NCBI GenBank assembly: GCA_022143435.1
Contig: GCA_022143435.1_3941.1
Source: a phage
DNA length: 64,000 nt
Direction: 5' to 3' (one strand)
Within the stretch, counting starts at the first letter, position 1, and each line of letters starts with the position of its first letter. The position numbers and the translations under genes were made by a program. A model generated the notes under the pieces. The model saw only the letters and a list, made by a program, of their open reading frames with translations. It ran no database searches and was not told the origin of the DNA. Below, in pieces: positions 1 through 64,000 of the stretch.

Positions 1-738
1 AAGGAATTTAAAACCTACACCAACTGTCTTCTTAGCTTTTGGTGTTGATTTTATTGGGCAATCCCAAATTTCACCTACGTTGTTGTCAGCAATGAAAATC
101 AAAGGCGACTTTTCATAGGTCATATCAATGCAGTAAGTCCCTTCAGCTTGGCGAAGGTCTTTATCAATACTCATCAAGGCAGCCTTTTTACCCATCTTTT
201 CAGCTTTAGCAATAACGATAGAATCGGCTTCAAATCCATCAAGAATTAGTTTGAACTCTGGTCTTGACAGAAGGTATTCACGACAAGCAACTAAGTGTGT
301 TGGTGTGACAGCATCTTTACGGTTACCTTGATATTGGTGCTCAAGACCTTTAATGTCTTTATGTTTATGCACACCTTTCTCTGTTAAATAGCCTACCCAA
401 GTTCTCTCTTTACCAACAACCTTAAGCCATTCCTGAAGCACCTGTTGAGTAGCCATGATAGCTTCTTTTTCACTCTTAGCTTCTTTCCAAGTCTGTCTTT
501 CCCATTCATCTTCATCAAATGTCAGGCCAAGTTCTTCTACAAGGATTCTCTGGTCTGCTAACCATCTTGCAGCATCTTTCGCATTATCAAATGGCTCAGA
601 TTCTTCTGCGGTGAGTTTATTGACGTATTTATATTTTGATTTCTCAACTACACAAGCACCTTTATAGGCAATACTGTCAGAGTCAATAAAAACATGTGTA
701 ACTGAATCGGGAAGTTTTGTTAATGTGTACTTCTCCAT
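1..738 (-). CDS. 5'-3' exonuclease / flap endonuclease (T4 RNase H / T5 D15-like), C-terminus cut by window edge
   Basis: ATG at 738 with GGAG 7 nt upstream; open to position 1 (246 codons); FEN-family motifs FIDSDSIAYKG, GFEADS, SIDKDL. Confidence 0.75.
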   Translation of the reverse strand, partial: MEKYTLTKLPDSVTHVFIDSDSIAYKGACVVEKSKYKYVNKLTAEESEPFDNAKDAARWLADQRILVEELGLTFDEDEWERQTWKEAKSEKEAIMATQQVLQEWLKVVGKERTWVGYLTEKGVHKHKDIKGLEHQYQGNRKDAVTPTHLVACREYLLSRPEFKLILDGFEADSIVIAKAEKMGKKAALMSIDKDLRQAEGTYCIDMTYEKSPLIFIADNNVGEIWDCPIKSTPKAKKTVGVGFKFL

Positions 739-799
739 TATGGCTCTCCATATGAAAAAGCCCCATACGGAGTACAGGGCTTTAAAGTAACTTTAGAGA

Positions 800-1657
800 T
801 TAATCTTCTGTATCGAAGTCTTCATCCTCTTCGTCATCTGGGTCTGGCAAATCTTCATCATCACCATCATCAGAATCATTCGAAGATTTATGGTCTGTTG
901 CGTCTTCTTCAGTGATTTCACCGTTATCTTCGACACCATCAAGACCAAGCATAGCCAGTTCATCTTCATCCAGTTCAGGTTCACCATTAGCACCGTTGCC
1001 ACCAGTGTAAGGTACAAGAGTATCAATGATAAACTGTTCCTGAATAGGTTTAGTCAGAACATTGTTCTCAAAAGTGTAGAAGTGAGTAGAAAGAATCACA
1101 CTACCAAAAGAACCGTTACCAACTGCGATATCTGGATGAATTACATCATAGTTCTTATCATCTTCATGCTTATCAGATGCTTGAGCTTTGATTTTCTTCA
1201 TCGGCTGCTTAACAGCTACACGCTTACCATTTACTTCTTCAATCAGCATTACAGGGAATGACTGTTTAGCTGTCCATACAGCACCATCTTTATAAGCTGC
1301 TGCACGACTTACTTTCAAGATGTAGTAAGTGTCTGCTTCAAATGGTGGTTTGCAACCAAACTTCTCTTCGAAGTCATCTGCATCAACTGCTTCAGTGGTA
1401 ACTTTATCCCAACCTTCTGGGTTTTTCTTAGACTTAGTAAACTCTTTAAAGAGTTTGTTACCGTCTTCTGCCAGAATTGATACGCTGTAGTTACAATCTT
1501 TTCCTGGGAATTTCTTGTCAATAGATTTACCTTTACCCGGACGTGGTGAAGTGTTCAGGTAATAAAACCAGACATCTTTCAGCAGGTAACGCAGAGTTTG
1601 ACGTTCAGTACCGTTGTACTTCTCTACCGGAGCTTTCATTTTAACAACTTTAGACAT
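800..1657 (-). CDS. putative ssDNA-binding protein (acidic C-terminal tail)
   Basis: 285-aa ORF ending DDGDDEDLPDPDDEEDEDFDTED, an SSB-like acidic tail; lies among replication genes. Confidence 0.4.
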   Translation of the reverse strand: MSKVVKMKAPVEKYNGTERQTLRYLLKDVWFYYLNTSPRPGKGKSIDKKFPGKDCNYSVSILAEDGNKLFKEFTKSKKNPEGWDKVTTEAVDADDFEEKFGCKPPFEADTYYILKVSRAAAYKDGAVWTAKQSFPVMLIEEVNGKRVAVKQPMKKIKAQASDKHEDDKNYDVIHPDIAVGNGSFGSVILSTHFYTFENNVLTKPIQEQFIIDTLVPYTGGNGANGEPELDEDELAMLGLDGVEDNGEITEEDATDHKSSNDSDDGDDEDLPDPDDEEDEDFDTED

Positions 1658-1729
1658 TATTTAAACCTCTATCTCAATTTATGAAGAGTACCAATTCTAA
1701 TTTGTTGATACTCTATTGTCAAATACTAA

Positions 1730-1879
1730 TTACTGGAAGTTGTGCTTATCTTTAGAAGCTGCTTTACGTGCAGTTTTTCCAGTTCTTACACGTTTTTCTT
1801 CATAGTATTTTGCTGGTTTTCCAGCAGTGGCTTTTAAGGAATCCCCAAAAACTTTTTCAAATGCTTTAGAGTGTTTCAT
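1730..1879 (-). CDS. small basic protein (49 aa), hypothetical
   Basis: ATG with GGAG 6 nt upstream; below the ORF-track size cutoff; lysine/arginine rich. Confidence 0.4.
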   Translation of the reverse strand: MKHSKAFEKVFGDSLKATAGKPAKYYEEKRVRTGKTARKAASKDKHNFQ

Positions 1880-2131
1880 GATATTCTCCGATATACTTGA
1901 TATTCAAACACATTTTCTTTCATTATAAACAGCCAACCAATATTATGCTGAGGCAGTGTAATGATGACTGTAATCATACTTTGATGGAACTGTTGTTCTA
2001 TTTCAACTTCTCCATCGCATTTCATGTGGAGCATTCTATAGAACCTATCAATCTTTGTCAAACACTCTTCATGAAATTTATTTAAACTTTTTTCTTCAAA
2101 GAAGGGTGTGAACCCCTCTCTTTTATAGCTA

Positions 2132-4117
2132 TCACTCAGTTTCGAACGGGCAGTCATCTGCATCCTCACTTAATACAGGTGGAATCGTTGAGCTTTGACG
2201 CTGCTCTTCAGTATAGACTTCACCAGTCTCACGGTCAAACACTTCGTCCTCATAATGTGGCAAAGAGTCATCGTAATGGTCTTCAGCTTCACCAATACCA
2301 AACTGCTGGCGAATATTTTCTGCTGCACCATCAATATCAACACCACATCCAGAAGCTTTGATAAGACGTCCTGTATCTGGATTGTACCAAGTATGACCAG
2401 CAATACCTGTTGACTTACCATGACGACGACACTTAGTTAACTTGATTTTTGTCAAGTTTTTCTTAACAGGGTCTGGGTCAACCTTGTTACGCATTAACAG
2501 AATGTTGTTCATAGAAATCTGGAAATACGCACCAGAACCTTTAATATCCTCTTCAGAGATATCTCCACCTTCGGAGTTAGCCTTCTGACCACCTGCACTC
2601 TTACGAACGTGACATACGTTTACCTGCGCATACTGGTAGCGTTTGCAACGACGCAATAGCTCAGATAAAACTTCCTCTTCATCCGTATCTGAACGTGACA
2701 GAGCCAACGTAATAGGGTCAAGAATAATAATCTTACAGTCTAAGCTGTTAACAAGATAGTCAACAAACTCCAGCAAGTTATCTTGGTCAATTGCCCCTTG
2801 ATGGTCAACGATGTGGATACGACGACCTTTAGACAGTTCTGCGTGTGCCTTCTTCAATTCATCCCAATCACGTTCGTCATAAGGAATCTCAGAAATCTGC
2901 TTGCTCAGGTGGATTGCACAGAGCATCTCCATCAACTCTTCATAGGTATCTTCTACAGGAATTACACCAATATTGTAATCGGTATCTTTCCAAGCAGTAT
3001 AAATCATTTCACGAGTGTATGCAGATTTACCCACTGAAGATGGTGCTGCCAGAGTTGTAATCTCACCTAAACCGTAACCACCATAAGTCAGTCTGTTCAA
3101 ATCCCCGAAAGATTCTGGGAAAGGAATCAATGGAATCTGACCACGATTCTTCATTGCCTCAAAACCATCTGCAAAGTTCTTGATACCAGCAGGGCAATAA
3201 CGAGGTGCGTTGTAGATACGCTGCTTAAATCCTTCCAGAACTGTGTCTTTCTCTTTATAGAACTTTGTCCACCATTCGTTAAGGTCTTTTACACCCTCTG
3301 GATACTGGAATAAACGAACCTTCTCGATAGGTAAGATACCAGCAGCCTCTTTGGTAGCTTTAGCACCTGCTTCATCGTTATCAAAGCACAAGTAAATTTC
3401 ATCAAATGATGTGATGTACTGATAGTTATCTTTGATAGACTTGATGTTTGCACCTGATGGAACAGATACGTGACAGTAATTCTTACGACGAGACTTATCT
3501 TTAATCGCCAAAGAAGTCATGTAGATAGCTGTCGCACATTCCATCTCACCTTCCCAGATGAACAGTCGGTTCCCACCTTCTGGAGCAATCCATGAACCGA
3601 ACATTACCAGTTCACCTTTGATATCTCCAACACCACCTGAAAAGTCTTTTAACTTACCACGTAGGTGTTCTTTTGGATGGTCTTCTGGGTAACGGTGACG
3701 AACACGGTAGCCAACATGTTCTAGCTTGCCATCTTCATTACGTTTATAAGTTGGATAGAAATGTGCATCAATTTCACCATCACTATCAATGTCAACCTTG
3801 ATACCTAAACGTTCAAGGACTTTTGCAGGGATTTTCCTGTCTTTCAAGTCCATTGCTTCAAGGTTTTCTTTCACATCGTCTAAATCCATTCCACGGAAAG
3901 TACGGTTTTTATTGTCTGAACCAGTAGAATAAGTGCTCACGATTTGTCCTTTATCAAAATCCCACTCTGGGAAACCTTTGTTACAGCTAAAGCAAGTCAT
4001 CGAATAAGAATCATCGTCATGATGATAGATTGAACCAGCATCTGATGAACCACAACGTGGACATGCACAATGACCAATAAACTGACCAGCCTCTTTCAAT
4101 TTACGACCTTTAGACAT
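2132..4117 (-). CDS. bifunctional DNA primase-helicase (T7 gp4-like)
   Basis: N-terminal Cys4 zinc finger (CACPRCGSS...CFSCNKG), TOPRIM-like FDNDEAG, DnaB-type Walker A (AAPSSVGKSAYT); ATG 4117 preceded by GAGGTG. Confidence 0.9.
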   Translation of the reverse strand: MSKGRKLKEAGQFIGHCACPRCGSSDAGSIYHHDDDSYSMTCFSCNKGFPEWDFDKGQIVSTYSTGSDNKNRTFRGMDLDDVKENLEAMDLKDRKIPAKVLERLGIKVDIDSDGEIDAHFYPTYKRNEDGKLEHVGYRVRHRYPEDHPKEHLRGKLKDFSGGVGDIKGELVMFGSWIAPEGGNRLFIWEGEMECATAIYMTSLAIKDKSRRKNYCHVSVPSGANIKSIKDNYQYITSFDEIYLCFDNDEAGAKATKEAAGILPIEKVRLFQYPEGVKDLNEWWTKFYKEKDTVLEGFKQRIYNAPRYCPAGIKNFADGFEAMKNRGQIPLIPFPESFGDLNRLTYGGYGLGEITTLAAPSSVGKSAYTREMIYTAWKDTDYNIGVIPVEDTYEELMEMLCAIHLSKQISEIPYDERDWDELKKAHAELSKGRRIHIVDHQGAIDQDNLLEFVDYLVNSLDCKIIILDPITLALSRSDTDEEEVLSELLRRCKRYQYAQVNVCHVRKSAGGQKANSEGGDISEEDIKGSGAYFQISMNNILLMRNKVDPDPVKKNLTKIKLTKCRRHGKSTGIAGHTWYNPDTGRLIKASGCGVDIDGAAENIRQQFGIGEAEDHYDDSLPHYEDEVFDRETGEVYTEEQRQSSTIPPVLSEDADDCPFETE

Positions 4118-4310
4118 TAGCACCTCTTCGTTGTAGTTCTGCTTTTAATCCATTTTCAATCTTGTCCAGCTCATGAATTTCATCTGCAATCTCTTTCCTT
4201 CGTGATTCAACTCTCTTAAGACGTTCAATCATTACCTCATTGGAAAGAGATGAGAGTTCCACTAAACGGTGGTCAATAACTTTAAAATTGTCTTTTACTC
4301 TCATCTTCAT
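4110..4310 (-). CDS. hypothetical protein (66 aa)
   Basis: ORF in operon context, charged/coiled-coil-like sequence. Confidence 0.35.
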   Translation of the reverse strand: MKMRVKDNFKVIDHRLVELSSLSNEVMIERLKRVESRRKEIADEIHELDKIENGLKAELQRRGANV

Positions 4311-4318
4311 CCTCTCTT

Positions 4319-5062
4319 TTAAACTTTAATGATGGCTCTTAGCTTGTTCTCAAGGTCTGCAAGAGTACCATTATTATGAATAATGTCACGCTCATATTTT
4401 GTAGAAATGCCATTTTCTGAAACATGTGATGAAACTTTGTCCACATTGTCTCTTTTTACTTCAATAGTTTGGTGTGCAAATCTACTCAGCCATTCAGCTT
4501 CAGAGTCAAATCTTAAATCACTGATTAAGACAAAACCATATTGGTTTCTAAGTGAGCACATTTCATGGAATCTAACCATTCTTTTTTCAAGGTCTTTAGA
4601 CCAGAACTTGTCGCCCATTACTTTACGGACAACTTCAGTACCCCAAACCTGTTGAATTTGTCTTGATGAGAATTTATACTTTTTACTAAACCCCAGACGT
4701 GTCAATAGAGTCGGTTTAGCAACCTTCTTAAGCTCCATGATTAATCGTCCGGTTAACTCTGACATAAGCTTGAAGTCCATATGGTAACGTTCATCTCTGA
4801 AGGTGAACTCCATAGCTTCCGTAACTTTAAACATCAGTTCAGAGTATGATAAGTCAAAAACCTGTGGAGTCTCTTTAGTTTCACCGTACAGGTCATTCCA
4901 AGTCAAGTCAAATATCTTTGATGCAGATAGTTTAAGGTTGTCTGCAAAGGCCATTACAGCAACATTGTAGCCATACTCATCCTCTAAGATGTTCTTCACA
5001 ATAGAACATGAGGTGTCTTTTCCAGAACGTGCCTTTCCAGTAAATGCGATAATATTACTCAT
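4319..5062 (-). CDS. deoxynucleoside monophosphate kinase
   Basis: N-terminal P-loop FTGKARSGKDT resembling T4 gene 1 dNMP kinase (GVKRSGKDT). Confidence 0.7.
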   Translation of the reverse strand: MSNIIAFTGKARSGKDTSCSIVKNILEDEYGYNVAVMAFADNLKLSASKIFDLTWNDLYGETKETPQVFDLSYSELMFKVTEAMEFTFRDERYHMDFKLMSELTGRLIMELKKVAKPTLLTRLGFSKKYKFSSRQIQQVWGTEVVRKVMGDKFWSKDLEKRMVRFHEMCSLRNQYGFVLISDLRFDSEAEWLSRFAHQTIEVKRDNVDKVSSHVSENGISTKYERDIIHNNGTLADLENKLRAIIKV

Positions 5063-5123
5063 TTTATCTCCCTTAATTACTAAAAAGCCCCCAACTAAGG
5101 AGGCTTGTAAGATTTATAAAGAC

Positions 5124-5924
5124 TTAGTGCAGTTGCTCAGCAGACTCTTTTTCAGCCATAGCTGAGATTTGCTTCACAAAATCATCACCGAAGTTAATGC
5201 GTAGTTTCTCTTCAATGATTGAAGCACCAATGTTCACCAAAACATCATTGATTGCTTGCATACTAACGCCACCAGTCATTTCCTCAATGAACTCAATACT
5301 CACACCCATCATCTGTGACAGTTGGATTAGTGCAACGATATTCATCATCGTAGATATAGCTGGAATCATCAGTGCAACTTTCACCTGAAGTGGTTCAATG
5401 TCAGCTACAGAGTCATTTTCAACAGCTTCTTCCAAAGACTCTTTAGTTTGCTGGATAATCTCTTTGATTCGTGGGTTTAATTCTTCTACGCCCCAATCAA
5501 GTTTTTCATATCGTGAAAGTTTCTCTTCCATACGCTTCTCAAGAACAGCCATAACAGCACTCGTTGATGAGATAAGCGTATCAATAATGAAATCAGTGTC
5601 CTTAGTCAGCAACAGTTCCTTATCTTCGTCTGACATCCTGATATAGTCATTCTTTTGCATTTCATAAAAAATGAACTCAGCAAGTGCATCAACACCAACC
5701 GCAATAGATGCCAGAGCAAGTGTAGTGTCTGTCAACATCATATTAACCTGTTCTGCAAAAGCACCGTTATCAGACTTGTCTTCAGGCAAGTTATAGCTTG
5801 CAGGCATAAACTGTTCTGTGTAGTTGTTGCCACGAAGAATCATAGCCATGCTTTCTACGGCATTGATTAAGAATGCTTCATCAACACCTTTCTCTTCAAG
5901 CATCTTTTCTACATCGATATTCAT
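5124..5924 (-). CDS. hypothetical protein
   Basis: 266-aa ORF, no motif recognised. Confidence 0.5.
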   Translation of the reverse strand: MNIDVEKMLEEKGVDEAFLINAVESMAMILRGNNYTEQFMPASYNLPEDKSDNGAFAEQVNMMLTDTTLALASIAVGVDALAEFIFYEMQKNDYIRMSDEDKELLLTKDTDFIIDTLISSTSAVMAVLEKRMEEKLSRYEKLDWGVEELNPRIKEIIQQTKESLEEAVENDSVADIEPLQVKVALMIPAISTMMNIVALIQLSQMMGVSIEFIEEMTGGVSMQAINDVLVNIGASIIEEKLRINFGDDFVKQISAMAEKESAEQLH

Positions 5925-5925
5925 A

Positions 5926-6348
5926 TTATTTCTCTCTCAGTTGGTTAAGTTTCTTTCTAGAACATTTTAAGTTTTCGGATGAAGAAAAGTCAAGTGTCTT
6001 TTCAGAACGTGGATAATAGTTCCTATCCCAAGAAGTTTCAACATCGTTAATCAGTGATGCTAGATTACACAGGTCTGTACCACTTTGCAACCTCTTTTTA
6101 AGAGAATCTAGTAAAGCAACTGTGTCTTTAGCTTTACGTCTCGCTGTAGCAACATCTTTCATATGCTCAAATACAGAGCATTTTAAGTCATCTTCATAGT
6201 CTTCAGACAACTCTATTTCATGTTGTATATCAACCATTCTCCTGTGATGGTGAGCATATTCCCGTTGAGCAGCAATGTCAAGTTCTTCCAACTTCTGCAA
6301 AGCTCTAACAAAGTCAGCTATGTCTGGGTGAACAAACATTTTCTGCAT
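5926..6348 (-). CDS. hypothetical protein
   Basis: 140-aa ORF, no motif recognised. Confidence 0.5.
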   Translation of the reverse strand: MQKMFVHPDIADFVRALQKLEELDIAAQREYAHHHRRMVDIQHEIELSEDYEDDLKCSVFEHMKDVATARRKAKDTVALLDSLKKRLQSGTDLCNLASLINDVETSWDRNYYPRSEKTLDFSSSENLKCSRKKLNQLREK

Positions 6349-6605
6349 GTAAGCCTCTTTTAAGTAGCTATTAAGTTTTAATCTTTTATCTTAACGTATT
6401 CTATACGTTATACTTTAAAGCTTTTTAAAAGCTATTAAATAATCTTTTAAGAGTTTTAAAGTATCTGTATAGTTAAACTGTTAAGTAACCTTTTAAGTAA
6501 AAACCCACTTCGCAAAGATTAACACCTTGTCAAGTGCATTGTCAACTTGCTTTTTATAATTTTTTGCAGTAATGTATGAGGTTAATGATTTTAGAGGGAG
6601 TAAAA

Positions 6606-9305
6606 ATGGAAAACGTAGATTTTAAAAACTTACATTTAGTTGGTGATACAGAAACTGATGGTTTACTCCTTGAGTTCACTAAAGTGCACGTAATGGCTTT
6701 CGCAGACTATAAATCTGACGATGAAGAGCCGCCTGTATGGGTCTTTACAGATGAGCCTATCCTCGGTCACAAGTATACCAAGTATATTAAGGGTGGCTTA
6801 CGTGAAGGTATTGAGTTTGCGTTAAAGGCAAAACGTCTTTGCATCCATAACGGTCTCGGTTATGACTGGTGGGTTTTCAATCACATTGCACCTGATTTAT
6901 GGAACTTTGATAATCCAAAGTGTAAACCGTGGAGTAATTTCTTTCAGGATTCTCTTATCCAGTCTCGTGTTCAGTGGATGGATAGACCAACTCCAAAGGG
7001 TTATAAAGGTGCTCATGGTTTGGCTGCATGGGGTGCTCGCGTTGGTGTTCGTAAGCCAGAGATTGAGCATTGGGGTGTGTGGAATGCAGAAATCTTCACT
7101 CGTGTTGTAGAAGATATCCGTATTAACGCCAAAACTAAACGGGCACTTGATAACGAGTATCTCAAGCTTAAGAAGTGTGGTATAGACACTTATGAGACTT
7201 ACATGCGAGCTAAAGAAACATCTTTCTGGATGAGTCAACAGGCTATTAATGGCTGGAAAGCTGATAAAGAGCTTATGGAGTTCCATGTGAAGGAACTTGA
7301 CAAATTGACTAATGAGCTTGCTTCAGAGGTTGAACCACATCTACCTCCAACTATTAAGACCAAAGGTAAAGTCACTGGAGAAGAGTTTGCAAAAGCTTGG
7401 AATGAGTATGTTGAAGCATTCGGTCATGCAGATGGACTGAAGAGAATTACCAAGTACCCTAAGACAAAGTACCGTCAGCAGGTACGTAACGGTGAGATGC
7501 AGACATACGAAATCAAGCCATTTGGTAAGCCAACTACAAAGATTTTTAACATTGAAAAGAGAAATTGCTATACACCAACCAACTCTGTAACTGGTGAAGA
7601 GTACAAGGAAGGTTTTGTAGCAATGAAGGATGCTCGTGCAATTTGCAATGAGTTGAACGCAAAGATTGGTAAGAAATGCAAAGACTGGAAGCCAGTAAAA
7701 ACAGTCAAAACTGTGAAGTACTATAACAGTCATGTTGTTAACCACTTTGAACTTGAGTCAAGTCGCTACACAGGTTTGATTGATGCACCATATACACCAA
7801 TTGAGTTCGAAGTTTCTCGCATGACTCAGGTAGCAGTTGTTAAAGACTACTTGAAATCAGTTGGTTGGATTCCAGATGACTGGAATTACAAGAAAGACTC
7901 AGATGGTCGCCCTGTCAAAGTTTGTCGTTTCAAAGACAATAAAAAGATGATTACAAAGCATCCTAAGTGGCAGGAAATGGTTGAGCGGTGTGGTTTGAAT
8001 TATGTTGAACATGAAGGTGTACAGTACATCGAGCATAACTGGTCTGTGAAGAAATACACAGATTTGCTTGAGCCTTGCTTAATCCGTACTTCACCAAAAC
8101 TTACTGAATCATCTTATGATACGATTGAAGGTGAGCTTGGACAGAAGATTGCTAAGTACTATACTTTGATGCACAGACGCAGAACTATTGAGAACTCAAA
8201 GGATGATGAAAAAGGTTGGTTGAACCAGATTCGTCCTGATGGTCGCCTTAGTGCTGGCGCAATGGTGTTTGGTACTTCAACTGGACGTATGACACAATAT
8301 GGTATTGTAAACGTACCGTCTGGTGCTGCTGTCTATGGGGAACCAATGAGGGCAGTGTGGATTTGTGAGGAAGGTACTAACGTTGTCTCTGTAGATATGA
8401 ACTCAGCCCAGCTAGTTCTTCTTTGTAACTTTATGGGTGATAAAGAGTTCACCAAAGCGGTAACGCAAGGTAAAGAAGAGATTGAGTTTATTCGTCAAGA
8501 AGATGGACGCTATTACTGCAAACATTTTGATGAGTACCTCAACCCAGAGATTGATAAGTACCTTCGCTATGACTCTGAGAATGACCTGTACGTTGTCTAT
8601 TCAGGGACTGATGCACATACACTGAACAGTATCTACTTTAGCTTGAACGATGAGCAGGACATCTTGACTTGTCGAGCTACTCAGGATGAGAATCTTCTTC
8701 ATGAGATTAGCAAAGGTCGTAAGAAAGCTAAGAATGGTATCTATGCACTACTGTTTGGTGCAGGTGATGAGAAGTTTGCTAAAACTATTAAGGCAGCCAC
8801 TACTCAGGAAGGTGCATTAACTAAACAGACTTACTTTGTGCGTTTGCCAAAGATTAAGAAACTATTAGATAACTTGGAAGCTGACTACAAAGCAACTAAA
8901 AAGGCACTTGAAGAGGTGTTTGGTAAGACCGCTGCAATCTCTAAAGGGGGTTTTGTAAAGGTTGCTGGAGCTTGGTTGTGGTGTAAATCTCCACATAAGT
9001 TGTTGAATTATTTGCTCATGGGTTCGGAAAGTCAGATTCAGAACGAGGCAATTAACCTTGCTTGCCGTCGTATGATTGACGAAGGTTTGATGAAGTTGAA
9101 CGGTCGCAAACCAGCTATAGGTGCTCGTTTATTGTGCTCCTATCACGACGAGACAAGTTGGGAATGTCCAGAAAGTATGACGGCAGAGGTGAAGGCTGTC
9201 ACTGATTGGTATTACGGGCAAGCCTCTAAGAACTTAGGACTAAAGAGTGAAACACTGGTAACTGGTACTGGTAAGGTTGGTAAGTCGTGGTTGGAAGTGC
9301 ATTAA
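6606..9305 (+). CDS. DNA polymerase, family A, with 3'-5' exonuclease domain
   Basis: Exo I motif VGDTETDGL; polymerase motif C YHDETSWECP; start moved to ATG 6606 (AGAGGGA RBS) rather than track start 6576. Confidence 0.9.
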   Translation: MENVDFKNLHLVGDTETDGLLLEFTKVHVMAFADYKSDDEEPPVWVFTDEPILGHKYTKYIKGGLREGIEFALKAKRLCIHNGLGYDWWVFNHIAPDLWNFDNPKCKPWSNFFQDSLIQSRVQWMDRPTPKGYKGAHGLAAWGARVGVRKPEIEHWGVWNAEIFTRVVEDIRINAKTKRALDNEYLKLKKCGIDTYETYMRAKETSFWMSQQAINGWKADKELMEFHVKELDKLTNELASEVEPHLPPTIKTKGKVTGEEFAKAWNEYVEAFGHADGLKRITKYPKTKYRQQVRNGEMQTYEIKPFGKPTTKIFNIEKRNCYTPTNSVTGEEYKEGFVAMKDARAICNELNAKIGKKCKDWKPVKTVKTVKYYNSHVVNHFELESSRYTGLIDAPYTPIEFEVSRMTQVAVVKDYLKSVGWIPDDWNYKKDSDGRPVKVCRFKDNKKMITKHPKWQEMVERCGLNYVEHEGVQYIEHNWSVKKYTDLLEPCLIRTSPKLTESSYDTIEGELGQKIAKYYTLMHRRRTIENSKDDEKGWLNQIRPDGRLSAGAMVFGTSTGRMTQYGIVNVPSGAAVYGEPMRAVWICEEGTNVVSVDMNSAQLVLLCNFMGDKEFTKAVTQGKEEIEFIRQEDGRYYCKHFDEYLNPEIDKYLRYDSENDLYVVYSGTDAHTLNSIYFSLNDEQDILTCRATQDENLLHEISKGRKKAKNGIYALLFGAGDEKFAKTIKAATTQEGALTKQTYFVRLPKIKKLLDNLEADYKATKKALEEVFGKTAAISKGGFVKVAGAWLWCKSPHKLLNYLLMGSESQIQNEAINLACRRMIDEGLMKLNGRKPAIGARLLCSYHDETSWECPESMTAEVKAVTDWYYGQASKNLGLKSETLVTGTGKVGKSWLEVH

Positions 9306-9315
9306 TGGTGACAAA

Positions 9316-9843
9316 ATGATTACACAAGAACGTTTAAAGGAACTACTACACTATGACCCCGAAACAGGGGTCTTTACTTGGCTTCGTAGGGAGGGTGACT
9401 CAAGGGCTGTTAAAGTCTTTAATAGTCGGTACGCAGGACAGGTAGCGGGGAGCATCCAGATTGACTCAACTGGTCATAATCAGATTACTATCTATTTTGA
9501 CAAGAAAGCACATAAAGCGCACAGACTCGCATGGCTGTACGTGTATGGTAGGCTGCCGAAAGGTGTTATTGACCATGTTAATGGGGACTCCCTTGATAAC
9601 AGGATTGTAAACTTAAGAGAAGCAGATGACTACCAAAGTGCTTGGAATAAAAGCAAACTATCCACCAATAAATCAGGCTATAAGGGTGTAAGCCTGAAGA
9701 AGAAGTCTGGTAGGTGGGTTGCGCAAATAAGCTATAAAGGTAAAAAGATGTCATTAGGCTACTATGACACACCAGAAGAGGCCCATAAAGCTTACTGTGA
9801 AGCTGCTGTAAAACTCCACGGAGAGTTTGCAAAACTAAGTTGA
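9316..9843 (+). CDS. HNH homing endonuclease with AP2-type DNA-binding domain
   Basis: HNH core HRLAWLYVYGRLPKGVIDHVNGDSLDNRIVNL; AP2-like SGYKGVSLKKKSGRWVAQISYKGKKMSLGYYDTPEEA; starts 11 nt after the polymerase stop. Confidence 0.8.
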   Translation: MITQERLKELLHYDPETGVFTWLRREGDSRAVKVFNSRYAGQVAGSIQIDSTGHNQITIYFDKKAHKAHRLAWLYVYGRLPKGVIDHVNGDSLDNRIVNLREADDYQSAWNKSKLSTNKSGYKGVSLKKKSGRWVAQISYKGKKMSLGYYDTPEEAHKAYCEAAVKLHGEFAKLS

Positions 9844-9894
9844 CAAGGTGCTCAGGGAAGAGTACCTTATACTATATCTTGTATAGGAGGGCTT

Positions 9895-10104
9895 ATGAGC
9901 CACCGTGGAAGAACCCATGCAGCGATGATGAAAGGTGCTTCAAAGGAGACTATCAAAAATCGTAAGCAGAAGTTGTTTGAGAGGATGAACAGGTTAATTG
10001 ACAATTCATCTCTTTCAGGTTCTGAGAAGGTTTTCTTGAAAGGTAATCTGAAAAGCATTGCACAAGAACTTATTGACATTGAGTATTGGAGACATCAAAA
10101 ATGA
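9895..10104 (+). CDS. hypothetical protein
   Basis: 69-aa ORF with RBS GGAGGG. Confidence 0.45.
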   Translation: MSHRGRTHAAMMKGASKETIKNRKQKLFERMNRLIDNSSLSGSEKVFLKGNLKSIAQELIDIEYWRHQK

Positions 10105-10313
10105 CACTTGCAGACGTTATTCAGCAACTTCATGATAACTGCTACACTCCAGAGTTAATTCAGGAGATGTCCATTGTAGTCATGCCTAGCAAGTTCGTAA
10201 AAACCTTTAACAACGACGCTTTAAGGTCTACACACATCCTTATCGTTGACGGTAAGATTGCAAAAGACCGTACTGGAGTACTCAAAGGTGAACGTATTGA
10301 CATTAACTTTTAA
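10101..10313 (+). CDS. hypothetical protein
   Basis: ATG 10101 with GGAG upstream (track start 10086 is TTG). Confidence 0.45.
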   Translation: MTLADVIQQLHDNCYTPELIQEMSIVVMPSKFVKTFNNDALRSTHILIVDGKIAKDRTGVLKGERIDINF

Positions 10314-10330
10314 GTATTGGAGAAATCAAA

Positions 10331-10543
10331 ATGACTTATGAAGAAGCTGTTGAAGCAATGAAGCAGGGTAAGAAAGTTCGTAACGAGAACTTCACACCTG
10401 ATGAGTTCTTTGAAATGAAAGACGGAAAGATTGTCTGTGAAATGGGTTACCCAATGGCTAAATGGTATCGTGGACTTGATTGGCAGAAAACTGGATGGAG
10501 TGTTGTAAAGGACTCTCCAAAAGCTTCTGATTTATTCTTTTAA
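10331..10543 (+). CDS. DUF2829-like small protein (same family as Thoeris anti-defence Tad2)
   Basis: N-terminus MTYEEAVEAMKQGKKVRNENF matches the DUF2829 signature as I recall it; conserved Trp near C-terminus; GGAG RBS. Confidence 0.5.
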   Translation: MTYEEAVEAMKQGKKVRNENFTPDEFFEMKDGKIVCEMGYPMAKWYRGLDWQKTGWSVVKDSPKASDLFF

Positions 10544-10552
10544 GGAAATACT

Positions 10553-10759
10553 ATGCAAGTTTTAGTAAACTATATCTACCGTTATGATGTTATCCACTCA
10601 ACCAATACAGTTGCTCAACGCAACCCTATTGTACCACGAGAAGGTGAGTGGGTTCGTATTGATGGTTGGATTTATACTGTAGAGAATGTTATCCACAAAT
10701 TTGATGTGGGTGATGATACTCAAGTGATTGATGTAGAGATTGGTGGGAAGAGAAAATGA
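10553..10759 (+). CDS. hypothetical protein
   Basis: 68-aa ORF in operon. Confidence 0.45.
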   Translation: MQVLVNYIYRYDVIHSTNTVAQRNPIVPREGEWVRIDGWIYTVENVIHKFDVGDDTQVIDVEIGGKRK

Positions 10760-11859
10760 CAATTCTGTACAAACAAAATAAAGATGGCTCTTTTAACGTC
10801 TGGTCATGCGTTGCTGTAGGTGACAAAGTGGTTACCACGTATGGCAAAGAAAATGGCAAGATGATGTTTGAAGAGTACACAGCAGAACCAAAAAACATCG
10901 GCAAAAAGAATGAGCGTAACGCTGAACAGCAAGCTCTCTTTGAAGTTGCTGCTAAATACAAGAAGCAGGTTGACCGTAAAGGCTATGCTTATTCAAAATC
11001 TGCTGCACAGGAAGTTGAGAAGGTTGGTGTACAGCTTGCACATGATGCTTCCAAGGTTAGTCATGCAAAGTATCTGAAATTCCCTGCTGATGCTCAACCA
11101 AAACTTGACGGTGTTCGTTGCAGGATTTCTCGTCATCAAAGTCTTGGTGGAATGTTTACAGCTTATTCTCGTGAGAATACGGTTTACAACATCCCCGAAG
11201 AATTGATTCCAGATATAACTATGATGCTCAAACTTCATAAAGATGTGGATGAGTTTGACGGTGAGATTTATGCTCATGGTTGGGACTTGGAAGATATTGT
11301 ATCCATGATTAAGAATGCTGACAATCCAGACCGTCACCTACTTAAATTCTACTGGTATGATATCTGCGATAATTCTAAATCTTGGCCTGAGCGTCGTGAA
11401 ATCATTGATAACTCACCAATCGTTGAACTCGGTGATGCTTGCAGGGTTGTACCTGTTCAAACTATCCGTGTTAACTCTTGGGAAGAGTTCGACAAAGCCC
11501 ATGATAATTGGGTTAAGCTGAAGTTTGAAGGGGCTATGTACCGTTCAATCTCTGAAGAATCTTTCTACGAGTGTAGTCACCGTTCATACTTCTTAATCAA
11601 GCATAAGAAGATGCACACTGAAGAGTTTAAAGTAACTGGTGTGAAAACTGATAAACGTGGTCATGGTAAGTTTGTTGTAGAGACTCTTCCTAACGTCTTT
11701 GTAGATGTTTCATGGAAAACTACCCATGAGAAGAAGAAGTATCTTGCTGAACATCCTGAAGAGTTTATCGGGAAACCTTTGACGGTTCAGTTCCAGAAGA
11801 TGACTCGTAGGGGGTCTTTACAGTTCCCTGTTGGGTTAGTTATCAGAGATTATGAATAA
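10756..11859 (+). CDS. DNA ligase, ATP-dependent type
   Basis: Nucleotidyltransferase motif I KLDGVRC; further ligase-like motifs EGAMYRS, LIKHKK. Confidence 0.6.
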   Translation: MTILYKQNKDGSFNVWSCVAVGDKVVTTYGKENGKMMFEEYTAEPKNIGKKNERNAEQQALFEVAAKYKKQVDRKGYAYSKSAAQEVEKVGVQLAHDASKVSHAKYLKFPADAQPKLDGVRCRISRHQSLGGMFTAYSRENTVYNIPEELIPDITMMLKLHKDVDEFDGEIYAHGWDLEDIVSMIKNADNPDRHLLKFYWYDICDNSKSWPERREIIDNSPIVELGDACRVVPVQTIRVNSWEEFDKAHDNWVKLKFEGAMYRSISEESFYECSHRSYFLIKHKKMHTEEFKVTGVKTDKRGHGKFVVETLPNVFVDVSWKTTHEKKKYLAEHPEEFIGKPLTVQFQKMTRRGSLQFPVGLVIRDYE

Positions 11860-11865
11860 AAGTTG

Positions 11866-11893
11866 TTGACATAGAAAATTTGGTGAGTATACT
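11866..11893 (+). promoter_or_regulatory. sigma70-like promoter (TTGACA-N16-TATACT)
   Basis: Near-consensus -35/-10 read directly; points into G-rich repeat block 1. Confidence 0.5.
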
Positions 11894-11926
11894 GAGCAGC
11901 ATAAACCAACGGGTACTCACCAGCAT

Positions 11927-12215
11927 CACTTAAGAGCCTTTCTAAGAGGGTTTTTAAGTGAGGTTCGGTATGGTACAGTAGGCTCTGGCTTGGTATGGTT
12001 TGGTGATGTTCGGTGTGGTACGGCGGTGTAAGGTATGGTATGGGTAGTTAGTCTCAGCTACATTAAAATGAGACTTACCTTTTTAAAAGGTCTTTAAAAG
12101 GGTCTTTTAATAAGGTATGGTGAGGTAGGGTTAGGCGAGGTCAGGTTTGGTAAGGTATGGGTGGATGGTAGCAGCCACGTTAAAAATCTACCAAGTTTCT
12201 AAAGAGTCTTCTGTT
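11927..12215. repeat. G-rich repeat/hairpin block 1 (GGTNNGG tracts plus three conserved hairpin modules)
   Basis: Shares about 80-bp near-identical element (12032-12116 vs 13511-13590) and hairpin modules with block 2. Confidence 0.8.
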
Positions 12216-12250
12216 GAGGGTTCTTTACAAACAACTTAACAATCAACTAA

Positions 12251-12856
<606 letters not shown>

Positions 12857-12858
12857 TT

Positions 12859-13299
12859 ATGAATACAAAAGCATTAGCAGCAAAGTTTAGTTACGGTGAC
12901 ACTGTATCACATTCTGAGATGGACACCTTCTTAGGTATTGTGAAGCCAACTTATCAAGGTGACATTGTTAAGTACGAAGATGAAATGAAGGCTTATGCAC
13001 TTACACGTCTAAACCGACTTGAGAAGTTTATTGAAAAGCTTCTTAAAGAAGAGAAGATTTATCTGGTTGCTTCAATGGGTGTTGGTTATCGTGTGGTTGA
13101 ACCTAAGCATCAAGCAACTATTGCAAAACGTAAAATGTCTGGTAAGATTGGTCGTGCTTTAAAGCAAGCCACTCAAGCGATTGAGAATGTGAATACTATG
13201 GCACTTAGTCATCAAGAACGTTCACGACTGATTGAACAGCAAAACCATTTAGCTGCTATGAAAGCTAACATTAACAAGCAACGTAGAAAACCTTTCTAA
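12859..13299 (+). CDS. hypothetical protein
   Basis: 146-aa ORF adjacent to previous gene. Confidence 0.5.
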   Translation: MNTKALAAKFSYGDTVSHSEMDTFLGIVKPTYQGDIVKYEDEMKAYALTRLNRLEKFIEKLLKEEKIYLVASMGVGYRVVEPKHQATIAKRKMSGKIGRALKQATQAIENVNTMALSHQERSRLIEQQNHLAAMKANINKQRRKPF

Positions 13300-13309
13300 G
13301 TTGACTAGG

Positions 13310-13333
13310 AAGCCTCTTCGGAGGCTCCTTTTT
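13310..13333 (+). terminator. rho-independent terminator
   Basis: GAAGCCTC-TTCG-GAGGCTCC hairpin followed by TTTTT. Confidence 0.7.
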
Positions 13334-13690
13334 AAAAGGTCTTTTAAGAAGGTCTTTTAATGAGGTAAGGTGCGGTCTGGTAAGGCATGGTATGGTTGGG
13401 TGAGGTGAGGTATGGGTAGTTAATCGGAGCTACATTAAAATTCGATTACATCACTTAAAAGTCTTCTAAGAGGATTTTTAAGTGATGTTCGGTAGGGTCT
13501 GGTAGGGTGAGGTATGGGTAGTTAGTCTCAGCTACATTAAAATGAGACTTACCTTTTTAAAATGTCTTTAAAAGGGTCTTTTAACAAGGTATTGTATGGT
13601 GTAGTTTGGTTAGGTATGGTTAGGTGTGGTAAGGTAGGGTATGGAAGGATGGCAGTAGCCTTATAAAAAATCTGCCAAATAAGCTATAAA
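13330..13690. repeat. G-rich repeat/hairpin block 2
   Basis: Second copy of the modules in block 1, with compensatory base changes in hairpin stems. Confidence 0.8.
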
Positions 13691-13768
13691 ATCTGTTGAC
13701 AAGTCAGGTGTTATAGCTTATTTTTATACTCAATGTAATACAAAATTTAATATAACTTTGAGGTCATT

Positions 13769-14152
13769 ATGAAAAAGATTTTATTAGCTGCTGCAATGGT
13801 TATGGCAATGAATTTACCAGTCAATGCAACAGAACTTCCAAATGTGGACTTATCAGGTGTTCCAGAAGACACTTGCCAGATTGTAAAAGGTGTTGCTCTA
13901 GCTAATGGTGAGCTACTTAAACCAATCTCTGAAGAGTCTTTGACAGAGATGACTGATAAAGTAACTGACTATCAGTATCGTGTTCTTGCAGAGTATTTCC
14001 TGCAATCTGCAAACATTAAAGAGAAGCACCATGAAGATATTGATGTACAGGCTATGCTAAATCATCGTATCCAGTTTAAAGAAGATTTGATGCAAAAAGC
14101 TATGTATGGTGTTGAGTATTTCTTAGAAAACAGAAGCTGCACAGGTATTTGA
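13769..14152 (+). CDS. secreted/periplasmic protein, hypothetical
   Basis: Signal peptide MKKILLAAAMVMAMNLPVNA with AxA-like cleavage site. Confidence 0.55.
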   Translation: MKKILLAAAMVMAMNLPVNATELPNVDLSGVPEDTCQIVKGVALANGELLKPISEESLTEMTDKVTDYQYRVLAEYFLQSANIKEKHHEDIDVQAMLNHRIQFKEDLMQKAMYGVEYFLENRSCTGI

Positions 14153-14153
14153 T

Positions 14154-14366
14154 ATGGCTCTTAAAAAGTTACATCCCAGAAGTGGTTATGGTAAGATAGT
14201 CGATGATACAGACGGCTTTACAGTATTTACAGTCATCTGTCAAGATGATTCACAGATTGAAAAGGCTCTTGATGATTATCTTAACGATGAACGTGAAAAG
14301 GTTAGGGCTACAAACATAGATTCATTAATTGACACTTCACGTAAACGGAAGAAGAAAGATGAATGA
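14154..14366 (+). CDS. hypothetical protein
   Basis: 70-aa ORF. Confidence 0.4.
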   Translation: MALKKLHPRSGYGKIVDDTDGFTVFTVICQDDSQIEKALDDYLNDEREKVRATNIDSLIDTSRKRKKKDE

Positions 14367-14658
14367 AGTTTTTGACCCTTATGCTCCACAAGATGATTGG
14401 GAGGCTGACAGAGAGGCTGAAATGGAGAGTTATGTTTGTCCAATGGATGTAGACGAAATGAGAGATTTCGTTGCACACCGTTTTAAGAAAGAGATTAAAT
14501 CCAGAGGTCTTTCTCAAGAGCAAGTTGCTAAAATTTGTGGTATCTCTCAGGCTCGCGTATCCAACATAATCCACCTCACTGGTAATGTCTCCCTTGAGTA
14601 TATGTTGGAAGTATGTGAAAAATTTGGTGTTAATTTCAATTTAAGGCTGGCAGATTAA
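14359..14658 (+). CDS. helix-turn-helix DNA-binding protein
   Basis: HTH LSQEQVAKICGISQARVSNI; start ATG 14359 overlapping upstream stop. Confidence 0.5.
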   Translation: MNEVFDPYAPQDDWEADREAEMESYVCPMDVDEMRDFVAHRFKKEIKSRGLSQEQVAKICGISQARVSNIIHLTGNVSLEYMLEVCEKFGVNFNLRLAD

Positions 14659-14659
14659 T

Positions 14660-15019
14660 ATGAAACGTGAAAACATTATCCACTCTGAAAACTTCGCATT
14701 AGGCTTTTATGGTGTACCTACTCACCTTGAAAAGTATTATGGTGTGAAGATTCTCTCCAATCTCATTATGGCTTACAAAGATGGTAAGATTAAGCATACT
14801 GAGAAGAAACGTGTCATGGGCTATATGGCTGTAGGTTCAGCAATCTCGAACATTAAGCTGGAAACAACTAGCAGTCAGATTGTGAAAGACCACTTCATCA
14901 AAGAGCTTTACCAGAATCTTGATGGTGTAGATGTTCAGGCTGTTTGGCTGGATGTTGACGGTCATAACTACACGAGTTTTGTTTTCAAAAACGACGACAT
15001 TAAGTGTCTGTTCCCATAA
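14660..15019 (+). CDS. hypothetical protein
   Basis: 119-aa ORF. Confidence 0.45.
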   Translation: MKRENIIHSENFALGFYGVPTHLEKYYGVKILSNLIMAYKDGKIKHTEKKRVMGYMAVGSAISNIKLETTSSQIVKDHFIKELYQNLDGVDVQAVWLDVDGHNYTSFVFKNDDIKCLFP

Positions 15020-15032
15020 TAGGTGATTAACT

Positions 15033-15548
15033 ATGATTGATATCTACTTACAAGATGCTCATGCAGATTTCCTTAAAACGATGCTTAAAAAGTTTATGGC
15101 TTCACAGGGTGATAATGAAGCATCTTTTAAAATAGTCACATGTGGCGACGAAGCTGGTTTTGTTGAGATTGAACATGAAGATACTGGAAAGACTGTTTGT
15201 AAGTTACCTGATAGCATGTTCTCTAACACGTTCTTAACAAAGACTAGTATAAATGTTAAGCTTGTGCCTCAGATTGAAACATACTCTGGTACAGATTACC
15301 CTAAAGGTTTTAAGTCACTGATGAAGTACTTCTTAGATGACTTTGTGGGTAATCTTCTGAGGGAGGTAAAAGAAAGTCGTACAGTGTTGACTGTAGAGAA
15401 CATGGGAGGAACTATCAAGGTCACTTCTGACTGTTTTGTTATGAGCCTCTTCGACTTCGTTCCTAAGAACTTTGATGGTATTCTGGATGAAGAAGATGAC
15501 TGTGTAGACTTTATATTGGTTCTTGAGCCAGTTTTTGAGGTTAAATAG
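15033..15548 (+). CDS. hypothetical protein
   Basis: 171-aa ORF, acidic C-terminus. Confidence 0.45.
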   Translation: MIDIYLQDAHADFLKTMLKKFMASQGDNEASFKIVTCGDEAGFVEIEHEDTGKTVCKLPDSMFSNTFLTKTSINVKLVPQIETYSGTDYPKGFKSLMKYFLDDFVGNLLREVKESRTVLTVENMGGTIKVTSDCFVMSLFDFVPKNFDGILDEEDDCVDFILVLEPVFEVK

Positions 15549-15809
15549 ATGAAAATTGAACACTGCTATGAGTCTGACGGAACACCTATACGTTGTCCAC
15601 ATTGTGGGTGTACAGACTTGCAAGGTGAAGTTCATGTGATTGTTAATGGTCATATAGCTGAAGAAAGTACTACATGTGTTGGTTGTGGTGAGCAACTATC
15701 ATTCTGGGCTTATGGTTCATACCAACCCTCTCCACATTTTATCTACCATCGTAGTAAAGTTGTGAAGAGTGTCATCAACTGGTTCATTAAGAAAGGGTTT
15801 ACAAAATGA
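15549..15809 (+). CDS. zinc-ribbon protein
   Basis: CPHCG...CVGCG cysteine pairs. Confidence 0.45.
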   Translation: MKIEHCYESDGTPIRCPHCGCTDLQGEVHVIVNGHIAEESTTCVGCGEQLSFWAYGSYQPSPHFIYHRSKVVKSVINWFIKKGFTK

Positions 15810-16351
15810 TTAAGCTAATATTTGCAAGTGGTGAAAACGGTGAATTTGGTACTCCAACTGGTATGCCGTGGCCTCGACATAAACAGGACATGCAAGAGTT
15901 TAAGAGACTCACTAAAAACAACTTAGTAGTGATGGGGAATGAGACTTTCAAGACTCTGGGTAGTAAACCTTTACCAGAACGTGCAAACCTCATCTTAACA
16001 AACTCTGTACCATACTTAGGCATAGACTTTGGCAAAGATGAGGTAATGTATGCTAAGGCCAGCAAAGAATCCTTTGGAGCATTTTTGAAGTATCTCGATA
16101 GCTCTATTGATGAAGATATCTTTGTAATTGGTGGTGCAGGTGTCCTTGTCAATGCTTTACCATATGCTGGTGTAGTTTTCCATACAGTTTTCCATAAAGT
16201 TACTGAAGAGGCCACTGTGTATTTACCTTTTGAAAACTTCTTTGAGAAGCTGTATGATAACCGTGTATTTACAAAGGTACAGTCAAAACCCTCAGATGAT
16301 GGTAAAGCAACCTTTGAGATTTATGTTCCACAAGTAAAAGGACACTTTTGA
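15806..16351 (+). CDS. folA: dihydrofolate reductase
   Basis: N-terminus MIKLIFASGENGEFGTPTGMPW and LVVMGNETFKTLG match the DHFR fold signature; next to thymidylate synthase. Confidence 0.85.
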   Translation: MIKLIFASGENGEFGTPTGMPWPRHKQDMQEFKRLTKNNLVVMGNETFKTLGSKPLPERANLILTNSVPYLGIDFGKDEVMYAKASKESFGAFLKYLDSSIDEDIFVIGGAGVLVNALPYAGVVFHTVFHKVTEEATVYLPFENFFEKLYDNRVFTKVQSKPSDDGKATFEIYVPQVKGHF

Positions 16352-16352
16352 T

Positions 16353-17252
16353 ATGTCACAAGCTGATTTGAGTTACAAAAATATCCTGAACCATGTTTTA
16401 TCCGTTGGTGAACTGCGTACTACACGAACTGGGGATGTTATCTCTGCATTTGCTCCACCACAGTTTCGTTTTGATATGAGAACTGGTTTCCCACTCTTAA
16501 CATCTAAACAGGTGTTTACACGGCAAGTTATTGGGGAAGCTTTATGGTTCCTGAATGGTGAGAATAAACTTGGTGAACTCCGTTATCGCACTTGGGGTGA
16601 AAATGATGGAGAACGTTGGACTATCTGGTCAGATGATTTTAAACGTTGGTTAAGCTCTAACTATTCTTCTGAGCAAGACTGGTTAGAAGATGCAGGTGGG
16701 AGAATCTACGGGGTTCAGTGGAGAAACTTTGAAGGTCATAATGGTTGTGTTGTAGACCAGTTAGAAACCTTAGTAACGAAGATGAAAGGTGATATCACAG
16801 ACCGCTACATGCTTGTTAATGCTTGGAATGCAGCAGATATTGCAGCAAACTCGATGGCTTTAGCACCTTGTCATGTTCTGTTTCAGATTTATATCACCAA
16901 CGAAGGTGAAGTAGATTTGCAATGGTATCAGCGTTCTGTAGACACATTTTTAGGACTTCCGTTTAACATTGCATCTTATGGTTTTATTCTGGAAGTTCTT
17001 TGTAAGATGACTGGATACACCCCACGGTACTTGATAGGTGTCTTTGGGGATACTCAGATTTATCAGAACCATATGAAGCAGGTTTATGAACTGATAAACA
17101 ATGAAGAGTTCCATGCACCTACTTTTGAGATTGGTGTGCAGCTTAACACTTTAAGTGACTTAAAACATCTTACTGCAAGTGATTTTATTGGTGGCATTAA
17201 CAACTACCAACATGCAGGGAAGATTGAAGCACCTCTGTCAGTAGGCAAGTAA
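16353..17252 (+). CDS. thyA: thymidylate synthase
   Basis: Active-site region ALAPCHVLFQIY and LQWYQRSVDTFLGLPFNIASYGFILEVL. Confidence 0.9.
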   Translation: MSQADLSYKNILNHVLSVGELRTTRTGDVISAFAPPQFRFDMRTGFPLLTSKQVFTRQVIGEALWFLNGENKLGELRYRTWGENDGERWTIWSDDFKRWLSSNYSSEQDWLEDAGGRIYGVQWRNFEGHNGCVVDQLETLVTKMKGDITDRYMLVNAWNAADIAANSMALAPCHVLFQIYITNEGEVDLQWYQRSVDTFLGLPFNIASYGFILEVLCKMTGYTPRYLIGVFGDTQIYQNHMKQVYELINNEEFHAPTFEIGVQLNTLSDLKHLTASDFIGGINNYQHAGKIEAPLSVGK

Positions 17253-17260
17253 AACAAAAA

Positions 17261-17282
17261 AGGCTCCCGTAAAAAGGAGCCT
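17261..17282. terminator. bidirectional terminator hairpin between convergent genes
   Basis: AGGCTCC-loop-GGAGCCT flanked by A-run on plus (T-run on minus). Confidence 0.6.
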
Positions 17283-17288
17283 TAAACT

Positions 17289-17660
17289 TTATTTTTCAGT
17301 ATTCTTTGTGTTCTTTTCAGTAATAGCTTGGAGGGCTGATACTGATTGAGCCAGATTGTTCACACTGTCAGAGAATTTATCAAGAGTTTTGGTAAGTTTT
17401 GCGTTTTCACCCTTAACATTCTCTAACTGAACTTTCTGGTTCTCCATCCCTAGCTGAATCAGTCTCATGTCAGACTGTAAATCACGAATAGCTGAATAGT
17501 TACTTTTGGAATAATTATCTAGCTGCTGTAACTTTGTTGTGACAGACACTTCTTGTTTACCACTTGAAACTTGCATAGTGGTATACATCCCAATAACACT
17601 AAAAATACCAACTACAATTGCACCAATATTATTTTTAAAAGCTTCCTCTAGCCACTTCAT
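17289..17660 (-). CDS. membrane-anchored coiled-coil protein (possible lysis/holin-like or spanin-like)
   Basis: N-terminal TM segment IGAIVVGIFSVIGMYTT then long heptad-like region; last gene of the tail-fibre operon. Confidence 0.4.
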   Translation of the reverse strand: MKWLEEAFKNNIGAIVVGIFSVIGMYTTMQVSSGKQEVSVTTKLQQLDNYSKSNYSAIRDLQSDMRLIQLGMENQKVQLENVKGENAKLTKTLDKFSDSVNNLAQSVSALQAITEKNTKNTEK

Positions 17661-17855
17661 TTATTTCTCCCCCTTAAAAGCTTTTTCTAAGTTATCTACG
17701 AACTCATCATCAATAGGTGTGTCTGTTTTACTCGCAAGGTATCTTGCAAGCTTAAAGAACACTTTCTCAATCATGTATTCACTTAGAAGGGATAAAATGA
17801 GTTTCCAGAAGAAGCTACCTAGATTTTTTAGAAGAATTGCTAGGATTGTAGGCAT
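17661..17855 (-). CDS. hypothetical small protein
   Basis: 64-aa ORF, hydrophobic N-terminus. Confidence 0.4.
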   Translation of the reverse strand: MPTILAILLKNLGSFFWKLILSLLSEYMIEKVFFKLARYLASKTDTPIDDEFVDNLEKAFKGEK

Positions 17856-17934
17856 TTAATCACCTCATCAGCCAAGATGGTGAGAATACCCATAAAGAAT
17901 ATTAACACCATCTTAACAATCAGTCAACAAGGGA

Positions 17935-20325
17935 TTAAGCAGTTCTTACCCAAGCCATTAACTTGTAGAACTGGTTAGTAACACTAAATGCTGAACCAGA
18001 ACCTGTACCACCAGTGTTACCACTAACTGTATGGGTGTGAGCACCAATACCTACAGAGTGGGTGTGAGCACCAGTGTTACTTGTAGTACCAGACCATGTG
18101 TGTGTATGGTTACCAGTTGTGTTAGTGTTAGGGAACTTGTTATCAGTTCTGTCAAGCCAGTCAAGAGTTCTCGTCTTGTTATTGCTAACAGTTGTATAAC
18201 CGTACTGAGCATCACCACCATTAACCAATAGTAGACCTAAGTGGTGAGCGTGGTTACCAGCAGCACTTGTTGTACCACTTACAGAGTGAGTATGACCACC
18301 AGTGCTATTAGTGCTCTTCGTACCATAATCAAAAGATGAAGTGGTAGCAGAGAAACTATGGGTGTGTGATGGTAAGTTACCAACAGCTAACGTCACAGAA
18401 TCTGAACCGCCAGTTGTAGCAACATCTGAACCGTTTGCTGCTGCAATCCTGATAGTTCTACCAACACCATTGTTAAGGTACGTCCAAGTTAGACCAGGAA
18501 GTGCCGTATTAGGGTCAACATTACTGTTAAACCACGTTACAATGCCTACTGGATAGATTTTGTTAAGGTCTGTAGAGTCACTGATTGCTTCTGCAATCTT
18601 CTGGTCAGTTTCTGCTTTAGTATATGCACCGATATCTGAGGGTGCTGGTTTATCTTGGTCTGTATAGATTTTAGCCCATGTATTCTCAAAACCATACCCA
18701 TCTCGTGCTGTCCTGTACCAAATACCACCATTCCTGTAGCTAAACTTCAACTGTGCAGTTGGTGTTGAGCCACCACCGATATACATCTGATAAACCAGAT
18801 GTGTTGAACCACCAGATTCCCTTGTAACATTATACAAACCAGTTCTAGCATTCCAAGCAATACCATCCCCACCACCAGCCTCTGTACCATTGCCAGTAGA
18901 GATAGCATACATGTACCTATAGTCTGCGGTAGATTGCGTGTAATATCTAGCATCTAAGTTAGCCCAATCAGAAGGTTGAACTTGACCAGTAATGGCTAAA
19001 TTCTTATTCGCAACAATTGCTGATGGTTCAAGGGCAATTTGAGTACCAGAGTAACTATTGTTTAAGGTTACCACATTAGAGTTTGGGCCACCTACACCTA
19101 ACCACCACCTCGATACGTTCGCGGTATCCACACCACGGATATATAGTGGTTGCCCCTGTGTCAAGTTTCTTAATACTAAACCTTCGTTATTTGCTACGAT
19201 AGTCTGCACATTCACAAATGTGTTAGCAACATTAAGTTTAGGCAGGTTACTCAAAGTTGCGGCTGGGATATATCTAGAGTCAATGTTAGTCCAATCAGAG
19301 GGTTGAACTTGACCAGTGATTTTTACACTCTTATTAAATGTAGCACCAGACGAGTTTAAGACAATTGAGGTGTTGCCCTTGTAATCGTAAAATGTGATAT
19401 TGTCATTTGCATCACCTTTACCGATATACCACAGATTATTGTTTTCAACATCTTTTGCTAGGATGAACAAAGACTCATTAACAGCTTTATTTTTTAGCAT
19501 GATAGCAGCAGCATTAGAGCTGACACTAACATAGTTGCTGAAGGTGTTTAAACCACTAAAAGTGTTATTAGCAGTTAACTGTGCAAACCTCTGATTAGCT
19601 GCTGTCTGAGTAAAATATCTAGCATCTAAGTTAGAGAAGTCAGATGGTTGAACTTGACCAGTGATTCTTAGGGTTTTACTAATAGCAGCAACACTAGACA
19701 GATTAACTTCACAACCTGTCTTGTAGTTGTGGATAATAACATTGTCATTCACTGAACCATTACCTACATACCACCTATTAGCACCAGTGCTATCCTGACC
19801 TCTAATATACAACGGTGAGTTCTCAGAAGAGTTTTTTAGTCTAATAGCTTCACCATTTGCTTGAATAACCTGTTGGAAGGTAAAGATGTTATTTGCAGCT
19901 AATCTTGAGTATCTTGCATCATTCTCTTCATTAGTTCTCATCCCAAGTTCATTAGGACTTGGCTTATTCAGAGTATGATAAACAGTTGCCGACCTTGAAG
20001 CATCTGCAATAGTTAGTTTAAGGCCATTTGCATTGATTTTAAAAGTCTTTAAAACATCCCCAATAGTAATCTCAGAAGAGCCTGTTGGGTTAAAGACTAC
20101 CTTACCACCATAAAGTAACTTAACAATCCCTAAATCACCCGTCATAGTACTACCAGCAATCTGAACAAATCTTTCAAGTTTAAAAGATGCTAAGAAATCT
20201 TGATAGGTCATTCGACGGTCTTCATCGCCAAGCATTTCAGGTCTCTTTTTAACTCTGACATGAAGAAGGTCATCTGAACGGATTGTATCGATTGAGTTTA
20301 ATTCACTCAACTTGTAATCTGCCAT
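17935..20325 (-). CDS. tail fibre protein (distal, HxH-motif tip)
   Basis: 796 aa; three internal repeats beginning ITGQVQPSD; C-terminal His-x-His clusters ([29 protein letters not shown]) like T4 gp37 needle. Confidence 0.75.
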
Positions 20326-20371
20326 TATAAATTTTCCTCTTAAAAGGGGCTATCAAGCCCCTGTAAAGAAA

Positions 20372-21559
20372 TTAAGCTGTTCTCTGCCATACATACAGTA
20401 CGAAGGATGGCTGCTCAATGTTGAAAGCTTGTCCACCACCAACACTGTTAGTATTCCCGCTATGTGTATGCTCAGAAGAAGAAACTGTCACAGTACCATT
20501 GTGCGTATGTGAACCAATACCAACCGTATGACTGTGAGCACCGATACCTACAGAGTGAGAATGGTCACCAGTTGTGTTAGTAGTAACACTGAAAGAGTGA
20601 GTGTGTGCACCAGCTACTTCACAGACAGCATCTGCTGAGTACCATGATTGGTCATTTCTTGTAGACCAAACCATTGCAGGTCTTTCCGATAGGCCACCAC
20701 CTGCTTCATATGTCAATCTGTGGTTGTGAGCACCAGCAGAACTTGTTGACCCACTACCAACATGGTTATGGTTACCAGTCGTGTTAGTGGTTTTAGTTCC
20801 ATAGTCAAAAGAGTTAGTAGTCTTAGTTCCATAATCAAAAGCTGAAATTGACACCGTTGCATTATGAGTATGACCACCACCACTAAGAGACACAGAGTGA
20901 GAGTGTTGAGGCATGTTATTAACTGACAAAGTGACAGTTGAAGCACCAAATACAGAACCTGCTGGTCTTGTGTCAGAGTCATAACCAACCAATGCTCTAC
21001 CCTTTGAAACTAACTCCCAAGTACCTCCACAAATTAAATATGTAGAAGGGTTTGCAGAGTTCATGGAAAGATGGATAGTACCTACTGGATAGGAAGCCTG
21101 AACAGCCTTGTACAAGTTATTTACTGCTCTTGCTGTAGCATACTTATCTGCATCTTCGTTATAAAGGTTAGATGTTGTCCAGTTCTGAACATTACTCAAT
21201 CCTACCTGTGCCTTAGTTGTATTATGTGGGTTGCTCTTGTCCTGAATATGCTGTTGAACAAGATTATTAACCTCTTCTGAAGACATAATCTGTAGATTTG
21301 CTCTTGCCTGAGCTACATTAGTAACGTCTGATAAGTTATTTGCAGCAACTAACTGAAGAGCATTGATAACGTTATCTAAACCAATTTGTGTTTTAGTAAC
21401 ACCATGAGGGTTATTTCTTAGGCTTGAGTGTGGAGCAAGTAATTGCTCAAGAGTACATCTCTTATCCTCAATACCCTGCTTAAGATGGAAGATATCACTA
21501 AGGTCAATTGGTAAGGCTGCTTGAGGCAAGGCACTAATTTGAATTTCACCTACCGCCAT
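20372..21559 (-). CDS. tail fibre protein (second, HxH-motif tip)
   Basis: 395 aa; [43 protein letters not shown]; C-terminus parallels the adjacent fibre. Confidence 0.7.
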   Translation of the reverse strand: MAVGEIQISALPQAALPIDLSDIFHLKQGIEDKRCTLEQLLAPHSSLRNNPHGVTKTQIGLDNVINALQLVAANNLSDVTNVAQARANLQIMSSEEVNNLVQQHIQDKSNPHNTTKAQVGLSNVQNWTTSNLYNEDADKYATARAVNNLYKAVQASYPVGTIHLSMNSANPSTYLICGGTWELVSKGRALVGYDSDTRPAGSVFGASTVTLSVNNMPQHSHSVSLSGGGHTHNATVSISAFDYGTKTTNSFDYGTKTTNTTGNHNHVGSGSTSSAGAHNHRLTYEAGGGLSERPAMVWSTRNDQSWYSADAVCEVAGAHTHSFSVTTNTTGDHSHSVGIGAHSHTVGIGSHTHNGTVTVSSSEHTHSGNTNSVGGGQAFNIEQPSFVLYVWQRTA

Positions 21560-21561
21560 TA

Positions 21562-29559
<7,998 letters not shown>

Positions 29560-29560
<1 letters not shown>

Positions 29561-29799
29561 TACATTTTTCCTGCTCTTCTAAGTTCGTTGTAAGCAATTT
29601 CCTCTTTATACGACCTCTGAATCTCAAGAAATTGTCTCAATGATAATAAATCAGAGAATGTCATAGCAAAGAGTTGGTCAAGTGTTTCTTTACACCCTTC
29701 CATACCATAAATAGCAAGCACAAATTTCATCTCGTCTGCTTCTTCATAGGTTGCCTCTACAGCAGCATCAGTTAGTGGTGTCTGTAGAGTGTTACCCAT
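29560..29799 (-). CDS. tail assembly chaperone (putative)
   Basis: Small ORF immediately upstream of tape measure. Confidence 0.4.
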
Positions 29800-29801
29800 G
29801 T

Positions 29802-30200
29802 TTACTGAGAAGTTAGGCTTTTGAAAATGCTTGCTTCGAAAAAACTTCCGAAGTTTGCCTCCAGCGCAAATGCTAAGTAATCAATAAACTCACCGTAGTT
29901 TGCTTGGAAGTACGTATCAATATTAAGTGGGAAGTCGTCAACAGTTGCCCCTTGAAATAATAAGGTAGCCATCTCTTCAAGGTTAATTTCTTCAATTCTG
30001 TCAAAACAAGCTTCAACAAGTTCTTTAAATGGAACCATTGGAGCTTCTTTCTTACCCTTGTCAGTCAGACTTGATAGCATCTGTGCAAAGGTTGGAACAA
30101 CAATTTTACCCAACTTCATAGACATCTTAATACCATCTCTTGCCCCAAGCAGAACGATATTTACTTTCTTACCATTAATTACTCTAGATTCTGTTTTCAT
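29802..30200 (-). CDS. tail assembly chaperone (putative)
   Basis: Small ORF pair upstream of tape measure. Confidence 0.4.
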   Translation of the reverse strand: MKTESRVINGKKVNIVLLGARDGIKMSMKLGKIVVPTFAQMLSSLTDKGKKEAPMVPFKELVEACFDRIEEINLEEMATLLFQGATVDDFPLNIDTYFQANYGEFIDYLAFALEANFGSFFEASIFKSLTSQ

Positions 30201-30273
30201 TGTGATTCCTTAATACTTTTAAAAGAAACAAAAAAGGGGAAGACCTTTTAAAGTCTCCCCCTTATAGGATTTA

Positions 30274-30720
30274 TTAAACACTTGACGCTGGAATTGTAGA
30301 AGTGTAGTCTAGCTTCTCACAACCAAAAATCCAAGTTTTAGAGTTCTGGTCACGACCAAGTTCAATCTGTGGTAATTCCTGCAACCAAGCATTAATACCA
30401 GTTGCCAGAACAGAGCCTGATGGGTCGTAGATTACGAAGTTAGAAGAGATATCTTCTTCAAGTTCCATATTGTCTTGTTTAGCTTGAATTGCAGAAAGCA
30501 TCTGGTTAGAGAGAGAAGTCTGCATTAACTCAATCTCAATAGTACCTGTCTTGTCTGCATTTCTTGTCAGAGCAACTTGACCACCTGCACCAACAACTGG
30601 TGTCACAAGTGGTGATGTTCTCTGTAGACGCAAGAATGAATCTGGGGCAAAGCCTTCAATGGCAATACCATTCCAGCTACATACAACGTCTTTAGGGGAA
30701 TATTGCTGATACATAGCCAT
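30274..30720 (-). CDS. tail tube protein (putative)
   Basis: 148 aa between putative sheath and chaperones. Confidence 0.5.
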   Translation of the reverse strand: MAMYQQYSPKDVVCSWNGIAIEGFAPDSFLRLQRTSPLVTPVVGAGGQVALTRNADKTGTIEIELMQTSLSNQMLSAIQAKQDNMELEEDISSNFVIYDPSGSVLATGINAWLQELPQIELGRDQNSKTWIFGCEKLDYTSTIPASSV

Positions 30721-30735
30721 TCCAATTTACCTCTA

Positions 30736-32088
30736 TTATTCGTAAGCCACTGTACCTTTCAAGTCAACATCCAAGATAGCCCCTGCTAAGACACCTGCGA
30801 AGGTAACATCTTTCAGGATACGTGCTTTCTTGTCTGCTAAAGCAACTTGAGAGGCTTTAGGAACATTAACTGTGTAAGATGACAGGAAGTTTCTGTTGAC
30901 TGCTCTTTGCAGAGAGGTTTCAATGACTTGACGAATACGGGTAATACCAGTATCATCATAAGTAATCTTACCACCCTTCTGGTTAATTAGCAAGTCTCTC
31001 AGAGAAGTTTTCAGGTCTGATTCTAACCAGTCAACACCACGGATGATATCAATCCATTCCCCACCAGAAGTAATCCCTCTACGAACCACTGGAACACCAC
31101 CATCAAGGTCAATAAAGTTACAGTGACGTGCATCTAAAGCAGACTTCTGAATACTTGTCAGAGGTCTCTGATTAGATGGTTGTAGAGAAGCTGCTACGCC
31201 AGTTAGCTGAGCATTACCCCAAGCAATTGACCCTGCATCATATGGAGCACCATAAGCAATGTATGCCATCTCTGGATAATCTTCTGTTGCTGCGTGATGC
31301 CACAAGCAAACTGTGCGAGTATACATACCCTTAGCAAGCTGTGCTGGAACATCGTTTGCACTGGCTAACTCTGTACCTTGCAGTGCTGTTACATCGGAGT
31401 TAGCTGTAAAGAAGATTTTCTTACGAGCCTGAATCTCAGAAGCCATTGCTAAGACAAACTGTTGAGTTCTGTCTTCTGCTGCAATGAAATACCAGTCAGT
31501 AGAATAAGCTTCAATAGCTGCCAGAGCAGTTGATGCTGTATCGGCAGTTGTACTTGCAATATACACAGTCTGTGCTGTGGTTGTTACTTTCACAAAGTCA
31601 TTATCACCAGCTTTGGTAATAATCATTGTGGCAGAGCCATTGCTACCAGTTACATTCACAGAAACCTTATCTTTGATTGTTGGGTCAGCTTCAATCTGTG
31701 TTTTAAACTGTTGCAACACTACCTCAGCAGTGTCTGAATCTTGTGCTGTGTACTGGTATGGTTGAGAAATTCCACCGCCAGCAGCTACAGTAATTGAGTA
31801 GTCTGTACTTTCGGTAACGGCATCAGGAATTGATACAGTGTACTGCATAGCACGTCTACCAATATAAAGCTGAGTTACTTTAGGAGTTTGACTCCAAAGT
31901 TGTTTAGCAGCCTTATATGCAGCAGTAGTCTCATCGAAATCTTCAGCAACTTCAGTTAAGGAAGTGTAGCCACGTACTCTTTCTTCAAAGTTATCTGTTG
32001 AAGCTAAGAATAGTGGTAAACCAAAACCTTCTCTTGTAGTTCCTGCGGTGTTCAATGTAATATCTACATTAACAATTGGATTCCACAT
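30736..32088 (-). CDS. tail sheath protein (putative)
   Basis: 450 aa; canonical sheath-tube-chaperone-tape-measure order. Confidence 0.55.
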   Translation of the reverse strand: MWNPIVNVDITLNTAGTTREGFGLPLFLASTDNFEERVRGYTSLTEVAEDFDETTAAYKAAKQLWSQTPKVTQLYIGRRAMQYTVSIPDAVTESTDYSITVAAGGGISQPYQYTAQDSDTAEVVLQQFKTQIEADPTIKDKVSVNVTGSNGSATMIITKAGDNDFVKVTTTAQTVYIASTTADTASTALAAIEAYSTDWYFIAAEDRTQQFVLAMASEIQARKKIFFTANSDVTALQGTELASANDVPAQLAKGMYTRTVCLWHHAATEDYPEMAYIAYGAPYDAGSIAWGNAQLTGVAASLQPSNQRPLTSIQKSALDARHCNFIDLDGGVPVVRRGITSGGEWIDIIRGVDWLESDLKTSLRDLLINQKGGKITYDDTGITRIRQVIETSLQRAVNRNFLSSYTVNVPKASQVALADKKARILKDVTFAGVLAGAILDVDLKGTVAYE

Positions 32089-32688
32089 TTATTTTACCCC
32101 TTTGGAGTCTACATCTAGATGGATAGTATATTCTGGTGGCTCTTGTCCTTCTTCATAAACCAACTCACCATCAACAATGACACGCTCAATAATACTTCCA
32201 CGTTCATCTTTCAGGACTGAATTTTTTACAAGAGTTACAACAAGAGGCGCAGAATTTTCGAAATCTGTATTGAGATAAGTGTAATCATTTGGGATTGCTC
32301 CAGTATCTAAAACTGTTGCCCCTGTTTCTTCAAGGATTAAATCTCTGATTGAACTCATCTCTAATCGTTGTTTAAGCTCAAGCATAATACTGTGAGCACC
32401 TTTACCATTCACCGTAATTAATACTGGAATCTGAAAAGCAATTCTGTAGCAAACTACATCATCCTCAACAAACTTATCAAGAACCCAACCATAAGGTGTT
32501 GCAGCATCTTGACAATATACGGTAATAAATGGCTGGTCAGGTTTTAAACCTTTGTCATTTGAGTTATCAGAAGGGTAAGCTCTAATTACATTTGGTCTAT
32601 TATTCTTATCACGAGCTAGTCTGTGACCAATAACATCCACTAAGGTTCTAACTAGACCTTTTTCAAGTTCTGCTGTTTCTAACTGCAT
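32089..32688 (-). CDS. head-tail joining/tail completion protein
   Basis: Synteny. Confidence 0.4.
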   Translation of the reverse strand: MQLETAELEKGLVRTLVDVIGHRLARDKNNRPNVIRAYPSDNSNDKGLKPDQPFITVYCQDAATPYGWVLDKFVEDDVVCYRIAFQIPVLITVNGKGAHSIMLELKQRLEMSSIRDLILEETGATVLDTGAIPNDYTYLNTDFENSAPLVVTLVKNSVLKDERGSIIERVIVDGELVYEEGQEPPEYTIHLDVDSKGVK

Positions 32689-33064
32689 TCATTTTATCCC
32701 TTCTAATAATGATATATTCATAATGGGATGTATGGGCTAATTGCTGTGACCAATCCATAGTCATAAATACTTCATACTCATGACCATCAATCATAACAAT
32801 GTCAGACTCATTCCACTCTACATCGTCTGAAGTTCTAAGTTTATATGTAGTGTACAGGATTCTTGTATCGGTCAGTCTAATACCTTCCGGTAAAGCAATC
32901 TGTGTACCGTTCTTTACAGAACCTTTGATATATGGCTGGATATTACCTTTACAGTTAACTTCTACAATATCTTGTGAAGCTACCCAATCACCATCATCAT
33001 TATAATAACCGTCTTCAGAGACTTTACGCTTTACTACAAAGCTGTGTCTGTTTAAGAGCCTCAT
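32663..33064 (-). CDS. head-tail joining protein
   Basis: Synteny. Confidence 0.4.
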   Translation of the reverse strand: MRLLNRHSFVVKRKVSEDGYYNDDGDWVASQDIVEVNCKGNIQPYIKGSVKNGTQIALPEGIRLTDTRILYTTYKLRTSDDVEWNESDIVMIDGHEYEVFMTMDWSQQLAHTSHYEYIIIRRDKMNAVRNSRT

Positions 33065-33543
33065 TTTTTAATACCCTTCTTAGTAGAAATTTTATAAGCA
33101 AGGTTATCCCTTAAGTCACCTGTCTCAACAAGAGGTGCATTAAAGCCTTTTTTCTTGACTGTGGAAGGTGCGTTAGGAGGGAGAATAGCAGAATTACCAA
33201 AACCTCTTTTAATTGCCTTTTGAGCATTCTTTGCAAATGCTTCTAAGGTATCTGAAGGGTCTGTGTTGAGACTGCTAAGTTGCTTATATAGATTCTTCTT
33301 AGCCTGCTCTAACAAGGTCTGTCTGTTTAGCATCATAGTGATTTCAAACAACCTACGATATACTTTACCAGAAGCTGAAGGAACCCCAATAACTTCTTGT
33401 AAATACATTAAAGCAGGATAAGAAAAACCAGAGCTATGTTGACCTTGTTCTTGAAAATACCCAACTTGAGCATTAGCCGTCTGCAAGTTCTTCATAGCCC
33501 CGACTAATTTTGCTCTAGCGGGGTGAATAACCCTTTTAACCAT
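33061..33543 (-). CDS. head-tail joining protein
   Basis: Synteny. Confidence 0.4.
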   Translation of the reverse strand: MVKRVIHPARAKLVGAMKNLQTANAQVGYFQEQGQHSSGFSYPALMYLQEVIGVPSASGKVYRRLFEITMMLNRQTLLEQAKKNLYKQLSSLNTDPSDTLEAFAKNAQKAIKRGFGNSAILPPNAPSTVKKKGFNAPLVETGDLRDNLAYKISTKKGIKK

Positions 33544-33992
33544 TATTCATCTCGCTCGATAATAAATACGCCATTAACACGGTTGCAGTAATCTCTGCCT
33601 TCGTATCTGGCAGCATCACCATATTCTGTGTATTTCTTGACAGAGCAAGGATTTTGACGACGCATGTCAATATCACACTGATTAATACCACCTGCATAGG
33701 GTAGTCCTGAAACAGAGCTTTTAACAAGGTCGTCATAAACAGCTTTCAGAGACTTGAATCTGGAAGAGTTACGTAAATAAACACCACCAACCTTCTCATC
33801 TCCCATCTTGGCTACTTGAAAGAGTAAATATTTAAGAGCTTTGATGGCTGCTTTCTTTTCATCCTTTCCAGATTCTAGATAGAACCACTCTAGCACAGAC
33901 TGTTCAATAAGAATTTCATCGTTATTGGTGTCTGTGCAGAGGATTCTTACTCTATCAAGAGGGTTATTGGCTGGGTCGCCTGTATAACACAT
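33543..33992 (-). CDS. head completion/connector protein
   Basis: Synteny. Confidence 0.4.
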   Translation of the reverse strand: MCYTGDPANNPLDRVRILCTDTNNDEILIEQSVLEWFYLESGKDEKKAAIKALKYLLFQVAKMGDEKVGGVYLRNSSRFKSLKAVYDDLVKSSVSGLPYAGGINQCDIDMRRQNPCSVKKYTEYGDAARYEGRDYCNRVNGVFIIERDE

Positions 33993-34013
33993 TCATAACC
34001 CTCCTTAAGAATA

Positions 34014-35117
34014 TTAGCCTTGAGCGTCAGCGCGAACATCTACCAGCAACTGAGGACGAGTACAGTATGGCAGCATGTAAGAGTGAGCTTCAAAGTCAAT
34101 ACCTTCGTCACGGTCTTTTTCGTATTCGAATACGTACAGTTCCTGACCAAGTGTATTTGCGTAACCCATCTTAGGACATGGACCATAAGCCACTTCGAAG
34201 ATGTTGTTTGCTTCACCAAGCATAGAAACGTTAGGGAAAGCGTGTCCTACACCAACCTCTGCACCAGCACCATCAATGCTCACCAGAGTATGAACCTTAC
34301 CACGCTTGTCTTTGAACTTACCGTTGTACTGGACAAACTTAACACCACCGTAGTAGAAGGTGTTCATGTGAGCCTGAACTCCATCAGTACCACCAGTTCT
34401 CAGAGAACCAGTAATCTGTTGCCAAGCCAGTGGGGTCTGCTGTGCAAGATAAGCGTCACGAATCTTAGGATGCTTAACCAGTTTGCTGAAGAATACACGG
34501 TCAACAACTACGTGAATTTCTTCACCGTTGATTACAGTGCCAGTCTTAGCTTCGTCTTCCATGTGCATACGCAGTTCTTCAATAGAAGCGTCGATGTCAG
34601 CATTAGGGTTGTCAAGGTCGAAGTAAACAGTTTTCTTCTCAACGTCGAACTGCTTGTACAGGTCAGCATACAGAGTACCACGAGCATCAACAACTTTACC
34701 CTTCAGAGCTTGCATAAACAGGAACTCACGAGTAATATCGAACTTGGTACGAATCTTCATCAGCTTCTTGGCACGTACTACAGCTTCAGTAGTCAGTTCG
34801 TTTGCAGTGCCTGGCTGACGTACACCCTGAATCTCATCAGGAGTAATGCTTTCAACTTCTTTGAAGTACATCATTGGGAAGCTGATTTGACGAACACGCT
34901 CAGGTGCGCTAGTCTCTGCTTTACGGCTATCACGGTCTACCGCATCAAGCAAGCTAACATCCCAATCAGTCAAGTCCATAAGGAAAGTAGTTTGGGTGAT
35001 TGGTGCTGAACGGAATAGACCTAAGTTGGAAATATACCCATAAGTATTTGGGATAGACTGGACTTCACCAGTCAGGTCAGCAAGGAAAAATCTGCTTTTT
35101 TCAGAATTAGTCAACAT
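34014..35117 (-). CDS. major capsid protein (HK97 fold, lambda gpE-like arrangement)
   Basis: 367 aa following protease and a small decoration-like gene. Confidence 0.7.
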   Translation of the reverse strand: MLTNSEKSRFFLADLTGEVQSIPNTYGYISNLGLFRSAPITQTTFLMDLTDWDVSLLDAVDRDSRKAETSAPERVRQISFPMMYFKEVESITPDEIQGVRQPGTANELTTEAVVRAKKLMKIRTKFDITREFLFMQALKGKVVDARGTLYADLYKQFDVEKKTVYFDLDNPNADIDASIEELRMHMEDEAKTGTVINGEEIHVVVDRVFFSKLVKHPKIRDAYLAQQTPLAWQQITGSLRTGGTDGVQAHMNTFYYGGVKFVQYNGKFKDKRGKVHTLVSIDGAGAEVGVGHAFPNVSMLGEANNIFEVAYGPCPKMGYANTLGQELYVFEYEKDRDEGIDFEAHSYMLPYCTRPQLLVDVRADAQG

Positions 35118-35150
35118 TGTAAAATTCTCCAGAATGTCTTATTATTGTTA

Positions 35151-35528
35151 TTACAGGCCAGTTGGTACGAAATCAATACCTTTAGCAGCCAGAGCTGTCT
35201 TGACTGCATCAGCATCAACACCTGATTCAAGAGTAAGCAGGTCTTTTAGTTCTGCGTCACGGTAAATACCAACAACTTTCAACTGACCGTGGTAAGACAG
35301 TTGTAGGTCTGCGTAAAAGTTAACGATACATACAGAATCAGCCTGAGCTTCTTCCCCTGCTGCAACTTTAGTACCATCTGCTTTCAGGACTTCACCTACA
35401 CGGTATTCTGTTGAAGCAACTGGGGTGTACTCTTTACGAGAGTGGCCTGTTGGGGTAACCTGTTCCCAAAGAATGATATCATTCAGAGGTTCTCTTTTAC
35501 CTAACTTAGTAAAACCTTGATATGCCAT
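35151..35528 (-). CDS. head decoration-like protein
   Basis: 125 aa between protease/scaffold and capsid genes (gpD-like position). Confidence 0.4.
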   Translation of the reverse strand: MAYQGFTKLGKREPLNDIILWEQVTPTGHSRKEYTPVASTEYRVGEVLKADGTKVAAGEEAQADSVCIVNFYADLQLSYHGQLKVVGIYRDAELKDLLTLESGVDADAVKTALAAKGIDFVPTGL

Positions 35529-35539
35529 TATTGTGTTCC

Positions 35540-36886
35540 TTATTTGATAAGAGATTTTAGAGCATTCTGGAGAGCCAGTTTGCGTTGTTCAGCGGTGTCT
35601 TCGGAAGCATTCTTAGCTGGTTCTTTTTCTTCTTCAACCAAATCAGCTTCGCCGTCATTACCCATTTCTTCCATAGCGTTGGAGTGTTCAAGAACAGCAC
35701 CAGCAGTTTCTTTCAGCTTGGTAATTTCTGATTCTTTTTCTTCCATTGCGGAAGCATGGGACGCGATAGTTTCATTAAGTTTCTGGTTAGCACCTTCCAT
35801 AGCATTCATAAACAGAACACTCAGAGGGTTATCAAGACCAGCACCTAAAATAGTCGTTGCAGCTTCTTTTGCATCAAATCCAAAAGCTTCAGCAGAAGCA
35901 GAAATCTTATTAGTCAAATCTGACAAAGCAGCTTCCTGTTCTTTAGCTTTCATTTGAGCAACCTGAAGACGCAAAGCTTCTAGTTCTTGCTTTTCTTGTT
36001 CAGTCATTTCTTCACCTGAATTGTTAACGTTTAAACTTACAGGAGCCTCTTCAGAACCTTGTAAGTAATTTAAGAAATCATCTTGAGACATGATTGAGTT
36101 AATTAAACCAAGTTCAAGAGCTTCCTGAGCAGAATAAACATTCGCCTCAGTATTCTTTACAGCTTCTTCAGAGAGATTACGAGATTCGGCTACAAAACCT
36201 GTAAAGGTTGCGTAGGTATCATTAATTCTCTTTTGAAGTCTTTCTTTGCTTTCTTCTGAGAGTGCTTGGAATGGTGAACCCATACCTTTAAACTCACCAG
36301 CTTTGATGACGTTAATTGTTACGCCATTCTTTTCAAATGCCTTAGTTAATTCCTGATGAACCATGATTACACCAATAGAACCAACATCTGCATCTGGTGA
36401 TGCAATAATTTCTTCAGCAGAAGATGCAAGAGCGTATGCAGCGGAACAAGCGAACTCATCTACATAAGCAATAATTTTCTTTTGGCCTCTTGAAGCCATA
36501 ATGTGACGTGCTAATTCAAAGCAACCTGAAGCTTCACCACCACCAGAATCGATGTGCAGAACAATAGTCTTGATTGACTCATCTGCTAAAGCTTCGTCAA
36601 AGCCTCTACGCAAACCTTCATAAGAACTTAATCCACCTGTACACATTGCATCAATGAATGTCATACGATGGGTTAAACCACCCATAATAGGAATAATAGC
36701 AATGTCATCTTTCACTTTTAAAAGACTTCTTGCTTCACCTTTGGGTTTATCAAAGTTTACTGCTGCTTGGACATCACCCAGCAATCTGTTATTCACATAA
36801 GTTGCTGCTGAGTGAGCTAATGATTCAGTGGCTAGTAAAGGTTGGTTGAATAATCTATCAGCAAGTCTGAAGATATTCGAACTCAT
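35540..36886 (-). CDS. prohead protease (ClpP/SppA S49 family) with C-terminal scaffold-like domain
   Basis: Motifs IAIIPIMGGL, LHIDSGGGEASG; Glu/Ala/Lys-rich coiled-coil C-terminus. Confidence 0.75.
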   Translation of the reverse strand: MSSNIFRLADRLFNQPLLATESLAHSAATYVNNRLLGDVQAAVNFDKPKGEARSLLKVKDDIAIIPIMGGLTHRMTFIDAMCTGGLSSYEGLRRGFDEALADESIKTIVLHIDSGGGEASGCFELARHIMASRGQKKIIAYVDEFACSAAYALASSAEEIIASPDADVGSIGVIMVHQELTKAFEKNGVTINVIKAGEFKGMGSPFQALSEESKERLQKRINDTYATFTGFVAESRNLSEEAVKNTEANVYSAQEALELGLINSIMSQDDFLNYLQGSEEAPVSLNVNNSGEEMTEQEKQELEALRLQVAQMKAKEQEAALSDLTNKISASAEAFGFDAKEAATTILGAGLDNPLSVLFMNAMEGANQKLNETIASHASAMEEKESEITKLKETAGAVLEHSNAMEEMGNDGEADLVEEEKEPAKNASEDTAEQRKLALQNALKSLIK

Positions 36887-36897
36887 TTTTACTCACC

Positions 36898-37230
36898 CTA
36901 TTTGTTTAAATCTACAGAGACTGAAGAGATAACATAGATACCTTCTTCAGCAAAGAATTGAGGTTTGCTAAGAGCACCAGTTGCCACGCATTTATCGTTA
37001 GCATCCCACAAGCTATAGTGTGAGACCGTTGCAGAAGCTGGAACAGTAATGTTAACTGTGTCTTCTGAGGCAATTAAGCCATTATCCGGTTCAGAAAAAT
37101 AAATAGCCACTGGCTGAGTAACCTTATTTGCTGTAGGGTCTGCCGTTGGGTCTACATTGTGTAAAATAATAGTCGTTGGGGTTAGCGTGGCGAGGATTTT
37201 ATTCTTACCATCAATAGTTAATGTTCCCAT
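36898..37230 (-). CDS. hypothetical head-module protein
   Basis: 110-aa ORF. Confidence 0.4.
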   Translation of the reverse strand: MGTLTIDGKNKILATLTPTTIILHNVDPTADPTANKVTQPVAIYFSEPDNGLIASEDTVNITVPASATVSHYSLWDANDKCVATGALSKPQFFAEEGIYVISSVSVDLNK

Positions 37231-37730
37231 TAATTAAACCTTACTTTTTGTTTAAGGACTGTTGAATGGTTACCAGATTCATCTACCACATTTACAATCA
37301 TATCATATACTTTGCCTTTGACAAGTACTTTGTAATCATTTTGTGAAAAAATGTATTCAAGTCTGTTTGTTTCTTTATTAACTGTCATTGGAGATTGAAA
37401 TGCAGTGTCGAGGGTAATGAAAGCGGCTTCAATGCTATTAACATTGATACGTTTATTCTCGCAGTTATATAACTTTACACCCAAAAGGCATGAACTGTCA
37501 AATGGAATTTTAACAATTTCACTACAATTTCCTAAAATAAACGGTTTTCCACTCATTGGTGCATCAAGTAACCTGCAAATAGTGAAAACGTCAGAGGTTC
37601 CACCATCACTTACATAACCTGAAAGGCTGACCCTTGAGCCAGCCTCTACAGATAATTTGTCAGTGATAATAAGAACACCTCTATACGAATGCACTCGTGT
37701 AGCATTTGAAATAGAGATAACTTCAGCCAT
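37230..37730 (-). CDS. hypothetical head-module protein
   Basis: 166-aa ORF. Confidence 0.4.
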   Translation of the reverse strand: MAEVISISNATRVHSYRGVLIITDKLSVEAGSRVSLSGYVSDGGTSDVFTICRLLDAPMSGKPFILGNCSEIVKIPFDSSCLLGVKLYNCENKRINVNSIEAAFITLDTAFQSPMTVNKETNRLEYIFSQNDYKVLVKGKVYDMIVNVVDESGNHSTVLKQKVRFN

Positions 37731-39196
37731 TATTTATTTGCCTTATTTGCTGTGCTTGGGTCTTTCGCTGAAGGTGTCTTTGCAGTACCTTCTCCAGCGG
37801 TCTTATAACCATCTCCTGAACGGCTTTGACTATTTGGAGAAAGCTTTTCAGATACTGGCTGAGACTCATCAGCAGGAGGAAGACCAATATGCTCTCTAAG
37901 CTTGTTAGATAGCTCTTTGTCAACTTCCAAAGCACCTACTGCAACAGTCTTCTGGATATAAGAACCAATTGCTTCAAGGTCTGGAGTTTCGATATCATCA
38001 TATGTGATTTGTACATGTTCTTCATCATCCCACATATTAAGAGCATAAGTCTGTGCAACTAAATCACGGTTAATTACGTTCTTAATTTGCTTCAGCAGAA
38101 TATCCACTGACATTGCTAGTAAGCTTGTCTTAGAATCTGCAAGAGAGAATGAACCATATTTTGACTGACCCATAGCAAGAACATCTGACATAAATGCCAT
38201 CATAATCTGCTTGGAATATCTGTCAATAATAGAACCTGTATCGTATGCTTTAGCACCCTGTCTAGATACTAATGAGAACTCGAAAATATCCTCTTTAGTA
38301 TCTGGGTCGATATATCTAGGCCAGATTAAACCTGCTCTATCATTAGCAATCATATCGTTAACAACAGTTTTGCAGTATTGTACGAAAGCTTTCTTTTCAG
38401 GTTCTGCATTTTCATCCAGATAATCTGGTGGTAAACCAATCTTTGGCATACCTACCAAGTCTCTTGAAACACCAACGGCTTCGTACTCTTCAATCTGAAC
38501 TTTATACTTCCACGGTACATAGGCATTAAGTAATGGTGAACGACCTTCTGGGTTTCCATATTCATCATCATACTTAAACAGCATGAATTTAGCTCGTGGA
38601 AGTTTTCTTGTTAGTGGCCTTTCTCCGAGATTAATTGCCCCAGCAATATGTGAAACATTTCTCAGATTCTGTCTAACACCAGTAACTTTTCTAAAGTCTT
38701 CGTCAAAATACCACTTATCAAGTGTTGATTGGTTTCTGATTGGTAATTTAGCCCATCCAATCAGACCATCATCAAATTTTGACTGGTACTTTCCTTTTTT
38801 ACCCTGTCGCTTCTTATAAACTTTCTCGTTAACACAGAACCCATAAGTGCAGAATGACATTACAGAATTAATAAAATCTGCCCAATCATGCTCCATGTCA
38901 TCCATTAAAGAATTAAAGAAGTCTGCTCTTTCAAGCATTTTAGGGTCTTGCTCTTTTCCCTTTGGAGGTACGAATCTCCAGTTGACTTTTCTGACAAACA
39001 TCTTAATAATATTTACAGATGCTGCTACAGCAGGGTCACGCATCATTAATTGGAAAGTTTTAATACTTTCAGGGAACCTTAGTGCCTGACGAGGTTCTTC
39101 ATAGATTCTTCCATTCTTAACCTTCAGACCCAAAGAACCTACTTCACCCATTCTAAATGGTGGTAAGCTTTCTTGTGTTTCTGTAATATCTGCCAT
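37730..39196 (-). CDS. portal protein (putative)
   Basis: About 488 aa directly downstream of terminase; ATG 39196 with AGGTGAG RBS. Confidence 0.65.
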   Translation of the reverse strand: MADITETQESLPPFRMGEVGSLGLKVKNGRIYEEPRQALRFPESIKTFQLMMRDPAVAASVNIIKMFVRKVNWRFVPPKGKEQDPKMLERADFFNSLMDDMEHDWADFINSVMSFCTYGFCVNEKVYKKRQGKKGKYQSKFDDGLIGWAKLPIRNQSTLDKWYFDEDFRKVTGVRQNLRNVSHIAGAINLGERPLTRKLPRAKFMLFKYDDEYGNPEGRSPLLNAYVPWKYKVQIEEYEAVGVSRDLVGMPKIGLPPDYLDENAEPEKKAFVQYCKTVVNDMIANDRAGLIWPRYIDPDTKEDIFEFSLVSRQGAKAYDTGSIIDRYSKQIMMAFMSDVLAMGQSKYGSFSLADSKTSLLAMSVDILLKQIKNVINRDLVAQTYALNMWDDEEHVQITYDDIETPDLEAIGSYIQKTVAVGALEVDKELSNKLREHIGLPPADESQPVSEKLSPNSQSRSGDGYKTAGEGTAKTPSAKDPSTANKANK

Positions 39197-39212
39197 TCTT
39201 CTCACCTAGCTA

Positions 39213-40814
39213 TCAACGTCTAAGCCCCTCATATGGGTTTCCTCTCACTAAATCTGTGTGAGCACCCATTGATGGTGGCTTGAATAATTTAACTTCGTTA
39301 AGACTGTTGAAAGCATCACTGGTAGCATCCACTTGGTCATCTTTAGTTTTACCGTCACCACAAAAGCCTTCAAGTTCTTGAAAGTAAGCTTCATTCCAAC
39401 TACCTCTCAAGACTTTTACAAGTCCAGCTTCAGAAGCAGCAGAAAATCCCGCAAAGCGGGTAACTTTATCTTTATTTGTTGGTTTGGCTCTTGCTCGATA
39501 ACCTTTCTCGGCAAGTTTCCTGATGAGGGATGTTGCGTAGGATTTACCAGCAGCGCCTGGGTCTTGAGGGATAAAAATACCAGTTCGCTTACCGTCACTT
39601 TCAGCAGTCAAATTAATTTGTGTTTCGACTCCAGAGGGTCTATCTCTAAATCTTACTACATCAATGATATAATAGCAACCGTCTTTTTTAGATTTACCCA
39701 TCTTAACACCTGCTGTCCAGTCTGGATTAGGGTTAATCTCAGATGGTAAAGTTGCTGCTAAGTCCCATGCTCTAACATCAAATACATCTTCTGGGAGTGA
39801 ATCAACAATTTCACACCATTGTCTTTGCCAATAGTTTGAACCTTCTGCACGAGCCTTCCAGTTACCGAAACGAAGTCTTGCAACGTTTACAGGAGTGTTG
39901 TTTTCCAACTTACCACGGTACTTAGGCTCTAAGAAGTCAAGGATTGGGTTATCATCAATCGTACCAGAGATGAAGGTGTATGTTTGAGGAATCTCAAGAG
40001 GGAACATTTCAAGAATCTTGTCTCTCTCCCAATCAGAAACCATCACACCATCATTCATTACATACCAACGAATACGACCACACTTTTCAGGGTCTGGATA
40101 ACCTTCTTCGTCTAAGAAAGGTTCTACCCAATCGTAAATAAAGTGGTCTCTATCTGGGTTCATGGAAATCTTCATGTATGAATCGCCTTCAGCACCAGAA
40201 CGTAGACGGGTTTGTAGGTATGAAATCTGTGAAGCAGAGAAGTGTGTACCTTCGTCAAAGTAAATAGCTGAGTATTCAATACCCTGATGACCTTCAGCGT
40301 GCTTTTCAAGTTCTAGGTAGGTAAACTTGATAGTTGCCCCAGAAGGAAATGTGATAGTCATTTTCTGCTCATGAGGAATCCCACCAAACTTACCAAATAG
40401 TTTCTTTGCAGCAGGCCATAAACCACCTTGTAACTGTGTTGTATTTCGACGGAAATATACAGCATTATAGTTAGGGTCTTCAATAAATCTTAAAGAGTCC
40501 ATTAACAATGCGGCAGTCTTACCAGCACCAGCAGCACCACCATAGAGAACCAAGTCAGCATTAGTATTTAAAAAGACCTCTTGAGAACCCGGTTGAGGGG
40601 CTACATAGTTCTTATCAGTCATCAATTTAAAGATGAGGCGAACTTGGTCTGGTGTGTATCTTAATAAAGTCAGAATTTGAGTTGGAAGGAATTTAGAGGG
40701 GTCTTTACCGAATGATTTAATAATTTCTTTTACTTCATCAGAAAGCCCCAACTCTCCAGCTAGGACTTTCCTAACATCTTCCACTCGCTTCTGCTTAATA
40801 GCATTTAAGTCCAT
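39213..40814 (-). CDS. terminase large subunit
   Basis: Walker A VLYGGAAGAGKT; ATG 40814 with GGAGGTG RBS. Confidence 0.9.
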   Translation of the reverse strand: MDLNAIKQKRVEDVRKVLAGELGLSDEVKEIIKSFGKDPSKFLPTQILTLLRYTPDQVRLIFKLMTDKNYVAPQPGSQEVFLNTNADLVLYGGAAGAGKTAALLMDSLRFIEDPNYNAVYFRRNTTQLQGGLWPAAKKLFGKFGGIPHEQKMTITFPSGATIKFTYLELEKHAEGHQGIEYSAIYFDEGTHFSASQISYLQTRLRSGAEGDSYMKISMNPDRDHFIYDWVEPFLDEEGYPDPEKCGRIRWYVMNDGVMVSDWERDKILEMFPLEIPQTYTFISGTIDDNPILDFLEPKYRGKLENNTPVNVARLRFGNWKARAEGSNYWQRQWCEIVDSLPEDVFDVRAWDLAATLPSEINPNPDWTAGVKMGKSKKDGCYYIIDVVRFRDRPSGVETQINLTAESDGKRTGIFIPQDPGAAGKSYATSLIRKLAEKGYRARAKPTNKDKVTRFAGFSAASEAGLVKVLRGSWNEAYFQELEGFCGDGKTKDDQVDATSDAFNSLNEVKLFKPPSMGAHTDLVRGNPYEGLRR

Positions 40815-40835
40815 TAAGCACCTCCGCAAATAGAA

Positions 40836-41036
40836 TTATTCAGAGTCTGTAGCAGTCTCTTCTTTCTTAACTTCGAACTTTGCATCAACAGCGTCAAGAA
40901 GTGCATCCATAGAGGCTTCTTTGATATCAATACCTGTTGCTACAGATAATCTGTCTGCAATTGCCATGATAGTGTTCTGCATAAATTCTAGCTTTTTGTT
41001 AGCTTCATAAAGTTCTTTATAAACGGTCTCGCTCAT
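40836..41036 (-). CDS. hypothetical small protein upstream of terminase
   Basis: 66-aa ORF. Confidence 0.4.
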   Translation of the reverse strand: MSETVYKELYEANKKLEFMQNTIMAIADRLSVATGIDIKEASMDALLDAVDAKFEVKKEETATDSE

Positions 41037-41072
41037 TATGTTTTCTCCAAATAATTAACCATGTTTCTCCTT

Positions 41073-41096
41073 AAAAAAGACGGTACAGAGACCGTC
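41073..41096 (-). terminator. rho-independent terminator (end of tRNA transcription unit)
   Basis: GACGGT-loop-ACCGTC hairpin followed by T6 on the minus strand. Confidence 0.65.
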
Positions 41097-41161
41097 AAGG
41101 AGAAACCACAATGTACGTCAGAGACATACTGTATAAGTCTTCCTATAAAGTATAACTCTGT

Positions 41162-41222
41162 AAAAAAGCCCTGTCTAAAAATACTCTTCGGTAGCGAAAG
41201 GAAGAATACTTATAGCAGGGCA
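41162..41222 (-). terminator. terminator-like hairpin
   Basis: GCCCTG...CAGGGC stem followed by T-run on minus strand, downstream of tRNA-Cys. Confidence 0.5.
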
Positions 41223-41258
41223 TTATTATTATTTTAATTGAGAGAGAGTAAAATAACT

Positions 41259-41334
41259 TGGAGAATCCGAAGGGACTCGAACCCTTATAAACCTGTTTTG
41301 CAGACAGGCACATATCCATTTCTGTCACGGATTC
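41259..41334 (-). tRNA. tRNA-Cys (GCA)
   Basis: Manual cloverleaf; 7-bp acceptor stem; CCA encoded. Confidence 0.65.
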
Positions 41335-41339
41335 AAAAT

Positions 41340-41432
41340 TGGAGGAAGATACCAGACTTGAACTGGTACACCGATTTCTCAGCTACTGGCAGTTTAGCAA
41401 ACTGCTCCCTTACCTTTTAGGGTTAATCTTCC
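41340..41432 (-). tRNA. tRNA-Ser (GCT), class II
   Basis: Long variable arm; anticodon loop TTGCTAA. Confidence 0.6.
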
Positions 41433-41433
41433 A

Positions 41434-42168
41434 TTATTTCTGTAATGCGCTCTTCATTTCTGGTGTTGCAATAGTGTCAATTACACCAGTTTTACAGGCA
41501 TCATCAAACCAGTCTGGTAAGATACCTGCTAAGAACCCATTGATATTCGTTTTAAGGTACTCTGCAATAAGGGCAGCTTCTTCTTCAATCATCTGCACAA
41601 CTTCATCTGCATAAGCTGTAATCTTTGAGATACCTTCATTAATCTTACTGACAGCTTGGTTAGCTAAATCAGAAACAGTATCAAGACCCTTGTCAATAGC
41701 GTCTTGTAAGTCACTTAATACATTGTTAACACTCTCTAGTGTACTGTTAATCATATCAATAGCTTTTTGACCATATTCTGTAGCAACACCCATAATACCA
41801 CTGAACGGTGTACAACCAACTTGTTCTCCTGCTGCACCCATAACATTGGAATATCCCTTTGCTACCTGCATACGTGATGAAAACTCATCAATAGATTTTT
41901 GACCGTAGTCTGTCAGGGTCTTAGTAGTTGCTGTAGTGCTTGTAAGGCTTGTTGTAAAGCTGTTTAGAAGGACTGTTGTAAGTCCAGCAGCAACAAGTTT
42001 CTCCTGCATTGTAGGGTCTGTTACAGAACTAATAGAGCTTACAAGTGATGTAGAAGCAGCTACGGTTCCACCGAGAACTGCTGCACCAGTAATAAGTGGG
42101 TTAGAAAACCCTTTACCGGTTTTTAAGAGATTAAAAATCTCCTTACCTTGTTCTGTCATCTCTTTCAT
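41434..42168 (-). CDS. hypothetical protein embedded in tRNA array
   Basis: Start moved to ATG 42168 (AGGTG upstream) because the track start overlaps tRNA-Phe. Confidence 0.4.
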   Translation of the reverse strand: MKEMTEQGKEIFNLLKTGKGFSNPLITGAAVLGGTVAASTSLVSSISSVTDPTMQEKLVAAGLTTVLLNSFTTSLTSTTATTKTLTDYGQKSIDEFSSRMQVAKGYSNVMGAAGEQVGCTPFSGIMGVATEYGQKAIDMINSTLESVNNVLSDLQDAIDKGLDTVSDLANQAVSKINEGISKITAYADEVVQMIEEEAALIAEYLKTNINGFLAGILPDWFDDACKTGVIDTIATPEMKSALQK

Positions 42169-42184
42169 TAAGCACCTTTGAAAT

Positions 42185-42260
42185 TGGTAGTCCAGTGGGA
42201 TTTGAACCCTCTTCTCATGTTTTTCAGACACGCGCTTTAACCATATAAGCTACTTGGACT
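42185..42260 (-). tRNA. tRNA-Phe (GAA)
   Basis: Manual cloverleaf; anticodon loop CTGAAAA. Confidence 0.6.
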
Positions 42261-42266
42261 ATAAAT

Positions 42267-42342
42267 TGGGGTGACCTACGGGATTTGAACCCGTATAGAC
42301 CATGTTCACAGCATGGGTCATTACCATTTATGATAAGGCCAC
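42267..42342 (-). tRNA. tRNA-His (GTG)
   Basis: Anticodon loop CTGTGAA. Confidence 0.6.
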
Positions 42343-42377
42343 ATTTAAGGACTCTCGTAAGAACCCTTAGAAGTGGC

Positions 42378-42448
42378 AGCGGCATAAGGATTTGAACCTT
42401 AATAGGACAGCTTCAGAGACTGTTGCATTGCCAGTTATGCTATACCGC
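42378..42448 (-). tRNA. tRNA-Gln (CTG)
   Basis: Anticodon loop CTCTGAA; CCA not encoded. Confidence 0.5.
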
Positions 42449-42454
42449 TAAATT

Positions 42455-42533
42455 TGGTACTCCATATCGGATTCGAACCGATACATAACACAGATTTTAA
42501 GTCTGGCCTCTCTGCCAATTGGAGTAATGGAGC
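42455..42533 (-). tRNA. tRNA with anticodon TAA (Leu by anticodon, short variable loop)
   Basis: Good acceptor and T arms; 4-bp anticodon stem; class-I-like length. Confidence 0.45.
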
Positions 42534-42535
42534 AT

Positions 42536-42611
42536 TGGCGGGGGATGTTGGAATTGAACCAACTTCTTCGATTTCAAAGACCGAGGTTTTAACCTTGTAA
42601 ACTAATCCCCT
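42536..42611 (-). tRNA. tRNA-Gln (TTG)
   Basis: Anticodon loop CTTTGAA. Confidence 0.5.
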
Positions 42612-42619
42612 TTAAATCT

Positions 42620-43177
42620 TTACTTTCTTAGTGGATGAATAAAGAATGCCAACATAACTCTTTCCCTTGAGAATGCTCTTTCTTCTGGGACAACACTTTT
42701 TAGCTTCCACCCAATATAAATTCTCCAGTAGAACTGTTTACCAAAGATTTTAATTGATGGGATAAAAGCGAATAATCCCCAAGCATTGCTGTTCCACATT
42801 AGGAGATAACCTGTCTGATTATCTTCAGGGTTAGAACTTACGTTGATATTACCTTTCCACTTAGTAACATCTTTTACATCTCTTCCTAATACATGGTAAG
42901 AGAAGTTATAAGCTTTGTTTCTCCAGAGCCATCCGACTCTTTGCATGTAGACACCTAGTTTACCAATCCATCTAATATTAGCCCATCTTTTAACGTGACC
43001 TTCATCACCATCAATTGGGTTGTCATATGTCTCCATCCATCTGAATCCGAAAGGTAAGTGTCCTTTCTTCTCACTGTAGAATGGAACTACAAAAGGTGCT
43101 AAGATAACTGCTAAGATTGCTGCAAATGGCTCTAACAAAGCTAAGAAAATCCATGAAGCATACTTCAAATATCTCAT
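42620..43177 (-). CDS. membrane protein embedded in tRNA array
   Basis: N-terminal hydrophobic segment WIFLALLEPFAAILAVILAPFVVPF; Trp-rich. Confidence 0.45.
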   Translation of the reverse strand: MRYLKYASWIFLALLEPFAAILAVILAPFVVPFYSEKKGHLPFGFRWMETYDNPIDGDEGHVKRWANIRWIGKLGVYMQRVGWLWRNKAYNFSYHVLGRDVKDVTKWKGNINVSSNPEDNQTGYLLMWNSNAWGLFAFIPSIKIFGKQFYWRIYIGWKLKSVVPEERAFSRERVMLAFFIHPLRK

Positions 43178-43196
43178 CTAAATAGCCTCTTTAAAT

Positions 43197-43272
43197 TGGC
43201 GCAGGATAAGGGATTCGAACCCCTATTAACAGCTTCGTAGACTGTTGCTCTATCCATTTGAACTAATCCTGC
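43197..43272 (-). tRNA. tRNA-Arg (ACG)
   Basis: Anticodon loop CTACGAA. Confidence 0.65.
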
Positions 43273-43277
43273 AAAAT

Positions 43278-43355
43278 TGGTGTTCCAAGACGGATTCGAA
43301 CCGTCACTAGTACAAGGTTTGAGCTTGCATCCTCTGCCAATTGGGATACTGGAAC
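43278..43355 (-). tRNA. tRNA with anticodon CAA (Leu by anticodon, short variable loop)
   Basis: 5-bp anticodon stem, loop CTCAAAC. Confidence 0.45.
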
Positions 43356-43356
43356 A

Positions 43357-43431
43357 TGGTACTCACTAAAGGACTTGAACCTTTTTCTTCATCTTGTAAG
43401 GGTGGTGTTTTACCATATAAACTAAGCGAGT
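43357..43431 (-). tRNA. tRNA-like, anticodon TAC (Val?), weak anticodon stem
   Basis: Good acceptor/D/T arms; anticodon stem has two C-A mismatches. Confidence 0.4.
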
Positions 43432-43527
43432 GTGAAAGAGGTCTGAAGTTGTGCCGCTAACTCAACTCCGTGGAATTTGTTACGGTCTTCAGTTGACTCA
43501 AAGCGGTCTTTCACTTGACCTCTAAAT
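43432..43527 (-). ncRNA. tRNA-sized structured element, not a canonical cloverleaf
   Basis: Perfect 7-bp terminal stem AGAGGTC/GACCTCT enclosing about 73 nt; no standard T-loop. Confidence 0.25.
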
Positions 43528-43603
43528 TGGTGCTCCCACAAGGATTCGAACCCTGATAAGTTGCTTACAAGGCAACCGTAATAGCCAATTATACGATAGG
43601 AGC
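43528..43603 (-). tRNA. tRNA-Thr (TGT)
   Basis: Anticodon loop CTTGTAA. Confidence 0.6.
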
Positions 43604-43610
43604 ATTAATT

Positions 43611-43685
43611 TGGAGCATCCAGAGGGAATCGAACCCTCAACCTCAGTTTGGAAGACTGTAATTTTCCCGTTTAAACTATGGATGC
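43611..43685 (-). tRNA. tRNA-Gly (TCC)
   Basis: Anticodon loop CTTCCAA. Confidence 0.6.
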
Positions 43686-43691
43686 ACTAAT

Positions 43692-43767
43692 TGGTGGAGT
43701 CACTGAGAATTGAACTCAGTTCCCAAGTTTGCAAAACTCGAATTTTAACCATATAAACTATGACCCC
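43692..43767 (-). tRNA. tRNA-Ala (TGC)
   Basis: Anticodon loop TTTGCAA. Confidence 0.6.
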
Positions 43768-43773
43768 ATTTTT

Positions 43774-43849
43774 TGGTACAGGTGGAGGGAATTGAACCCA
43801 TCGTCTTACTGATTAAGAGTCAGCCGCATAACCATTTTGCTACACCTGC
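43774..43849 (-). tRNA. tRNA-Lys (CTT)
   Basis: Anticodon loop CTCTTAA; register slightly ambiguous. Confidence 0.45.
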
Positions 43850-43856
43850 ATTAATT

Positions 43857-43934
43857 TGGTAGGAGACAAGGGATTCGAACCCTCAAACACCAACTTCTAA
43901 GGATGGTAGGTTTACCAATTACCGTCAATCTCCC
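43857..43934 (-). tRNA. tRNA with anticodon TAG (Leu by anticodon)
   Basis: Anticodon loop CTTAGAA, 4/5 stem pairs. Confidence 0.4.
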
Positions 43935-44190
43935 ATTAAATCTTTTTAGAGAACTTCTAAGAACCTAAGCAACAAGGTTCCACAACAAGCTGTAATAACC
44001 TTAGAAGCCCTCTAAAAAGACCTAAAAAGGTCTTTGCATAGTCTTGTTTAATCCGGTGACTAGAACCTTTGGAGAGCTTGATATTATCTCTTCTCCGTGA
44101 CACCTACTAGGTGCTTTACTGTGCGTGTACGACAATACACTAGGGATACCAAAGCAACATCCGAATGAAGCTTGGCTTTAAATCTTATTA

Positions 44191-44269
44191 GGCGGTAAGT
44201 AAAGGAGTCGAACCCTCACCGTATCTCTACAGTGGCAACTGTTTTCAAGACAGTTTGGCTACCATTAGC
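44191..44269 (-). tRNA. tRNA-Ser (TGA), class II
   Basis: Anticodon stem ACTGT/ACAGT, loop CTTGAAA, long variable arm. Confidence 0.55.
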
Positions 44270-44293
44270 CGCTACCTACCCCTAATAAGACTT

Positions 44294-44376
44294 TGGCATG
44301 GGACGGAGGAGTTGAACCCCTTTGAAACGGTTTTGGAGGCCGTTGCTCATGCCTTAGAGTCTTAACATCGCCCCAT
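44294..44376 (-). tRNA. tRNA-like with Trp-type anticodon loop CTCCAAA (CCA)
   Basis: Anticodon arm matches E. coli tRNA-Trp loop; D region about 7 nt too long for a standard cloverleaf. Confidence 0.35.
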
Positions 44377-44518
44377 ACTATAATTCGAAGCTTACCGTAT
44401 TATCTCAACACTGTAAAGCCCCTTCTCAGATTATTTACATGTTCTGGAAAACATGAGATACAGACCACCTCCCTACAGGAAGACCCGCTTAGGTCGTCTA
44501 AGTAATCTGCTAACTAAT

Positions 44519-44595
44519 TGGTACACCCTACAGGATTCGAACCTGTAACTAACGATTTAGAAGACCGTTGCTCTATCCAATTGAACTAAGGGTGC
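44519..44595 (-). tRNA. tRNA-Arg (TCT)
   Basis: Anticodon loop CTTCTAA. Confidence 0.6.
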
Positions 44596-44798
44596 ATTAA
44601 TCTTTAAAGACTCTCTTAGAAAGCCCTTAAAGATGCCCACCTTATTAATCATACCGTGGGCTAGTACGCCAAATTCTTTGATGAGGGATTGGAAGACCTC
44701 ACTGGTGTTTAGCCTATCAAGCTACTGCCAGAAAAACATTGTCGTTTGCATTTATTTTAAATTTGCAAAATAGACGCTACGCAACGAAAACTAAGGTT

Positions 44799-44827
44799 AC
44801 TATAAAGTAGTCACATCTCAATGTCAA
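44799..44827 (-). promoter_or_regulatory. sigma70-like promoter inside tRNA array (TTGACA-N17-TATAGT)
   Basis: Read on minus strand; would drive the tRNAs at lower coordinates. Confidence 0.5.
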
Positions 44828-44842
44828 CAACTTTATTGAAAT

Positions 44843-44917
44843 TGGTTGTAGGTGAGGGTATCGAACCCTCTTCTAACGGTTATCAGCCGTTTGCATTACC
44901 ATTTATGCTAACCCACA
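44843..44917 (-). tRNA. tRNA-Ile (GAT)
   Basis: Anticodon loop CTGATAA. Confidence 0.65.
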
Positions 44918-44919
44918 AT

Positions 44920-44996
44920 TGGAGGTTCAGATGGGAATCGAACCCACATTCATAGGGCTTATGAGACCCTTGCATTACCTTATCTGCGACTGAACC
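44920..44996 (-). tRNA. tRNA-Met (CAT)
   Basis: Anticodon loop CTCATAA. Confidence 0.6.
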
Positions 44997-45000
44997 ATTT

Positions 45001-45076
45001 TGGTAGAAGTGGAGGGATTCGAACCCATCGCCTGTCAGATTAAAAGTCTGCCGCATCACCATTCTGCTACACTTCC
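45001..45076 (-). tRNA. tRNA-Lys (TTT)
   Basis: Anticodon loop CTTTTAA. Confidence 0.55.
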
Positions 45077-45081
45077 ATTAA

Positions 45082-45229
45082 ATTATCTTTGTAGATAAGC
45101 TACCCAGACTTGCTTAAGGTCTGTAGCGATGTGCCTTTTTGGGTTTAAATCTAGAATTTACCCTTTCACCCTTTGTGGTCGCATACTCACAGGTAAGCTT
45201 AATAACTTATCTACAAAGATAATTACCAG
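45082..45229. repeat. 18-bp inverted repeat (ATTATCTTTGTAGATAAG ... CTTATCTACAAAGATAAT) flanking about 110 bp
   Basis: Read directly; inside a tRNA-free gap of the array. Confidence 0.7.
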
Positions 45230-45504
45230 ACCGTTGTTTATCATCTTAAGTGCTACCATTACACCAACTCGACATCTGCCGAGTGAAGGAATCGAACCTT
45301 CGCCTTTTCTTTACCGAGAAATAGATTGTTTAAGTTTTGCTGTAAACGGTCTTCTGTAAATTTGTTGAGCCAGACCAAGTTTTAGATTTTCAAAATTAAA
45401 TTGGCTTGAAATTTCATACGTTCTTGCTGTATTTGGTCTTCTGCTCCTTTAAAGGATACTCGTAAGAACCCTTTAAGGGAGGGGCTAAATAGCCCTCTCA
45501 AAAT

Positions 45505-45583
45505 TGGCGGTTACGAAGGGATTTGAACCCTCATCATCTCCCGTGACAGGGGAGTATTTTAACCAAATTAAACTACATAACCT
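45505..45583 (-). tRNA. tRNA-Asp (GTC)
   Basis: Anticodon stem CTCCC/GGGAG, loop CTGTCAC. Confidence 0.65.
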
Positions 45584-45587
45584 TTAT

Positions 45588-45675
45588 TGGTGTGCCGTGT
45601 AGGAGTCGAACCTACCGAGTCTCAATGACAAGGGATTTACAGTCCCCACCGCTACCATCTACGGGATAACGACAC
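45588..45675 (-). tRNA. tRNA-Tyr (GTA), class II
   Basis: Anticodon loop CTGTAAA with long variable arm. Confidence 0.6.
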
Positions 45676-45684
45676 ATTTAAATT

Positions 45685-45761
45685 TGGCGGTTAGTCAGGG
45701 ATTCGAACCCTGTGCCATTCGCTTAACAGGCTACCGCACATACCTTATGTGCTTCCTAACC
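45685..45761 (-). tRNA. tRNA-Asn (GTT), imperfect anticodon stem
   Basis: Anticodon loop CTGTTAA; good acceptor and T arms. Confidence 0.45.
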
Positions 45762-45838
45762 TTAATACATTGCCAGACCGTGTTTTTTCTTTTATCCGCA
45801 AAAAGTAGTTTGTTGCTGAATACGGTCTTCTGCAAAAT

Positions 45839-45915
45839 TGGAGGCGGGTGCAGGAGTCGAACCTGCCGATACCATGCTAATGAGACATGTGAGACGCCCT
45901 TTCTCTATACCCGCA
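45839..45915 (-). tRNA. tRNA with anticodon CAT (second Met, initiator or Ile-lysidine type)
   Basis: Anticodon loop CTCATTA. Confidence 0.5.
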
Positions 45916-46006
45916 ATTCTTAATGACCAGACCAAATCTCTTCTTTGTCCGATTTCGTGTCAGATGAATAAGATTAAACTTGCTGTAATTGGTCTTCTGT
46001 CAAAAC

Positions 46007-46084
46007 TGGCGTTCCAGAAGGGATTTGAACCCTCAAATATCCACTTTGAAAGAGTGGTGACTTTACCATTTTGTCTACTGGAAC
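46007..46084 (-). tRNA. tRNA-Glu (TTC)
   Basis: Anticodon stem CCACT/AGTGG, loop CTTTCAA. Confidence 0.65.
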
Positions 46085-46091
46085 ATTAATT

Positions 46092-46168
46092 TGGTCTCTG
46101 TTGGAGGACTTGAACCTCCGGCCTTACCGTCCCAAACGGAACGCTCTACCAATCTGAGCTAAACAGAG
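46092..46168 (-). tRNA. tRNA-Pro (TGG)
   Basis: Canonical D arm GCTCAGATTGGTAGAGC; anticodon loop TTTGGGA. Confidence 0.65.
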
Positions 46169-46333
46169 ATAAACTTTTCAAACTCTATGTAACCACTTTA
46201 ACATTATTTTTTAGTGGTTGTCAAGAACTTTTTTAAAATATTTTTCAGTATCTTAGAAAAGCTCTCATTTCGTTTCTATGTAGAACATATTAAAGGGTAT
46301 CAAACACATTGTCAATACCCTTTTTAAAACTTT

Positions 46334-47749
46334 TTACCAGATATAACGGTCAATCATTACTGCTTTGAGCATTACGCTGATTGGGTCAAACTTCTCACCA
46401 CCAAGCAAAGCTTTTAAAGTGGCTGGAGAGAACCCTGATACCATTGCTACACCGTTATCCTTAACAGACACTTCGCAAGTACCATTACGGTTTGCTAAGT
46501 ACCAGAATACCAGTTGTGGCATCTCATATCCAGCTTTCTTGTACTTGCTCTGAATTGCTTCAAAGTTTGTACGACCGTTAGCTCCATCAACCTGATTGAA
46601 CTCCATATCGGAGAAGATGATAAGCTTACTTGGCATATCTTCCTGAGTCAAGTTGTTTCTCTTACCTATCTCAAGAATGCGGTCAAAAGCTGCTTGTAAG
46701 TTGGTTGAGCCATATTCAACGTGTCGCATCACCTGACGATGACGGTTTCGTAAATCACCACTCAGTTCGATGAAGTGAGGGTTTGTTGAATAAACCATCA
46801 ACTCATCCTTAAAGCAACCTGTATTGCGTTCTGCTACATACAAGGCAAGTGATACACCAATATCAAGAGCAGTAATGGAGCCAAAATTCACCCAAGACAT
46901 TGAGCTTGAAACATCAGTCATACATAAGATGTTTTCACCTTCTGCCATCCAGTTTGGTAGTGCTTTCCACTGCTCATTAGCAACATCTGCATTACCATGC
47001 TTGACAGATTTAATCACATCGTATGGGTAAACAGCACCAGCATTAATCTTAGCCTCACCCTTTGATAAGGACTCGATGTAAGCTTTGTAGCGTTCTCCAT
47101 CTTTACGGTTAAACAGTTTTTGGTAACGTGCAGCAGCAAGTGAAGGAATCTTACTGTAGTCAATCTTACCAAACTCATTAGCAGAGATTTTTTGCTCAAC
47201 TGTATCAGATAGTGCAGACAACAGTGTGCGGTACTCTTTCTCACTCAGGTTGGCAAATTTGCAGAAACGTTTTACAAACTGTTTATGACGTGGTTTGACT
47301 CGTGGTAACCACTTAGCTGCCAAACCTGCTGTTGCAGGGTCTAGTAATGCCGCTTCTAAATGTTTGAAGGCATCTGTCTCGAAACGAGTACCTACGAAGA
47401 TTTTGAAGTCATCAAAACGACCAAGTTCTGCAATCTTATCCATAATGCGAAGAACCTGTGTAGGCTCTAAAACTTTATCTTCAATTGCTTGAAGCAAAAC
47501 AGTTCTGAAGGCTTTACGCTCACCCATACCTTCTCGTACATCTCGCATATGAAGCAAAATACGAACTGCAACATCAACATCCTCACGCAAAGCTTTGTAG
47601 AACAAGTCTGGTAAGATTTCTACATTGCTACGGCTCGAACCAGCAGCTTTGTAAAAGTCCACAAGAGCAGACATTGATGAAGTATGGTTTACAGCACCAT
47701 TTTCAGTTCGACCTGCATGAAGGTGCGCATGTTTGAATAATTCGCTCAT
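46334..47749 (-). CDS. vWA-domain protein with about 270-aa helical N-terminal domain
   Basis: MIDAS-type motif NILCMTDVSSSMSW and later LIIFSDMEF; architecture recalls TROVE+vWA (Ro60-like) proteins (inference). Confidence 0.6.
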   Translation of the reverse strand: MSELFKHAHLHAGRTENGAVNHTSSMSALVDFYKAAGSSRSNVEILPDLFYKALREDVDVAVRILLHMRDVREGMGERKAFRTVLLQAIEDKVLEPTQVLRIMDKIAELGRFDDFKIFVGTRFETDAFKHLEAALLDPATAGLAAKWLPRVKPRHKQFVKRFCKFANLSEKEYRTLLSALSDTVEQKISANEFGKIDYSKIPSLAAARYQKLFNRKDGERYKAYIESLSKGEAKINAGAVYPYDVIKSVKHGNADVANEQWKALPNWMAEGENILCMTDVSSSMSWVNFGSITALDIGVSLALYVAERNTGCFKDELMVYSTNPHFIELSGDLRNRHRQVMRHVEYGSTNLQAAFDRILEIGKRNNLTQEDMPSKLIIFSDMEFNQVDGANGRTNFEAIQSKYKKAGYEMPQLVFWYLANRNGTCEVSVKDNGVAMVSGFSPATLKALLGGEKFDPISVMLKAVMIDRYIW

Positions 47750-47831
47750 ATTTTACTCTCTTCTCTCATTTTGTTTGTTGATGTGACAGACTTTAGAGCA
47801 ACTTTGTAGAGTCTGTCAACACCTTTTAAAA

Positions 47832-48203
47832 TTATTTTTTGAGAGTCGCTACAGCAGAGAACGTTGGTTTGTTATCTGTCTGAGACTGACCACCATTATC
47901 AGGGGTCTTCTTAGTGTCTGCTGCAATCGCTTTCATCTCACCTGCTGAGTGAGTCATGATGGTTTTACCAGCCTCCATCATCGACTTCAGGTTTACATCG
48001 TCAGTCGTCAAACCGAACTCTGCAAGCTTAGCAGCATCCCTTGTAACAACCGCCTCAAACAACTTTGCAGCAAACTCAGCAGAATTATCAATGGTCAGTT
48101 GAGCTTTTACAAGTGAGCTTTTGTTACGAGAGCCTTTTGGTCTTCCAGATGGGTTTCCAGACTGGCCTTTTTTAAACTGGCCTTTGTTTGTTCTGTTTTT
48201 CAT
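47832..48203 (-). CDS. hypothetical protein with basic Gly-Pro-rich N-terminus
   Basis: N-terminus KGQFKKGQSGNPSGRPKGSRNK. Confidence 0.45.
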   Translation of the reverse strand: MKNRTNKGQFKKGQSGNPSGRPKGSRNKSSLVKAQLTIDNSAEFAAKLFEAVVTRDAAKLAEFGLTTDDVNLKSMMEAGKTIMTHSAGEMKAIAADTKKTPDNGGQSQTDNKPTFSAVATLKK

Positions 48204-48452
48204 TGGTATGCCTCTTATAAGACCTCTTAAAAGGCTTTTAAGATAAAAGATAGATATCCAGAAAGATATCTGTTTAAATAGCCTTTTTAGAGGAACCTTT
48301 TAAGTTATCTTCTAAGTATTTATAAGCCTATACCTTGTCAAGTACTTTGTCAACAACTTTTTTAACTTGCAATAGTTCTTGACTTGTTGTATGGATTACT
48401 GTACCATCTTACTTAAAGCTGTAGGTCTGCCTTGTTCTACAAAGGAGACTTA

Positions 48453-48614
48453 ATGAGAAAATCAAATAAACCGAAGAAAGGTAAGAATACCAATCACTGT
48501 AAGGAATCAAAAAGGGTAGAATTAATCTACTATTCGTCCTCTGAAATTGGTCTGTACCTGTTCTTTCAAAATTACAGAAGACAAGAGGATTATCTATGTG
48601 TAGTTCCCAATTAG
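48453..48614 (+). CDS. hypothetical small protein
   Basis: ATG 48453 with AAGGAG RBS; short. Confidence 0.3.
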   Translation: MRKSNKPKKGKNTNHCKESKRVELIYYSSSEIGLYLFFQNYRRQEDYLCVVPN

Positions 48615-48829
48615 AAATCGCAGATATTATAGATTTATATCAAACTGCAAAGAGTCATGGCTATATAACCTCAATTGGAAAGAATAGTCACTATGATGCT
48701 TTGACTGGAATGTATTTCAGGGCAATGGCTCAATCTAGTGAACAACACTTAATGGTTTCTTCCAGTGAGTTTACTTCGTTTCTCTATTGCAGCAAGATTA
48801 TAAACCGCAGGAGAACTGAAAAATGTTAA
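48596..48829 (+). CDS. hypothetical protein
   Basis: 77-aa ORF. Confidence 0.35.
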   Translation: MCSSQLEIADIIDLYQTAKSHGYITSIGKNSHYDALTGMYFRAMAQSSEQHLMVSSSEFTSFLYCSKIINRRRTEKC

Positions 48830-49413
48830 CAGTAAGTTTTAATTACAATAGTGATGGCTCTGTATCAATTAATTCACCATATGCAAATGACCTTCTTAAA
48901 GAGCTAGTTAATCAGTGTGATAGAGGTCTTCACTATGTTCAAAATTCTTTTAAACAGAAGACTATTGCTAATAACTTGATGCGTGTAACAGTGACGGCAT
49001 CGAATCCAAATTATGACTTTGATAGTGAAAGTCCGTACTCATTAGTTGCGCTTGGAGAGAGCAGCCAATTCAAACTTGTTTGCCACGACTCAGAAACATT
49101 CCTTAAGGTATTTTCCAACCTTATTCATAATAATAAGTACAGCTACGTCGATGGTAGTGTAAATTTCTATCCAGCAAACTATACATGTTTGTTGGTTGAT
49201 AATATGAGAAAAAGTAAGCAAGAGCCTACAGAAATTTCATTTGATGTAAACTCTAGCCCAGACGCAGAAACAAGTAAGAACTTTGATATGAGCTACGCAT
49301 TGTCACTCAGTAAGAAATCCGAGTTCATTGATTATGTCAATGGATTTGGTTTTAAGTTTGATGAGAGTATGAATCTTAAAAAACTTAAGAACCTACTTAA
49401 GACCAAAGCTTAA
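48823..49413 (+). CDS. hypothetical protein
   Basis: 196-aa ORF. Confidence 0.45.
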   Translation: MLTVSFNYNSDGSVSINSPYANDLLKELVNQCDRGLHYVQNSFKQKTIANNLMRVTVTASNPNYDFDSESPYSLVALGESSQFKLVCHDSETFLKVFSNLIHNNKYSYVDGSVNFYPANYTCLLVDNMRKSKQEPTEISFDVNSSPDAETSKNFDMSYALSLSKKSEFIDYVNGFGFKFDESMNLKKLKNLLKTKA

Positions 49414-49460
49414 GTGTGAATAGGGGCTGATGCCCCTTTAACTATTTATAAGGTTATTTA

Positions 49461-49832
49461 ATGAAAGCTAAGAGTGCAAAAGACTTTTATTGCTTCCTAC
49501 AATCCTATATCAATTCCGTGCAAAATGGTGAAAGGTACAACCTTAATGATGTTATCCCAACACCTTTGACATGGAGACTCAGCAAATGGCCTGAAGAAGA
49601 TATTACACCAACAAGCGAACAGCGTACCTACAAACCTGAAATCAATATTCCAGATTCTGAGAACCTATTATACCCAATGTTCCATATTGTTGGACTTGGA
49701 AGATTCCTTATGGATATCCAGTATGTAATTGGTAAAGGTTATAAGGTTAAAGGTATTGTTGTTGGTGATGTATCTCCGCATCACAAAGGTTATTTTAGAC
49801 TAAACGCACATTTAGAGGCTAAAAAGAAATGA
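49461..49832 (+). CDS. hypothetical protein, paralogous to N-terminal domain of next gene
   Basis: Shared motifs YKP and FMDLQYVI with 49829-50659. Confidence 0.45.
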   Translation: MKAKSAKDFYCFLQSYINSVQNGERYNLNDVIPTPLTWRLSKWPEEDITPTSEQRTYKPEINIPDSENLLYPMFHIVGLGRFLMDIQYVIGKGYKVKGIVVGDVSPHHKGYFRLNAHLEAKKK

Positions 49833-50659
49833 TTAAAGCAAAGACTTACCCAGACTTCAAAGAGTTTGTGAAGGGCTTCGTTGAAAATGTAAAGGCTGGT
49901 AAGAGATATGATTTTAGAACATATCAGGAGGCTATTTTACCGCTTACCTATAGTTCGTATTGGCCTGAAGCTGATATTGCAGAAGTTGAGAAGTTTGACT
50001 ACAAACCAGACTACAAAGTTCCATTTAGTGATGAGTTGCTTTACAGCGTTGGTGCTCAAATGAGAACTTCTGACTTCTTCATGGATTTGCAGTATGTAAT
50101 CATCAATGGTAAAGATGTTGACACAATTTACTGTGAATGGTTGGCAAGAGTTAAGCCTTTCTCAATGTTGAATGCTAAGTTGAAGGATGCTATTAAGCCA
50201 CCAGCAATTACTCAGCAACCAACAGGTCAAACAGTCAATGAGGGTGGCACACTTACTCTAAGCATTCTAGCAACTAACGCCACTGGATATCAGTGGAAGA
50301 AGGATGGTGAGGACATCCCTAGTGCCAATTCTGCAACTTACACAAAACAGTCAGTAGCACCTTCTGACGCTGGTTCATACACTTGTGTTGTATCTGGAGA
50401 GGGTGGAACAAGTGTTACCTCAGATACAGCAACAGTGACTGTGAACGCACTACCTGTGATTACACAACAACCTTCTAGCCAGACCATCAATGAGGGTGGA
50501 AACATCAACTTGGAAGTGACTGCAACTACTGCAACTTACACCAAAGAAGGTGCAACCGCTGCTGATGCAGGAAGCTACACTTGTGTAGTTACTGGTGCAG
50601 GTGGCTCTGTAACATCTAATGCGGCAACAGTTACAGTTAACCCAGCAGAGGAGGCATAA
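49829..50659 (+). CDS. protein with two C-terminal Ig-like domains
   Basis: Tandem repeats ITQQP...NEGG...GSYTCVV...TVTVN (Ig-like Y-x-C signature). Confidence 0.55.
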   Translation: MIKAKTYPDFKEFVKGFVENVKAGKRYDFRTYQEAILPLTYSSYWPEADIAEVEKFDYKPDYKVPFSDELLYSVGAQMRTSDFFMDLQYVIINGKDVDTIYCEWLARVKPFSMLNAKLKDAIKPPAITQQPTGQTVNEGGTLTLSILATNATGYQWKKDGEDIPSANSATYTKQSVAPSDAGSYTCVVSGEGGTSVTSDTATVTVNALPVITQQPSSQTINEGGNINLEVTATTATYTKEGATAADAGSYTCVVTGAGGSVTSNAATVTVNPAEEA

Positions 50660-51123
50660 TGCAACTCTCAAGAAAAGGTTTAGATGCTATTAAGTTCTTC
50701 GAAGGTCTGAAGTTAGAGGCTTACGAAGACTCTGCCGGAATCCCAACAATCGGGTATGGGACAATCCGTATTGACGGAAAACCTGTTAAGATGGGTATGA
50801 AAATTACTGCTGAACAAGCTGAACAGTATCTTCTCGCAGATGTTGAAAAGTTCGTTGCAGCAGTGAACAAATCCATCAAGGTTCCAACTTCTCAGAATGA
50901 GTTCGATGCACTTGTAAGTGAAACATACAACATCGGTATCACAGCTATGCAGGATTCTACATTTATCAAGCGCCACAATGCTGGTAATAAGGTAGGTTGT
51001 GCAGAAGCTATGCAGTGGTGGAACAAGGTTACAGTCAAAGGTCAGAAGGTCACTTCAAACGGCCTGAAAAACAGACGTAGAATGGAAGCTGACATTTATC
51101 TTGACAGTGTATATCCAAAGTAA
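50659..51123 (+). CDS. lysozyme (GH24, T4 e-like) endolysin
   Basis: Catalytic region EGLKLEAYEDSAGIPTIGYG (Glu-Asp-Thr triad spacing). Confidence 0.85.
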   Translation: MQLSRKGLDAIKFFEGLKLEAYEDSAGIPTIGYGTIRIDGKPVKMGMKITAEQAEQYLLADVEKFVAAVNKSIKVPTSQNEFDALVSETYNIGITAMQDSTFIKRHNAGNKVGCAEAMQWWNKVTVKGQKVTSNGLKNRRRMEADIYLDSVYPK

Positions 51124-51132
51124 TATCTTCAT

Positions 51133-51156
51133 AGGCTCCTTCGGGAGCCTTTTTTA
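51133..51156 (+). terminator. rho-independent terminator
   Basis: AGGCTCC-TTCG-GGAGCCT followed by TTTTT. Confidence 0.75.
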
Positions 51157-51174
51157 TTTTATAAGGAGAAAACT

Positions 51175-51573
51175 ATGAAACTTTGGGCTAGTGACTTTGG
51201 AACTTTTAAGTACACTCGTAATGGCTCAATGGTGAGAATCATTGGGAGTAACGTTGTTACAGTTGGAGATAGGGTACATACAAGGTTTACTGTTGAGTTA
51301 GCTGAGCTATCGCCTATTGAATCTGCTAACAATGGACTGTTCAAGTTTGAGACTTACCATGTAAATGAACACGGGCAGTTTAATACTCTAGGGGAAAGTG
51401 GTCTTGATATTATTTCAGAACACCCCTTGACAAGAGAGCAACTTGCAGGTTACTATAAAACCATTCTTGAAAGAACTTTGGCGACACATGAGAATGAAGC
51501 CAGATATCACATTGAACGGTGTGAAGTCCTAAAAGCGAAAATCGAACAAGCAGAGAGAGGTTTTTATGAATAA
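51175..51573 (+). CDS. hypothetical protein
   Basis: 132-aa ORF. Confidence 0.45.
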   Translation: MKLWASDFGTFKYTRNGSMVRIIGSNVVTVGDRVHTRFTVELAELSPIESANNGLFKFETYHVNEHGQFNTLGESGLDIISEHPLTREQLAGYYKTILERTLATHENEARYHIERCEVLKAKIEQAERGFYE

Positions 51574-51961
51574 TAGCAGTCATATCCACGTTAAAGTTGA
51601 TGTCAGTCGTTACAGTGAAAATGAAGAATTAGACCTGCAAGATGCTCTTCTCTTTGAGAAGAATGGTAATCTTCATTTGCATTTTGAAGGTACAAACACA
51701 TATCTCCACAGATGTCGAGATGATGCAGATGGTTGTCCTGTTTTTGCTTGGTATAATTTAGAGTTCCCTCTTTACGCAATCCACTACCCAGATGGTGGAG
51801 AAGACTGGACAACTCAATCAATCTTTGATGAGCTTAATGGTGTTCCAGTTGAGCAAGAAGAGCAAGAGCCTGTTGAACTCACCTTCACTTTTATCAAAGA
51901 AGAGAAAGTGGGTGATTTGTCAGTAACTGAAGCAATTCAAGTCTCACAGGTTATTCGTTAA
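51566..51961 (+). CDS. hypothetical protein
   Basis: 131-aa ORF. Confidence 0.45.
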   Translation: MNNSSHIHVKVDVSRYSENEELDLQDALLFEKNGNLHLHFEGTNTYLHRCRDDADGCPVFAWYNLEFPLYAIHYPDGGEDWTTQSIFDELNGVPVEQEEQEPVELTFTFIKEEKVGDLSVTEAIQVSQVIR

Positions 51962-52254
51962 TGAGTAAAGTACAGGTTGTTTTCCCTATTTGTGACTTCT
52001 CACTAGAGCGTGAACTTGACCTGTACGAAGAAATTACTGACGAAATTATCTGGTCTGTTGTAGAAGAGGCTATCAAGAAACTGTATGGTGGCCTCTTAAA
52101 CCCATCAAGTAAGAAGTTAAGCACTAAGCAAGTAGCTGACCCATATGTTTCATATGATGCCTACAACAAACCTTTTGAGAATACCTGCTTTGACCTTATG
52201 GTAGGTAATAACAAAGTCAACTATTTCTTCGTCAGAGAGTTTAACGATGAGTAA
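51961..52254 (+). CDS. hypothetical protein
   Basis: 97-aa ORF. Confidence 0.45.
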   Translation: MSKVQVVFPICDFSLERELDLYEEITDEIIWSVVEEAIKKLYGGLLNPSSKKLSTKQVADPYVSYDAYNKPFENTCFDLMVGNNKVNYFFVREFNDE

Positions 52255-52341
52255 GCTCCATGTCACAGTGTACAAAAACTTCTCAGATATCAAAGAGTCT
52301 TTAACAAATAAGCTTGACTTACAACGTAAAGACTCTTTTTA

Positions 52342-52590
52342 ATGTACGACATAGACAACTACAACCACCCTAAAGAGTTTAACTACAAAGATGGTACAAA
52401 GGTTGTTGAGTTTGAAGATTCTGTAACGGTATATGTAAAATATGACTTACCAGCAAAGTACATAGGGATGTTAGAGTATTACATATTCAAACATACTGGT
52501 ATGCGTGGTGAATCTGTCAAGATATCTTCTATAGAAGTTTTTGAGAAACCTAACACACAACTTAAAAAGTATTTAATGAGGAAACTGTAA
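52342..52590 (+). CDS. hypothetical protein
   Basis: 82-aa ORF. Confidence 0.45.
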   Translation: MYDIDNYNHPKEFNYKDGTKVVEFEDSVTVYVKYDLPAKYIGMLEYYIFKHTGMRGESVKISSIEVFEKPNTQLKKYLMRKL

Positions 52591-53171
52591 TGTCCGAAGA
52601 GCAACAGAATATTACTCCACAAGTAACACTGGTACAACATTTTGGAAACATTGAAGGGTGTATTGCACTTTTTCAACCAAGCATCAACTCCCCTGCAAAA
52701 GTTTGTAAGTTGACTATGAATGTTAACAACATCAGTGTTTGCCTTGTTGATGAAGTTCAATATTTCAAGTTCAATGACAGAGAGGTTGATGCTGCACTAT
52801 TGAAGTATCGAGCAAACCTCGAAAAAGACATCGACCACAAAGAACTTGTAACACTGTTTGGTGACCTTCACAAGCTTCTTGAAAAGGTTATGAAGCGCAC
52901 ATACTACATGAACAACGGTTCAATCATCACCACTTTGATTTCACCATGTATTTCAGAGCCAATTTTAACTGATGACGGTGGATACTACGTGGTAGCATCA
53001 GCAGATTCTGATTGGTGGATGAAGAACACAGCACTTAAAACAGTGATTGAGGCTATCCGCGAACATATCCCTTCATTCAGCCCGTGGAAAGGTAAAGGCG
53101 ACGAATTTATCGCACTATTGAGTGAAGAGAGTAACAAACGTAGCGCATTACTGCCTAAAAAATACTCTTGA
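52590..53171 (+). CDS. hypothetical protein
   Basis: 193-aa ORF. Confidence 0.45.
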   Translation: MSEEQQNITPQVTLVQHFGNIEGCIALFQPSINSPAKVCKLTMNVNNISVCLVDEVQYFKFNDREVDAALLKYRANLEKDIDHKELVTLFGDLHKLLEKVMKRTYYMNNGSIITTLISPCISEPILTDDGGYYVVASADSDWWMKNTALKTVIEAIREHIPSFSPWKGKGDEFIALLSEESNKRSALLPKKYS

Positions 53172-53254
53172 CCAAATATACAATGTTAACTATGATGGGA
53201 GCTATCGAGAGGTAGTTCCCTTTTTAGTTTCTTAAGAGGATTCGTGGTGAAAGA

Positions 53255-53473
53255 ATGAAAAAGCTAACTACAGTTGAAGATTACTACAAACTGTCCCTGT
53301 TAGAGCAATATCGTAGAAGTCAGAATATAAGAAAGTGCTATGGTAAACACGCTGAAGGTGACTTTTACCGTTGCTACGATGCAGATTTAAAAGGCGTAAC
53401 ACCTAGAGGGAAAGTCCTGCAAAGACTTGTTGACCTTGAGTGGAATAAACGATTGAGAGGGATTGGAAAATGA
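53255..53473 (+). CDS. hypothetical protein
   Basis: 72-aa ORF. Confidence 0.4.
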   Translation: MKKLTTVEDYYKLSLLEQYRRSQNIRKCYGKHAEGDFYRCYDADLKGVTPRGKVLQRLVDLEWNKRLRGIGK

Positions 53474-53973
53474 TTTACGAAGAAAGATATAAGATAGATT
53501 ATCAGGATACTCGTCATCACACCTCTTTGAGAGTAACCAAACCAAATGGGGATACCGGTATCATAGCACACTTTGGTGGTGACTATTGGTACGGTACAGG
53601 TTGCTTTGAAGGCTACACTCAAGAATACTTGAAAGCTTTCTACAGAGACTTTACAAATGACTACAACAGGGTTGTTGAAGAGAAGAATAAGTGCATTAAG
53701 CATGAATACCATGCCAGAGGTTGTCTGAATATTGCTATGATACTGGTTTTCTTCTTAGCAACATTACTAGCCGTATCAGCAATCAGTTACATAGCTCAAG
53801 ATTTAACTATCACACAGATTACTGCAAAGATACACGATATCTGGTACTTGTATGCTGTTCCTTTAGCTGGTATCATCACCTCACTAATAAGGTTCAGAGT
53901 TCATAAGAAACGACTTAAGGACTCTGAGGTTAAACTTGAAGAGGTAAGTAAAGAATGCAACCTACAATTATAG
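53470..53973 (+). CDS. membrane protein (two predicted TM segments)
   Basis: Hydrophobic stretches IAMILVFFLATLLAVSAISYI and YLYAVPLAGIITSLI. Confidence 0.45.
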   Translation: MIYEERYKIDYQDTRHHTSLRVTKPNGDTGIIAHFGGDYWYGTGCFEGYTQEYLKAFYRDFTNDYNRVVEEKNKCIKHEYHARGCLNIAMILVFFLATLLAVSAISYIAQDLTITQITAKIHDIWYLYAVPLAGIITSLIRFRVHKKRLKDSEVKLEEVSKECNLQL

Positions 53974-54049
53974 CTGTATGTGTTCGTTTTGCAATCGCTG
54001 AAATGATTAACAAGGCAATCTTGAAAGATGCCTATGGAGAAACTAAGTA

Positions 54050-54274
54050 ATGATTAAGACACCTGTACCAATTTTTGGATTTCCTTCTATTGAAGAGTTC
54101 AAAGTTTATCTTGACAAAAACTTCTACAATGAGCAGCCTGTTACTTTGCTGAAGAGTGACCTATCAGAGCTTCTTGATATGGTTATCAAGGCAACTTCTG
54201 AGAAGGAACCTGAACAGAAAGCTGAGAAGAAGACTAGTAAGAAATCTGATAAGAAGACTGAAAAGTCTGAGTAA
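54050..54274 (+). CDS. hypothetical protein
   Basis: 74-aa ORF, lysine-rich C-terminus. Confidence 0.4.
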   Translation: MIKTPVPIFGFPSIEEFKVYLDKNFYNEQPVTLLKSDLSELLDMVIKATSEKEPEQKAEKKTSKKSDKKTEKSE

Positions 54275-54327
54275 TAACTTGAGGGGTTACTTGATAGCCC
54301 CTTTGTAGAAACTTAGAAGGTAGCGAA

Positions 54328-54756
54328 ATGAAAGAGCATGTAGGTAAAGAGCTTGACATTGTAGATGCAAAGACACAGAGGTATATAGCTACTGTTAAGT
54401 TTCTTGGAATTAGTGATATGAGTGATTTTTACCCTCTCAATTGCATAGTGCTAGATAAATTTGAGGTTTGTGGTATTAATTTTAATGAGGATAACTTTAT
54501 AAGTTTTGATAAGGACGGTTTCTGGCGTGGTAAGAACCATCCTCAAGCAAATGAGTTTGATATGTGCCTAGTGATACCACAAAAAGGTAATCCACAAAAC
54601 GTAAAAGATATCCTTGTGGAAGCCTATGCAGAAGGTATAATAGATGTTGTGCATGATGTTGAAAAAGCTTTAAAGCTTGTTATGCCGCATTTAGAATCTG
54701 GAAAGCTGACTTTAGAGATGCTTAATAGGGTTATTCGGAGAGCTTATGAAAATTAA
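54328..54756 (+). CDS. hypothetical protein
   Basis: 142-aa ORF. Confidence 0.45.
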   Translation: MKEHVGKELDIVDAKTQRYIATVKFLGISDMSDFYPLNCIVLDKFEVCGINFNEDNFISFDKDGFWRGKNHPQANEFDMCLVIPQKGNPQNVKDILVEAYAEGIIDVVHDVEKALKLVMPHLESGKLTLEMLNRVIRRAYEN

Positions 54757-55210
54757 AGAAGTAGTGCAAAGAGCAATGCTTGACAATTCTACTAAAGATG
54801 AGATGTACACAGAAATTTGTGATAAGTTGAACTGTTCAAGACATGCTGCTAAGGTTCTTGTACATTGTTTTATCTGGGAATGCTCAGAAGCTTATATGAA
54901 ACACGTAGCTTTTGAGAGTTCTCATTTACTCGGTGATGCAAAAATAGGTGTAGCACTAAAAGAGCCTGAGATGAAAACAGTACCTAAAGTTGGTAATGTG
55001 TATAAACTAAAAAATTTTATTACAGGCGAGATTGTTGCAGAAGGTGAAGTGCAACAGGTTTATCATGATGGTAAATATCTGTTTAAGATATTCGAGTATG
55101 ATAGTCGTTACAGACACTTATGTGGTATTACATTTTTAGTTTCAGAGGATGACCTCATCAAGAACAATAGTAATAAATTCGCAGTACCAGAATATCAAGT
55201 TTTACGATAA
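54746..55210 (+). CDS. hypothetical protein
   Basis: 154-aa ORF. Confidence 0.45.
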   Translation: MKIKEVVQRAMLDNSTKDEMYTEICDKLNCSRHAAKVLVHCFIWECSEAYMKHVAFESSHLLGDAKIGVALKEPEMKTVPKVGNVYKLKNFITGEIVAEGEVQQVYHDGKYLFKIFEYDSRYRHLCGITFLVSEDDLIKNNSNKFAVPEYQVLR

Positions 55211-55223
55211 TGGTGTGATATCT

Positions 55224-55772
55224 ATGGAAAAAGATAACTTAAAAGAAGTTGAAGGTAACTACCTAGTACTTGACTGGAGTGATGTTCGAGAAGCACTCTC
55301 TGAAGAAAATCTTGACTGGTTCGAACAAATTATCTTTGCAGTACGGCATAACCGAGAAGTTGAAAATGGTAAAGAGCCACTTGAAGGAATCTTTGTAGAA
55401 AGGTCTTATCCGTTCTATGAAGACACTTTACAGAAAGTTAAAATGTACTTCAGACAGAAGAACCGTAAAGTGGTCACTATGGTATCTCTTGGTGGACAGA
55501 GTATGTCTGTGATGGAAGATATCAACCCTAAGAGACCGAGTAAAGGCGTTTGTATAAAAATCACAGGTCATGAAGAGTACATCTCAGTGGATGATTTTAG
55601 TGTGTTCTGTAATGGTTCTGCTGTCTTTAATGGGTTTCACTATGATATCCGAGTTTACCCAATCAAGGGTGATGATATCATGATGCAGATATTCGATAAT
55701 AACAACGGATTCACTCATTTTTATCAGACAACTAAGTCATCCCTAAAAACAGTTCTGGAAACACTGATTTAA
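55224..55772 (+). CDS. hypothetical protein
   Basis: Start ATG 55224 (track start 55149 overlaps the previous gene). Confidence 0.45.
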   Translation: MEKDNLKEVEGNYLVLDWSDVREALSEENLDWFEQIIFAVRHNREVENGKEPLEGIFVERSYPFYEDTLQKVKMYFRQKNRKVVTMVSLGGQSMSVMEDINPKRPSKGVCIKITGHEEYISVDDFSVFCNGSAVFNGFHYDIRVYPIKGDDIMMQIFDNNNGFTHFYQTTKSSLKTVLETLI

Positions 55773-55783
55773 AATATCTTAAG

Positions 55784-55808
55784 AGCCTCCTTAATTGGGG
55801 GCTTTTTA
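55784..55808 (+). terminator. rho-independent terminator
   Basis: AGCCTCC-TTAATT-GGGGGCT followed by TTTTT. Confidence 0.7.
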
Positions 55809-55969
55809 CTTTTATAAAATTTTATCGGTTGTCCCAACCTCTGGGTCACCATTATGTGTGAACAAAATATCTACCCTTCTTAACAACCTTCTTAATCTTA
55901 CTCTCTATATATAGTTATATAGTACTATATAGTATCTTAGTATCTATCTAGTGGTCTTAATAGCCCCTC

Positions 55970-57420
55970 TGTATAAGCCTTCTAACAAGCCCTCTAACAA
56001 GCCTTCTAAACAACCTATACAAGCACCTTAACCACCTCTCTATACCCTCTTAGAAGCTCCTATACACCTCTTAATCTCTAGGTTATCTGTGTTACTTAAC
56101 AGTAACCCATTATGTTAGCTATGACACTCTCTATAGGTGTTCACTAGGTATTACTAAGCCTCTATATAGACTGTTTTAACAAGCTTAACAGGAATATCTT
56201 CACAGACCTTATCTCACAAGGTCTAACACGGTACTAACAAGGTATCTTATAAGCCTGTTATTGCCTGTATTTTTAAAAGGCTGTATAGGTAATTATTCAG
56301 AATCTTAAAATTTTTATAAAATAGGACTATCAAGTCCTTTTTTTAGGGTCTTTGAAGGAACTGAAAAATATCTGTAGAAGATGTATATCTGCTTGGTAGC
56401 CCTTAACAGCTCCCTTACAAGTACTTTGCAAAATTTTAAAATATCCTTAACAATCTCTTAACAGCTCTCACATCTTCTTAACAACTCTTCAAAGGTCTTA
56501 ACAGATTCTTAACAGAACTAACAAGGCTGTAACAGTTTTCTAGGGATTGGTAACAATACCAATTAACAAGTGCTGAATAGTCTTTACAGAATCTTAACAG
56601 ATGACTAACAAGAGCTAAGTAGTTAAATGTTAAGAGTTATTTTGTTAAGATAATTAACAAGTCTCTAACAAGTGTTTAATCTTTTTAACAAGCTATTAAC
56701 ATGGTCACTACTCTTTTCTTATCGTTCCCTTTGCTTCTTAGTGATTCTCTAAACATACCTCTTAAAAGCTCTCTATAGCTCCTTGTAAGCCCTTTTAAGC
56801 CTCTTCCTAGTATTTACCCCCCAACTGTACAGATAGCTCTTTATAGGGCTTTACAGGAGCTTTTAAGGCTATGTCAAAGACTCTTACAAGGCTTTTACGT
56901 GGTCTTAACAGAGATTTAACAAGGGGCTAACAAATCTCTAACAAGCATAACTATGTAGGGATTGTTAAGAAATTGTTAAGAAAATGTTAAGGGGGCTAGC
57001 ATTTACGTAACTTTATAGCCTCTTTTACGTAACTTTGAAGTAACTTTATAGCCCCTATAACATACTTTTAAGACACTACCAATAGGATTCGATAGATTCC
57101 TATCTCATAGCCCTTTTTAATAGTTCACAAGAATACTAACGAGATGATAAAGCTTACACCCTTATAAGATTCTTTTAAGTCTCTGAGAAGCTTTATAAAG
57201 GGCTTTTTAGGGTGAGTTAATGCAATCCCTTAAGTTAGGTTGATAAGGCTGTTATAGAGCTTTATAGAGCGTTTAAACGGTTGCCCTTCCCTTTCGGGTT
57301 ATGGGCTTATATTTAAGTTGATTTGATAAGAGGTTATAGCGTAGACTATAGAGTTATTGCTTTTAAGGTCTAGTAAGATTCTGGAAAGGTGATGGAAAGA
57401 GATTGTATAAGGATTCGATA
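55970..57420. repeat. ORF-free repeat-dense region with YTAACAR heptamer array and other short direct repeats
   Basis: At least 25 copies of (T/C)TAACA(A/G) between about 55975 and 56960, three inverted copies TGTTAAG at 56963-56995; no ORF of 60 aa or more in any frame. Confidence 0.8.
56323..56345 (+). terminator. terminator-like hairpin within the noncoding region
   Basis: GGACT-ATCA-AGTCC followed by T8. Confidence 0.55.
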
Positions 57421-57425
57421 GACGT

Positions 57426-57450
57426 AAAAAAAGCCCCTTTAAATAGGGGC
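57426..57450 (-). terminator. rho-independent terminator ending the early minus-strand gene array
   Basis: GCCCCT-loop-AGGGGC followed by T7 on the minus strand. Confidence 0.7.
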
Positions 57451-57489
57451 TGTTCAGGTATCTGGGGCTATTTAGCCCCGCTGCGTCGA

Positions 57490-57738
57490 TTAGTTGTAAC
57501 CTTGTTTATTGTAGTACAGGGAAACAATCAAGTCACCCCAGTAATGATAGTGATGCTCGTCGTTTAATGCCTCTTTTACAGCGTCTTTCCAGAAGTCATC
57601 AGTAGGGTTATAATCTGGGATAACTTGCTTGATAACTGTCTTCACTAATGAAAAACACTCATCAGTTCCACCAATATCAAATTTAACGTCCAGAGTATAA
57701 CAGCCATAAGCATTGACAGTTGCGCGGATAGTTGCCAT
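57490..57738 (-). CDS. small early protein, hypothetical (type A cassette upstream)
   Basis: ORF with conserved GGAG-N8-ATG. Confidence 0.5.
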   Translation of the reverse strand: MATIRATVNAYGCYTLDVKFDIGGTDECFSLVKTVIKQVIPDYNPTDDFWKDAVKEALNDEHHYHYWGDLIVSLYYNKQGYN

Positions 57739-57800
57739 TTTAGAATCTCCAGTTTAGGACTTTATTTAGTGGGGAGGTTATTCCCTCCCCGTTGATGAGT

Positions 57801-57829
57801 AATTTACTGCATGTTGGCGTATGTTGCAA
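57801..57829 (-). promoter_or_regulatory. sigma70-like promoter of type A cassette (TTGCAA-N17-TAAATT)
   Basis: Read on minus strand just upstream of conserved hairpin 57771-57790. Confidence 0.5.
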
Positions 57830-58067
57830 GTCTTTTTTCGTTGTATTTTGTCAGAATCTCACAAGATAAAACATCATATTTTGTAACCGCTTTGCCTTTG
57901 TCGAGGTCAAAAAAGCCAAATGCTTTACCATCTTTGAATCCGACAACTTCATAAGATTCTTTGATGATTTCACCATTGAATAAATCGCTTTCGATACGGT
58001 GAAACAGTGCTACATCTTCTTTGTCAGTTGCAATTTGTAAAAGTGTGGTTAATTCTACGTTTTCCAT
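57804..58067 (-). CDS. small early protein, hypothetical (type A cassette upstream)
   Basis: ATG with GGAG RBS. Confidence 0.5.
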   Translation of the reverse strand: MENVELTTLLQIATDKEDVALFHRIESDLFNGEIIKESYEVVGFKDGKAFGFFDLDKGKAVTKYDVLSCEILTKYNEKRLATYANMQ

Positions 58068-58099
58068 CTTGATAACTCCAGTTTAGGACTTTATTTAGT

Positions 58100-58120
58100 G
58101 GGGAAGGTCATTCCCTCCCC
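58100..58120 (-). repeat. type A cassette hairpin core GGGGAAGGTCATTCCCTCCCC (one of 7 copies)
   Basis: Copies at about 57771, 58100, 58697, 59259, 60817, 61682, 63827; each about 25 nt upstream of a GGAG-N8-ATG. Confidence 0.85.
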
Positions 58121-58133
58121 GTTGATTGACAAT

Positions 58134-58664
58134 TTACAGACTTTTGATTATCTCGTCAATATCTTTTTCAATGTCTTTTAAAGTTTTTTCTAAGTTCTTG
58201 ATATTAAATGATAAACCTTCACCAAGAGTCTTAGAGTAACCACTAGGACGTAGATTATACAGTTTAATTTCTTCCACTTTAAAGAGACTAACTAACTCAC
58301 CGTTTACATCATAAGCCATTGAAACAGTATTTGCAGGTGCATTGTAAAACTTGTTTAGTGACTTGATAGAGCGTTCATAAGCCATTTTATAACCGTTTAA
58401 AAGGTTTTTAACGTGGTTGTGAACGTTTTTACACTCATCTAGATAAATCTCTAAGAATAACGGTAATAATTCCGCTACAGCTTGCATAAAGTGAGAGACT
58501 ACAACGGTTGAGACATTACGACGATGAACGTAATAAGCCCCGTTTTCTGATTTGGTGATTGTTGCGAAATGTACCCCATTACAACGGAATTCGTATGTAT
58601 CTTTTACAGGCTTAGACATTACAGCATTTGAACGAATGAAGTTGATAGCTTGAAATTTGTTCAT
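58134..58664 (-). CDS. early protein, hypothetical (type A cassette upstream)
   Basis: 176-aa ORF. Confidence 0.5.
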   Translation of the reverse strand: MNKFQAINFIRSNAVMSKPVKDTYEFRCNGVHFATITKSENGAYYVHRRNVSTVVVSHFMQAVAELLPLFLEIYLDECKNVHNHVKNLLNGYKMAYERSIKSLNKFYNAPANTVSMAYDVNGELVSLFKVEEIKLYNLRPSGYSKTLGEGLSFNIKNLEKTLKDIEKDIDEIIKSL

Positions 58665-58883
58665 TTTAGAATCTCCAGTTTAGGACTTTATTTAGTGGGG
58701 AGGTTATTGCCTTCCCGTTGATTAGTAATTTACTTGTTTTGATAGTTGATTGCAAGTAATTTTTTGAGCTTATCTATAAAGAATCTTTTAAGTGAATCCC
58801 TTTTAGATAACCCCCTCGAACAAAGTTACCAATGTCAATGGGTATTGTCAACACTTTTTTAAAAGTTTTTTGTAAGTTATTGA

Positions 58884-59225
58884 TTAACTGATGAATATTT
58901 TTTCAGGTTTTACATAGCTGATACGCTGACTTTTTAGCAGGTCATCCCAGATTAGCGCGGCGATATGGGAGTAACCGGATTCACGTAAAAGCTTCATTGT
59001 TTTACTTCTCGTTTCAAAACGGCTTGCGTAGTACTCACTATTTAAAACCGTTTTATTCCCTTCGTTATCTACATGGATAATCTGCATCACTTGAAAGGGG
59101 CTTGTGTCCTCGCCTTTGTTCCACTGTTCAAAGTATTTTAGGCACTGCATAGGTGACATCTTATCACTTACTTGAGTTGACCAAGATGAATTTTCTTTAT
59201 CGGTAATTACGGTTACATAAGCCAT
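58884..59225 (-). CDS. small early protein, hypothetical (type A cassette upstream)
   Basis: 113-aa ORF. Confidence 0.5.
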   Translation of the reverse strand: MAYVTVITDKENSSWSTQVSDKMSPMQCLKYFEQWNKGEDTSPFQVMQIIHVDNEGNKTVLNSEYYASRFETRSKTMKLLRESGYSHIAALIWDDLLKSQRISYVKPEKIFIS

Positions 59226-59316
59226 TTTTGAATCTCCTAGTTTAAGGATTTTACTTAGTGGGGAAGGTCATTCCCTCCCCGTTGATTGACAATTTACAGA
59301 TTTTTATCAGGCTTGT

Positions 59317-59550
59317 CTAGTCTTTTTCAATGATAATTTCATACTGACCATCTACGCTGTCAAAATAGATACCGTCTTCATCTTCTGTCTTAAAGTAACA
59401 TTGTATATCATCACTAGCGGGATAGTCTTGTCTTGCTATCTGGCAAACTTGAATAGCATTTTCTTTACTTCCTGTAAACTCTTCAAGCCCTTTAAAATCA
59501 CATGAATGACCATTACAGATGGAAAGGATGAGGTAAATGGTTGTAAGCAT
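59317..59550 (-). CDS. small early protein with hydrophobic N-terminus
   Basis: N-terminus MLTTIYLILSICNGHSC. Confidence 0.45.
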   Translation of the reverse strand: MLTTIYLILSICNGHSCDFKGLEEFTGSKENAIQVCQIARQDYPASDDIQCYFKTEDEDGIYFDSVDGQYEIIIEKD

Positions 59551-59564
59551 GATTTAAGCCCTCT

Positions 59565-59583
59565 AAAAGCCCCTACAAGGGGC
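59565..59583 (-). terminator. terminator-like hairpin
   Basis: GCCCCT-TGTA-GGGGC followed by TTTT on the minus strand. Confidence 0.5.
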
Positions 59584-59616
59584 TGATTAGTGTTTATAAG
59601 GTGATTGCATAGGTTT

Positions 59617-60159
59617 TTAGAAAAAGCTCTTTAAATCCTCTTCTGCAATGTTTCCTGTCAGTGTATCCATGATGTCACAAAAAACCTGAATACTGTCCGA
59701 CTGTTGAACACTTTTAGCAAGAAGCTCCAGAGACTCATCAAGATAGTTTAAATTTGGGTTATCCAATGAAGGAAGACAAAAAGGTGAATACATAGCGTTA
59801 AACTCTGTTGTATAGACCTTTTTAATCCAATTTACATCAAAGTACTCTGTAAAACTTGCTACACTCGACATATTATCACAAGAATAATCATCATTTAGCT
59901 CATCCTCTGGAATATCGAGTTCTAAGATAACAATATTTTGAGTCTTCATCTGAAAAGCTGCGGTGATAGTGGCATTGCCTAAAGCTTGCTGGATACCTTC
60001 AGAGATTATTTCTTCCTCATCGTCGCCATAGATTTTATTTTCTGGATACACGTAAAAATTGCCGTCCATATCCGAACAATTCCATGCGCCTGATGGTTTA
60101 TCACCGTTATTAATCAGGTTGAGGAAATTTTCTTGAGTAGTTCCGTGATAGCATTTCAT
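59617..60159 (-). CDS. acidic early protein, hypothetical (type B cassette upstream)
   Basis: 180-aa ORF. Confidence 0.5.
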   Translation of the reverse strand: MKCYHGTTQENFLNLINNGDKPSGAWNCSDMDGNFYVYPENKIYGDDEEEIISEGIQQALGNATITAAFQMKTQNIVILELDIPEDELNDDYSCDNMSSVASFTEYFDVNWIKKVYTTEFNAMYSPFCLPSLDNPNLNYLDESLELLAKSVQQSDSIQVFCDIMDTLTGNIAEEDLKSFF

Positions 60160-60246
60160 TTTTGAATCTCCTAGTTTAAGGATTTAGTGGTAAAGCTCTT
60201 TATCTGGGGCTTACTTTATCGAACTATAAGCCCCTTGTAAAGTACT

Positions 60247-60495
60247 TTATTTAACTTTCTTTGAGAAAATTAGTTTAACTGCAACCGTAGGAACCTCGTC
60301 AGCGATTGTAACCAGCATCACTTTTTGAGTGACCAACTTATAACCGTTCTTTGCAGCGTATGCGGTAAAACGGTTGACATTGTAACTATAAGTTTTTGGT
60401 GTGTTATCTGGCATGTGGTAAATGAAAGGTTTACCCAAATTTTCTTCTTGTGTCAATAATCTACAGGTATCGGGAATGTTAAAGTAGTTCATCAT
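60247..60495 (-). CDS. small early protein, hypothetical (type B cassette upstream)
   Basis: 82-aa ORF. Confidence 0.5.
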   Translation of the reverse strand: MMNYFNIPDTCRLLTQEENLGKPFIYHMPDNTPKTYSYNVNRFTAYAAKNGYKLVTQKVMLVTIADEVPTVAVKLIFSKKVK

Positions 60496-60553
60496 TTTTA
60501 GAATCTCCAGTTTAGGATTTAGTGGTAAAGCTCTTTATCTGAGGCTTAAGTTA

Positions 60554-60784
60554 TCAACTTTTAAGCCCCTTGTAAAGTACTTTATTTGTTATTTTGACAA
60601 CTTTTAAAACTGCAAGATAGCCTAAGCAATAAGAATCACCGAAGAGAGTCCTACCCATGAAAGAATCCTCTTTGATATCCTTTGCAGTGACAGTTTTTTC
60701 TACGCCGTGGGAAAGGACTATATCACCAACTTTGATATCTTTGATGTGTGTAGTTTCAATGGTTAAACCATTAATAATAGCCAT
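60554..60784 (-). CDS. small early protein, hypothetical (type A cassette upstream)
   Basis: 76-aa ORF. Confidence 0.5.
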   Translation of the reverse strand: MAIINGLTIETTHIKDIKVGDIVLSHGVEKTVTAKDIKEDSFMGRTLFGDSYCLGYLAVLKVVKITNKVLYKGLKS

Positions 60785-60847
60785 TTTAGAATCTCCAGTT
60801 TAGGACTTTATTTAGTGGGGAAGGTCATTCCCTCCCCGTTGATGTGT

Positions 60848-60876
60848 AATTTAATCTATCTAAAAACCAGTGTCAA
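60848..60876 (-). promoter_or_regulatory. sigma70-like promoter of type A cassette (TTGACA-N17-TAAATT)
   Basis: Consensus -35 with AT-rich upstream tract; hairpin 60817-60837 lies in the 5' leader. Confidence 0.55.
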
Positions 60877-60885
60877 CAAAATTTT

Positions 60886-61290
60886 TTAGAGTTCTGCATA
60901 AATTGCATCACAGATATTACGGAAGTCATGATTAGTCAAATTACGCTGCAACCAAGTGGCGAAAAAGTCAGCGATTGCAAAGTTAGCATCATACTCGACA
61001 GATAGCCACACTTTAACAGCAAATCGGAACATTTTCAAATCTAACTCTTTATTCATTACCTTAGATTTGCCTAACATGTCGGACATTTCATATTGCGCAC
61101 CGTCTAGCGTGATACCTGCTGCAACGTCAGCCAATGAATTTTTTACGTTTTCAACGTCTAAAATAACGCTTTGAATCTTTCCGATAATGTTGTGCAATGT
61201 CTCATCAGGCGCTGATGATGTCATAATGTTGATTCGATTAACGGTCAAACGTGCTTTTAAGGTTGATAATTCACGGTTATTAATAGCCAT
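60886..61290 (-). CDS. early protein, hypothetical (type B cassette upstream)
   Basis: ATG 61290 (track start is TTG); first codons MAI are part of the conserved cassette. Confidence 0.5.
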   Translation of the reverse strand: MAINNRELSTLKARLTVNRINIMTSSAPDETLHNIIGKIQSVILDVENVKNSLADVAAGITLDGAQYEMSDMLGKSKVMNKELDLKMFRFAVKVWLSVEYDANFAIADFFATWLQRNLTNHDFRNICDAIYAEL

Positions 61291-61335
61291 TTTTAAGTTC
61301 TCCAATTTAGGATTGAGTGGTAAAGCTCTTTATCT

Positions 61336-61364
61336 GGGGCTTAAGATATCAACTTCCAAGCCCC
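61336..61364 (-). repeat. type B cassette hairpin core GGGGCTTAA...TTAAGCCCC (one of 6 copies)
   Basis: Copies at about 60206, 60540, 61336, 62409 (variant), 63011, 63357; followed by palindrome TGTAAAGTACTTTA. Confidence 0.85.
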
Positions 61365-61376
61365 ATGTAAAGTACT

Positions 61377-61649
61377 TTACATTAAATGCAGTTTTTTGCC
61401 TTTTACTATAATGTAACTCGATGCGCTATTGCTTTGCACATCCTGATAAATTCTGCGCAAACGTCCTTCGTAGTGTACTTTCCAACTGGTTGGAATCTTT
61501 TTACCGTATCCCGTAGCAGTTTTTTGGAGTCCTGCTACTTGCCAATCTAAGATATGAGTTTCAGCCTGTAAATCCTCAAAGTGCATGACACCATCTACAT
61601 AGTGACGTAGTGTGACATTTAAAGTACGACCGTTGTTAGTAGTATACAT
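61377..61649 (-). CDS. small early protein, hypothetical (type A cassette upstream)
   Basis: 90-aa ORF. Confidence 0.5.
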   Translation of the reverse strand: MYTTNNGRTLNVTLRHYVDGVMHFEDLQAETHILDWQVAGLQKTATGYGKKIPTSWKVHYEGRLRRIYQDVQSNSASSYIIVKGKKLHLM

Positions 61650-61712
61650 TTTGGAATCTCCAGTTTAGGACTTTATTTAGTGGGGAAGGTCATTCCCTCC
61701 CCGTTGATGTGT

Positions 61713-61741
61713 AATTTAATCTATCTAAAAACCAGTATCAA
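61713..61741 (-). promoter_or_regulatory. sigma70-like promoter of type A cassette (TTGATA-N17-TAAATT)
   Basis: Near-identical to the promoter at 60848-60876. Confidence 0.5.
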
Positions 61742-62070
61742 CAGTTTTGTTTTCGTTTGCTCAATTCTTGAACAATTACAGCGTAGTAGTCTTTTAAGTC
61801 ACTGACATTTAAAGCATTTATCAGAGAATTATAATCATCAACTAACTGAAAATTATCTTTGAAGATGTCACTTATCTGATAGGTTTTCGCTTTATATCTG
61901 AAGCTCATCTCTAGCCGCTTTATTTGCTCATCACTGAGGCGCCCTAGAAAGCTTTCTACAAGGCTATTACTAACCTGCTGTGTGATTGCCTTATTTGCTA
62001 GATTATAGGCTTTATATGCCTTATATAGCGCGAAAATGGCAATGATTGCAGTGATACCAGTCATTAACAT
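61738..62070 (-). CDS. small membrane protein, hypothetical
   Basis: N-terminal TM segment ITAIIAIFALY. Confidence 0.45.
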   Translation of the reverse strand: MLMTGITAIIAIFALYKAYKAYNLANKAITQQVSNSLVESFLGRLSDEQIKRLEMSFRYKAKTYQISDIFKDNFQLVDDYNSLINALNVSDLKDYYAVIVQELSKRKQNC

Positions 62071-62360
62071 GGTGTTTCCTCTTTACGTGATACTTTGCCA
62101 TTTACAGTTATCTCATAGGATTCTAATAAATCGCTTTTAGACTTTACAGGACTTTTAAAAGTATCATCATAGATATTAACTTGCAATACAGGTTTTTTAT
62201 ACTCCCTGCAACTGTTCCATAAGCAAATCACTACACGACGGCCTTTTATTTTGCCGTGTAACCATTCCATAACATCATGATTATTCCTTGATGTTTCAAT
62301 GAAATCAATTTTGTTGAGTAATTTGCTTAGATTTTCACGCACTTGATTTGATAATTTCAT
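62064..62360 (-). CDS. small early protein, hypothetical (variant type B cassette upstream)
   Basis: 98-aa ORF. Confidence 0.5.
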   Translation of the reverse strand: MKLSNQVRENLSKLLNKIDFIETSRNNHDVMEWLHGKIKGRRVVICLWNSCREYKKPVLQVNIYDDTFKSPVKSKSDLLESYEITVNGKVSRKEETPC

Positions 62361-62452
62361 TTTAGAATCTCCTAGTTTAAGGGCTTTATTTGATAAATCT
62401 CTTTATCTGGGGCTATCCTACCAGCTTGATAACCCCGTGTAAAGAAATCTAT

Positions 62453-62965
62453 TTAGTTCTTAAAGATATTCATCACTGAATCTTTTAGTGATTCCAAACG
62501 TTCTAATACTTCAGATTCTGCGTCTGAATTGTTCACCTCTTCTTTTAGTCTATCCTCTAAATCATCGCCGTCACTATAGCACCAATCAAAAGCGTAGCCA
62601 ATATAAAAACTGTCTAAAATTGTTTGACCATTTGCATCGACAACTTTCGCGGCAAGGTTGTATTCTGAAGCCTCTAAATCTCTTTCTAATTCTTTCTGTA
62701 AGCTTGTGTAAGCCTCTTTTGATGGATTTTCCCGGCCTTGTTTTGCATAGTCACTTGAAAGCTGTTTAAGGCTGTAATGCAAAGGGGTTGCATATTTAAA
62801 ATCATTACGCTGACAGTTGGGGTTTTTAATAGTCACGCCGCCCTGATGGGTGTCTGTAAACTCCCAATTATCAAGATTATGGCTTGCTTCAAAGCAATTG
62901 ACAGCTTCATAAATAATAGTGAATTTTTCTTTTACAACTTCAAAGGTAGCGTCTACAGTTTTCAT
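62453..62965 (-). CDS. early protein, hypothetical (type B cassette upstream)
   Basis: 170-aa ORF. Confidence 0.5.
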   Translation of the reverse strand: MKTVDATFEVVKEKFTIIYEAVNCFEASHNLDNWEFTDTHQGGVTIKNPNCQRNDFKYATPLHYSLKQLSSDYAKQGRENPSKEAYTSLQKELERDLEASEYNLAAKVVDANGQTILDSFYIGYAFDWCYSDGDDLEDRLKEEVNNSDAESEVLERLESLKDSVMNIFKN

Positions 62966-63053
62966 TTTTGAATCTCCAGTTTAGGACTTAGTAGTAAAGC
63001 TCTTTATCTGGGGCTTAAGATATCAACTTTTAAGCCCCTTGTAAAGTACTTTA

Positions 63054-63311
63054 TCAGATTAAATTGCCAGTTAATGATAAGTGCATTTTGTAACCTTGTT
63101 TAGTGAAAACATTCACTTTACCGAGTGTTTTTACACCTTTAAAAAGGTTATTTGAACTGCGTTTTAGGTTTAACTGTTTATCAACCTTCACGCCCCACCT
63201 TACAGCAGATTGTTTTCCGTTGTCAACCACTTTCCCGCATAACTTTTTAGCCATGATACGAGCGTCATCACGAGTCTTTGCGGTAATTACAACGTTTTTG
63301 ATAATAGCCAT
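63054..63311 (-). CDS. small basic early protein, hypothetical (type B cassette upstream)
   Basis: ATG 63311; shares first codons MAI with 60886-61290. Confidence 0.5.
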   Translation of the reverse strand: MAIIKNVVITAKTRDDARIMAKKLCGKVVDNGKQSAVRWGVKVDKQLNLKRSSNNLFKGVKTLGKVNVFTKQGYKMHLSLTGNLI

Positions 63312-63399
63312 TTTTAAGTTCTCCAATTTAGGATTTAGTGGTAAAGCTCTTTATCTGGGGCTTACTTTATCGAACTATAAGCCCCTTGTAAAGTACTTT

Positions 63400-63621
63400 T
63401 TATTTATCGTAGTAGTAAATTGCTGTCTGTCTCGTAAATTTTTTAGTATTTCTTGTAAGGTAGCAATTAGAGTTTATAGCTGTTTCTACATAGTTGCAAT
63501 AGTCAGCTTCTGATATTCTGGACCATACGCCACAGATTTGCATGTAAAAACGTTTTGCCTTTGTGTTAACGTTAGTTGTAACCATCAATTCGCGACTGTA
63601 AAGCATTATTTCGCGCTCCAT
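63400..63621 (-). CDS. small early protein, hypothetical
   Basis: 73-aa ORF. Confidence 0.45.
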   Translation of the reverse strand: MEREIMLYSRELMVTTNVNTKAKRFYMQICGVWSRISEADYCNYVETAINSNCYLTRNTKKFTRQTAIYYYDK

Positions 63622-63794
63622 TTCTCAAAGAGTTCAGCAGGGAAACGTTCGCTATACCCTTTTAAGGAAAAAGTATTATCTTTGTGGATAGCTTCCACCT
63701 GATAAACCTTATAAGAGCGTATAGTTAGCATTTTGTAAGAGTATTCGTGCTTAATGTTAACCTCATCGCCAACTTTAATTTTTCTTGATGCCAT
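63606..63794 (-). CDS. small early protein, hypothetical (type A cassette upstream)
   Basis: 62-aa ORF. Confidence 0.45.
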   Translation of the reverse strand: MASRKIKVGDEVNIKHEYSYKMLTIRSYKVYQVEAIHKDNTFSLKGYSERFPAELFEKWSAK

Positions 63795-64000
63795 TTTTGA
63801 ATCTCCAGTTTAGGATTTTATTTAGTGGGGAAGGTCATTCCCTCCCCGTTGATGTAAATATTAGATAACCACGTTCAAAGAGTCAATAAAAATTTTAAAA
63901 ATATTTTTGGCAAAACTGTAATGAAACGGGTGCGCACGACTACCACAAAACAGAACGCAAATCAAGAATTATTTTTCAATCCGCTACAAATTTTTCTCTT

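Follow-up and report, generated by a model that had tools for sequence, protein, structure and literature searches.

T4 gp37-type tips in the paired short and long tail fibres of a Felix O1-like Escherichia coli phage

The two tandem genes analysed here are, judged by homology, the short tail fibre (STF) and long tail fibre (LTF) genes of a Felix O1-like E. coli phage, 'short' meaning merely shorter than LTF. Sequence comparison identifies the C-terminal regions of both proteins as true homologues of the receptor-binding tip of T4 gp37. We hold with high confidence the reading as a whole, namely a Felixounavirus fibre pair with gp37-type tips made of collar, needle and head, in which the head would be the variable part, cassette exchange would drive change and a decapeptide of the needle would be an old repeat.

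Results

The fibre locus

The window, that is, the whole stretch of 64,000 nucleotides that was analysed, belongs to a Felixounavirus; it is 96% identical in DNA to phage LF82P1 and has 246 related phage records. The sequence-only reading had proposed two tandem fibre genes, and two minus-strand ORFs were found at exactly those boundaries (Table 1). STF matched PHROG 2097 ('tail fiber protein', E 6.5e-136), and LTF covered positions 1-780 of the 780 in PHROG 4277 ('tail fiber', 1326 bits). Amino acid identity of STF was 99.5% to LF82P1 and 74% to Bas63 gp26; the corresponding values for LTF were 95.5% and, to Bas63 gp27, 69%. Here wedge 2 (489 aa) comes first, followed by wedge 1 (285 aa), the platform (100 aa), the STF and LTF genes, a pair of small membrane protein genes and, convergently, td and frd; the annotated loci of VpaE1, Mushroom, C600M2, Felix O1, ASO1B and Bas63 have an identical order. 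The two ORFs downstream of LTF (64 aa and 123 aa) have hydrophobic N-termini. In Bas63, the LTF platform gp25 was reported to be homologous to T4 gp9 and is the attachment point of the long fibre (PMC12609058). The STF and LTF genes probably close the late baseplate operon. A promoter and terminator scan of 17200-22000 gave counts not above those of shuffles; only a bidirectional terminator was convincing, and at 17260-17283 it lies clear of both fibre genes.

Table 1. Features of the two tail fibre genes and of the adjacent platform gene, in window coordinates.
Feature	Coordinates	Strand	Basis
LTF gene, 796 aa; orthologue of Bas63 gp27, Felix O1 ORF77, Sf14 gp53	17935..20325	-	ORF, PHROG 4277, relatives
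LTF residues 769-796 and stop, almost invariant C-terminal strand, predicted back to collar	17935..18021	-	0.93 identity, 15 relatives
Needle of LTF around head, residues 651-768, with 3 HxH outbound, 3 on return and one FDYGTK unit	18022..18375	-	2XGF alignment
LTF residues 696-737, head domain	18115-18240	-	0.15 identity among relatives
LTF residues 586-650, collar domain	18376..18570	-	weak Gp10_C match; paralogous to STF collar
LTF residues 471-585, central knob domain, Pfam gp37_C	18571..18915	-	PF12604 E 7.4e-22; Mu fibre S (8JU3) E 1.9e-22
Three variable modules in LTF residues 121-460, with interiors at about 146-216, 259-331 and 373-440, conserved linker after each	18946..19965	-	Pfam, DNA repeats
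STF gene, 395 aa; orthologue of Bas63 gp26, Felix O1 ORF76, Sf14 gp52	20372..21559	-	ORF, PHROG 2097, relatives
Return needle strand of STF, residues 317-395 and stop codon, with 5 HxH motifs; its C-terminal strand ...EQPSFVLYVWQRTA conserved and predicted back to collar	20372..20611	-	motifs, relatives
Hypervariable head domain of STF (residues 281-316), predicted to contact the receptor	20612..20719	-	0.16 mean pairwise identity
STF residues 217-280, outbound needle strand: 4 HxH motifs and decapeptide doublet	20720..20911	-	sequence, 2XGF alignment
Decapeptide doublet: copy 1 AFDYGTKTTN, then copy 2 SFDYGTKTTN	20813-20842, then 20783-20812	-	in STF outbound needle
STF residues 146-216, collar domain, T4 gp10 C-terminal-like	20912..21124	-	Pfam PF21939 Gp10_C E 3.1e-18
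STF residues 1-145, N-terminal region, putatively baseplate-binding (role from Bas63 cryo-EM)	21125..21559	-	0.84 mean pairwise identity, 17 relatives
LTF platform, 100 aa, directly upstream of STF	21562..21864	-	PHROG 4141 over full length; length and position as bas63_0025

Both fibres end in a T4 gp37-type tip

A phmmer search against the crystallised T4 gp37 tip (2XGF) aligned STF residues 146-367 (E 1.5e-27) and LTF residues 649-775 (E 6.9e-20), and profile searches against the same structure gave E 2e-28 and 5.6e-23, respectively. The alignments run from the collar through both HxH clusters in either fibre. The STF collar, besides aligning with the collar part of 2XGF, matched the T4 gp10 structures 2FKK and 5HX2; no T4 gp12 chain was among the PDB matches of STF or of the STF profile. 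STF carries nine HxH motifs, four outbound (H219, 230, 264 and 278) and five returning (H319, 333, 342, 351 and 364), and LTF carries six, arranged as three (H654, H678 and H692, the last as HAHH) plus three (H740, H754 and H763), with the clusters flanking a His-poor head segment in both proteins. Residue-shuffled tips contained 1.69 +/- 1.15 (STF) and 1.06 +/- 0.95 (LTF) such motifs, a 5-6 fold enrichment of the real counts, and the other window ORFs of at least 100 aa had at most two each. With these counts and the 2XGF homology, the earlier impression that both proteins end in dense HxH clusters like the T4 gp37 needle is confirmed. The two tips are 34% identical to each other over 255 aligned columns (E 4e-22).

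Both fibres are expected to be homotrimers, as in Bas63. Cryo-EM of the orthologues suggests that the conserved N-termini attach the fibres to the baseplate, STF to wedge protein 2 and LTF to the 100-aa platform, and that both fibres are retracted along the tail sheath. The N-terminal region of STF contains two NPHxxTKxQ(I/V)GLxNV helix-and-turn repeats, at residues about 50-64 and 110-124. Beyond the collar, the needle chain would go outward, turn at the head and come back, producing a six-stranded beta-barrel in the trimer and returning the C-terminus of each fibre to the collar. Every HxH motif, present on three chains, would then place six histidines on one metal ion, which predicts up to nine sites in STF and six in LTF. 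The metal in the T4 gp37 needle is iron. In the Bas63 cryo-EM work, each of the two fibres showed a collar, an HxH needle and a head at which the chain reverses, at a fibre density too poor for side-chain modelling (PMC12609058). The Sf14 paper gives a like account of gp52 and gp53 (PMC11821841). A single-sequence monomer AF2 model of STF reached a pLDDT of 30.7 and a pTM of 0.18, the expected fold being an intertwined trimer; such a model is unusable, and the three-dimensional statements made here therefore rest on homology and on the published orthologue work.

Variable heads and conserved C-terminal strands

Among relatives, pairwise identity within the tip is lowest in the head (0.16 for STF and 0.15 for LTF) and highest over the last 27-28 residues (0.74 and 0.93, respectively). 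A chain with the gp37 fold turns back at the head and brings its C-terminus to the collar (PMC12609058), and so a C-terminal strand that is most conserved and a head that is least conserved are what this fold would give. The similar C-termini of the two proteins had been taken at first reading to mark duplicated receptor-binding tips. The duplication stands, the tips being paralogues and the termini, one of them FVLYVWQRTA, being present; the termini, by their sequence conservation, appear to be the strand that returns to the collar and not the tip. We rejected the C-terminal motif as the receptor-binding tip on these grounds.

Receptor specificity is most likely set by the hypervariable head, which separates the outbound HxH cluster from the return one. 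The STF head aligned with the T4 gp37 segment that holds host-range residues 938-955, and the T4 host-range mutations G938, T939, V941, G943, Y953 and A955 (PMC5221442) map to this head-aligned segment. The STF head type was present in only 32 phage records. The head segments of STF and LTF are unrelated in sequence, which makes different specificities of the two tips plausible. The central knob of LTF may contribute to host range as well, since a challenge experiment with Felix O1-like Salmonella phages yielded rising variants at LTF residues 497 and 534, in the knob and not in the head.

The decapeptide doublet of the STF needle

An exact and recent tandem duplication of SFDYGTKTTN had been noted in the shorter fibre. 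A doublet is present there, but it is not exact: copy 1 begins with Ala, and the copies share 26/30 nt, the differences being three synonymous changes and the one Ala/Ser replacement. The array detected by TRF at 20783-20841 (period 30, 2.0 copies, 89% matches) and the single copy in LTF could be taken as signs of a recent 30-bp slippage event, polymorphic in close relatives and maybe a fresh host-range variant. We find such an origin scarcely credible and ruled it out, because four of the 30 nt already differ between copies, three of them silently, because the STF return strand is longer by a matching amount, and because the doublet is widespread. Of 17 Ounavirinae STFs 15 have it, and so does every Felixounavirus, Suspvirus and Mooglevirus STF in the sample (15 in all, with protein identity as low as 63%); T4 gp37 has a counterpart, DLGTKTTS-FDYGTKGTN. 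These sequence comparisons indicate that the doublet is an ancestral repeat of the needle, and the label 'recent' is withdrawn.

When copy number was compared among Ounavirinae, STFs had 0, 2, 3 or 4 decapeptides. Outbound and return lengths were 42/31, 58/44, 62/48 and 68/52 aa, with r = 1.00 over 17 STFs that are related sequences and fall into four length classes only. Relative to LTF, STF is longer by 21 aa on the outbound strand and by 20 aa on the return strand. Matched lengths of this kind lend indirect support to a chain that would reverse at the head and pair its two strands along the needle. We propose that the outbound strand has long contained the FDYGTKxTx decapeptide as a structural repeat, whose copy number, changing together with return-strand length, would set the length of the needle.

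Internal repeats of LTF and probable cassette exchange

The LTF modules matched Pfam PF20744 (gp37_trimer) in three stretches (E 1.9e-67). The gathering thresholds were passed by this family (223.8 bits, cut-off 21.7) and by PF12604 in the knob (77.7 bits, cut-off 22.5). Copies of ITGQVQPSD start at residues 221, 336 and 445, and at the DNA level repeat family D3 has three copies of 79 nt at 18943, 19270 and 19615, spaced by 327 and 345 nt and 71-76% identical; as proteins, the three repeat units are 38-39% identical. The three repeats of about 113 aa that had been read in the long fibre, with DNA repeats about 340 bp apart, were thereby recovered. Identity among relatives was 0.62-0.78 in the linkers versus 0.36-0.39 in the module interiors. 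Three copies were found in 15/15 aligned relatives, and variation in LTF repeat copy number was rejected. PDB profile searches with LTF returned a weak similarity of the modules to T7 gp17 (4A0T) and did not recover T4 gp34 (5NXH), to which the Bas63 authors likened the LTF rod (PMC12609058).

The knob, which matched fibres of P2, P1 and Mu, occupies a position filled in relatives by one of three alternative modules (0.21 identity); the block at residues 554-650, which takes in the collar, shows 0.86 identity among relatives. Further towards the C-terminus, gene 37 of Tequatrovirus SHBML-50-1 matches LTF residues 661-767 at 88% (aa) and 84% (nt) identity, and the VpaE1 LTF has a head closely similar to the one in T4 gp37.

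Fibre genes of this kind probably change by cassette exchange at conserved junctions, namely the ITGQVQPSD linkers, the collar and the proximal needle. A wider proposal, which we offer tentatively as possible though short of probable, is that the gp37-type needle is a portable cassette of adjustable length. FDYGTKxTx units of 10 aa on the outbound strand and HxH units on the return strand would be gained and lost in matched sets, the distal needle and head would move between Felixounavirus long fibres and T-even gp37, and the cassette would fold without a gp38/Tfa chaperone. T4 gp37 requires the chaperones gp38 and gp57A. A tblastn search of the 64-kb window (from a genome of ~88 kb) with a gp38 gave only E 0.31. 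A gp38/Tfa match was present in 360 phage records, and 'Felixounavirus' (a name borne by 14 records of the collection) lay outside the ten commonest first words of their organism names, in a tally whose tenth commonest word accounts for only 4 records and which concerns records named 'Felixounavirus', most of the genus being named 'Escherichia phage' or 'Salmonella phage'. If the cassette folds without gp38/Tfa in Felixounavirus, chaperone dependence would stem not from the tip but from what lies upstream of it, for example the collar or the trimerising helix-and-turn motifs.

Alternative roles of the tips

Known receptors in the genus are LPS core or O-antigen structures, and neither fibre has been given a receptor by experiment there, a situation that would also suit redundant tips, or a single receptor-binding fibre, the other, most likely STF, serving chiefly as a structural part or trigger that holds onto sheath and baseplate. 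The position of the Bas63 STF head between sheath domains in the retracted state and the variable occupancy of LTF (PMC12609058) point the same way. We nevertheless regard this as unlikely. The heads of STF and LTF are hypervariable to the same degree, while the rest of STF is conserved, as is the sheath, and such a pattern is expected of host-driven diversification and not of sheath contact; moreover, both head types co-occur in almost the same ~30 phages, suggesting that both matter for the host. A similar degree of doubt attaches to an outer-membrane protein receptor for the LTF head, by analogy with the binding of OmpC by T4 gp37. It is proposed because LTF has a needle-and-head cassette in common with T-even gp37 (88% aa identity across 107 residues with gene 37 of SHBML-50-1 and relatives), and T4-type heads are able to bind OmpC and/or LPS (PMC5221442); Felixounaviruses, however, are reported to be LPS-dependent, and genome-wide screens found no protein receptor.

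It is much less probable still that the His-rich C-terminal part serves as an intramolecular chaperone or folding domain, cleaved off or idle in recognition, an outcome that the sequence-only reading had itself raised. Such C-terminal domains are common in phage fibres and spikes, and a separate chaperone gene was not detected here. Yet neither STF nor LTF had a Peptidase_S74-type match in Pfam at E up to 0.01 or any other chaperone-domain match, the whole region is homologous to the mature crystallised T4 gp37 tip, and the Bas63 tip is seen on the virion (PMC12609058); the chaperone domain was rejected on the lack of an S74 match and this homology.

Discussion

The two-fibre architecture, the gp37-tip homology, the HxH needle and the tip divergence are already published for close relatives, by sequence for VpaE1 (2015) and by cryo-EM for Bas63 and Sf14 (2025); the finding is real but ordinary. 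Its practical yield is a domain map, with targets of ~40 residues per fibre (STF 281-316 and LTF 696-737) for host-range engineering and with junctions that should tolerate cassette swaps. Scientifically little is added.

Comparison with known fibres

T4 gp37 forms the distal quarter of a fibre built from four proteins and ends in ...FNYIVRLA. Its tip (2XGF) resembles both fibres in collar, needle and head, in the outbound and return HxH clusters, in the DxGTKxTx doublet and in a hydrophobic C-terminal strand, here ...YVWQRTA and ...MAWVRTA. It differs in having seven HxH motifs against nine in STF and six in LTF. Unlike gp37, each fibre here would be a single polypeptide directly on the baseplate, and neither the window nor the records named Felixounavirus yielded a gp38/Tfa homologue. 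The fibre domain of Mu S, P2 H and P1 S (8JU3; PF12604) is homologous to LTF residues 473-578 (E 1.9e-22), but in LTF it lies mid-fibre with a gp37-type tip after it, and there is no partner gene of the Mu U/Tfa type.

VpaE1 gp74/gp75 and Felix O1 ORF76/ORF77 are orthologues of STF/LTF with different heads. The VpaE1 paper (2015) already reported homology of both fibre C-termini to T4 gp37, and the annotation of Felix O1 ORF76 reads 'putative tail fiber protein GP37'; by tblastn, Felix O1 matches the window LTF only over residues 1-667. The Shigella phage Sf14 (Mooglevirus) has gp52 and gp53 of 391 and 792 aa, retracted on the tail (PMC11821841, Commun Biol 2025), and shares the T4 gp37-like distal tip, the gp10 C-terminal-like domain, divergence concentrated at the tip and the lack of chaperone homologues (PMC11821841). 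It belongs to another genus; the related phage Sf13 shows ~70% (STF) and 53% (LTF) identity and has an LTF whose outbound needle is without one HxH motif.

The closest system is Bas63 (Escherichia phage JohannRWettstein; MZ501086). Both of its heads and its LTF module 1 are of other sequence types, and its STF has seven HxH motifs versus nine here, with a third, degenerate YDYGNRTTS unit in place of two outbound HxH motifs. Its LTF has six motifs, as here, with an extra His at the head-proximal motif in the same numbering (H692-695). The two phages are alike in genus, gene order, two-fibre layout and the succession of collar, HxH needle and head (PMC12609058, Sci Adv 2025).

Genomic context of the fibre pair

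The window comes from a Felix O1-like myophage of E. coli belonging to Felixounavirus. Over the 4.1 kb surrounding the fibre genes it shares 96.1% identity with Felixounavirus LF82P1, and nearly all of the 246 phage records matching the fibre region are Ounavirinae of Escherichia, Salmonella or Citrobacter. The ORFs of the short (STF) and long (LTF) tail fibres, separated by a gap of 46 nt, coincide exactly with those delimited in the sequence-only reading. Upstream lie genes for proteins of 100, 285 and 489 aa, the last of them a Baseplate_J protein. Two small proteins end the operon after the LTF and fall into PHROGs 4038 and 402, both of unknown function in PHROGs; the longer one is annotated as a holin in Sf13, Michonne, HK3 and SUSP2. 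Between the fibre/lysis operon and td-frd (thymidylate synthase, DHFR) lies a hairpin, AAGGCTCC...GGAGCCTT, flanked on both sides by T-runs and resembling a bidirectional terminator. Gene order is identical in VpaE1, Mushroom, C600M2, Felix O1, ASO1B and Bas63; the Bas63 counterparts are wedge 2 gp23 (489 aa), wedge 1 gp24 (285 aa), LTF platform gp25, STF gp26 and LTF gp27 (PMC12609058). Synteny, PHROG families and homology over the full length identify the two genes as a Felixounavirus STF/LTF pair.

Features of the fibre region, with positions in the window
Feature	Position	Strand	Remarks
td-frd genes	16353-17252 and 15806-16351		convergent to fibre operon
Terminator-like hairpin	17260-17283
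123-aa protein	17289-17660	minus	hydrophobic N-terminal segment; end of operon after LTF
64-aa protein	17661-17855	minus	hydrophobic N-terminal segment; end of operon after LTF
LTF ORF	17935-20325	minus	796 aa
LTF match to SHBML-50-1	18026-18341		residues 662-767; SHBML-50-1 locus 2412-2727
LTF knob	18667-18915		residues 471-553
LTF module 1 interior	19678-19890		residues 146-216
STF ORF	20372-21559	minus	395 aa
STF tandem repeat (TRF)	20783-20841		period 30, 2.0 copies, 89% matches
Copy 2, SFDYGTKTTN	20783-20812	minus	TCT TTT GAC TAT GGA ACT AAA ACC ACT AAC
Copy 1, AFDYGTKTTN	20813-20842	minus	GCT TTT GAT TAT GGA ACT AAG ACT ACT AAC
STF N-terminal motif, two copies	~21188-21412		residues ~50-64 and 110-124
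Protein at baseplate spike position in relatives	24612-25235	minus	207 aa

Both fibres end in gp37-type tips

The LTF contains six HxH motifs (H654, H678, H692 as HAHH, H740, H754 and H763) and the STF nine (H219, 230, 264, 278, 319, 333, 342, 351 and 364). Residue shuffles of the tip regions gave 1.06 +/- 0.95 and 1.69 +/- 1.15, respectively, and all other window ORFs of at least 100 aa have at most two motifs each, confirming the dense clusters noticed from the sequence alone. The likeness to the T4 gp37 needle was also borne out: STF residues 146-367 and LTF residues 649-775 matched the T4 gp37 tip (PDB 2XGF) with E values of 1.5e-27 and 6.9e-20, and profiles built from Ounavirinae alignments with 2e-28 and 5.6e-23. 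By sequence homology and HxH pattern, both tips belong to the T4 gp37 tip family. As proposed, they are duplicates of one another, being paralogues with 34% identity over 255 aligned columns (E 4e-22). The STF collar additionally resembles the C-terminal domain of T4 gp10 (Pfam E 3.1e-18; matches to 2FKK and 5HX2).

A gp12-type short fibre was ruled out for the STF by PDB searches of the protein and its profile, and an intramolecular-chaperone fibre by Pfam search of both proteins. Tips vary among relatives: the BPSELC-1 LTF has a head of only ~10 aa and four HxH motifs (columns 750-830 of the alignment of 15 LTFs), and in the KEP1 and Sf13 LTFs the third outbound and first return HxH motifs are replaced by unrelated sequence (RGTMEITGTVGYFRSDS...). 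The STF N-terminal region carries two copies of NPHxxTKxQ(I/V)GLxNV, a motif with short local PHROGs matches to many unrelated tail proteins. One weak local PDB match, to 'short tail fiber gp92' (9ZD7), covers STF profile positions 71-98, beside the motif and not over it. The motif probably corresponds to the 'triple alpha-helix and turn' element of Bas63.

Variation is concentrated in the heads

Mean pairwise identity per segment was calculated for 17 STFs and 15 LTFs of Felixounavirus, Suspvirus, Mooglevirus and Kolesnikvirus. Along the STF it was 0.84 in the N-terminus, 0.76 in the collar, 0.53 in the outbound needle, 0.16 in the head (residues 281-316), 0.52 in the return needle and 0.74 in the C-terminal strand. 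The LTF values were 0.88 for the N-terminus, 0.36-0.39 for module interiors, 0.62-0.78 for the ITGQVQPSD linkers, 0.21 for the central knob (three alternative unrelated modules), 0.86 for the collar, 0.71 for the outbound needle, 0.15 for the head (residues 696-737), 0.67 for the return needle and 0.93 for the last 28 residues.

Both hypervariable heads align, in the 2XGF alignments, to one T4 gp37 segment, which contains, in the T4 head domain, the host-range residues G938, T939, V941, G943, Y953 and A955 as well as Y949, a proposed glucose-binding candidate (PMC5221442). Because the C-terminal strand is conserved while the head is hypervariable and aligns to the T4 host-range segment, the similar STF and LTF C-termini, present as first read, belong to the return strand, which is conserved and lies at the collar, and are not receptor-binding tips. 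The receptor-binding part is most likely the head, in the middle of the His-rich region. The STF and LTF heads are unrelated in sequence, consistent with different specificities. A caveat comes from a Salmonella challenge experiment, in which the LTF variants gaining in frequency mapped to the central knob (residues 497 and 534) and not to the head.

In tblastn, matches of many relatives to the LTF are limited to residues 1-667 or 1-477, and LF82P1 alone among the matches listed exceeds 80% identity over the full length. The LTF head type of the window is found in ~30 Felixounavirus records and also in five distinct Tequatrovirus (T-even) phages at 74-85% identity, with a weak match (49%) in a further ~52-kb phage. 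LTF residues 661-767 share 88% protein identity with gene 37 of Shigella phage SHBML-50-1 (Tequatrovirus), and the DNA 84% over 316 nt ungapped. On these matches, the distal needle and head of the LTF form a cassette common to phages of different families. For the STF head type, matches come from 32 Felixounavirus records and no others, mostly phages that also have the LTF head type. The VpaE1 LTF head (alignment columns ~755-830) is very close to that of T4 gp37, which binds OmpC or LPS; the host range reported for VpaE1 is limited to E. coli strains with B-type LPS.

The STF decapeptide doublet is old

The duplication described as exact and recent does exist as a tandem repeat, but its two copies agree at 26 of 30 nt, three of the four differences being synonymous and one an Ala/Ser change. 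Nor is it recent: the doublet is present in 15/15 aligned STFs of Felixounavirus, Suspvirus and Mooglevirus, down to 63% overall identity, and T4 gp37 has the same doublet (DLGTKTTS-FDYGTKGTN). Outbound and return strand lengths in the 17 STFs fall into four matched classes (42/31, 58/44, 62/48 and 68/52 aa; r = 1.00), and the STF exceeds the LTF by 21 aa outbound and 20 aa on return. Such matching is as a hairpin needle would demand, and it marks the extra unit as old and compensated, setting needle length; the three synonymous differences also point to an old duplication. The Michonne STF has four decapeptide copies; in those of Bas63, C600M2 and SUSP2, two HxH motifs are replaced by a degenerate third one, YDYGNRTTS, and the two Kolesnikvirus STFs have no copy.

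Repeats and knob of the LTF

The three repeats of about 113 aa were recovered as read, with ITGQVQPSD at residues 221, 336 and 445. The units share 38-39% protein identity and account for three matches to Pfam PF20744 (gp37_trimer; E 1.9e-67); in the DNA they appear as three 79-nt copies with 71-76% identity, spaced by 327 and 345 nt. The modules show weak similarity to T7 gp17 (4A0T). The suggested comparison of copy number revealed no variation, with three repeats in 15/15 relatives. The module 1 interior is common only to LF82P1 among the 15 aligned LTFs, module 2 groups with Bas63, HK3 and BPSELC-1, and module 3 with ASO1B, LF82P3 and VpaE1; these differing groupings indicate separate ancestry for each module. 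The central domain (residues 473-578) has homologues in the fibres of phages Mu (S; 8JU3, E 1.9e-22), P2 (H) and P1 (S). The knob (alignment columns 478-624) occurs as three unrelated modules: Mu S/P2 H-like in the window, Bas63 and Felix O1; 'GFNLGYSGFVRNN' in LF82P3, VpaE1 and Michonne; and a longer 'KWAKIATV...' type in Mushroom, BPSELC-1, KEP1 and HK3. The modules change abruptly at the third ITGQVQPSD linker and at YT..KPTPS.

Comparison with T4 and published fibres

A gp38 chaperone gene comes after the T-even gene 37. No gp38 homologue was found by tblastn in the window, which lacks ~24 kb of the genome (best E 0.31), and the Sf14 authors likewise found no chaperone homologues (PMC11821841). 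The ten commonest name words among 360 phage records matching gp38/Tfa do not include 'Felixounavirus', a name borne by 14 records when the tenth word has only 4; this check covers only part of the genus, most of whose phages are named 'Escherichia phage' or 'Salmonella phage'. In this respect the window differs from T4, having gp37-type tips without detectable gp38/Tfa. The gp38 dependence of T4 can be bypassed by mutations extending a coiled-coil segment upstream in gp37. By analogy, upstream trimerising elements of these single-chain fibres could plausibly make a chaperone dispensable.

Profile searches of STF and LTF against the PDB returned no solved Felixounavirus fibre chain. The window STF shares 74% identity with Bas63 gp26, and the LTF 69% with gp27. 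In the Bas63 fibres the chain reverses at the head and runs back to the collar, giving six needle strands in the trimer. Six HxH motifs and an additional His at 692-695 are described for the Bas63 LTF (PMC12609058), in agreement with the six motifs and the HAHH of the window LTF. An HxH motif, matching the reported iron-binding H188/H190 motif of the Bas63 puncturing apparatus (PMC12609058), also lies close to the C-terminus of the 207-aa protein of the window. Essentially the same tip architecture was described for Sf14 (PMC11821841) and in the 2015 VpaE1 paper. The observations of the sequence-only reading were largely correct; its interpretation held for the gp37-like needle and the paralogous tips and failed on the place of the tip in the sequence and the age of the duplication. 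The two-fibre, gp37-like architecture is already known from this published work.

Follow-up and report, generated by a model that had tools for sequence, protein, structure and literature searches.

Felix O1 is a classical phage for the typing and biocontrol of Salmonella. The virions of two related phages have been described at near-atomic resolution. These are Bas63 (Escherichia phage JohannRWettstein; PDB 9ncf and 9mt4; Sci Adv 2025, PMC12609058) and Sf14, which like Sf13 is a Shigella phage of the genus Mooglevirus within the Ounavirinae (9c2d, 9c39; Commun Biol 2025, PMC11821841). Both capsids have T=9 symmetry and two decoration proteins, one of which (Bas63 gp7, Sf14 gp33) forms trimers at the quasi-threefold axes and has the lambda gpD fold (PMC12609058, PMC11821841). 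In Bas63 a collar protein carries whiskers on an N-terminal 'rope', and collar and whisker are structurally homologous to the neck appendage of podophage GP4. The Bas63 tail is a contractile helical sheath-tube assembly with a four-domain sheath protein of 450 residues (gp13), and in its gene order the major capsid protein (gp8) is followed by the adaptor (gp9) (PMC12609058).

We analyzed a stretch of 64,000 nucleotides of phage DNA, here referred to as the window (GenBank assembly GCA_022143435.1, contig GCA_022143435.1_3941.1). Its closest nucleotide matches are classified as Felixounavirus. The part from 30000 to 41000 matched 303 phage records; nucleotide identity was 95-99% for 215 of these, and the best match reached 98.4% at 100% query coverage. 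The parts 1-25000 and 40000-64000 were 93-95% identical, at 84-95% coverage, to KhF1, KhF2 and other Felixounaviruses. The ICTV genus threshold is approximately 70% nucleotide identity over most of the genome, and the identity found here was high over most of the window. By this whole-genome comparison, which a sequence-only reading of the same DNA had proposed as a check, the window is assigned to a Felixounavirus phage (Ounavirinae, Felix O1-like myophage). The region in question is almost certainly the Felixounavirus head-and-neck morphogenesis block, an old and vertically inherited architecture situated just upstream of the contractile-tail block. Every gene described below had near-identical homologues in hundreds of phage records, and the genes of the head block are therefore real and not chance ORFs.

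The terminase, portal, S49 protease, decoration-like and 367-aa capsid genes proposed by the sequence-only reading were all present at their positions on the minus strand, on which all features given below lie unless stated otherwise. The large terminase (39213..40814, 533 aa) belongs to the T4-type Terminase_6 family according to its Pfam matches (Terminase_6N 2.2e-43, Terminase_6C 4.4e-33). It matched PHROG 979 (1e-233) and was 99.8% identical to TerL of phage VpaE1, in which the ATG at 40814 is the annotated start as well. The adjacent portal (37730..39196, 488 aa) is of the Mu gp29 / HK97-like type (Portal_Mu 1.6e-26). Residues 4-491 of a longer ORF starting with GTG aligned with residues 1-488 of PDB 9mt4_B, 'Portal protein', with 1113.8 bits, which places the true start at the ATG at 39196. 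The search for a small terminase gave two small proteins. A 66-aa ORF upstream of TerL matched only a PHROG family without an assigned function and gave no NCBIfam match, and a 123-aa DUF5681 protein had tblastn relatives in Ounavirinae only, none of them annotated. The Felix O1 genome paper did not identify a TerS either.

Two small genes are located between portal and protease. The sequence-only reading took them for extra genes inserted into a head module, but their PDB matches identify them as neck collar and whisker and not as head genes. The 166-aa protein (37230..37730), which comprises an Ig-like domain and the N-terminal 'rope' bearing the whiskers, matched PDB 9mt4_G, 'Collar protein', with an E value of 5e-105 and Sf14 gp127 with 8e-101. 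The homologue of this protein is named a second 'whisker' in the Sf14 paper (PMC11821841), whereas the Bas63 paper names it collar (PMC12609058). The 110-aa protein (36898..37230) matched 9mt4_I, the Bas63 gp5 whisker (E 1.5e-69). It is probably related to the podophage GP4 fiber-1, a homology seen in the structure of the near-identical Bas63 whisker, and it showed a weak Pfam match to this fibre (Gp80, PF23140, GP4 fiber I; 2e-4) of 22.1 bits, under the 27-bit cut-off. The 'rope' of GP4 is a protein of its own and holds five fibre dimers, whereas the Bas63 type has it as the N-terminal part of the collar, bearing two whisker dimers.

The major capsid protein (34014..35117, 367 aa, HK97 fold) matched the whole profile of the lambda gpE family Phage_cap_E (PF03864, 2.6e-78) as well as PDB 9ncf_A (E 3.9e-246) and 9c2d_A (E 2.7e-233). 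The neighbouring 125-aa protein (35151..35528), which the earlier reading called decoration-like, matched 9ncf_J, 'Head stabilization/decoration protein' (E 1.9e-74); that call agrees with the lambda gpD fold of its homologues. We refer to this probable beta-tulip cement protein as Dec. Another head decoration protein, the Hoc-like Hex-Dec (276 aa), is encoded on the plus strand (49829..50659), approximately 9 kb past the terminase end of the structural block and adjoining the endolysin gene. Its residues 1-236 aligned with 9ncf_S (E 6.5e-233), and it contains an Ig_3 domain (9.8e-18).

The head maturation protease (35540..36886, 448 aa) is an S49 protease of the gpC type. Its Peptidase_S49 domain spans residues 134-275 (5.4e-39), it aligned with lambda gpC over 254 aa at 33% identity (BLASTP, E 2e-38) and it also matched SppA structures (E 3e-20). 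When ten proteins of the head-neck block and its neighbourhood were scanned with NCBIfam, only SppA-type matches were obtained, all for the protease. The scaffold-like tail described by the sequence-only reading is indeed present; it comprises approximately 165 aa (residues ~283-448) with 33 D/E as compared to 16 K/R. In a single-sequence AlphaFold2 model of low confidence (mean pLDDT 43) this tail was all helix. The model gives weak support for a helical tail only. No other scaffold gene is present in the head block, so that the scaffold function presumably lies in the 3' part of the protease gene, as with Nu3. We infer that the acidic helical tail is most likely the scaffold and is removed on maturation. 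The Sf14 homologue of the protease is not listed among the virion proteins (PMC11821841). A tblastn search with the tail alone gave Ounavirinae only and no informative distant homologue. In the literature we found no demonstration of a scaffold role, a question which the structural papers do not discuss.

In phage lambda (C/Nu3) and phage Mu (I/Z) one gene yields two products. Within the protease gene an in-frame ATG at codon 294 (36007) opens a candidate nested Nu3-like scaffold ORF of 155 aa (35540..36007). It is preceded by the sequence cAGGTGaagaa. The methionine and an AGGT/GAGGA motif 7-8 nt upstream are shared by five Ounavirinae lineages, which nevertheless differ in the amino acids encoded upstream and in codon phase. 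Conservation at the nucleotide level suggests a real ribosome-binding site before codon 294. A methionine at the position aligned to the lambda Nu3 start (gpC codon 239) was absent from the protease. Taken together, we regard it as a tentative possibility, with somewhat less in its favour than against it, that the gene yields both the S49 protease and a separate acidic helical scaffold of ~155 aa from codon 294. If true, the internal-start product would be the as yet unassigned scaffold of the Felix O1 group, with a start unlike that of lambda Nu3 in position.

Four smaller genes follow the capsid gene. A 149-aa protein (33543..33992), 100% identical to its VpaE1 homologue, corresponds by order to the head-to-tail adaptor Bas63 gp9. 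The next one (33061..33543, 160 aa) matched PHROG 222, 'tail completion or Neck1' (8.6e-40). It is also conserved in Erwinia phage M7 and Pectobacterium phage Arno18. The solved virions do not contain it, and a PDB search gave no relative. A 133-aa protein (32663..33064; PHROG 939, 'head protein', 7.5e-14) would by order be the head completion protein Bas63 gp11, and a 199-aa protein (32089..32688; PHROG 7975, 'tail terminator', 3.6e-5) the tail terminator Bas63 gp12. Gene order and weak PHROG matches suggest these adaptor, head completion and terminator roles.

The contractile tail sheath (30736..32088, 450 aa) matched 9mt4_Q (E 7e-290), 9c39_H (E 8e-260), the sheaths of phi92 (gp130), phiTE and Pam3, and PHROG 205, 'tail sheath' (7e-123). 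It is encoded next to the tail tube (30274..30720, 148 aa), which matched 9mt4_P, 'Tube protein' (E 2.9e-96). A consensus scan detected a strong putative terminator hairpin (30234..30263), with a 13-bp stem followed by a T run, in the gap that separates the tube gene from the chaperone genes. Two ORFs of 132 and 79 aa (29560..30200) matched the PHROG category 'tail assembly chaperone'. A candidate -1 slippery site, T_TTT_TTC, lies in the correct phase at 29844-29838, close to where the first ORF ends. From there the -1 frame continues without a stop into the 79-aa ORF, with a predicted fusion of 213 aa. An in-phase heptamer with an open -1 frame is consistent with a putative frameshift of the G/GT type. 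Next to them lie the tape measure gene (27350..29560, 736 aa), which is Bas63 gp17 by order and whose homologue is annotated in VpaE1 and SeKF_63, and a region (17935..27350) which by the VpaE1 annotation encodes the baseplate (tube initiator, spacer, hub, puncture apparatus, wedges and fibre platform) and two tail fibres. In size, a 489-aa protein corresponds to wedge 2 of Bas63 and a 285-aa protein to wedge 1. The order sheath, tube, chaperones, tape measure and baseplate, formerly proposed from synteny, is borne out, with sheath and tube now tied to solved chains.

All replication genes named before were found as well, i.e. DHFR (3.5e-22), thymidylate synthase (3e-73), dNMP kinase (DNMK, 8.6e-22), a family-A polymerase (DNA_pol_A, 5.7e-15) and a primase-helicase with Toprim and DnaB_C within one 663-aa protein. 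The phage is tRNA-rich: ARAGORN predicted 26 tRNA genes (41259..46168) interspersed with small ORFs. VpaE1 and SeKF_63 carry this array too. For Felix O1, 22 tRNA genes were reported.

Existing annotations offer other readings of several of these genes. In Pfam the 450-aa protein falls under DUF3383 only and the 148-aa protein under a 'structural protein' family, and older annotations label both 'structural protein', so that a non-contractile siphovirus tail could be read from them. However, the former is along its whole length near-identical to the Bas63 and Sf14 sheath chain and is related to the phi92, phiTE and Pam3 sheaths, and the latter is near-identical to the Bas63 tube chain. Together with the contractile tail of Bas63 (PMC12609058) these matches refute a siphovirus, the probability of which we consider negligible, and the tail is identified as contractile. 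Similarly, Dec falls into PHROG 4146, named 'tail protease', a name which RefSeq and pharokka-style annotations repeat. By these names, a tail protease would be the product of the 125-aa gene and a 'tail protein' that of the 276-aa gene, and the head would be without decoration proteins. Here again no protease family match was found for the 125-aa protein (Pfam, NCBIfam), the cryo-EM models of two independent studies have both proteins on the capsid surface (PMC12609058, PMC11821841), and the Bas63 paper explicitly marks both tail names, 'tail protease' included, as annotation errors (PMC12609058). The match to the Dec chain and the capsid location of its homologues refute the tail protease, which has practically no chance of being correct. 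The database errors persist, with collar, whisker, adaptor and terminator still 'hypothetical', and pointing them out is the practical use of this analysis.

A further alternative concerns the origin of the block. The sequence-only reading described a mosaic with a head in the lambda B-C/Nu3-D-E order, and a recent chimera could have arisen if an unrelated myovirus had acquired such a lambda-type cassette by horizontal transfer. In favour of this, the protease clearly resembles gpC, the capsid protein belongs to the gpE family, the Dec homologues have the gpD beta-tulip fold, protease, Dec and capsid follow one another as lambda C, D and E do, and the Sf14 authors invoke multiple horizontal transfer events (PMC11821841). 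However, when the five head proteins were compared by BLASTP with lambda A, B, C, D and E, only the protease matched. Nothing significant was found for the terminase against gpA or the portal against gpB, and neither Dec against gpD nor, pairwise, the capsid protein against gpE was significant. The lambda link of the latter two rests on the Pfam profile and the published fold comparison. Of the proposed lambda order the trio of protease, Dec and capsid holds; terminase and portal are from other families (Terminase_6N/6C, T4-type, and Portal_Mu, Mu/HK97-type) and not of the gpA and gpB type. We have therefore dropped the term lambda-like module for the block as a whole. Moreover, S49 protease homologues occur in many unrelated phage groups, which makes the trio a widespread head type and not specifically that of lambda. 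Neither of the two outcomes named beforehand as fatal to the sequence-only reading, a 450-aa protein other than a sheath or a head unrelated to the lambda/HK97 set, was encountered.

Gene order and composition also speak against a recent transfer. The block runs TerL, portal, collar, whisker, protease, Dec, MCP, adaptor and on to sheath and tube, and is gene-for-gene collinear with VpaE1 at 92-100% amino acid identity. It is collinear across four other Ounavirinae lineages; all eleven head-neck genes have collinear homologues (34-72% identity) in M7 and Arno18, and the same local order was found in a Hafnia phage and in Sf13. For capsid protein, portal, sheath and tube, the next-closest solved relatives rank alike in all four cases, with Pakpunavirus P7-1 followed by phi92 or phiTE, so that the distant relatives of the head proteins, myophages throughout, are also those of the tail proteins. 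The G+C content is even (0.36-0.43) and no compositional break occurs across the window. On the basis of even composition, collinearity and congruent distant relatives we reject a recent horizontal acquisition, which is very improbable. The gene combination is best read from these comparisons as an old, vertically inherited lineage architecture. 'Mosaic' is appropriate only in a deep evolutionary sense, which is already in the literature, and a 'lambda-like head on a contractile tail' is no oddity but a common and ancient myophage architecture.

We propose that the T4-type large terminase would package DNA via a dodecameric portal of the Mu/HK97 type into a T=9 shell, whose HK97-fold capsid protein belongs by sequence to the lambda gpE family. 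The gpC-like S49 protease would mature the shell from inside, and its acidic helical tail would most likely act as scaffold before being removed. Trimers of the 125-aa beta-tulip protein would cement the quasi-threefold positions like lambda gpD, and the Hoc-like protein encoded elsewhere would sit on some hexamers. The collar gene product would form a 12-fold ring around the connector, with the whiskers threaded on its N-terminal 'rope'. For near-identical proteins these virion roles have been shown by cryo-EM, and they are transferred here to a phage known from its genes.

The phage type, the gene order, the contractile tail and nearly all structural gene roles are already published, as are near-atomic structures of near-identical proteins, which limits the weight of our results as a discovery. 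Two details look unpublished, the candidate internal scaffold start in the protease gene and the -1 frameshift site in the chaperone genes.

In comparison with named systems, the window shares genus and gene order with Bas63 and Felix O1, and it agrees with Felixounavirus in its tRNA array and replication genes. The capsid protein, Dec, portal, collar, whisker, sheath and tube chains of Bas63 match the window almost residue for residue. Hex-Dec differs, with 276 aa here as compared to 460 aa in Bas63, which points to fewer Ig-like domains; variation of this sort has been described for the genus (PMC12609058). Sf14 and Sf13 carry the same module, including T=9 and two decoration proteins, and the Sf13 protease is 96% identical to that of the window in its protease domain and 84% in its tail.

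More distantly, Pakpunavirus P7-1, phi92 and Pectobacterium phage phiTE have detectable homologues of capsid protein, portal, sheath and tube (E 1e-5 to 1e-116). The phi92 numbering (gp120 portal, 123, 124 capsid, 130 sheath, 131 tube) suggests the same order as in the window, and phi92 gp123 gave a marginal match to Dec (E 0.24). The phiTE capsid is T=13. With the A-W-B-C/Nu3-D-E block of lambda the window has in common the order of protease, small cement protein (probably a trimeric beta-tulip protein here as well) and Phage_cap_E capsid protein. It differs in the terminase and portal families and in the two neck genes inserted between portal and protease. The lambda capsid is T=7, whereas the Bas63 and Sf14 homologues build T=9 with an extra Hoc-like decoration protein, and lambda lacks the contractile tail type of this phage.

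The segment 34014-40814 carries seven tightly packed genes on the minus strand. These encode the large terminase (39213-40814, Pfam Terminase_6N/6C), the portal protein (37730-39196, Portal_Mu), two small proteins of 166 and 110 aa, an S49 peptidase of 448 aa (Peptidase_S49), a 125-aa protein here referred to as Dec, and a capsid protein of 367 aa (Phage_cap_E). Pfam and PHROG scans gave E-values from 1e-26 to 1e-78 for these families. Downstream in the direction of transcription follow four neck genes, the genes of a 450-aa and a 148-aa protein, two chaperone ORFs, a tape measure gene (736 aa) and the baseplate and fibre genes. The terminase, portal, peptidase, 125-aa and capsid genes noticed in the sequence-only reading were all confirmed, as were the richness in tRNAs (26 genes) and a replication side with DHFR, thymidylate synthase, a T4/T5-type dNMP kinase, a family-A polymerase and a Toprim+DnaB primase-helicase. 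An ATP-dependent ligase gene was present in the window as well.

A total of 303 phage records matched bases 30000-41000; identity was 95-99% in 215 of these, and the top match was Escherichia phage ASO1B (98.4% over the full length). The flanks shared 93-95% identity with KhF1, KhF2 and their relatives. The records matched are assigned to Felixounavirus in the subfamily Ounavirinae, and judged by its sequence the phage is a member of the Felix O1 group; the type genome of this group is 86 kb long, with 39% G+C and 22 tRNAs. About 98% identity to this type of enterobacterial phage was likewise seen in two records with the names 'Campylobacter phage A132' and 'Staphylococcus phage SA1' (collection match MG065664.1); these were probably given the wrong host or came from contaminated samples.

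Whole virions of two Ounavirinae have been solved by cryo-EM, namely Bas63 (Felixounavirus; PMC12609058) and Sf14 (Mooglevirus; PMC11821841), and the proteins of the window matched the deposited virion chains nearly perfectly. In the Bas63 entries 9ncf and 9mt4, the capsid protein corresponded to 9ncf_A (E 3.9e-246), Dec to 9ncf_J, 'Head stabilization/decoration protein' (E 1.9e-74), and the portal to 9mt4_B (1113.8 bits). In both virions an HK97-fold protein forms a T=9 capsid, Dec trimers with the beta-tulip fold of lambda gpD cover the quasi-threefold positions, and a monomeric Hoc-like protein, encoded outside the structural module, sits on some hexamers (PMC12609058, PMC11821841). The Hoc-like protein of the window was found by its PDB match at 49829-50659 (plus strand), adjoining the endolysin gene; in relatives it is annotated as 'tail protein'. 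At 276 aa it is shorter than its counterparts in Bas63 (460 aa) and Sf14 (372 aa), with the capsid-binding domain kept and fewer Ig-like domains. Variation of this kind was already described in the Bas63 paper (PMC12609058).

The 450-aa and 148-aa proteins matched 9mt4_Q (E 7e-290) and 9mt4_P, 'Tube protein' (E 2.9e-96), respectively. Since these chains form the contractile sheath-tube helix of the Bas63 tail (PMC12609058), the contractile tail proposed earlier from synteny was assigned correctly. Between the tube and chaperone genes a strong terminator-like hairpin is located (30234-30263, minus strand; 13-bp stem followed by a T run), which fits an expression of sheath and tube above that of the downstream tail genes. 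The two chaperone ORFs (29560-30200, minus strand), annotated in database records as separate genes, are linked by an in-phase canonical -1 slippery heptamer T_TTT_TTC at 29844-29838, from which the -1 frame is open into the second ORF. The predicted frameshift product would be a 213-aa G/GT-like chaperone fusion.

The two extra small genes between portal and protease turned out to be neck genes rather than head genes, since the 166-aa protein matched 9mt4_G, 'Collar protein' (E 5e-105), and the 110-aa protein the whisker chain 9mt4_I (E 1.5e-69). In Bas63 an N-terminal 'rope' of the collar holds whisker protein dimers, an arrangement homologous to the podophage GP4 fibre-1 complex (PMC12609058); the whisker of the window showed a weak Pfam match to the GP4 fibre family. 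The collar homologue of Pectobacterium phage Arno18 (3193-4128 of its locus L004) has 311 aa compared with 166 aa here. Since the alignment covers only about 160 residues, the 'rope' may be longer in Arno18 or a domain may have been added, and the whiskers of that phage may hence differ. All Ounavirinae examined also share a conserved 160-aa protein encoded among their neck genes (33061-33543 of the window, minus strand; PHROG 'tail completion or Neck1'). It had no counterpart in the solved Bas63 and Sf14 virions, was missing from the Sf14 virion protein list and may be an assembly factor.

A small terminase subunit was not recognisable in the window, and likewise it was not recognised in the 2010 Felix O1 paper. 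Two candidates, both on the minus strand and without an informative homologue, are a 66-aa ORF just upstream of the large terminase gene (40836-41036) and, beyond the tRNA array, a 123-aa DUF5681 protein (47832-48203). The 26-gene array itself encloses two conserved ORFs, DUF7217 (41434-42231) and DUF7338 (42620-43177), and is directly adjoined by a 471-aa vWA/DUF2828/DUF7788 protein (46334-47749, minus strand; PHROG 'RNA-binding protein'). The family-A polymerase gene (6576-9305), in some relatives annotated as two pieces, is intact; its 3' end is overlapped by a homing-endonuclease-like ORF with HNH_3 and AP2 domains (9277-9843, plus strand).

The head block had been read as part of a mosaic. 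However, the eleven genes from terminase to tail terminator were collinear and homologous in the annotated relative VpaE1 (92-100% amino acid identity) and in Erwinia phage M7 and Arno18 (34-72%), and the local order whisker-protease-Dec-capsid recurred in a Hafnia phage and in Sf13. For capsid protein, portal, sheath and tube alike, the next-closest solved relatives were the myophages P7-1, phi92 and phiTE, with the Pakpunavirus P7-1 always ranked first. The respective E-values were 4.9e-37, 1.2e-10 and 5.9e-13 for the capsid protein, 9.5e-116, 1.8e-49 and 1.6e-35 for the portal, 6.8e-48, 5.2e-17 and 2.5e-15 for the sheath, and 1.1e-13, 2e-12 and 2.5e-5 for the tube. Such matching relatives argue that head and tail have travelled together for a long time, and the G+C content was even over the whole window. 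On these comparisons the architecture is not mosaic with respect to this genome specifically; it is an old architecture of the lineage and already published. Deep mosaicism of modules among tailed phages is textbook knowledge. It is real and discussed in the Bas63 and Sf14 structure papers (PMC12609058, PMC11821841).

No scaffold gene was found between the portal and capsid genes. The S49 domain of the protease is followed by a tail of about 165 residues, which is acidic (33 D/E versus 16 K/R), Ala/Glu-rich and helical in a low-confidence predicted structure. Compared with the catalytic domain it has diverged much faster (27-41% versus 56-58% identity to three distant relatives), and the Sf14 homologue of the protease is missing from the virion protein list (PMC11821841). 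From these features we infer a putative scaffolding domain, as in lambda C/Nu3. The lambda Nu3 start had no counterpart at the aligned position of the protease. An in-frame ATG at codon 294, after cAGGTGaagaa, opens a candidate nested ORF (35540-36007, minus strand). This Met is kept in five Ounavirinae lineages together with an AGGT or GAGGA motif that lies 7-8 nt before it and is conserved at the nucleotide level despite varying upstream amino acids and codon phase of the motif, which suggests a possible nested Nu3-like scaffold product of ~155 aa. Such a product is not mentioned in the Bas63 and Sf14 structure papers or the 2010 Felix O1 paper.

The head proteins were also compared one by one by BLASTP with those of the lambda head region. 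Portal and terminase gave nothing significant against gpB and gpA; their Pfam families are of the Mu type and the T4 type, respectively, the portal type having been noted in 2010 for Felix O1. The protease aligned with gpC over 254 residues at 33% identity (E 2e-38), a clear resemblance. The capsid protein shares its Pfam family with gpE but the pairwise match was not significant, and Dec resembles gpD in fold only, according to the published structure (PMC11821841). The lambda-like head module of the sequence-only reading is therefore limited to the protease, Dec and capsid trio and the order of these three genes.

What the first reader, a model, noticed from the sequence alone, without database searches (positions are those of the whole stretch)
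41259..46168. Array of about 27 tRNA genes with non-canonical members and conserved hairpin spacers
All tRNAs are on the minus strand and by my anticodon reads cover essentially all 20 amino acids. Three carry Leu anticodons (TAA, CAA, TAG) but class-I length; the Val-like and Trp-like members have C-A mismatches in or at the anticodon stem. Spacers between tRNAs repeatedly contain inverted repeats CCAGACC...GGTCTTCTG (about 45229-45350, 45370-45438, 45769-45830, 45930-45998), plausibly processing signals. A sigma70-like promoter (44799-44827) and two terminators lie inside or at the end of the array, and two protein genes, one a membrane protein, are embedded.
Basis: partly seen in the sequence, partly recalled or inferred. 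Interest (0 to 1): 0.5.

Follow-up and report, generated by a model that had tools for sequence, protein, structure and literature searches.

The report
Phage tRNA array hiding Y-like RNAs
This is the known tRNA gene cluster of a Felix O1-like E. coli phage, but its repeated "hairpin spacers" belong to a widespread, apparently undescribed family of small structured RNAs (one mimics a tRNA) that in very different phages sits beside the gene for a Ro60-like ring protein, so they are probably that protein's RNA partners, not tRNA processing signals.

Summary
The window comes from a Felixounavirus (97% identical to several E. coli phages). ARAGORN finds 26 minus-strand tRNAs, and a conserved but non-canonical Trp-like 27th is missed by the tools. 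The three tRNA-Leu have 5-7 nt variable loops.

The "processing signal" reading is not supported. Each repeat (E1-E4) is a stem-closed module: 5'-CAGA-AGACCNN-NU-WCAGCAA...NNGGUCU-GG. E4 also carries a circularly permuted tRNA-like domain (V hairpin, T arm, acceptor-like hairpin, D arm), which is the architecture of bacterial YrlA Y RNAs.

In 75 distant phage contigs that encode this protein, the same motif clusters on the gene strand within 500 nt of the gene (64/99 versus 21/215 sites on the opposite strand, p 2e-23). It is also found in mycobacteriophage, Listeria, Campylobacter, Aeromonas and Sinorhizobium phages. Covariance models built without any Felix sequence recover E4 (74.8 bits, E 1e-14) and E1-E3 (E 6e-6 to 6e-5).

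Best reading: these are Y-like RNAs released from the tRNA precursor and bound by the Ro60-like protein. Binding and function are inferred, not shown.

The parts
46334..47749 (-). Gene for a 471-aa Ro60-like protein (Pfam DUF2828 + DUF7788/vWA); ortholog of Bas63 gp130
46287..46315 (-). Sigma-70-like promoter TTGACA-17-TAATAT between the Ro60-like gene and the array; overlaps a 12-bp hairpin just after the gene
46195..46224 (-). Second sigma-70-like promoter TTGACA-18-TAAAGT (TG extended) upstream of tRNA-Pro
46007..46168 (-). tRNA-Pro(tgg) and tRNA-Glu(ttc)
45927..45999 (-). E1: short Y-like RNA module (CAGA-AGACCAA-UU-ACAGCAA ... UUGGUCU-GG). It starts 7 nt after tRNA-Glu and ends 11 nt before tRNA-Met.
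   Evidence: Model R2, built from 38 non-Felix elements, scores it 29.5 bits, E 6e-5. R1 scores it 27.1 bits.
45839..45915 (-). tRNA-Met(cat)
45773..45832 (-). E2: short Y-like RNA module (AGACCGU-AU-UCAGCAA ... ACGGUCU-GG). Its inner hairpin loop UGCGGAU is identical to that of a mycobacteriophage element.
   Evidence: R2 scores it 33.4 bits, E 6e-6.
45505..45761 (-). tRNA-Asn(gtt), tRNA-Tyr(gta, class II, 88 nt), tRNA-Asp(gtc)
45370..45443 (-). E3: short Y-like RNA module (AGACCAA-AU-ACAGCAA ... UUGGUCU-GG)
   Evidence: R2 scores it 29.6 bits, E 6e-5.
45226..45356 (-). E4: YrlA-like RNA. An 8-bp closing stem and UU-ACAGCAA enclose a circularly permuted tRNA-like domain: V hairpin UUUCU-CGGUA-AGAAA, T arm GAAGG-UUCGAUU-CCUUC, acceptor-like hairpin ACUCGGC-AGAU-GUCGAGU, and D arm GUGU-AAUGGUA-GCAC.
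   Evidence: Model R1, built only from non-Felix phages, scores it 74.8 bits, E 1.2e-14, over the full length. The MFE fold reproduces the architecture. The acceptor-like stem is fully compensated in SUSP2/Sf16 (ACACG/CGUGU) and in Moogle (ACCCUUC/GAAGGGU).
45081..45224 (-). 144-nt RNA closed by a ~24-bp stem. Its inner hairpin CAGAC-CUUAAGCAA-GUCUG-G resembles a minimal copy of the E motif.
   Evidence: Inverted repeat I2. Folding z-score -6.2. Conserved, with 8 compensatory pairs, in 4 relatives.
44843..45076 (-). tRNA-Lys(ttt), tRNA-Met(cat), tRNA-Ile(gat)
44799..44827 (-). Internal sigma-70-like promoter TTGACA-17-TATAGT (11/12)
44519..44595 (-). tRNA-Arg(tct)
44293..44376 (-). Trp-like tRNA candidate (anticodon CCA, G73, encoded CCA, C31.A39 mismatch, oversized D region). 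No tRNA finder calls it.
   Evidence: Read. Only a tRNA-Sec hit of 21 bits, E 1.2. Conserved in relatives, with one compensatory T-stem change in Moogle and one disruption in momo.
44191..44280 (-). tRNA-Ser(tga), class II; the only tRNA without an encoded CCA
43857..43934 (-). tRNA-Leu(tag), short form: 5-nt variable loop, A73
43528..43849 (-). tRNA-Lys(ctt), Ala(tgc), Gly(tcc), Thr(tgt)
43357..43431 (-). tRNA-Val(tac) with C27.A43 and C30.A40 mismatches in the anticodon stem
   Evidence: (55.8 bits)
43278..43355 (-). tRNA-Leu(caa), short form: 6-nt variable loop, A73, D loop CAAUUGGCAGA
43197..43272 (-). tRNA-Arg(acg)
42620..43177 (-). Embedded ORF, 185 aa, DUF7338, hydrophobic N-terminus
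   Evidence: E 1.6e-61
42536..42611 (-). tRNA-Gln(ttg)
42455..42533 (-). tRNA-Leu(taa), short form: 7-nt variable loop, A73, 3-bp D stem, D loop CAAUUGGCAGA
42185..42449 (-). tRNA-Gln(ctg), His(gtg), Phe(gaa)
41434..42168 (-). Embedded ORF, DUF7217. The likely start is the ATG at 42168 behind AAAGGUG (244 aa, as annotated in SUSP2 and Moogle). The longest ORF, from the GTG at 42231, would overlap tRNA-Phe.
   Evidence: (E 4.5e-87)
41259..41432 (-). tRNA-Ser(gct) and tRNA-Cys(gca); end of the array
41079..41096 (-). Terminator-like hairpin GACGGTCTCTGTACCGTC followed by TTTTTT, downstream of the array

Best explanation
The region is the tRNA operon of a Felixounavirus. It holds 26 standard-detectable tRNAs and one aberrant Trp-like tRNA, and it also encodes at least four non-tRNA small RNAs, E1-E4.

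Proposed mechanism:
1. The array is transcribed from sigma-70-type promoters as polycistronic precursors.
2. Host tRNA-processing enzymes (RNase P at each tRNA 5' end, 3' trimming) cut out the tRNAs and so release the spacer RNAs.
3. Each spacer RNA folds into a module closed by a 7-8 bp stem. The outer end of the stem is conserved (A-G-R ... Y-C-U followed by an unpaired G), and the stem presents a single-stranded U-(A/U)CAGCAA.
4. This module is the binding site for the ring-shaped Ro60-like protein encoded immediately upstream. E1-E3 are simple Y-like RNAs.
5. E4 also carries a permuted tRNA-like domain, as bacterial YrlA does. By analogy with Y RNAs, that domain would tether or gate the Ro60-like protein towards tRNA-recognising enzymes or nucleases.
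6. The likely purpose is RNA surveillance or repair, or counter-defence, during infection.

Shown here: the sequence family, its structure with covariation, its co-occurrence with the protein gene across distant phages, and the protein's Ro60 fold.

Inferred: release by processing, physical binding, and the biological role.
For: 1. The repeats are real: 4 copies against 0.01 expected. The closing-stem extension covaries among the copies, AA/UU in E1 and E3 and GU/AC in E2 and E4.

2. Yersinia phage P778 (protein 54% identical) has four analogous elements. Their stems differ (GGACUG/CAGUCC, GGAUUC/GAAUCC, GGACUC/GAGUCC) but UU(A)CAGCAA is kept.

3. The module sits on the gene strand beside the DUF2828 gene in these phages:
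   - Aeromonas phage 4_4572 (6 copies)
   - Campylobacter phage CPX (2)
   - mycobacteriophage Rumpelstiltskin (3)
   - Listeria phage AG20 (3)
   - Cronobacter phage S13
   - Sinorhizobium phage phiN3

4. In 75 IMG/VR contigs encoding a 39-48% identical protein:
   - 100 stem-closed sites lie on the gene strand against 21 on the other strand, 66 of them within 500 nt of the gene, and 54 of 75 loci are positive.
   - Near the gene, 64 of 99 core sites have the closing stem, against 21 of 215 on the opposite strand (Fisher p 2e-23).

5. In 101 distinct elements, the outermost pair, which the scan did not require, forms in 90%, and the 3' unpaired G is 89% conserved.

6. tRNA-like members share one order: stem, ACAGCAA, V, T arm, acceptor-like hairpin, D arm, stem. 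On 20 non-Felix sequences, 91.9% of cells are paired against about 40% in slid controls. The covariation score is 0.73 against 0.11-0.16, and 19 of 21 pairs show double changes.

7. Models built without Felix sequences find E4 at 74.8 bits, E 1e-14. They also find E2, E3 and E1 as the three top hits in the window, E 6e-6 to 6e-5. There is nothing in the T5 tRNA region and only weak chance-level or tandem-tRNA matches in the T2 region.

8. The Rfam YrlA model gives sub-threshold but non-random full-length hits (36-39 bits, E 3e-5 to 3e-4) on exactly these tRNA-like elements in four distant loci.

9. The protein has a Ro60 fold over both domains and an intact MIDAS motif.

10. Published precedent:
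   - Y RNAs are encoded within 4 kb of Ro60, on the same strand, in bacteria and 22 phages (PMC4201824).
   - Thermus phage phiLo Ro60 binds two phage-encoded Y-like RNAs (PMC12135203).
   - Bas63 gp130 was noted to be Ro60-like, with a guess that some 'tRNAs' are Y RNAs (PMC11482910).

11. In Vibrio phage ValKK3 the motif's closing stem covers the RBS and AUG of the DUF2828 gene itself. This is what one would expect of a protein-binding operator.
Against: - No experiment here shows that E1-E4 accumulate as RNAs or bind the protein. The link is genomic co-occurrence plus analogy.
- Bas63 gp130 expressed alone, from a plasmid or from T7, is enough to counter the Ppl defence (PMC11482910). That phenotype therefore does not need these phage RNAs.
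- The motif ACAGCAA differs from the GNCGAA(N)G / GGUCCGA motif of known Y RNAs.
- The Rfam YrlA model does not hit E4 itself.
- Pfam TROVE is not detected in the protein, and a profile search against PDB sequences finds Ro60 only at E 0.9.
- Folding energies of E1 and E3 alone are unremarkable, z -1.2 and -0.7.
- The motif scan demanded a 6-bp stem, so pairing in that stem is partly circular. The controls above address this but do not replace an unbiased search.
- E-values from the home-built models are rough.
Confidence: 0.6

Rival explanations
1. The spacer hairpins are cis-acting processing signals for maturation of the polycistronic tRNA precursor. On this view they are recognised by RNase E, RNase III or RNase P and have no function after cleavage.
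For: E1 and E2 sit 6-7 nt after one tRNA and 11 nt before the next. In IMG/VR contig L139 the elements are also tightly flanked by tRNAs. Phage tRNA precursors do need processing (general knowledge).
Against: - The module is found next to the DUF2828 gene where no tRNA is found within the fetched 11-kb locus, as in mycobacteriophage Rumpelstiltskin.
- It can lie upstream or downstream of that gene.
- It is absent from the T5 and T2 tRNA clusters.
- Most tRNA junctions in this same array are 1-9 nt long and have no such element.
- A 7-bp stem is too short for RNase III (general knowledge).
- A processing signal would not need a complete tRNA-like domain with covarying arms.
Confidence: 0.08
2. 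The motif is a cis-regulatory operator: the DUF2828 protein binds it in its own transcript to autoregulate. The copies in the Felix tRNA array would be titrating or vestigial sites and not functional trans-acting RNAs.
For: Many elements lie 18-60 nt upstream or about 30 nt downstream of the gene. In ValKK3 the closing stem covers the gene's RBS and AUG.
Against: In Felixounavirus the four copies are 335-1100 nt downstream of the gene, behind two promoters and interleaved with tRNAs. There are multiple copies per genome (up to 6), and many include a tRNA-like domain. Unpermuted versions end in an acceptor stem with CCA, like free-standing RNAs. This rival still assumes that the protein binds the motif, so it overlaps the main explanation.
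Confidence: 0.12
3. E4 and its relatives are tRNA decoys or tRNA-gene debris that work, or merely persist, independently of the Ro60-like protein. Examples would be bait for host anticodon nucleases, or remnants of two adjacent tRNA genes (the 3' half of one plus the 5' half of the next).
For: The order T arm, acceptor 3' strand, acceptor 5' strand, D arm is what a junction of two tandem tRNAs gives. Model R1 does give weak hits (20-35 bits) on such junctions. Phage tRNAs are known counter-measures to tRNA-targeting defences (cited in PMC11482910).
Against: E4 scores 74.8 bits, against at most 36 for real tandem junctions. The two acceptor-like strands pair perfectly with each other, and this pairing is kept by wholesale compensatory change in three genera. 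The domain is always enclosed by the ACAGCAA stem module and always lies near a DUF2828 gene. Short members E1-E3 have no tRNA-like part at all.
Confidence: 0.1
4. The repeats are miniature mobile elements or target sites of the homing endonucleases that populate these arrays.
For: HNH endonuclease genes are inserted in the array in some relatives. The repeats have inverted-repeat ends.
Against: The copies share only about 20 nt at the 5' end and 9 nt at the 3' end, and their interiors are unrelated. Each copy keeps the same position between the same tRNAs in Felixouna-, Susp- and Mooglevirus. The stems covary and are not identical. There are no target-site duplications.
Confidence: 0.02

Closest known systems
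Bacterial Ro60 (Rsr) with YrlA/YrlB Y RNAs (Chen et al. 2014, PMC4201824; Rfam RF02553)
   Same: A ring protein with the Ro60 fold is encoded next to, and on the same strand as, small RNAs. At least one of these RNAs has a tRNA-like domain in the order V, T arm, acceptor-like stem-loop, D arm, enclosed by a terminal stem, and shorter partner RNAs lie beside it. Relatives of E4 in other phages get sub-threshold YrlA hits.
   Different: The protein is Pfam DUF2828/DUF7788, not TROVE. The conserved RNA motif is A-G-R stem + U-WCAGCAA + Y-C-U-G, not GNCGAA(N)G. E4 is not detected by the Rfam model. Here the RNAs are interleaved with genuine tRNAs.
Thermus phage phiLo Ro60 with Yrl1/Yrl2 (PMC12135203; PDB 9KOP, 9L5Y)
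   Different: phiLo Ro60 is a recognisable TROVE protein. Its Yrls were picked by a CGAA motif and a stem-bulge-stem shape. No tRNA array or tRNA-like domain is reported there.
Bas63 (JohannRWettstein) gp130, counter of the Ppl defence (PhageMaP preprint, PMC11482910)
   Same: It is the orthologous protein (97% identity) in the same synteny, and E4 is present in Bas63 at 74.4 bits. The authors noted the structural similarity to Ro60 and guessed that some annotated tRNAs might be Y RNAs.
   Different: They did not identify any RNA. The candidates found here are the unannotated spacers, not the annotated tRNAs, and in Bas63 they lie under probably spurious minus-strand CDSs bas63_0137/0138. gp130 alone sufficed against Ppl.
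Small stable RNAs inside the T5 (RNA I, III, IV, rna1, rna2, RNA2H) and T4 (species 1 and 2) tRNA clusters
   Same: Non-tRNA small RNAs encoded between phage tRNA genes and presumably released by the same processing (T5 annotation; the T4 case is from general knowledge).
   Different: The T5 and T2 tRNA regions have no ACAGCAA stem module, and no match to this protein was seen in T5 or T4-like coliphages among the listed tblastn records.
Felix O1-type tRNA arrays (17-23 tRNAs reported per Felixounavirus genome, PMC8300805)
   Same: The same array: 236 phage records cover at least 80% of it at 80-99% identity.
   Different: Published counts come from tRNAscan-SE and say nothing of the short Leu tRNAs, the Trp-like member or the spacer RNAs.
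tRNA-Leu without a long variable arm (animal mitochondria)
   Same: A Leu anticodon, A73 and a short variable loop. [quoted passage not shown]
   Different: The phage tRNAs keep a bacterial-type Leu D arm (3-bp stem, AAUUGGYAGA loop), a normal T arm and an encoded CCA.

Membership tests
Ro60 / TROVE-vWA ring proteins | Overall fold: a HEAT-repeat ring followed by a von Willebrand A domain | tested here: met
Ro60 / TROVE-vWA ring proteins | Sequence match to the Pfam TROVE domain or to Ro60 sequences | tested here: not met
   Pfam gives DUF7788, DUF2828 and a weak VWA_2 only. phmmer against PDB finds nothing. A 49-sequence profile finds Ro60 at E 0.9, over the vWA part only.
Ro60 / TROVE-vWA ring proteins | MIDAS motif (DxSxS ... 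T ... D) in the vWA domain | tested here: met
   D279, S281, S283, T349 and D381 are invariant in 49 homologs.
Ro60 / TROVE-vWA ring proteins | Binds Y RNAs or misfolded RNAs | not testable with these tools
   Only genomic co-occurrence with the RNA motif is available.
YrlA-type Y RNA (Rfam RF02553) | tRNA-like domain in the order V, T arm, acceptor-like stem-loop, D arm, enclosed by a stem formed by the 5' and 3' ends | tested here: met
   E4 MFE fold. Full-length alignment to model R1. The structure is supported by covariation in 20 relatives and by compensatory acceptor-like stems in orthologs. The defining order is taken from PMC4201824.
YrlA-type Y RNA (Rfam RF02553) | Reaches the Rfam gathering score (69 bits) | tested here: not met
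   No YrlA hit on E4 even at E <= 10. Related elements in L157, L210, L213 and phiN3 reach 36-39 bits, E 3e-5 to 3e-4.
YrlA-type Y RNA (Rfam RF02553) | 5' motif GNCGAA(N0-1)G, thought to contact Ro60 | tested here: not met
   E1-E4 carry CAGAAGACC...WCAGCAA. The family consensus is A-G-R-stem, U, WCAGCAA, compared with the motif.
YrlA-type Y RNA (Rfam RF02553) | Encoded within 4 kb of the Ro60 gene on the same strand | tested here: met
   E1-E4 lie 335-1100 nt downstream of the gene on the same strand.
Bacterial tRNA-Leu (class II) | Long variable arm (stem-loop, >10 nt) | tested here: not met
   Variable loops are 7, 6 and 5 nt, and total length is 75-76 nt plus CCA. T5 and T2 tRNA-Leu are 85 and 87 nt.
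Bacterial tRNA-Leu (class II) | E. coli LeuRS identity set: A73, A15-U48, G18G19 and the D-loop layout (PMC9976931) | tested here: met
   All three have A73, a D loop (C/U)AAUUGG(C/U)A(G/A)A containing A14, A15, G18 and G19, and U as the last variable-loop base (read). The review says the long arm is not needed by E. coli LeuRS. Actual charging is not testable here.
Canonical tRNA (for the Trp-like element 44293-44376) | Recognised by ARAGORN or the Rfam tRNA model | tested here: not met
   Absent. Only a tRNA-Sec hit of 21.1 bits, E 1.2.
Canonical tRNA (for the Trp-like element 44293-44376) | 7-bp acceptor stem, discriminator + CCA, T arm, 7-nt anticodon loop with U33 | tested here: inconclusive
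   The acceptor stem, G73-CCA and the loop CUCCAAA are present. However, the 31-39 pair is C.A, the T stem has an A.C mismatch, and the D region is 23 nt with no clear stem. It is conserved across three genera, with one compensatory change and one disruptive change.

The most novel reading that the evidence does not exclude
A large, so far undescribed class of phage non-coding RNAs is the cognate partner of the DUF2828 Ro60-like proteins, which are found in at least 710 phage genome records (Felix O1-like, Listeria P100-like, cluster L mycobacteriophages, KVP40-like vibriophages, Campylobacter and Aeromonas phages). The class is defined by a closing stem with an A-G-R/Y-C-U-G end and a single-stranded U-WCAGCAA.

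It comes in three forms built from the same module:
- short RNAs;
- circularly permuted tRNA-like RNAs such as E4;
- unpermuted tRNA-shaped RNAs in which the module replaces the anticodon arm.

In Felixounavirus these RNAs are made by 'tRNA punctuation' of the tRNA operon. They would form an RNP that acts in phage RNA quality control or counter-defence.
Probability: 0.5. Interest if true: 0.8.

Novelty: new variant of a known kind. Interest (0 to 1): 0.64.

Why it matters
Ro60-Y RNA particles are known from animals, some bacteria and a few phages with recognisable TROVE proteins. Their role in phage infection is open.

If the spacer RNAs are the ligands of the DUF2828 protein, several things follow:
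- The system extends to hundreds of phages, including tractable ones (Bas63, Felix O1, Listeria A511/P100-type, cluster L mycobacteriophages).
- There is a defined, mutable recognition motif (ACAGCAA plus the stem end) to test.
- The system becomes linked to a protein already shown to defeat a bacterial defence (Ppl).
- Part of the long-unexplained non-tRNA sequence inside phage tRNA arrays is accounted for. Several annotated small ORFs there are probably spurious.

The short tRNA-Leu genes raise a separate question about why some phages drop the class II arm. Both questions can be tested directly with RIP-seq, tRNA-seq and simple deletions.

Tried and rejected
1. Pairing of each GGUCUGG with the CAGAAGACC of the next element, which would give the canonical Y-RNA strand orientation and enclose a tRNA. 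Rejected: the two bases that extend the stem covary only within an element, AA/UU or GU/AC. Models and orthologs support the within-element stem.

2. A scan of IMG/VR for CAGAAGACC-N5-CAGCAA. It returned mostly single chance matches; only 12 of 111 have GGTCT downstream. It was useful only as a background estimate. Multi-copy loci were Felixounaviruses.

3. Sequence-level links of the protein to solved structures. Not significant; only fold comparison worked.

4. Rfam at gathering and at permissive thresholds on the window. No known family covers E1-E4. The weak hits (Dicty class I RNA, tmRNA_permuted, MIR473) are below threshold and are attributed to tRNA-likeness or chance.

5. Thermodynamic stability alone. 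Uninformative for E1 and E3.

6. E4 as a junction of two decayed tRNAs. Rejected on score and on compensatory acceptor-like pairing.

7. A literature search for DUF2828, for Ro-like phage proteins and for Ro60 anti-defence. No description of these RNAs was found in the held library, which lacks most subscription journals.

8. I did not resolve the D arm of the Trp-like element, or whether the two tRNA-Met(cat) genes are initiator, elongator or Ile2-type.

Full report
**Identity of the window.** The region 41259-46168 is 96-98% identical over its full length to many Felixounavirus genomes (LinBro, VpaE1, JH2, momo and others). 400 phage records match, and 236 of them cover at least 80% of the query. 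The neighbours are the large terminase and the portal on one side, and a 471-aa 'vWFA / RNA-binding protein' on the other. A tRNA array at this position is a known feature of the genus: tRNAscan-SE reports 17-23 tRNAs per genome (PMC8300805).

**Check of the observation.**
- ARAGORN finds 26 tRNAs, all on the minus strand. Rfam finds 24 of them above its gathering score. Twenty-five of the 26 encode their CCA. They cover 19 amino acids, and Trp is missing.
Read from the sequence, it has a good acceptor stem, G73-CCA and an anticodon loop CUCCAAA, which is one substitution away from the E. coli tRNA-Trp arm (compared from memory). It also has a C31.A39 mismatch, an A.C mismatch in the T stem and a 23-nt D region with no clear stem.
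- No tool calls the Trp-like element. It is nevertheless conserved in Felixouna-, Moogle- and Suspvirus, with one compensatory and one disruptive T-stem change. I leave it as a conserved, non-canonical tRNA-like gene of uncertain function.
- The three tRNA-Leu are indeed short, with variable loops of 7, 6 and 5 nt. They keep A73 and a Leu-type D arm (3-bp stem, loop AAUUGGYAGA, U48).
- According to the identity review PMC9976931, these retained features are what E. coli LeuRS needs, while the long arm is dispensable. The same review says tRNA-Leu has a long arm everywhere except animal mitochondria. The short form is therefore unusual but plausibly chargeable.
- The short form recurs in SUSP2, Yersinia phage P778, an IMG/VR relative, Campylobacter phage CPX and Aeromonas phage Ah1. 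T5, T2 and Listeria phage AG20 have class II tRNA-Leu.
- tRNA-Val(tac) has two C.A mismatches in its anticodon stem.
- The internal promoter is a near-perfect consensus match, and two more promoter-like sites precede the array.
- Only one terminator-like site, past the end of the array, was found on the sense strand.
- The two embedded ORFs are DUF7217 and DUF7338.

**The spacer repeats.**
- On the tRNA strand the four repeats read 5'-CAGA-AGACCNN-NU-WCAGCAA ... NNGGUCU-GG-3'. There are four copies against 0.01 expected.
- The two bases that extend the AGACC/GGUCU stem are AA/UU in E1 and E3, and GU/AC in E2 and E4. The stem therefore closes each element; it does not bridge neighbouring elements.
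- E4 (45226-45356) contains, in this order: a small hairpin, a T arm (GAAGG-UUCGAUU-CCUUC), a 7-bp hairpin ACUCGGC-AGAU-GUCGAGU, and a D arm (GUGU-AAUGGUA-GCAC). That is a tRNA whose ends have been moved to the anticodon side.
- This is the layout Chen et al. described for bacterial YrlA Y RNAs (V, T, acceptor-like stem-loop, D; PMC4201824).

**The neighbouring protein.**
- The gene directly upstream, on the same strand (46334-47749), is DUF2828 + DUF7788 by Pfam and has no significant sequence match to solved structures.
- An AlphaFold2 model built from 49 homologs is confident, with pLDDT 89.3 and pTM 0.89.
- The MIDAS residues are invariant.
- The protein is 97% identical to Bas63 gp130. 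[quoted passage not shown]
- Homologs occur in 710 phage records. They are annotated 'RNA-binding protein', or 'Ro-like RNA binding protein' in mycobacteriophages.

**Does the RNA motif travel with the protein?**
- Yersinia phage P778 (54% protein identity) has four analogous elements in its tRNA array. Their stems differ (GGACUG/CAGUCC, GGAUUC/GAAUCC, GGACUC/GAGUCC), UU(A)CAGCAA is unchanged, and one copy has a T arm.
- I wrote a simple scan for [6-bp stem]-N2-3-[AU]C[AC]GCAA ... [stem], which gives 2.5 chance hits per 64 kb over both strands.
- On the gene strand next to the DUF2828 gene, the scan finds:
  - six elements in Aeromonas phage 4_4572
  - two in Campylobacter phage CPX
  - three in mycobacteriophage Rumpelstiltskin
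  - three in Listeria phage AG20
  - one in Cronobacter phage S13
  - two in Sinorhizobium phage phiN3
- In 75 IMG/VR contigs encoding a 39-48% identical protein, 100 such sites lie on the gene strand against 21 on the other. 66 of the 100 lie within 500 nt of the gene, which is about 10% of the sequence scanned. 54 of the 75 loci are positive.
- Near the gene, 64 of 99 core heptamers have the closing stem, against 21 of 215 on the opposite strand (p 2e-23).
- The T5 and T2 tRNA regions have none.
- The Rumpelstiltskin locus has no tRNA hit at all. The association is therefore with the protein gene and not with tRNA genes.
- Over 101 distinct non-Felix elements the consensus is A-G-R-W-U-N-N / N-U / W-C-A-G-C-A-A ... 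N-N-A-W-Y-C-U-G. The outermost pair, which the scan did not require, forms in 90%, and an unpaired 3' G is present in 89%.

**Structure and membership.**
- Thirty of the scan hits contain a T-loop-like sequence, and most of these share E4's module order.
- An alignment of 20 of them from non-Felix phages supports 21 base pairs in five helices. 91.9% of cells are paired against 37-44% when partners are slid. The covariation score is 0.73 against 0.11-0.16, and 19 of 21 pairs show double changes.
- Only the closing stem was selected by my scan. The T, acceptor-like and D helices are independent evidence.
- A covariance model from this alignment (R1) finds E4 as the best hit in the window (74.8 bits, E 1.2e-14, full length). 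It also finds the E4 orthologs in momo, SUSP2, Sf16, Moogle and Bas63.
- Junctions of real tandem tRNAs, which mimic the permuted order, score at most about 36 bits with R1.
- A second model from 38 short non-Felix elements (R2) returns E2, E3 and E1 as the three top hits in window + T5 + T2 (33.4, 29.6 and 29.5 bits; E 6e-6 to 6e-5), and nothing significant elsewhere.
- Among Ounavirinae, E4's acceptor-like hairpin exists in three wholly different but always paired versions, while the T and D arms stay constant.
- The Rfam YrlA model does not reach its threshold on any member and misses E4. It does give full-length hits of 36-39 bits (E 3e-5 to 3e-4) on the tRNA-like elements of four distant loci. 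This ties the class to YrlA as a remote relative or a convergent equivalent.
- In Aeromonas phage Ah1, Aeromonas phage 4_4572 and Cronobacter phage S13 the same module also occurs unpermuted. There, tRNA-shaped RNAs with a CCA end have their anticodon arm replaced by [Y-C-U-G - loop - A-G-R stem - UU - ACMGCAA]. The stem-plus-heptamer is therefore a self-contained unit.

**Interpretation.**
- The most economical reading is that E1-E4 are Y-like RNAs for the Ro60-like protein. They would be made from the tRNA precursor: E1 and E2 are separated from flanking tRNAs by only 6-11 nt.
- What is shown:
  - a conserved structured RNA family
  - its linkage to the protein gene
  - the protein's fold
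- What is inferred:
  - processing into stable RNAs
  - binding to the protein
  - the biological role
- By analogy with Rsr/Y RNA/PNPase and with the phiLo Ro60-Yrl-PNPase complex (PMC12135203), the tRNA-like domain of E4 may tether the ring protein to a tRNA-recognising enzyme or nuclease.
- A caution: Bas63 gp130 alone rescues T7 from Ppl. At least that activity does not need the phage RNAs.
- In Vibrio phage ValKK3 the motif closes over the protein's own start codon. This suggests protein binding and autoregulation there.

**Novelty.** The array itself and the Ro60-likeness of the protein are known. In the library I could search, which lacks most subscription journals, nothing describes these spacer RNAs, their motif or their linkage to DUF2828 proteins. 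I rate this a new variant of a known kind (Ro60-Y RNA systems). The short tRNA-Leu genes are a second, smaller curiosity.

Noticed in passing
window 42455-42533, 43278-43355, 43857-43934 (-); also L002, L004, L129, L133, L139: tRNA-Leu genes with 5-7 nt variable loops instead of the class II long arm. They keep A73 and a Leu-type D arm, and they recur in several Gram-negative phage lineages. T5, T2 and Listeria phage AG20 keep class II tRNA-Leu.
   Followed up: partly
window 45081-45224 (-): A 144-nt element closed by a ~24-bp stem (folding z-score -6.2). It is conserved, with 8 compensatory pairs, in Bas63, SUSP2, Sf16 and Moogle. Its inner hairpin CAGAC-CUUAAGCAA-GUCUG-G looks like a minimal copy of the E motif.
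   Followed up: partly
window 43432-43527 (-): The 96-nt spacer between tRNA-Thr and tRNA-Val has a closing stem AGAGGUC/GACCUCU and an inner stem CUGAAG/CUUCAG around ACCGUAACAAAU. It may be a degenerate E-like element. Neither model calls it.
   Followed up: no
window 45445-45470 (-) and 42348-42372 (-); also 44600-44634 and 43936-44025: A second family of spacer hairpins, built on AAGGGUUCUUACGAG..UCCUU(U)AA, and two long imperfect palindromes (26-nt and 17-nt arms). Their function is unknown, and none has a U tract.
   Followed up: no
L133 8786-8905, L127 3495-3610, L128 7895-8015 and 8025-8137: tRNA-shaped RNAs of 113-121 nt with acceptor stem and CCA. Their anticodon arm is replaced by the stem + UU + ACMGCAA module capped by a loop: an unpermuted version of E4. 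Some are annotated as tRNA-Ser or tRNA-OTHER.
   Followed up: partly
L126 (Vibrio phage ValKK3) 5965-6005: The motif GACAUU-UU-ACAGCAA...AAUGUC pairs across the ribosome-binding site and AUG of the DUF2828 gene itself. This suggests translational autoregulation.
   Followed up: no
L131 (Listeria phage AG20) 4622-4884 and 4959-11455: Three elements directly precede the DUF2828 gene. That gene is followed by an RtcB-like 'tRNA splicing ligase', a phosphohydrolase, a tRNA amidotransferase and an RNA ligase. This echoes the bacterial rsr-yrlA-rtcBA RNA repair locus.
   Followed up: no
L216 (Bas63, MZ501086) 10749-11023: The annotated minus-strand CDSs bas63_0137 and bas63_0138 overlie the region that holds E3 and E4 and are probably not real genes. 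Knock-out data for them would in fact report on these RNAs.
   Followed up: partly
window 44191-44280 (-): tRNA-Ser(tga) is the only one of the 26 tRNAs without an encoded 3' CCA.
   Followed up: no
window 41434-42231 (-): The longest ORF for the DUF7217 gene starts at a GTG inside tRNA-Phe. The ATG at 42168, behind AAAGGUG, gives the 244-aa product annotated in SUSP2 and Moogle and avoids the overlap.
   Followed up: yes

What the first reader, a model, noticed from the sequence alone, without database searches (positions are those of the whole stretch)
45082..45300. Large inverted repeat and tRNA-fragment-like motifs in a gap of the tRNA array
An 18-bp perfect inverted repeat flanks about 110 bp (45082-45229). 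Immediately beyond it, on the minus strand, a T-arm-like hairpin (GAAGG-TTCGATT-CCTTC) and acceptor-like stem are followed, not preceded, by a D-arm-like segment (GTCGAGT-TG-GTGTAATGGTAGCAC). This looks like a decayed, rearranged or split tRNA-like element.
Basis: seen in the sequence. Interest (0 to 1): 0.35.

Follow-up and report, generated by a model that had tools for sequence, protein, structure and literature searches.

The report
Phage tRNA-mimic Y RNA beside Ro60-like gene
The "scrambled tRNA" and the big inverted repeat are two conserved small structured RNAs inside a Felix O1-like phage tRNA array: one is a tRNA-mimicking Y RNA, probably the partner of the neighbouring Ro60-like protein, and the other is a long-stem RNA of unknown role.

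Summary
Both observations are real. The window is a Felixounavirus whose 26-tRNA array lies on the minus strand.

**tRNA-like piece.** The T arm, 7-bp acceptor hairpin and D arm (45301→45250) form the core of a 137-nt RNA, Y4 (45359→45223). It is closed by a terminal stem, which is the circularly permuted tRNA-like layout of bacterial YrlA Y RNAs. It is not decayed:
- A model built from it finds relatives in phages whose neighbouring protein is only 33–55% identical.
- 26 of 28 base pairs show compensatory changes.
- tRNA-invariant nucleotides are kept.

**Paralogs and partner.** Three shorter paralogs (Y1–Y3) fill other spacers and share the stem plus a UACAGCAA motif. The gene just upstream of the array (46334–47749, DUF2828) has a predicted Ro60 fold. 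The stem+CAGCAA motif is strongly enriched next to such genes, on the same strand, in 75 distant phage contigs.

**Family status.** Rfam's YrlA model does not detect Y4, and the YrlA GNCGAA motif is replaced. I call it a new variant of a known kind.

**Inverted repeat.** It is the closing helix of a separate conserved 150-nt RNA (45226→45077) with no Rfam match.

Protein binding and function are inferred, not shown.

The parts
46334..47749 (-). Ro60-like protein gene (DUF2828 + DUF7788/vWA, 471 aa), directly upstream of and co-directional with the tRNA/Y RNA array. Proposed protein partner.
   Evidence: Pfam DUF7788 4.7e-44, DUF2828 9.8e-30, VWA_2 weak. AlphaFold model pLDDT 90. Foldseek full-length matches to Ro60: Thermus phage phiLo Ro60 9kop/9l5y E 6e-9 to 4e-8, Xenopus and human Ro60 TMq about 0.6, D. 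radiodurans Rsr. MIDAS-type D279-x-S281-x-S283 is invariant in 56 homologs. Mycobacteriophage homologs are annotated 'Ro-like RNA binding protein'.
45223..45359 (-). Y4: a YrlA-like Y RNA with a circularly permuted tRNA-like domain.
   Evidence: The MFE fold recovers terminal stems enclosing V, T, acceptor and D hairpins. Model R1 scores 145 bits here. Covariation is reported.
45356..45359 (-). Y4 P0 helix, 5' strand (UUAC). It pairs with 45223-45226 (GUAA). A 5' AGA / 3' G internal loop follows.
   Evidence: P0 covaries among the paralogs (UGAC/GUCA, UUGC/GCAA, GAGC/GCUC, UUAC/GUAA). 77.6% of cells pair in 42 sequences although P0 was not part of the model.
45345..45352 (-). Y4 P1 helix, 5' strand (AGACCGUU). 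It pairs with 45228-45235 (AACGGUCU).
   Evidence: All 8 pairs have compensatory changes and 90% of cells pair.
45337..45344 (-). Conserved single-stranded motif UACAGCAA just 3' of the P1 5' strand. Proposed recognition element for the Ro60-like protein.
   Evidence: Present in Y1-Y4, in nearly all 42 aligned relatives, and verbatim in mycobacteriophage Rumpelstiltskin. Stem+CAGCAA is enriched beside DUF2828 genes and is seen in the Vibrio, Campylobacter and Listeria phages examined.
45306..45321 (-). V hairpin (UUUCU-CGGUAA-AGAAA), the variable-arm equivalent.
   Evidence: All 4 modelled pairs show compensatory changes and 91% of cells pair.
45285..45301 (-). T arm (GAAGG-UUCGAUU-CCUUC).
   Evidence: T-loop U54, U55, C56, R57 and A58 are kept in 20-21 of 21 full members. 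4 of 5 stem pairs covary.
45267..45284 (-). Acceptor-stem hairpin: ACUCGGC, loop AGAU, GUCGAGU (7 bp). The 3' strand comes first.
   Evidence: All 7 pairs have compensatory changes and 95.6% of cells pair. Several relatives' loops begin N-CCA.
45250..45266 (-). U8-G9 linker plus D arm (GUGU-AAUGGUA-GCAC).
   Evidence: U8 19/21, A14 19/21, G18 and G19 18/21 each, A21 20/21. 3 of 4 stem pairs covary.
45365..45446 (-). Y3: paralogous Y-like RNA without a tRNA-like domain (GAGC-AGA-AGACCAA-AUACAGCAA ... UUGGUCU-G-GCUC).
   Evidence: Direct repeat D4, fold, coordinates. Model R1 did not list it.
45765..45836 (-). Y2: paralogous Y-like RNA that fills the tRNA-Met/tRNA-Asn spacer.
   Evidence: R1 41.5 bits, E 2.7e-7. 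Fold and motif.
45919..46003 (-). Y1: paralogous Y-like RNA that fills the tRNA-Glu/tRNA-Met spacer.
   Evidence: R1 33.4 bits, E 2.6e-5. Fold and motif.
45077..45226 (-). It abuts Y4 at its 5' end and tRNA-Lys(UUU) at its 3' end.
   Evidence: z = -6.26. Model R2 scores 112 bits on the minus strand against 18.5 on the plus strand. Homologs lie just upstream of tRNA-Lys(UUU) in L009 and L007; L010 and L011 also have homologs. No Rfam hit at E <= 10.
45203..45224 (-). Module C long helix, 5' arm. It pairs with 45081-45102.
   Evidence: 22 modelled pairs, 99.4% of cells paired, 14 pairs with compensatory changes over 8 sequences. The G-U pairs fall on the minus-strand transcript.
45105..45123 (-). 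Module C conserved hairpin CAGAC-CUUAAGCAA-GUCUG.
   Evidence: The loop C(C/U)UWAGCAA is conserved while the stem covaries: CAGAC/GUCUG, CAAACC/GGUUUG, CAGUC/GACUG, AAGUC/GACUU, UGUUC/GAACG.
45001..45076 (-). tRNA-Lys(UUU). Its 5' end marks the likely RNase P cut that would define the 3' end of module C.
   Evidence: The processing step is inferred.
45505..45582 (-). tRNA-Asp(GUC), the upstream boundary of the 428-nt spacer that holds two hairpins, Y3, Y4 and module C.

Best explanation
The spacer between tRNA-Asp and tRNA-Lys is not junk. It encodes, on the tRNA strand, a tandem set of small structured RNAs that are co-transcribed with the tRNAs.

This is a YrlA-type Y RNA whose T arm, closed acceptor hairpin and D arm, plus a variable-arm hairpin, make a circularly permuted tRNA mimic. 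The position of the anticodon stem is taken by a terminal stem (P0, an AGA/G internal loop, then P1) followed by a single-stranded UACAGCAA motif.

That stem-plus-motif module is shared with three shorter paralogs (Y1-Y3). It is the probable docking site of the Ro60-like ring protein encoded immediately upstream of the array. By analogy with Ro60/Y RNA particles, the RNA would gate or tether the Ro-like protein to an effector such as an exoribonuclease or a tRNA-binding enzyme. The tRNA-like end would be the handle that tRNA enzymes recognise.

The RNAs would be released by tRNA processing: RNase P at the downstream tRNA 5' ends and 3' maturation of the upstream tRNAs.

The large inverted repeat is the 22-bp or longer closing helix of a fifth, unrelated conserved RNA (module C). 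Its long duplex is a plausible RNase III site that would separate it from Y4.

Shown here: the structures, their conservation and covariation, the Ro60 fold of the neighbouring protein, and the genomic association. Inferred: protein binding, processing sites and biological role.
For: **Architecture.** MFE folds of the window element and of independent relatives all give a terminal stem enclosing V, T, acceptor and D hairpins. This is the V-T-AS-D layout described for YrlA in PMC4201824.

**Covariation.** On 42 sequences, 93.6% of cells pair against 61.8% in shuffles. 26 of 28 pairs have double changes. The score is 0.42 against 0.11 in shuffles (0 of 500 reach it) and 0.03-0.06 when partners are slid. 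All 7 acceptor pairs covary.

**tRNA identity nucleotides.** U8, A14, G18, G19, A21, T54, Psi55, C56 and A58 are kept.

**Protein partner.** The DUF2828 gene product is predicted with pLDDT 90 and matches Ro60 structures over its full length.

**Association with the gene.**
- Model R1, built only from Ounavirinae-like phages, gives 26 hits in 75 distant DUF2828 contigs, all on the gene strand. Most of the stronger ones lie within about 500 nt of the gene.
- It scores 59.6 bits at 94 nt downstream of the 'Ro-like RNA binding protein' gene of mycobacteriophage Rumpelstiltskin, where the motif UACAGCAA is identical.
- The stem+CAGCAA pattern occurs 132 times on the gene strand, 38 times on the opposite strand and 25-47 times in shuffles. 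Within 600 nt of the gene the counts are 62 and 7. 46 of 75 loci have a gene-strand copy that close.
- It is present by eye upstream of the gene in Listeria phage AG20 (3 copies), Campylobacter phage CPX (2 copies) and Vibrio phage ValKK3.

**Link to YrlA.** Rfam's own YrlA model gives sub-threshold but significant hits exactly on three R1 hits: 39.2, 38.9 and 28.7 bits, with E down to 4e-5.

**Literature.** In the Felixounavirus Bas63, gp130 is described as Ro60-like, lies directly upstream of the tRNA genes and counters the ppl defence. The authors guessed that Y RNAs hide among the tRNAs (10.1101/2024.10.10.617714). Thermus phage Ro60 binds phage-encoded Y-like RNAs and forms complexes with host PNPase (PMC12135203).

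**Module C.** Long helix 99.4% paired with 14 compensated pairs; strand-specific score of 112 against 18.5 bits.
Against: - There are no expression, end-mapping or binding data.
- Rfam YrlA does not detect the window element at all at E <= 10. The YrlA/Yrl 5'-strand motif (GNCGAAN0-1G, or CGAA) is absent and is replaced by ACAGCAA.
- The protein lacks a Pfam TROVE match, and its sequence-profile hit to Ro60 is only E 0.36, at the vWA domain.
- Y4's thermodynamic z-score is weak (-1.83), as is usual for tRNA-like folds.
- The covariation alignment was fitted to the model, which biases pair counts towards the structure.
- Part of the strand bias could come from co-oriented tRNA arrays. At least two R1 hits are tandem-tRNA artefacts (L042 10321-10442 and L096 1294-1428).
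- A natural Felixounavirus, ESCO49, lacks tRNA-Asp, Y3 and most of Y4 but keeps the Ro-like gene. Y4 is therefore dispensable for growth on a laboratory host.
- The region between P1 and the tRNA-like core has no consistently conserved pairing.
Confidence: 0.75

Rival explanations
1. Decayed or rearranged tRNA pseudogene. This is the first reader's view: remnants of a tRNA scrambled by recombination, with no function.
For: Gene-order scrambling inside a recombinogenic tRNA array is plausible. ARAGORN finds no tRNA. One natural phage has deleted most of the element. Some GenBank records force a 129-nt 'tRNA-Thr-GGT' call here.
Against: The same permuted order recurs in phages whose neighbouring protein is only 33-55% identical. 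The acceptor, T, D and closing stems differ completely in sequence yet still pair. tRNA tertiary-contact nucleotides are conserved. A pseudogene would not keep 7 of 7 covarying acceptor pairs.
Confidence: 0.03
2. A self-standing split or permuted tRNA mimic that works without the Ro-like protein. RNase P would cut the acceptor hairpin and a CCA end would be exposed or added. The resulting two-piece, anticodon-less tRNA-like molecule could be aminoacylated, or could act as a decoy for tRNA-targeting host nucleases or enzymes.
For: The acceptor stem is 7 bp, the length that made M. smegmatis YrlA an RNase P substrate with CCA addition (PMC4201824). In several relatives the acceptor loop begins discriminator+CCA: Mordin GCCA, L011 ACCA, L090 ACCA and CCCA, L012 GCCA. 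The element sits in a tRNA array, a setting commonly linked to countering tRNA-directed defences (my own knowledge).
Against: The window's loop is AGAU, with no encoded CCA. SUSP2-type relatives have only a 5-bp acceptor with a 6-nt loop. The conserved stem+ACAGCAA module, shared with paralogs that lack a tRNA domain, and its tight linkage to DUF2828 genes are not explained by this view. It is compatible with the best explanation rather than exclusive of it.
Confidence: 0.1
3. The elements are only cis-acting processing or spacer structures for maturing the polycistronic tRNA transcript (RNase III, E or P entry sites) and have no function in trans. This applies above all to the inverted-repeat RNA.
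For: All of them exactly fill inter-tRNA spacers. A duplex of 22 bp or more is a classic RNase III substrate (established knowledge). Module C lies just upstream of tRNA-Lys(UUU) in the relatives where this was checked. Other small conserved hairpins recur between tRNAs.
Against: A processing stem does not need about 100 nt of conserved interior with an invariant CUUAAGCAA loop. It also does not need a full tRNA-like domain with tertiary-contact nucleotides. In other phages the same stem+CAGCAA RNAs lie beside the Ro-like gene without flanking tRNAs, for example mycobacteriophage Rumpelstiltskin.
Confidence: 0.1
4. The inverted repeat acts at the DNA level, as a cruciform, recombination site, origin or homing-endonuclease target, rather than as RNA.
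For: Arm complementarity is preserved, which a DNA hairpin would also need. Module C exists as two exchangeable alleles within Felixounavirus: DR094 carries the Moogle-type allele next to a window-type Y4. That suggests recombination at this spot.
Against: The non-Watson-Crick positions in the long helix are G-U on the tRNA-sense strand, which would be A-C on the other strand. The structural model scores 112 bits on the minus strand against 18.5 on the plus strand. The interior hairpins also covary. No endonuclease ORF is nearby.
Confidence: 0.04

Closest known systems
YrlA (Y RNA-like A; Rfam RF02553), the tRNA-mimicking Y RNAs encoded next to bacterial and phage Ro60 (Rsr) genes (Chen et al. 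2014, PMC4201824)
   Same: A terminal stem formed by the 5' and 3' ends encloses, in the same order, a V hairpin, a T arm, a closed acceptor-like hairpin and a D arm. tRNA-invariant nucleotides are kept. The RNA is encoded close to, and on the same strand as, a Ro60-fold protein. Several Y RNAs occur per locus, some without the full tRNA domain (compare YrlB). The Rfam model gives significant sub-threshold hits to three members of the family defined here.
   Different: The window element is invisible to the Rfam model, and relatives reach only 29-39 bits against a threshold of 69. The 5'-strand motif is UACAGCAA, not GNCGAAN0-1G. The partner protein is the DUF2828/DUF7788 family, not Pfam TROVE. 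The RNAs are embedded as spacers in a 26-tRNA array rather than in an rsr/rtcBA-type operon.
Yrl1/Yrl2 of Thermus phage phiLo, bound by phage Ro60 (PMC12135203)
   Same: Phage-encoded Y-like RNAs next to a phage Ro60 homolog. That protein's structures (9kop, 9l5y) are among the best structural matches to the window's protein, with 9kop the top hit. It is reported to form ternary complexes with host PNPase.
   Different: The phiLo RNAs were defined by a CGAA bulge and a stem-bulge-stem shape; that paper does not mention a tRNA-like domain in the passages I read.
Permuted tRNA genes (Cyanidioschyzon merolae type) and two-piece (permuted) tmRNA
   Same: The 3' half (T arm plus 3' acceptor strand) is encoded upstream of the 5' half (5' acceptor strand plus D arm). 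In some relatives CCA is encoded right after the 3' acceptor strand.
   Different: There is no anticodon stem-loop, so no decoding tRNA can be reconstituted. There is no tag reading frame or pseudoknots, and Rfam tmRNA and tmRNA_permuted give no hit in 45077-45504.
Stable RNAs 'species 1 and 2' (RNA C and D) in the phage T4 tRNA gene cluster (recalled from memory, not tested)
   Same: Small stable non-tRNA RNAs are encoded among phage tRNA genes and released by tRNA processing. This is the nearest precedent for module C.
   Different: No sequence or structure comparison was made here, and their function is also unknown.

Membership tests
YrlA / bacterial Y RNA (RF02553) | A tRNA-like module with the order V, T arm, acceptor-like stem-loop, D arm, enclosed by a stem formed by the RNA's 5' and 3' ends | tested here: met
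   Folds. Covariation of every helix. Layout as described in PMC4201824.
YrlA / bacterial Y RNA (RF02553) | Conservation of tRNA-invariant and tertiary-contact nucleotides (U8, A14, G18 G19, T54-Psi55-C56, A58; 15-48 Levitt pair) | tested here: met
   each kept in 18-21 of 21 members. The Levitt 15-48 pair is only partly consistent: G15-C48 in 5 of 6, but A15 pairs with C, U or A.
YrlA / bacterial Y RNA (RF02553) | Score at or above the Rfam gathering threshold (69 bits) with the curated covariance model | tested here: not met
   No YrlA hit in 45077-45504 even at E <= 10. Relatives found with R1 score 39.2, 38.9 and 28.7 bits. There is none at gathering in 11 loci, and none at E <= 0.1 in the mycobacteriophage locus.
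YrlA / bacterial Y RNA (RF02553) | GNCGAAN0-1G (CGAA) motif in the 5' strand of the Ro-binding stem | tested here: not met
   The sequence shows UACAGCAA at that position in Y1-Y4 and relatives. In the Rfam alignment of L090 several stem pairs are flagged as non-standard.
YrlA / bacterial Y RNA (RF02553) | Encoded within a few kb of a Ro60 ortholog, on the same strand | tested here: met
   Y4 starts about 975 nt downstream of the end of the Ro60-fold gene, on the same strand. Across 75 distant loci, 26 of 26 R1 hits are on the gene strand, and stem+CAGCAA counts within 600 nt are 62 against 7. Caveat: the protein is DUF2828-type, not Pfam TROVE.
YrlA / bacterial Y RNA (RF02553) | Physical binding by Ro60, and modification by tRNA enzymes (DusA, TruB) | not testable with these tools
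   Needs RIP, EMSA and modification mapping.
Ro60 / TROVE protein (for ORF 46334-47749) | HEAT-repeat ring plus a C-terminal vWA domain with a MIDAS motif | tested here: met
   The AlphaFold model (pLDDT 90, pTM 0.89) aligns over its full length to Ro60 structures, E 6e-9 to 3e-7, TMq 0.55-0.61. D279-x-S281-x-S283 is invariant.
Ro60 / TROVE protein (for ORF 46334-47749) | Sequence-level membership (Pfam TROVE domain, or a significant profile hit to Ro60) | tested here: not met
   Pfam gives DUF2828, DUF7788 and VWA_2 only. phmmer against PDB finds nothing relevant. A 56-sequence profile hits Ro60 1yvp only at E 0.36, in the vWA region.
Canonical tRNA | Contiguous order of 5' acceptor, D arm, anticodon arm, T arm, 3' acceptor, with a 7-nt anticodon loop | tested here: not met
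   ARAGORN makes no call. Rfam tRNA matches the T arm only, 14.9 bits. No anticodon hairpin exists in the fold. The 129-nt 'tRNA-Thr-GGT' in some GenBank records needs an acceptor stem with mismatches and a roughly 55-nt insert.
Two-piece / permuted tmRNA | An acceptor piece followed by a coding piece with a tag reading frame and pseudoknots | tested here: not met
   No tmRNA or tmRNA_permuted hit in 45077-45504 at E <= 10. By my count from the coordinates, only about 14 nt separate the D arm from the closing stem.

The most novel reading that the evidence does not exclude
Stem+ACAGCAA RNAs, with or without a permuted tRNA domain, form a previously undescribed Y RNA class that spans many phage groups. 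They would be dedicated to the DUF2828-type Ro60 paralog in phages of Enterobacteria, Yersinia, Vibrio, Campylobacter, Listeria and Mycobacterium. Together with that protein they would form an anti-defence particle: in the Felixounavirus Bas63, gp130 is reported to counter the ppl system. The tRNA mimic would serve to recruit or decoy host tRNA-directed enzymes or nucleases. Module C would be a second new RNA class in the same transcription unit. In Vibrio phage ValKK3 the same stem appears to sequester the Ro-like gene's own Shine-Dalgarno sequence and start codon, which hints at autoregulation.
Probability: 0.35. Interest if true: 0.75.

Novelty: new variant of a known kind. Interest (0 to 1): 0.58.

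Why it matters
Ro60/Y RNA particles are conserved from bacteria to humans, yet their roles in bacteria and phages are poorly understood. A recent screen reported that the Ro60-like protein of the Felixounavirus Bas63 counters a host defence (ppl). Its authors could only guess that Y RNAs hide among the annotated tRNAs.

This analysis points to concrete candidates that sit in the unannotated spacers, not among the tRNAs. It gives their structures and a candidate protein-recognition motif (stem + ACAGCAA). The same pairing recurs next to DUF2828 genes in very different phages.

That makes several things directly testable: binding, processing, and the contribution of the RNAs to anti-defence. It also flags a systematic annotation gap. 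The elements are unannotated or mis-called as a 129-nt tRNA-Thr in the records inspected, and Rfam has no model that detects them. Module C adds a conserved RNA with no known relatives.

Tried and rejected
- **Rfam scans.** Scans of the array and of the spacer alone with lax filters found nothing in the spacer beyond the T arm. The weak snoR30 and plastid hits are chance.
- **tRNAscan-type reading.** The GenBank annotation of a 129-nt tRNA-Thr(GGT) at 45277-45405 was rejected. It has a poor acceptor stem and no D arm, and it ignores the perfectly complementary downstream 5' acceptor strand.
- **Missing tRNA-Trp.** I considered whether Y4 could be the array's missing tRNA-Trp. It has no anticodon loop, and a better Trp candidate lies at 44376->44294.
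- **Anticodon-stem equivalent.** A CUUAA/UUAAG pairing (45330-45334 with about 45245-45249) forms in the window but does not hold in SUSP2 or Sf15, so I left it out of the model.
- **Promoter reading.** TTGACA/TTTACA occurs at the 5' ends of Y1 and Y4. No spaced -10 box follows, the scan lists nothing there, and the pairing covaries.
- **Sequence-only link of DUF2828 to Ro60.** Searches were too weak, so a structure prediction was needed.
- **Literature on DUF2828.** One search returned only plant and tardigrade mentions.
- **Supplementary tables of Chen et al. 2014.** They are not held, so I could not check whether DUF2828-type phages were in their list of 22.
- **Bas63 record.** My accession guess was wrong, so orthology of the window's protein with Bas63 gp130 is inferred from the paper's description only.
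- **Model R1 and Y3.** R1 did not list Y3. Y3 rests on the direct repeat, the fold and the motif.
- **Discarded R1 hits.** L042 10321-10442 and L096 1294-1428 overlap tandem tRNAs and were discarded as artefacts.
Full report
**Context.** The window belongs to a Felix O1-like phage. The 601 bases around the finding are 98-99.5% identical to many Felixounavirus genomes. ARAGORN finds 26 tRNA genes, all on the minus strand, between 41259 and 46168. The finding lies in the 428-nt spacer between tRNA-Asp (45505-45582) and tRNA-Lys(UUU) (45001-45076). No convincing ORF occupies it.

**Checking the observation.** Both parts are real.
- The inverted repeat has arms at 45081-45102 and 45203-45224: 22 nt, with one G-U on the minus strand and a 19-bp perfect core. 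It is the longest local inverted repeat in the 64-kb window.
- On the minus strand the order is T arm GAAGG-UUCGAUU-CCUUC (45301->45285), ACUCGGC, AGAU, GUCGAGU, UG, then D arm GUGU-AAUGGUA-GCAC (to 45250).
- The two acceptor-like strands are complementary over 7 pairs, so they form a closed hairpin.

**What the tRNA-like piece is.** Folding the spacer as minus-strand RNA gives three modules. The middle one, which I call Y4 (45359->45223), has these parts:
- a terminal stem made of P0 (UUAC/GUAA), an AGA/G internal loop and P1 (AGACCGUU/AACGGUCU);
- a single-stranded UACAGCAA motif;
- a multiloop carrying a small V hairpin, the T arm, the acceptor hairpin and the D arm.

This is a tRNA whose acceptor end is closed and whose anticodon-stem position is opened and extended. 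It is the layout reported for bacterial YrlA Y RNAs: V, T, AS and D stem-loops between the strands of the Ro-binding stem (PMC4201824).

**The element is not decayed.**
- In SUSP2, the Shigella Sf phages and the Citrobacter phages Mordin and Michonne, the T and D arms are kept. The acceptor hairpin is entirely different in sequence but still pairs: ACACG/CGUGU and ACCCUUC/GAAGGGU.
- I fetched contigs encoding 54-80% identical copies of the neighbouring protein and the Yersinia phage P778 locus. Individual MFE folds of their orphan T arms recover the same permuted cloverleaf.
- A covariance model (R1) built from six Ounavirinae-like sequences with my structure retrieved full-length relatives in those loci.
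- It also retrieved them in 75 metagenomic phage contigs whose DUF2828 protein is only 39-48% identical, and in mycobacteriophage Rumpelstiltskin at 59.6 bits.
- On the 42-sequence model alignment, 93.6% of cells pair against 61.8% in shuffles. 26 of 28 pairs carry compensatory double changes. The covariation score is 0.42, against 0.11 in shuffles (0 of 500) and 0.03-0.06 with slid partners.
- P0 was not in the model, yet it pairs in 77.6% of cells with UA-to-GC exchanges.
- tRNA-invariant nucleotides are retained in 18-21 of 21 full members.
- Caveats: the alignment is fitted to the model, the E-values are rough, and two hits are tandem-tRNA artefacts.

**Paralogs.** The same frame (P0, AGA/G loop, AGACCNN/NNGGUCU, NUWCAGCAA) occurs three more times on the minus strand:
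- Y1 at 46003->45919;
- Y2 at 45836->45765;
- Y3 at 45446->45365.

None of the three has a tRNA-like insert. Y1 and Y2 each essentially fill an inter-tRNA spacer, and Y3 lies directly upstream of Y4.

**The neighbour.** The gene immediately upstream of the array (46334-47749, minus strand) matches Pfam DUF2828, DUF7788 and, weakly, vWA.
- Sequence searches barely touch Ro60.
- An AlphaFold model from 56 homologs (pLDDT 90) matches Ro60 structures over its whole length. The matches are Thermus phage phiLo Ro60, Xenopus and human Ro60, and D. radiodurans Rsr, with E 6e-9 to 3e-7.
- The MIDAS D-x-S-x-S motif is invariant.
- Homologs in mycobacteriophages are annotated 'Ro-like RNA binding protein'.

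**Association of RNA and protein.**
- All 26 R1 hits in the 75 distant loci are on the gene's strand. Many abut the gene, for example 12 nt downstream in L055 and 7-115 nt upstream in L021, L028, L037, L038, L042 and L088.
- A simple pattern (7-bp stem, up to 4 nt, CAGCAA, then the 3' arm within 170 nt) occurs 132 times on the gene strand. It occurs 38 times on the opposite strand and 25-47 times in shuffles.
- Within 600 nt of the gene the counts are 62 and 7. 46 of 75 loci have a gene-strand copy that close.
- The motif is visible directly upstream of the gene in Listeria phage AG20 (three copies), Campylobacter phage CPX (two copies) and Vibrio phage ValKK3.
- It occurs as UACAGCAA in the mycobacteriophage element.

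**Relation to YrlA.** Rfam's YrlA model finds nothing in the window and nothing at gathering score in 11 distant loci. At permissive thresholds it hits three R1 hits exactly: L037 at 39.2 bits, and L090 at 38.9 and 28.7 bits. In the L090 alignment the T arm, acceptor hairpin and D arm line up, while several pairs of the outer stems are flagged as non-standard. So the tRNA-like domain is shared with YrlA. The presumed protein-binding module (ACAGCAA in place of GNCGAA) and the partner protein family are different. I therefore do not file Y4 as a member of RF02553. I treat it as a variant Y RNA class that works like YrlA.

**Literature.** The PhageMaP preprint reports that gp130 of the Felixounavirus Bas63 is Ro60-like, lies directly upstream of the tRNA genes and counters the ppl defence. 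It speculates that some annotated tRNAs might be Y RNAs. I found no paper that identifies such RNAs in Felixounavirus. The candidates here lie in the spacers, not among the tRNAs. Thermus phage Ro60 binds two phage Y-like RNAs and assembles with host PNPase.

**The inverted repeat.** It closes a separate RNA, module C (45226->45077). This RNA abuts Y4 with a 2-nt overlap with P0, and it ends at the tRNA-Lys 5' end.
- It folds with z = -6.26.
- Model R2 finds homologs in L009, L010, L007 and L011. In L009 and L007 the homolog lies just upstream of tRNA-Lys(UUU).
- It scores 112 bits on the minus strand and 18.5 on the plus strand.
- The long helix has 22 modelled pairs, 99.4% of cells paired, and 14 pairs with compensatory changes. 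Its G-U pairs fall on the tRNA-sense strand.
- An interior hairpin keeps the loop C(C/U)UWAGCAA while its stem covaries.
- Two alleles of module C circulate within Felixounavirus.
- There is no Rfam match.

Its function is unknown. The long duplex makes RNase III processing a reasonable inference.

**Mechanism.**
- Shown: the RNA structures, their conservation, the Ro60 fold of the neighbour, and the linkage between them.
- Inferred, step 1: the array is transcribed from promoter-like sites at 46315-46287 or 46224-46195. These are consensus matches only.
- Inferred, step 2: tRNA processing liberates Y1-Y4 and module C.
- Inferred, step 3: the Ro-like ring binds the P0/P1 + ACAGCAA module.
- Inferred, step 4: the tRNA-like end of Y4 engages tRNA-recognising factors or tethers an effector, as in Ro60-Y RNA-PNPase particles.
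- The 7-bp acceptor hairpin, together with the N-CCA loop starts in several relatives, raises the possibility of RNase P cleavage and a CCA end, as reported for M. smegmatis YrlA.
- Against essentiality: phage ESCO49 lacks tRNA-Asp, Y3 and most of Y4.

**Verdict.** Novelty: a new variant of a known kind. Interest is moderate to high, because the result turns a published guess into specific, testable RNAs and a candidate recognition motif found across many phage groups.

Noticed in passing
window 44294-44376 (minus strand): An unannotated, non-canonical tRNA-like gene. It appears to have an 8-bp acceptor stem, a roughly 4-bp T stem and an oversized D region. Its anticodon loop reads CU-CCA-AA, which is Trp, the only amino acid missing from the 26 ARAGORN tRNAs. 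It is conserved in relatives L007-L012, with compensatory changes in the anticodon stem. Rfam gives only a 21-bit tRNA-Sec hit.
   Followed up: partly
window 45445-45481 and 42345-42372 (minus strand): A small hairpin with the conserved loop-proximal sequence GGGUUCUUACGAG occurs twice between tRNAs and recurs in related phages. A GC-rich hairpin (GAGAGGGCU-AUUU-AGCCCCUC, about 45483-45500) directly follows tRNA-Asp. These may be processing signals.
   Followed up: partly
window 45277-45405 as annotated in MZ726792 (L001) and OQ174506: Some GenBank records annotate a 129-nt 'tRNA-Thr-GGT' here. This is a forced tRNAscan-SE call seeded on the Y4 T arm. Most records leave the spacer unannotated or place small hypothetical ORFs on it.
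   Followed up: yes
L099 (Escherichia phage ESCO49) 1201-1394; L098 (Salmonella phage DR094) 1065-1498: ESCO49 carries a natural deletion that removes tRNA-Asp, Y3 and most of Y4 while keeping module C and the Ro-like gene. DR094 combines a window-type Y4 with the Moogle/SUSP2-type allele of module C, so the modules are exchanged independently.
   Followed up: yes
L095 (Vibrio phage ValKK3) about 4960-5006: A stem+UUACAGCAA element (GACAUU ... AAUGUC) lies in the 5' leader of the DUF2828 gene. Its 3' strand overlaps the start codon and the loop holds the Shine-Dalgarno sequence. This hints that the Ro-like protein may autoregulate its own translation.
   Followed up: no
window 47832-48203 (minus strand): A DUF5681 gene (123 aa) sits immediately upstream of the Ro60-like gene. 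The same pair is conserved in L008-L012. Its function is unknown and it may belong to the same module.
   Followed up: no
window 43935-44190 and 44596-44842 (minus strand): Two other spacers of about 250 nt in the array fold significantly better than shuffles (z = -3.1 and -4.0). Each ends in a long hairpin just before the next tRNA. The second holds the best promoter-like site (44827-44799, 11 of 12 matches) and weak Rfam tmRNA and tmRNA_permuted hits (E 5e-3 and 8e-4) that overlap tRNA-Ile and are probably spurious.
   Followed up: no
L032 1190-1657; L039 1353-1676; L037 11696-11922: Distant DUF2828 phage contigs also carry a GOLLD-like RNA (117 bits, below the gathering score of 150, E 3.5e-30), a permuted tmRNA (71.7 bits) and a group I intron (71.5 bits) near their tRNAs and Y-like RNAs.
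   Followed up: no
L096 (Listeria phage AG20) 4959-11455: In this A511-like Listeria phage the DUF2828 gene lies between a tRNA array and genes annotated as RtcB-type tRNA splicing ligase, RNA ligase and a phosphohydrolase. That RNA-repair neighbourhood is absent from the window.
   Followed up: no
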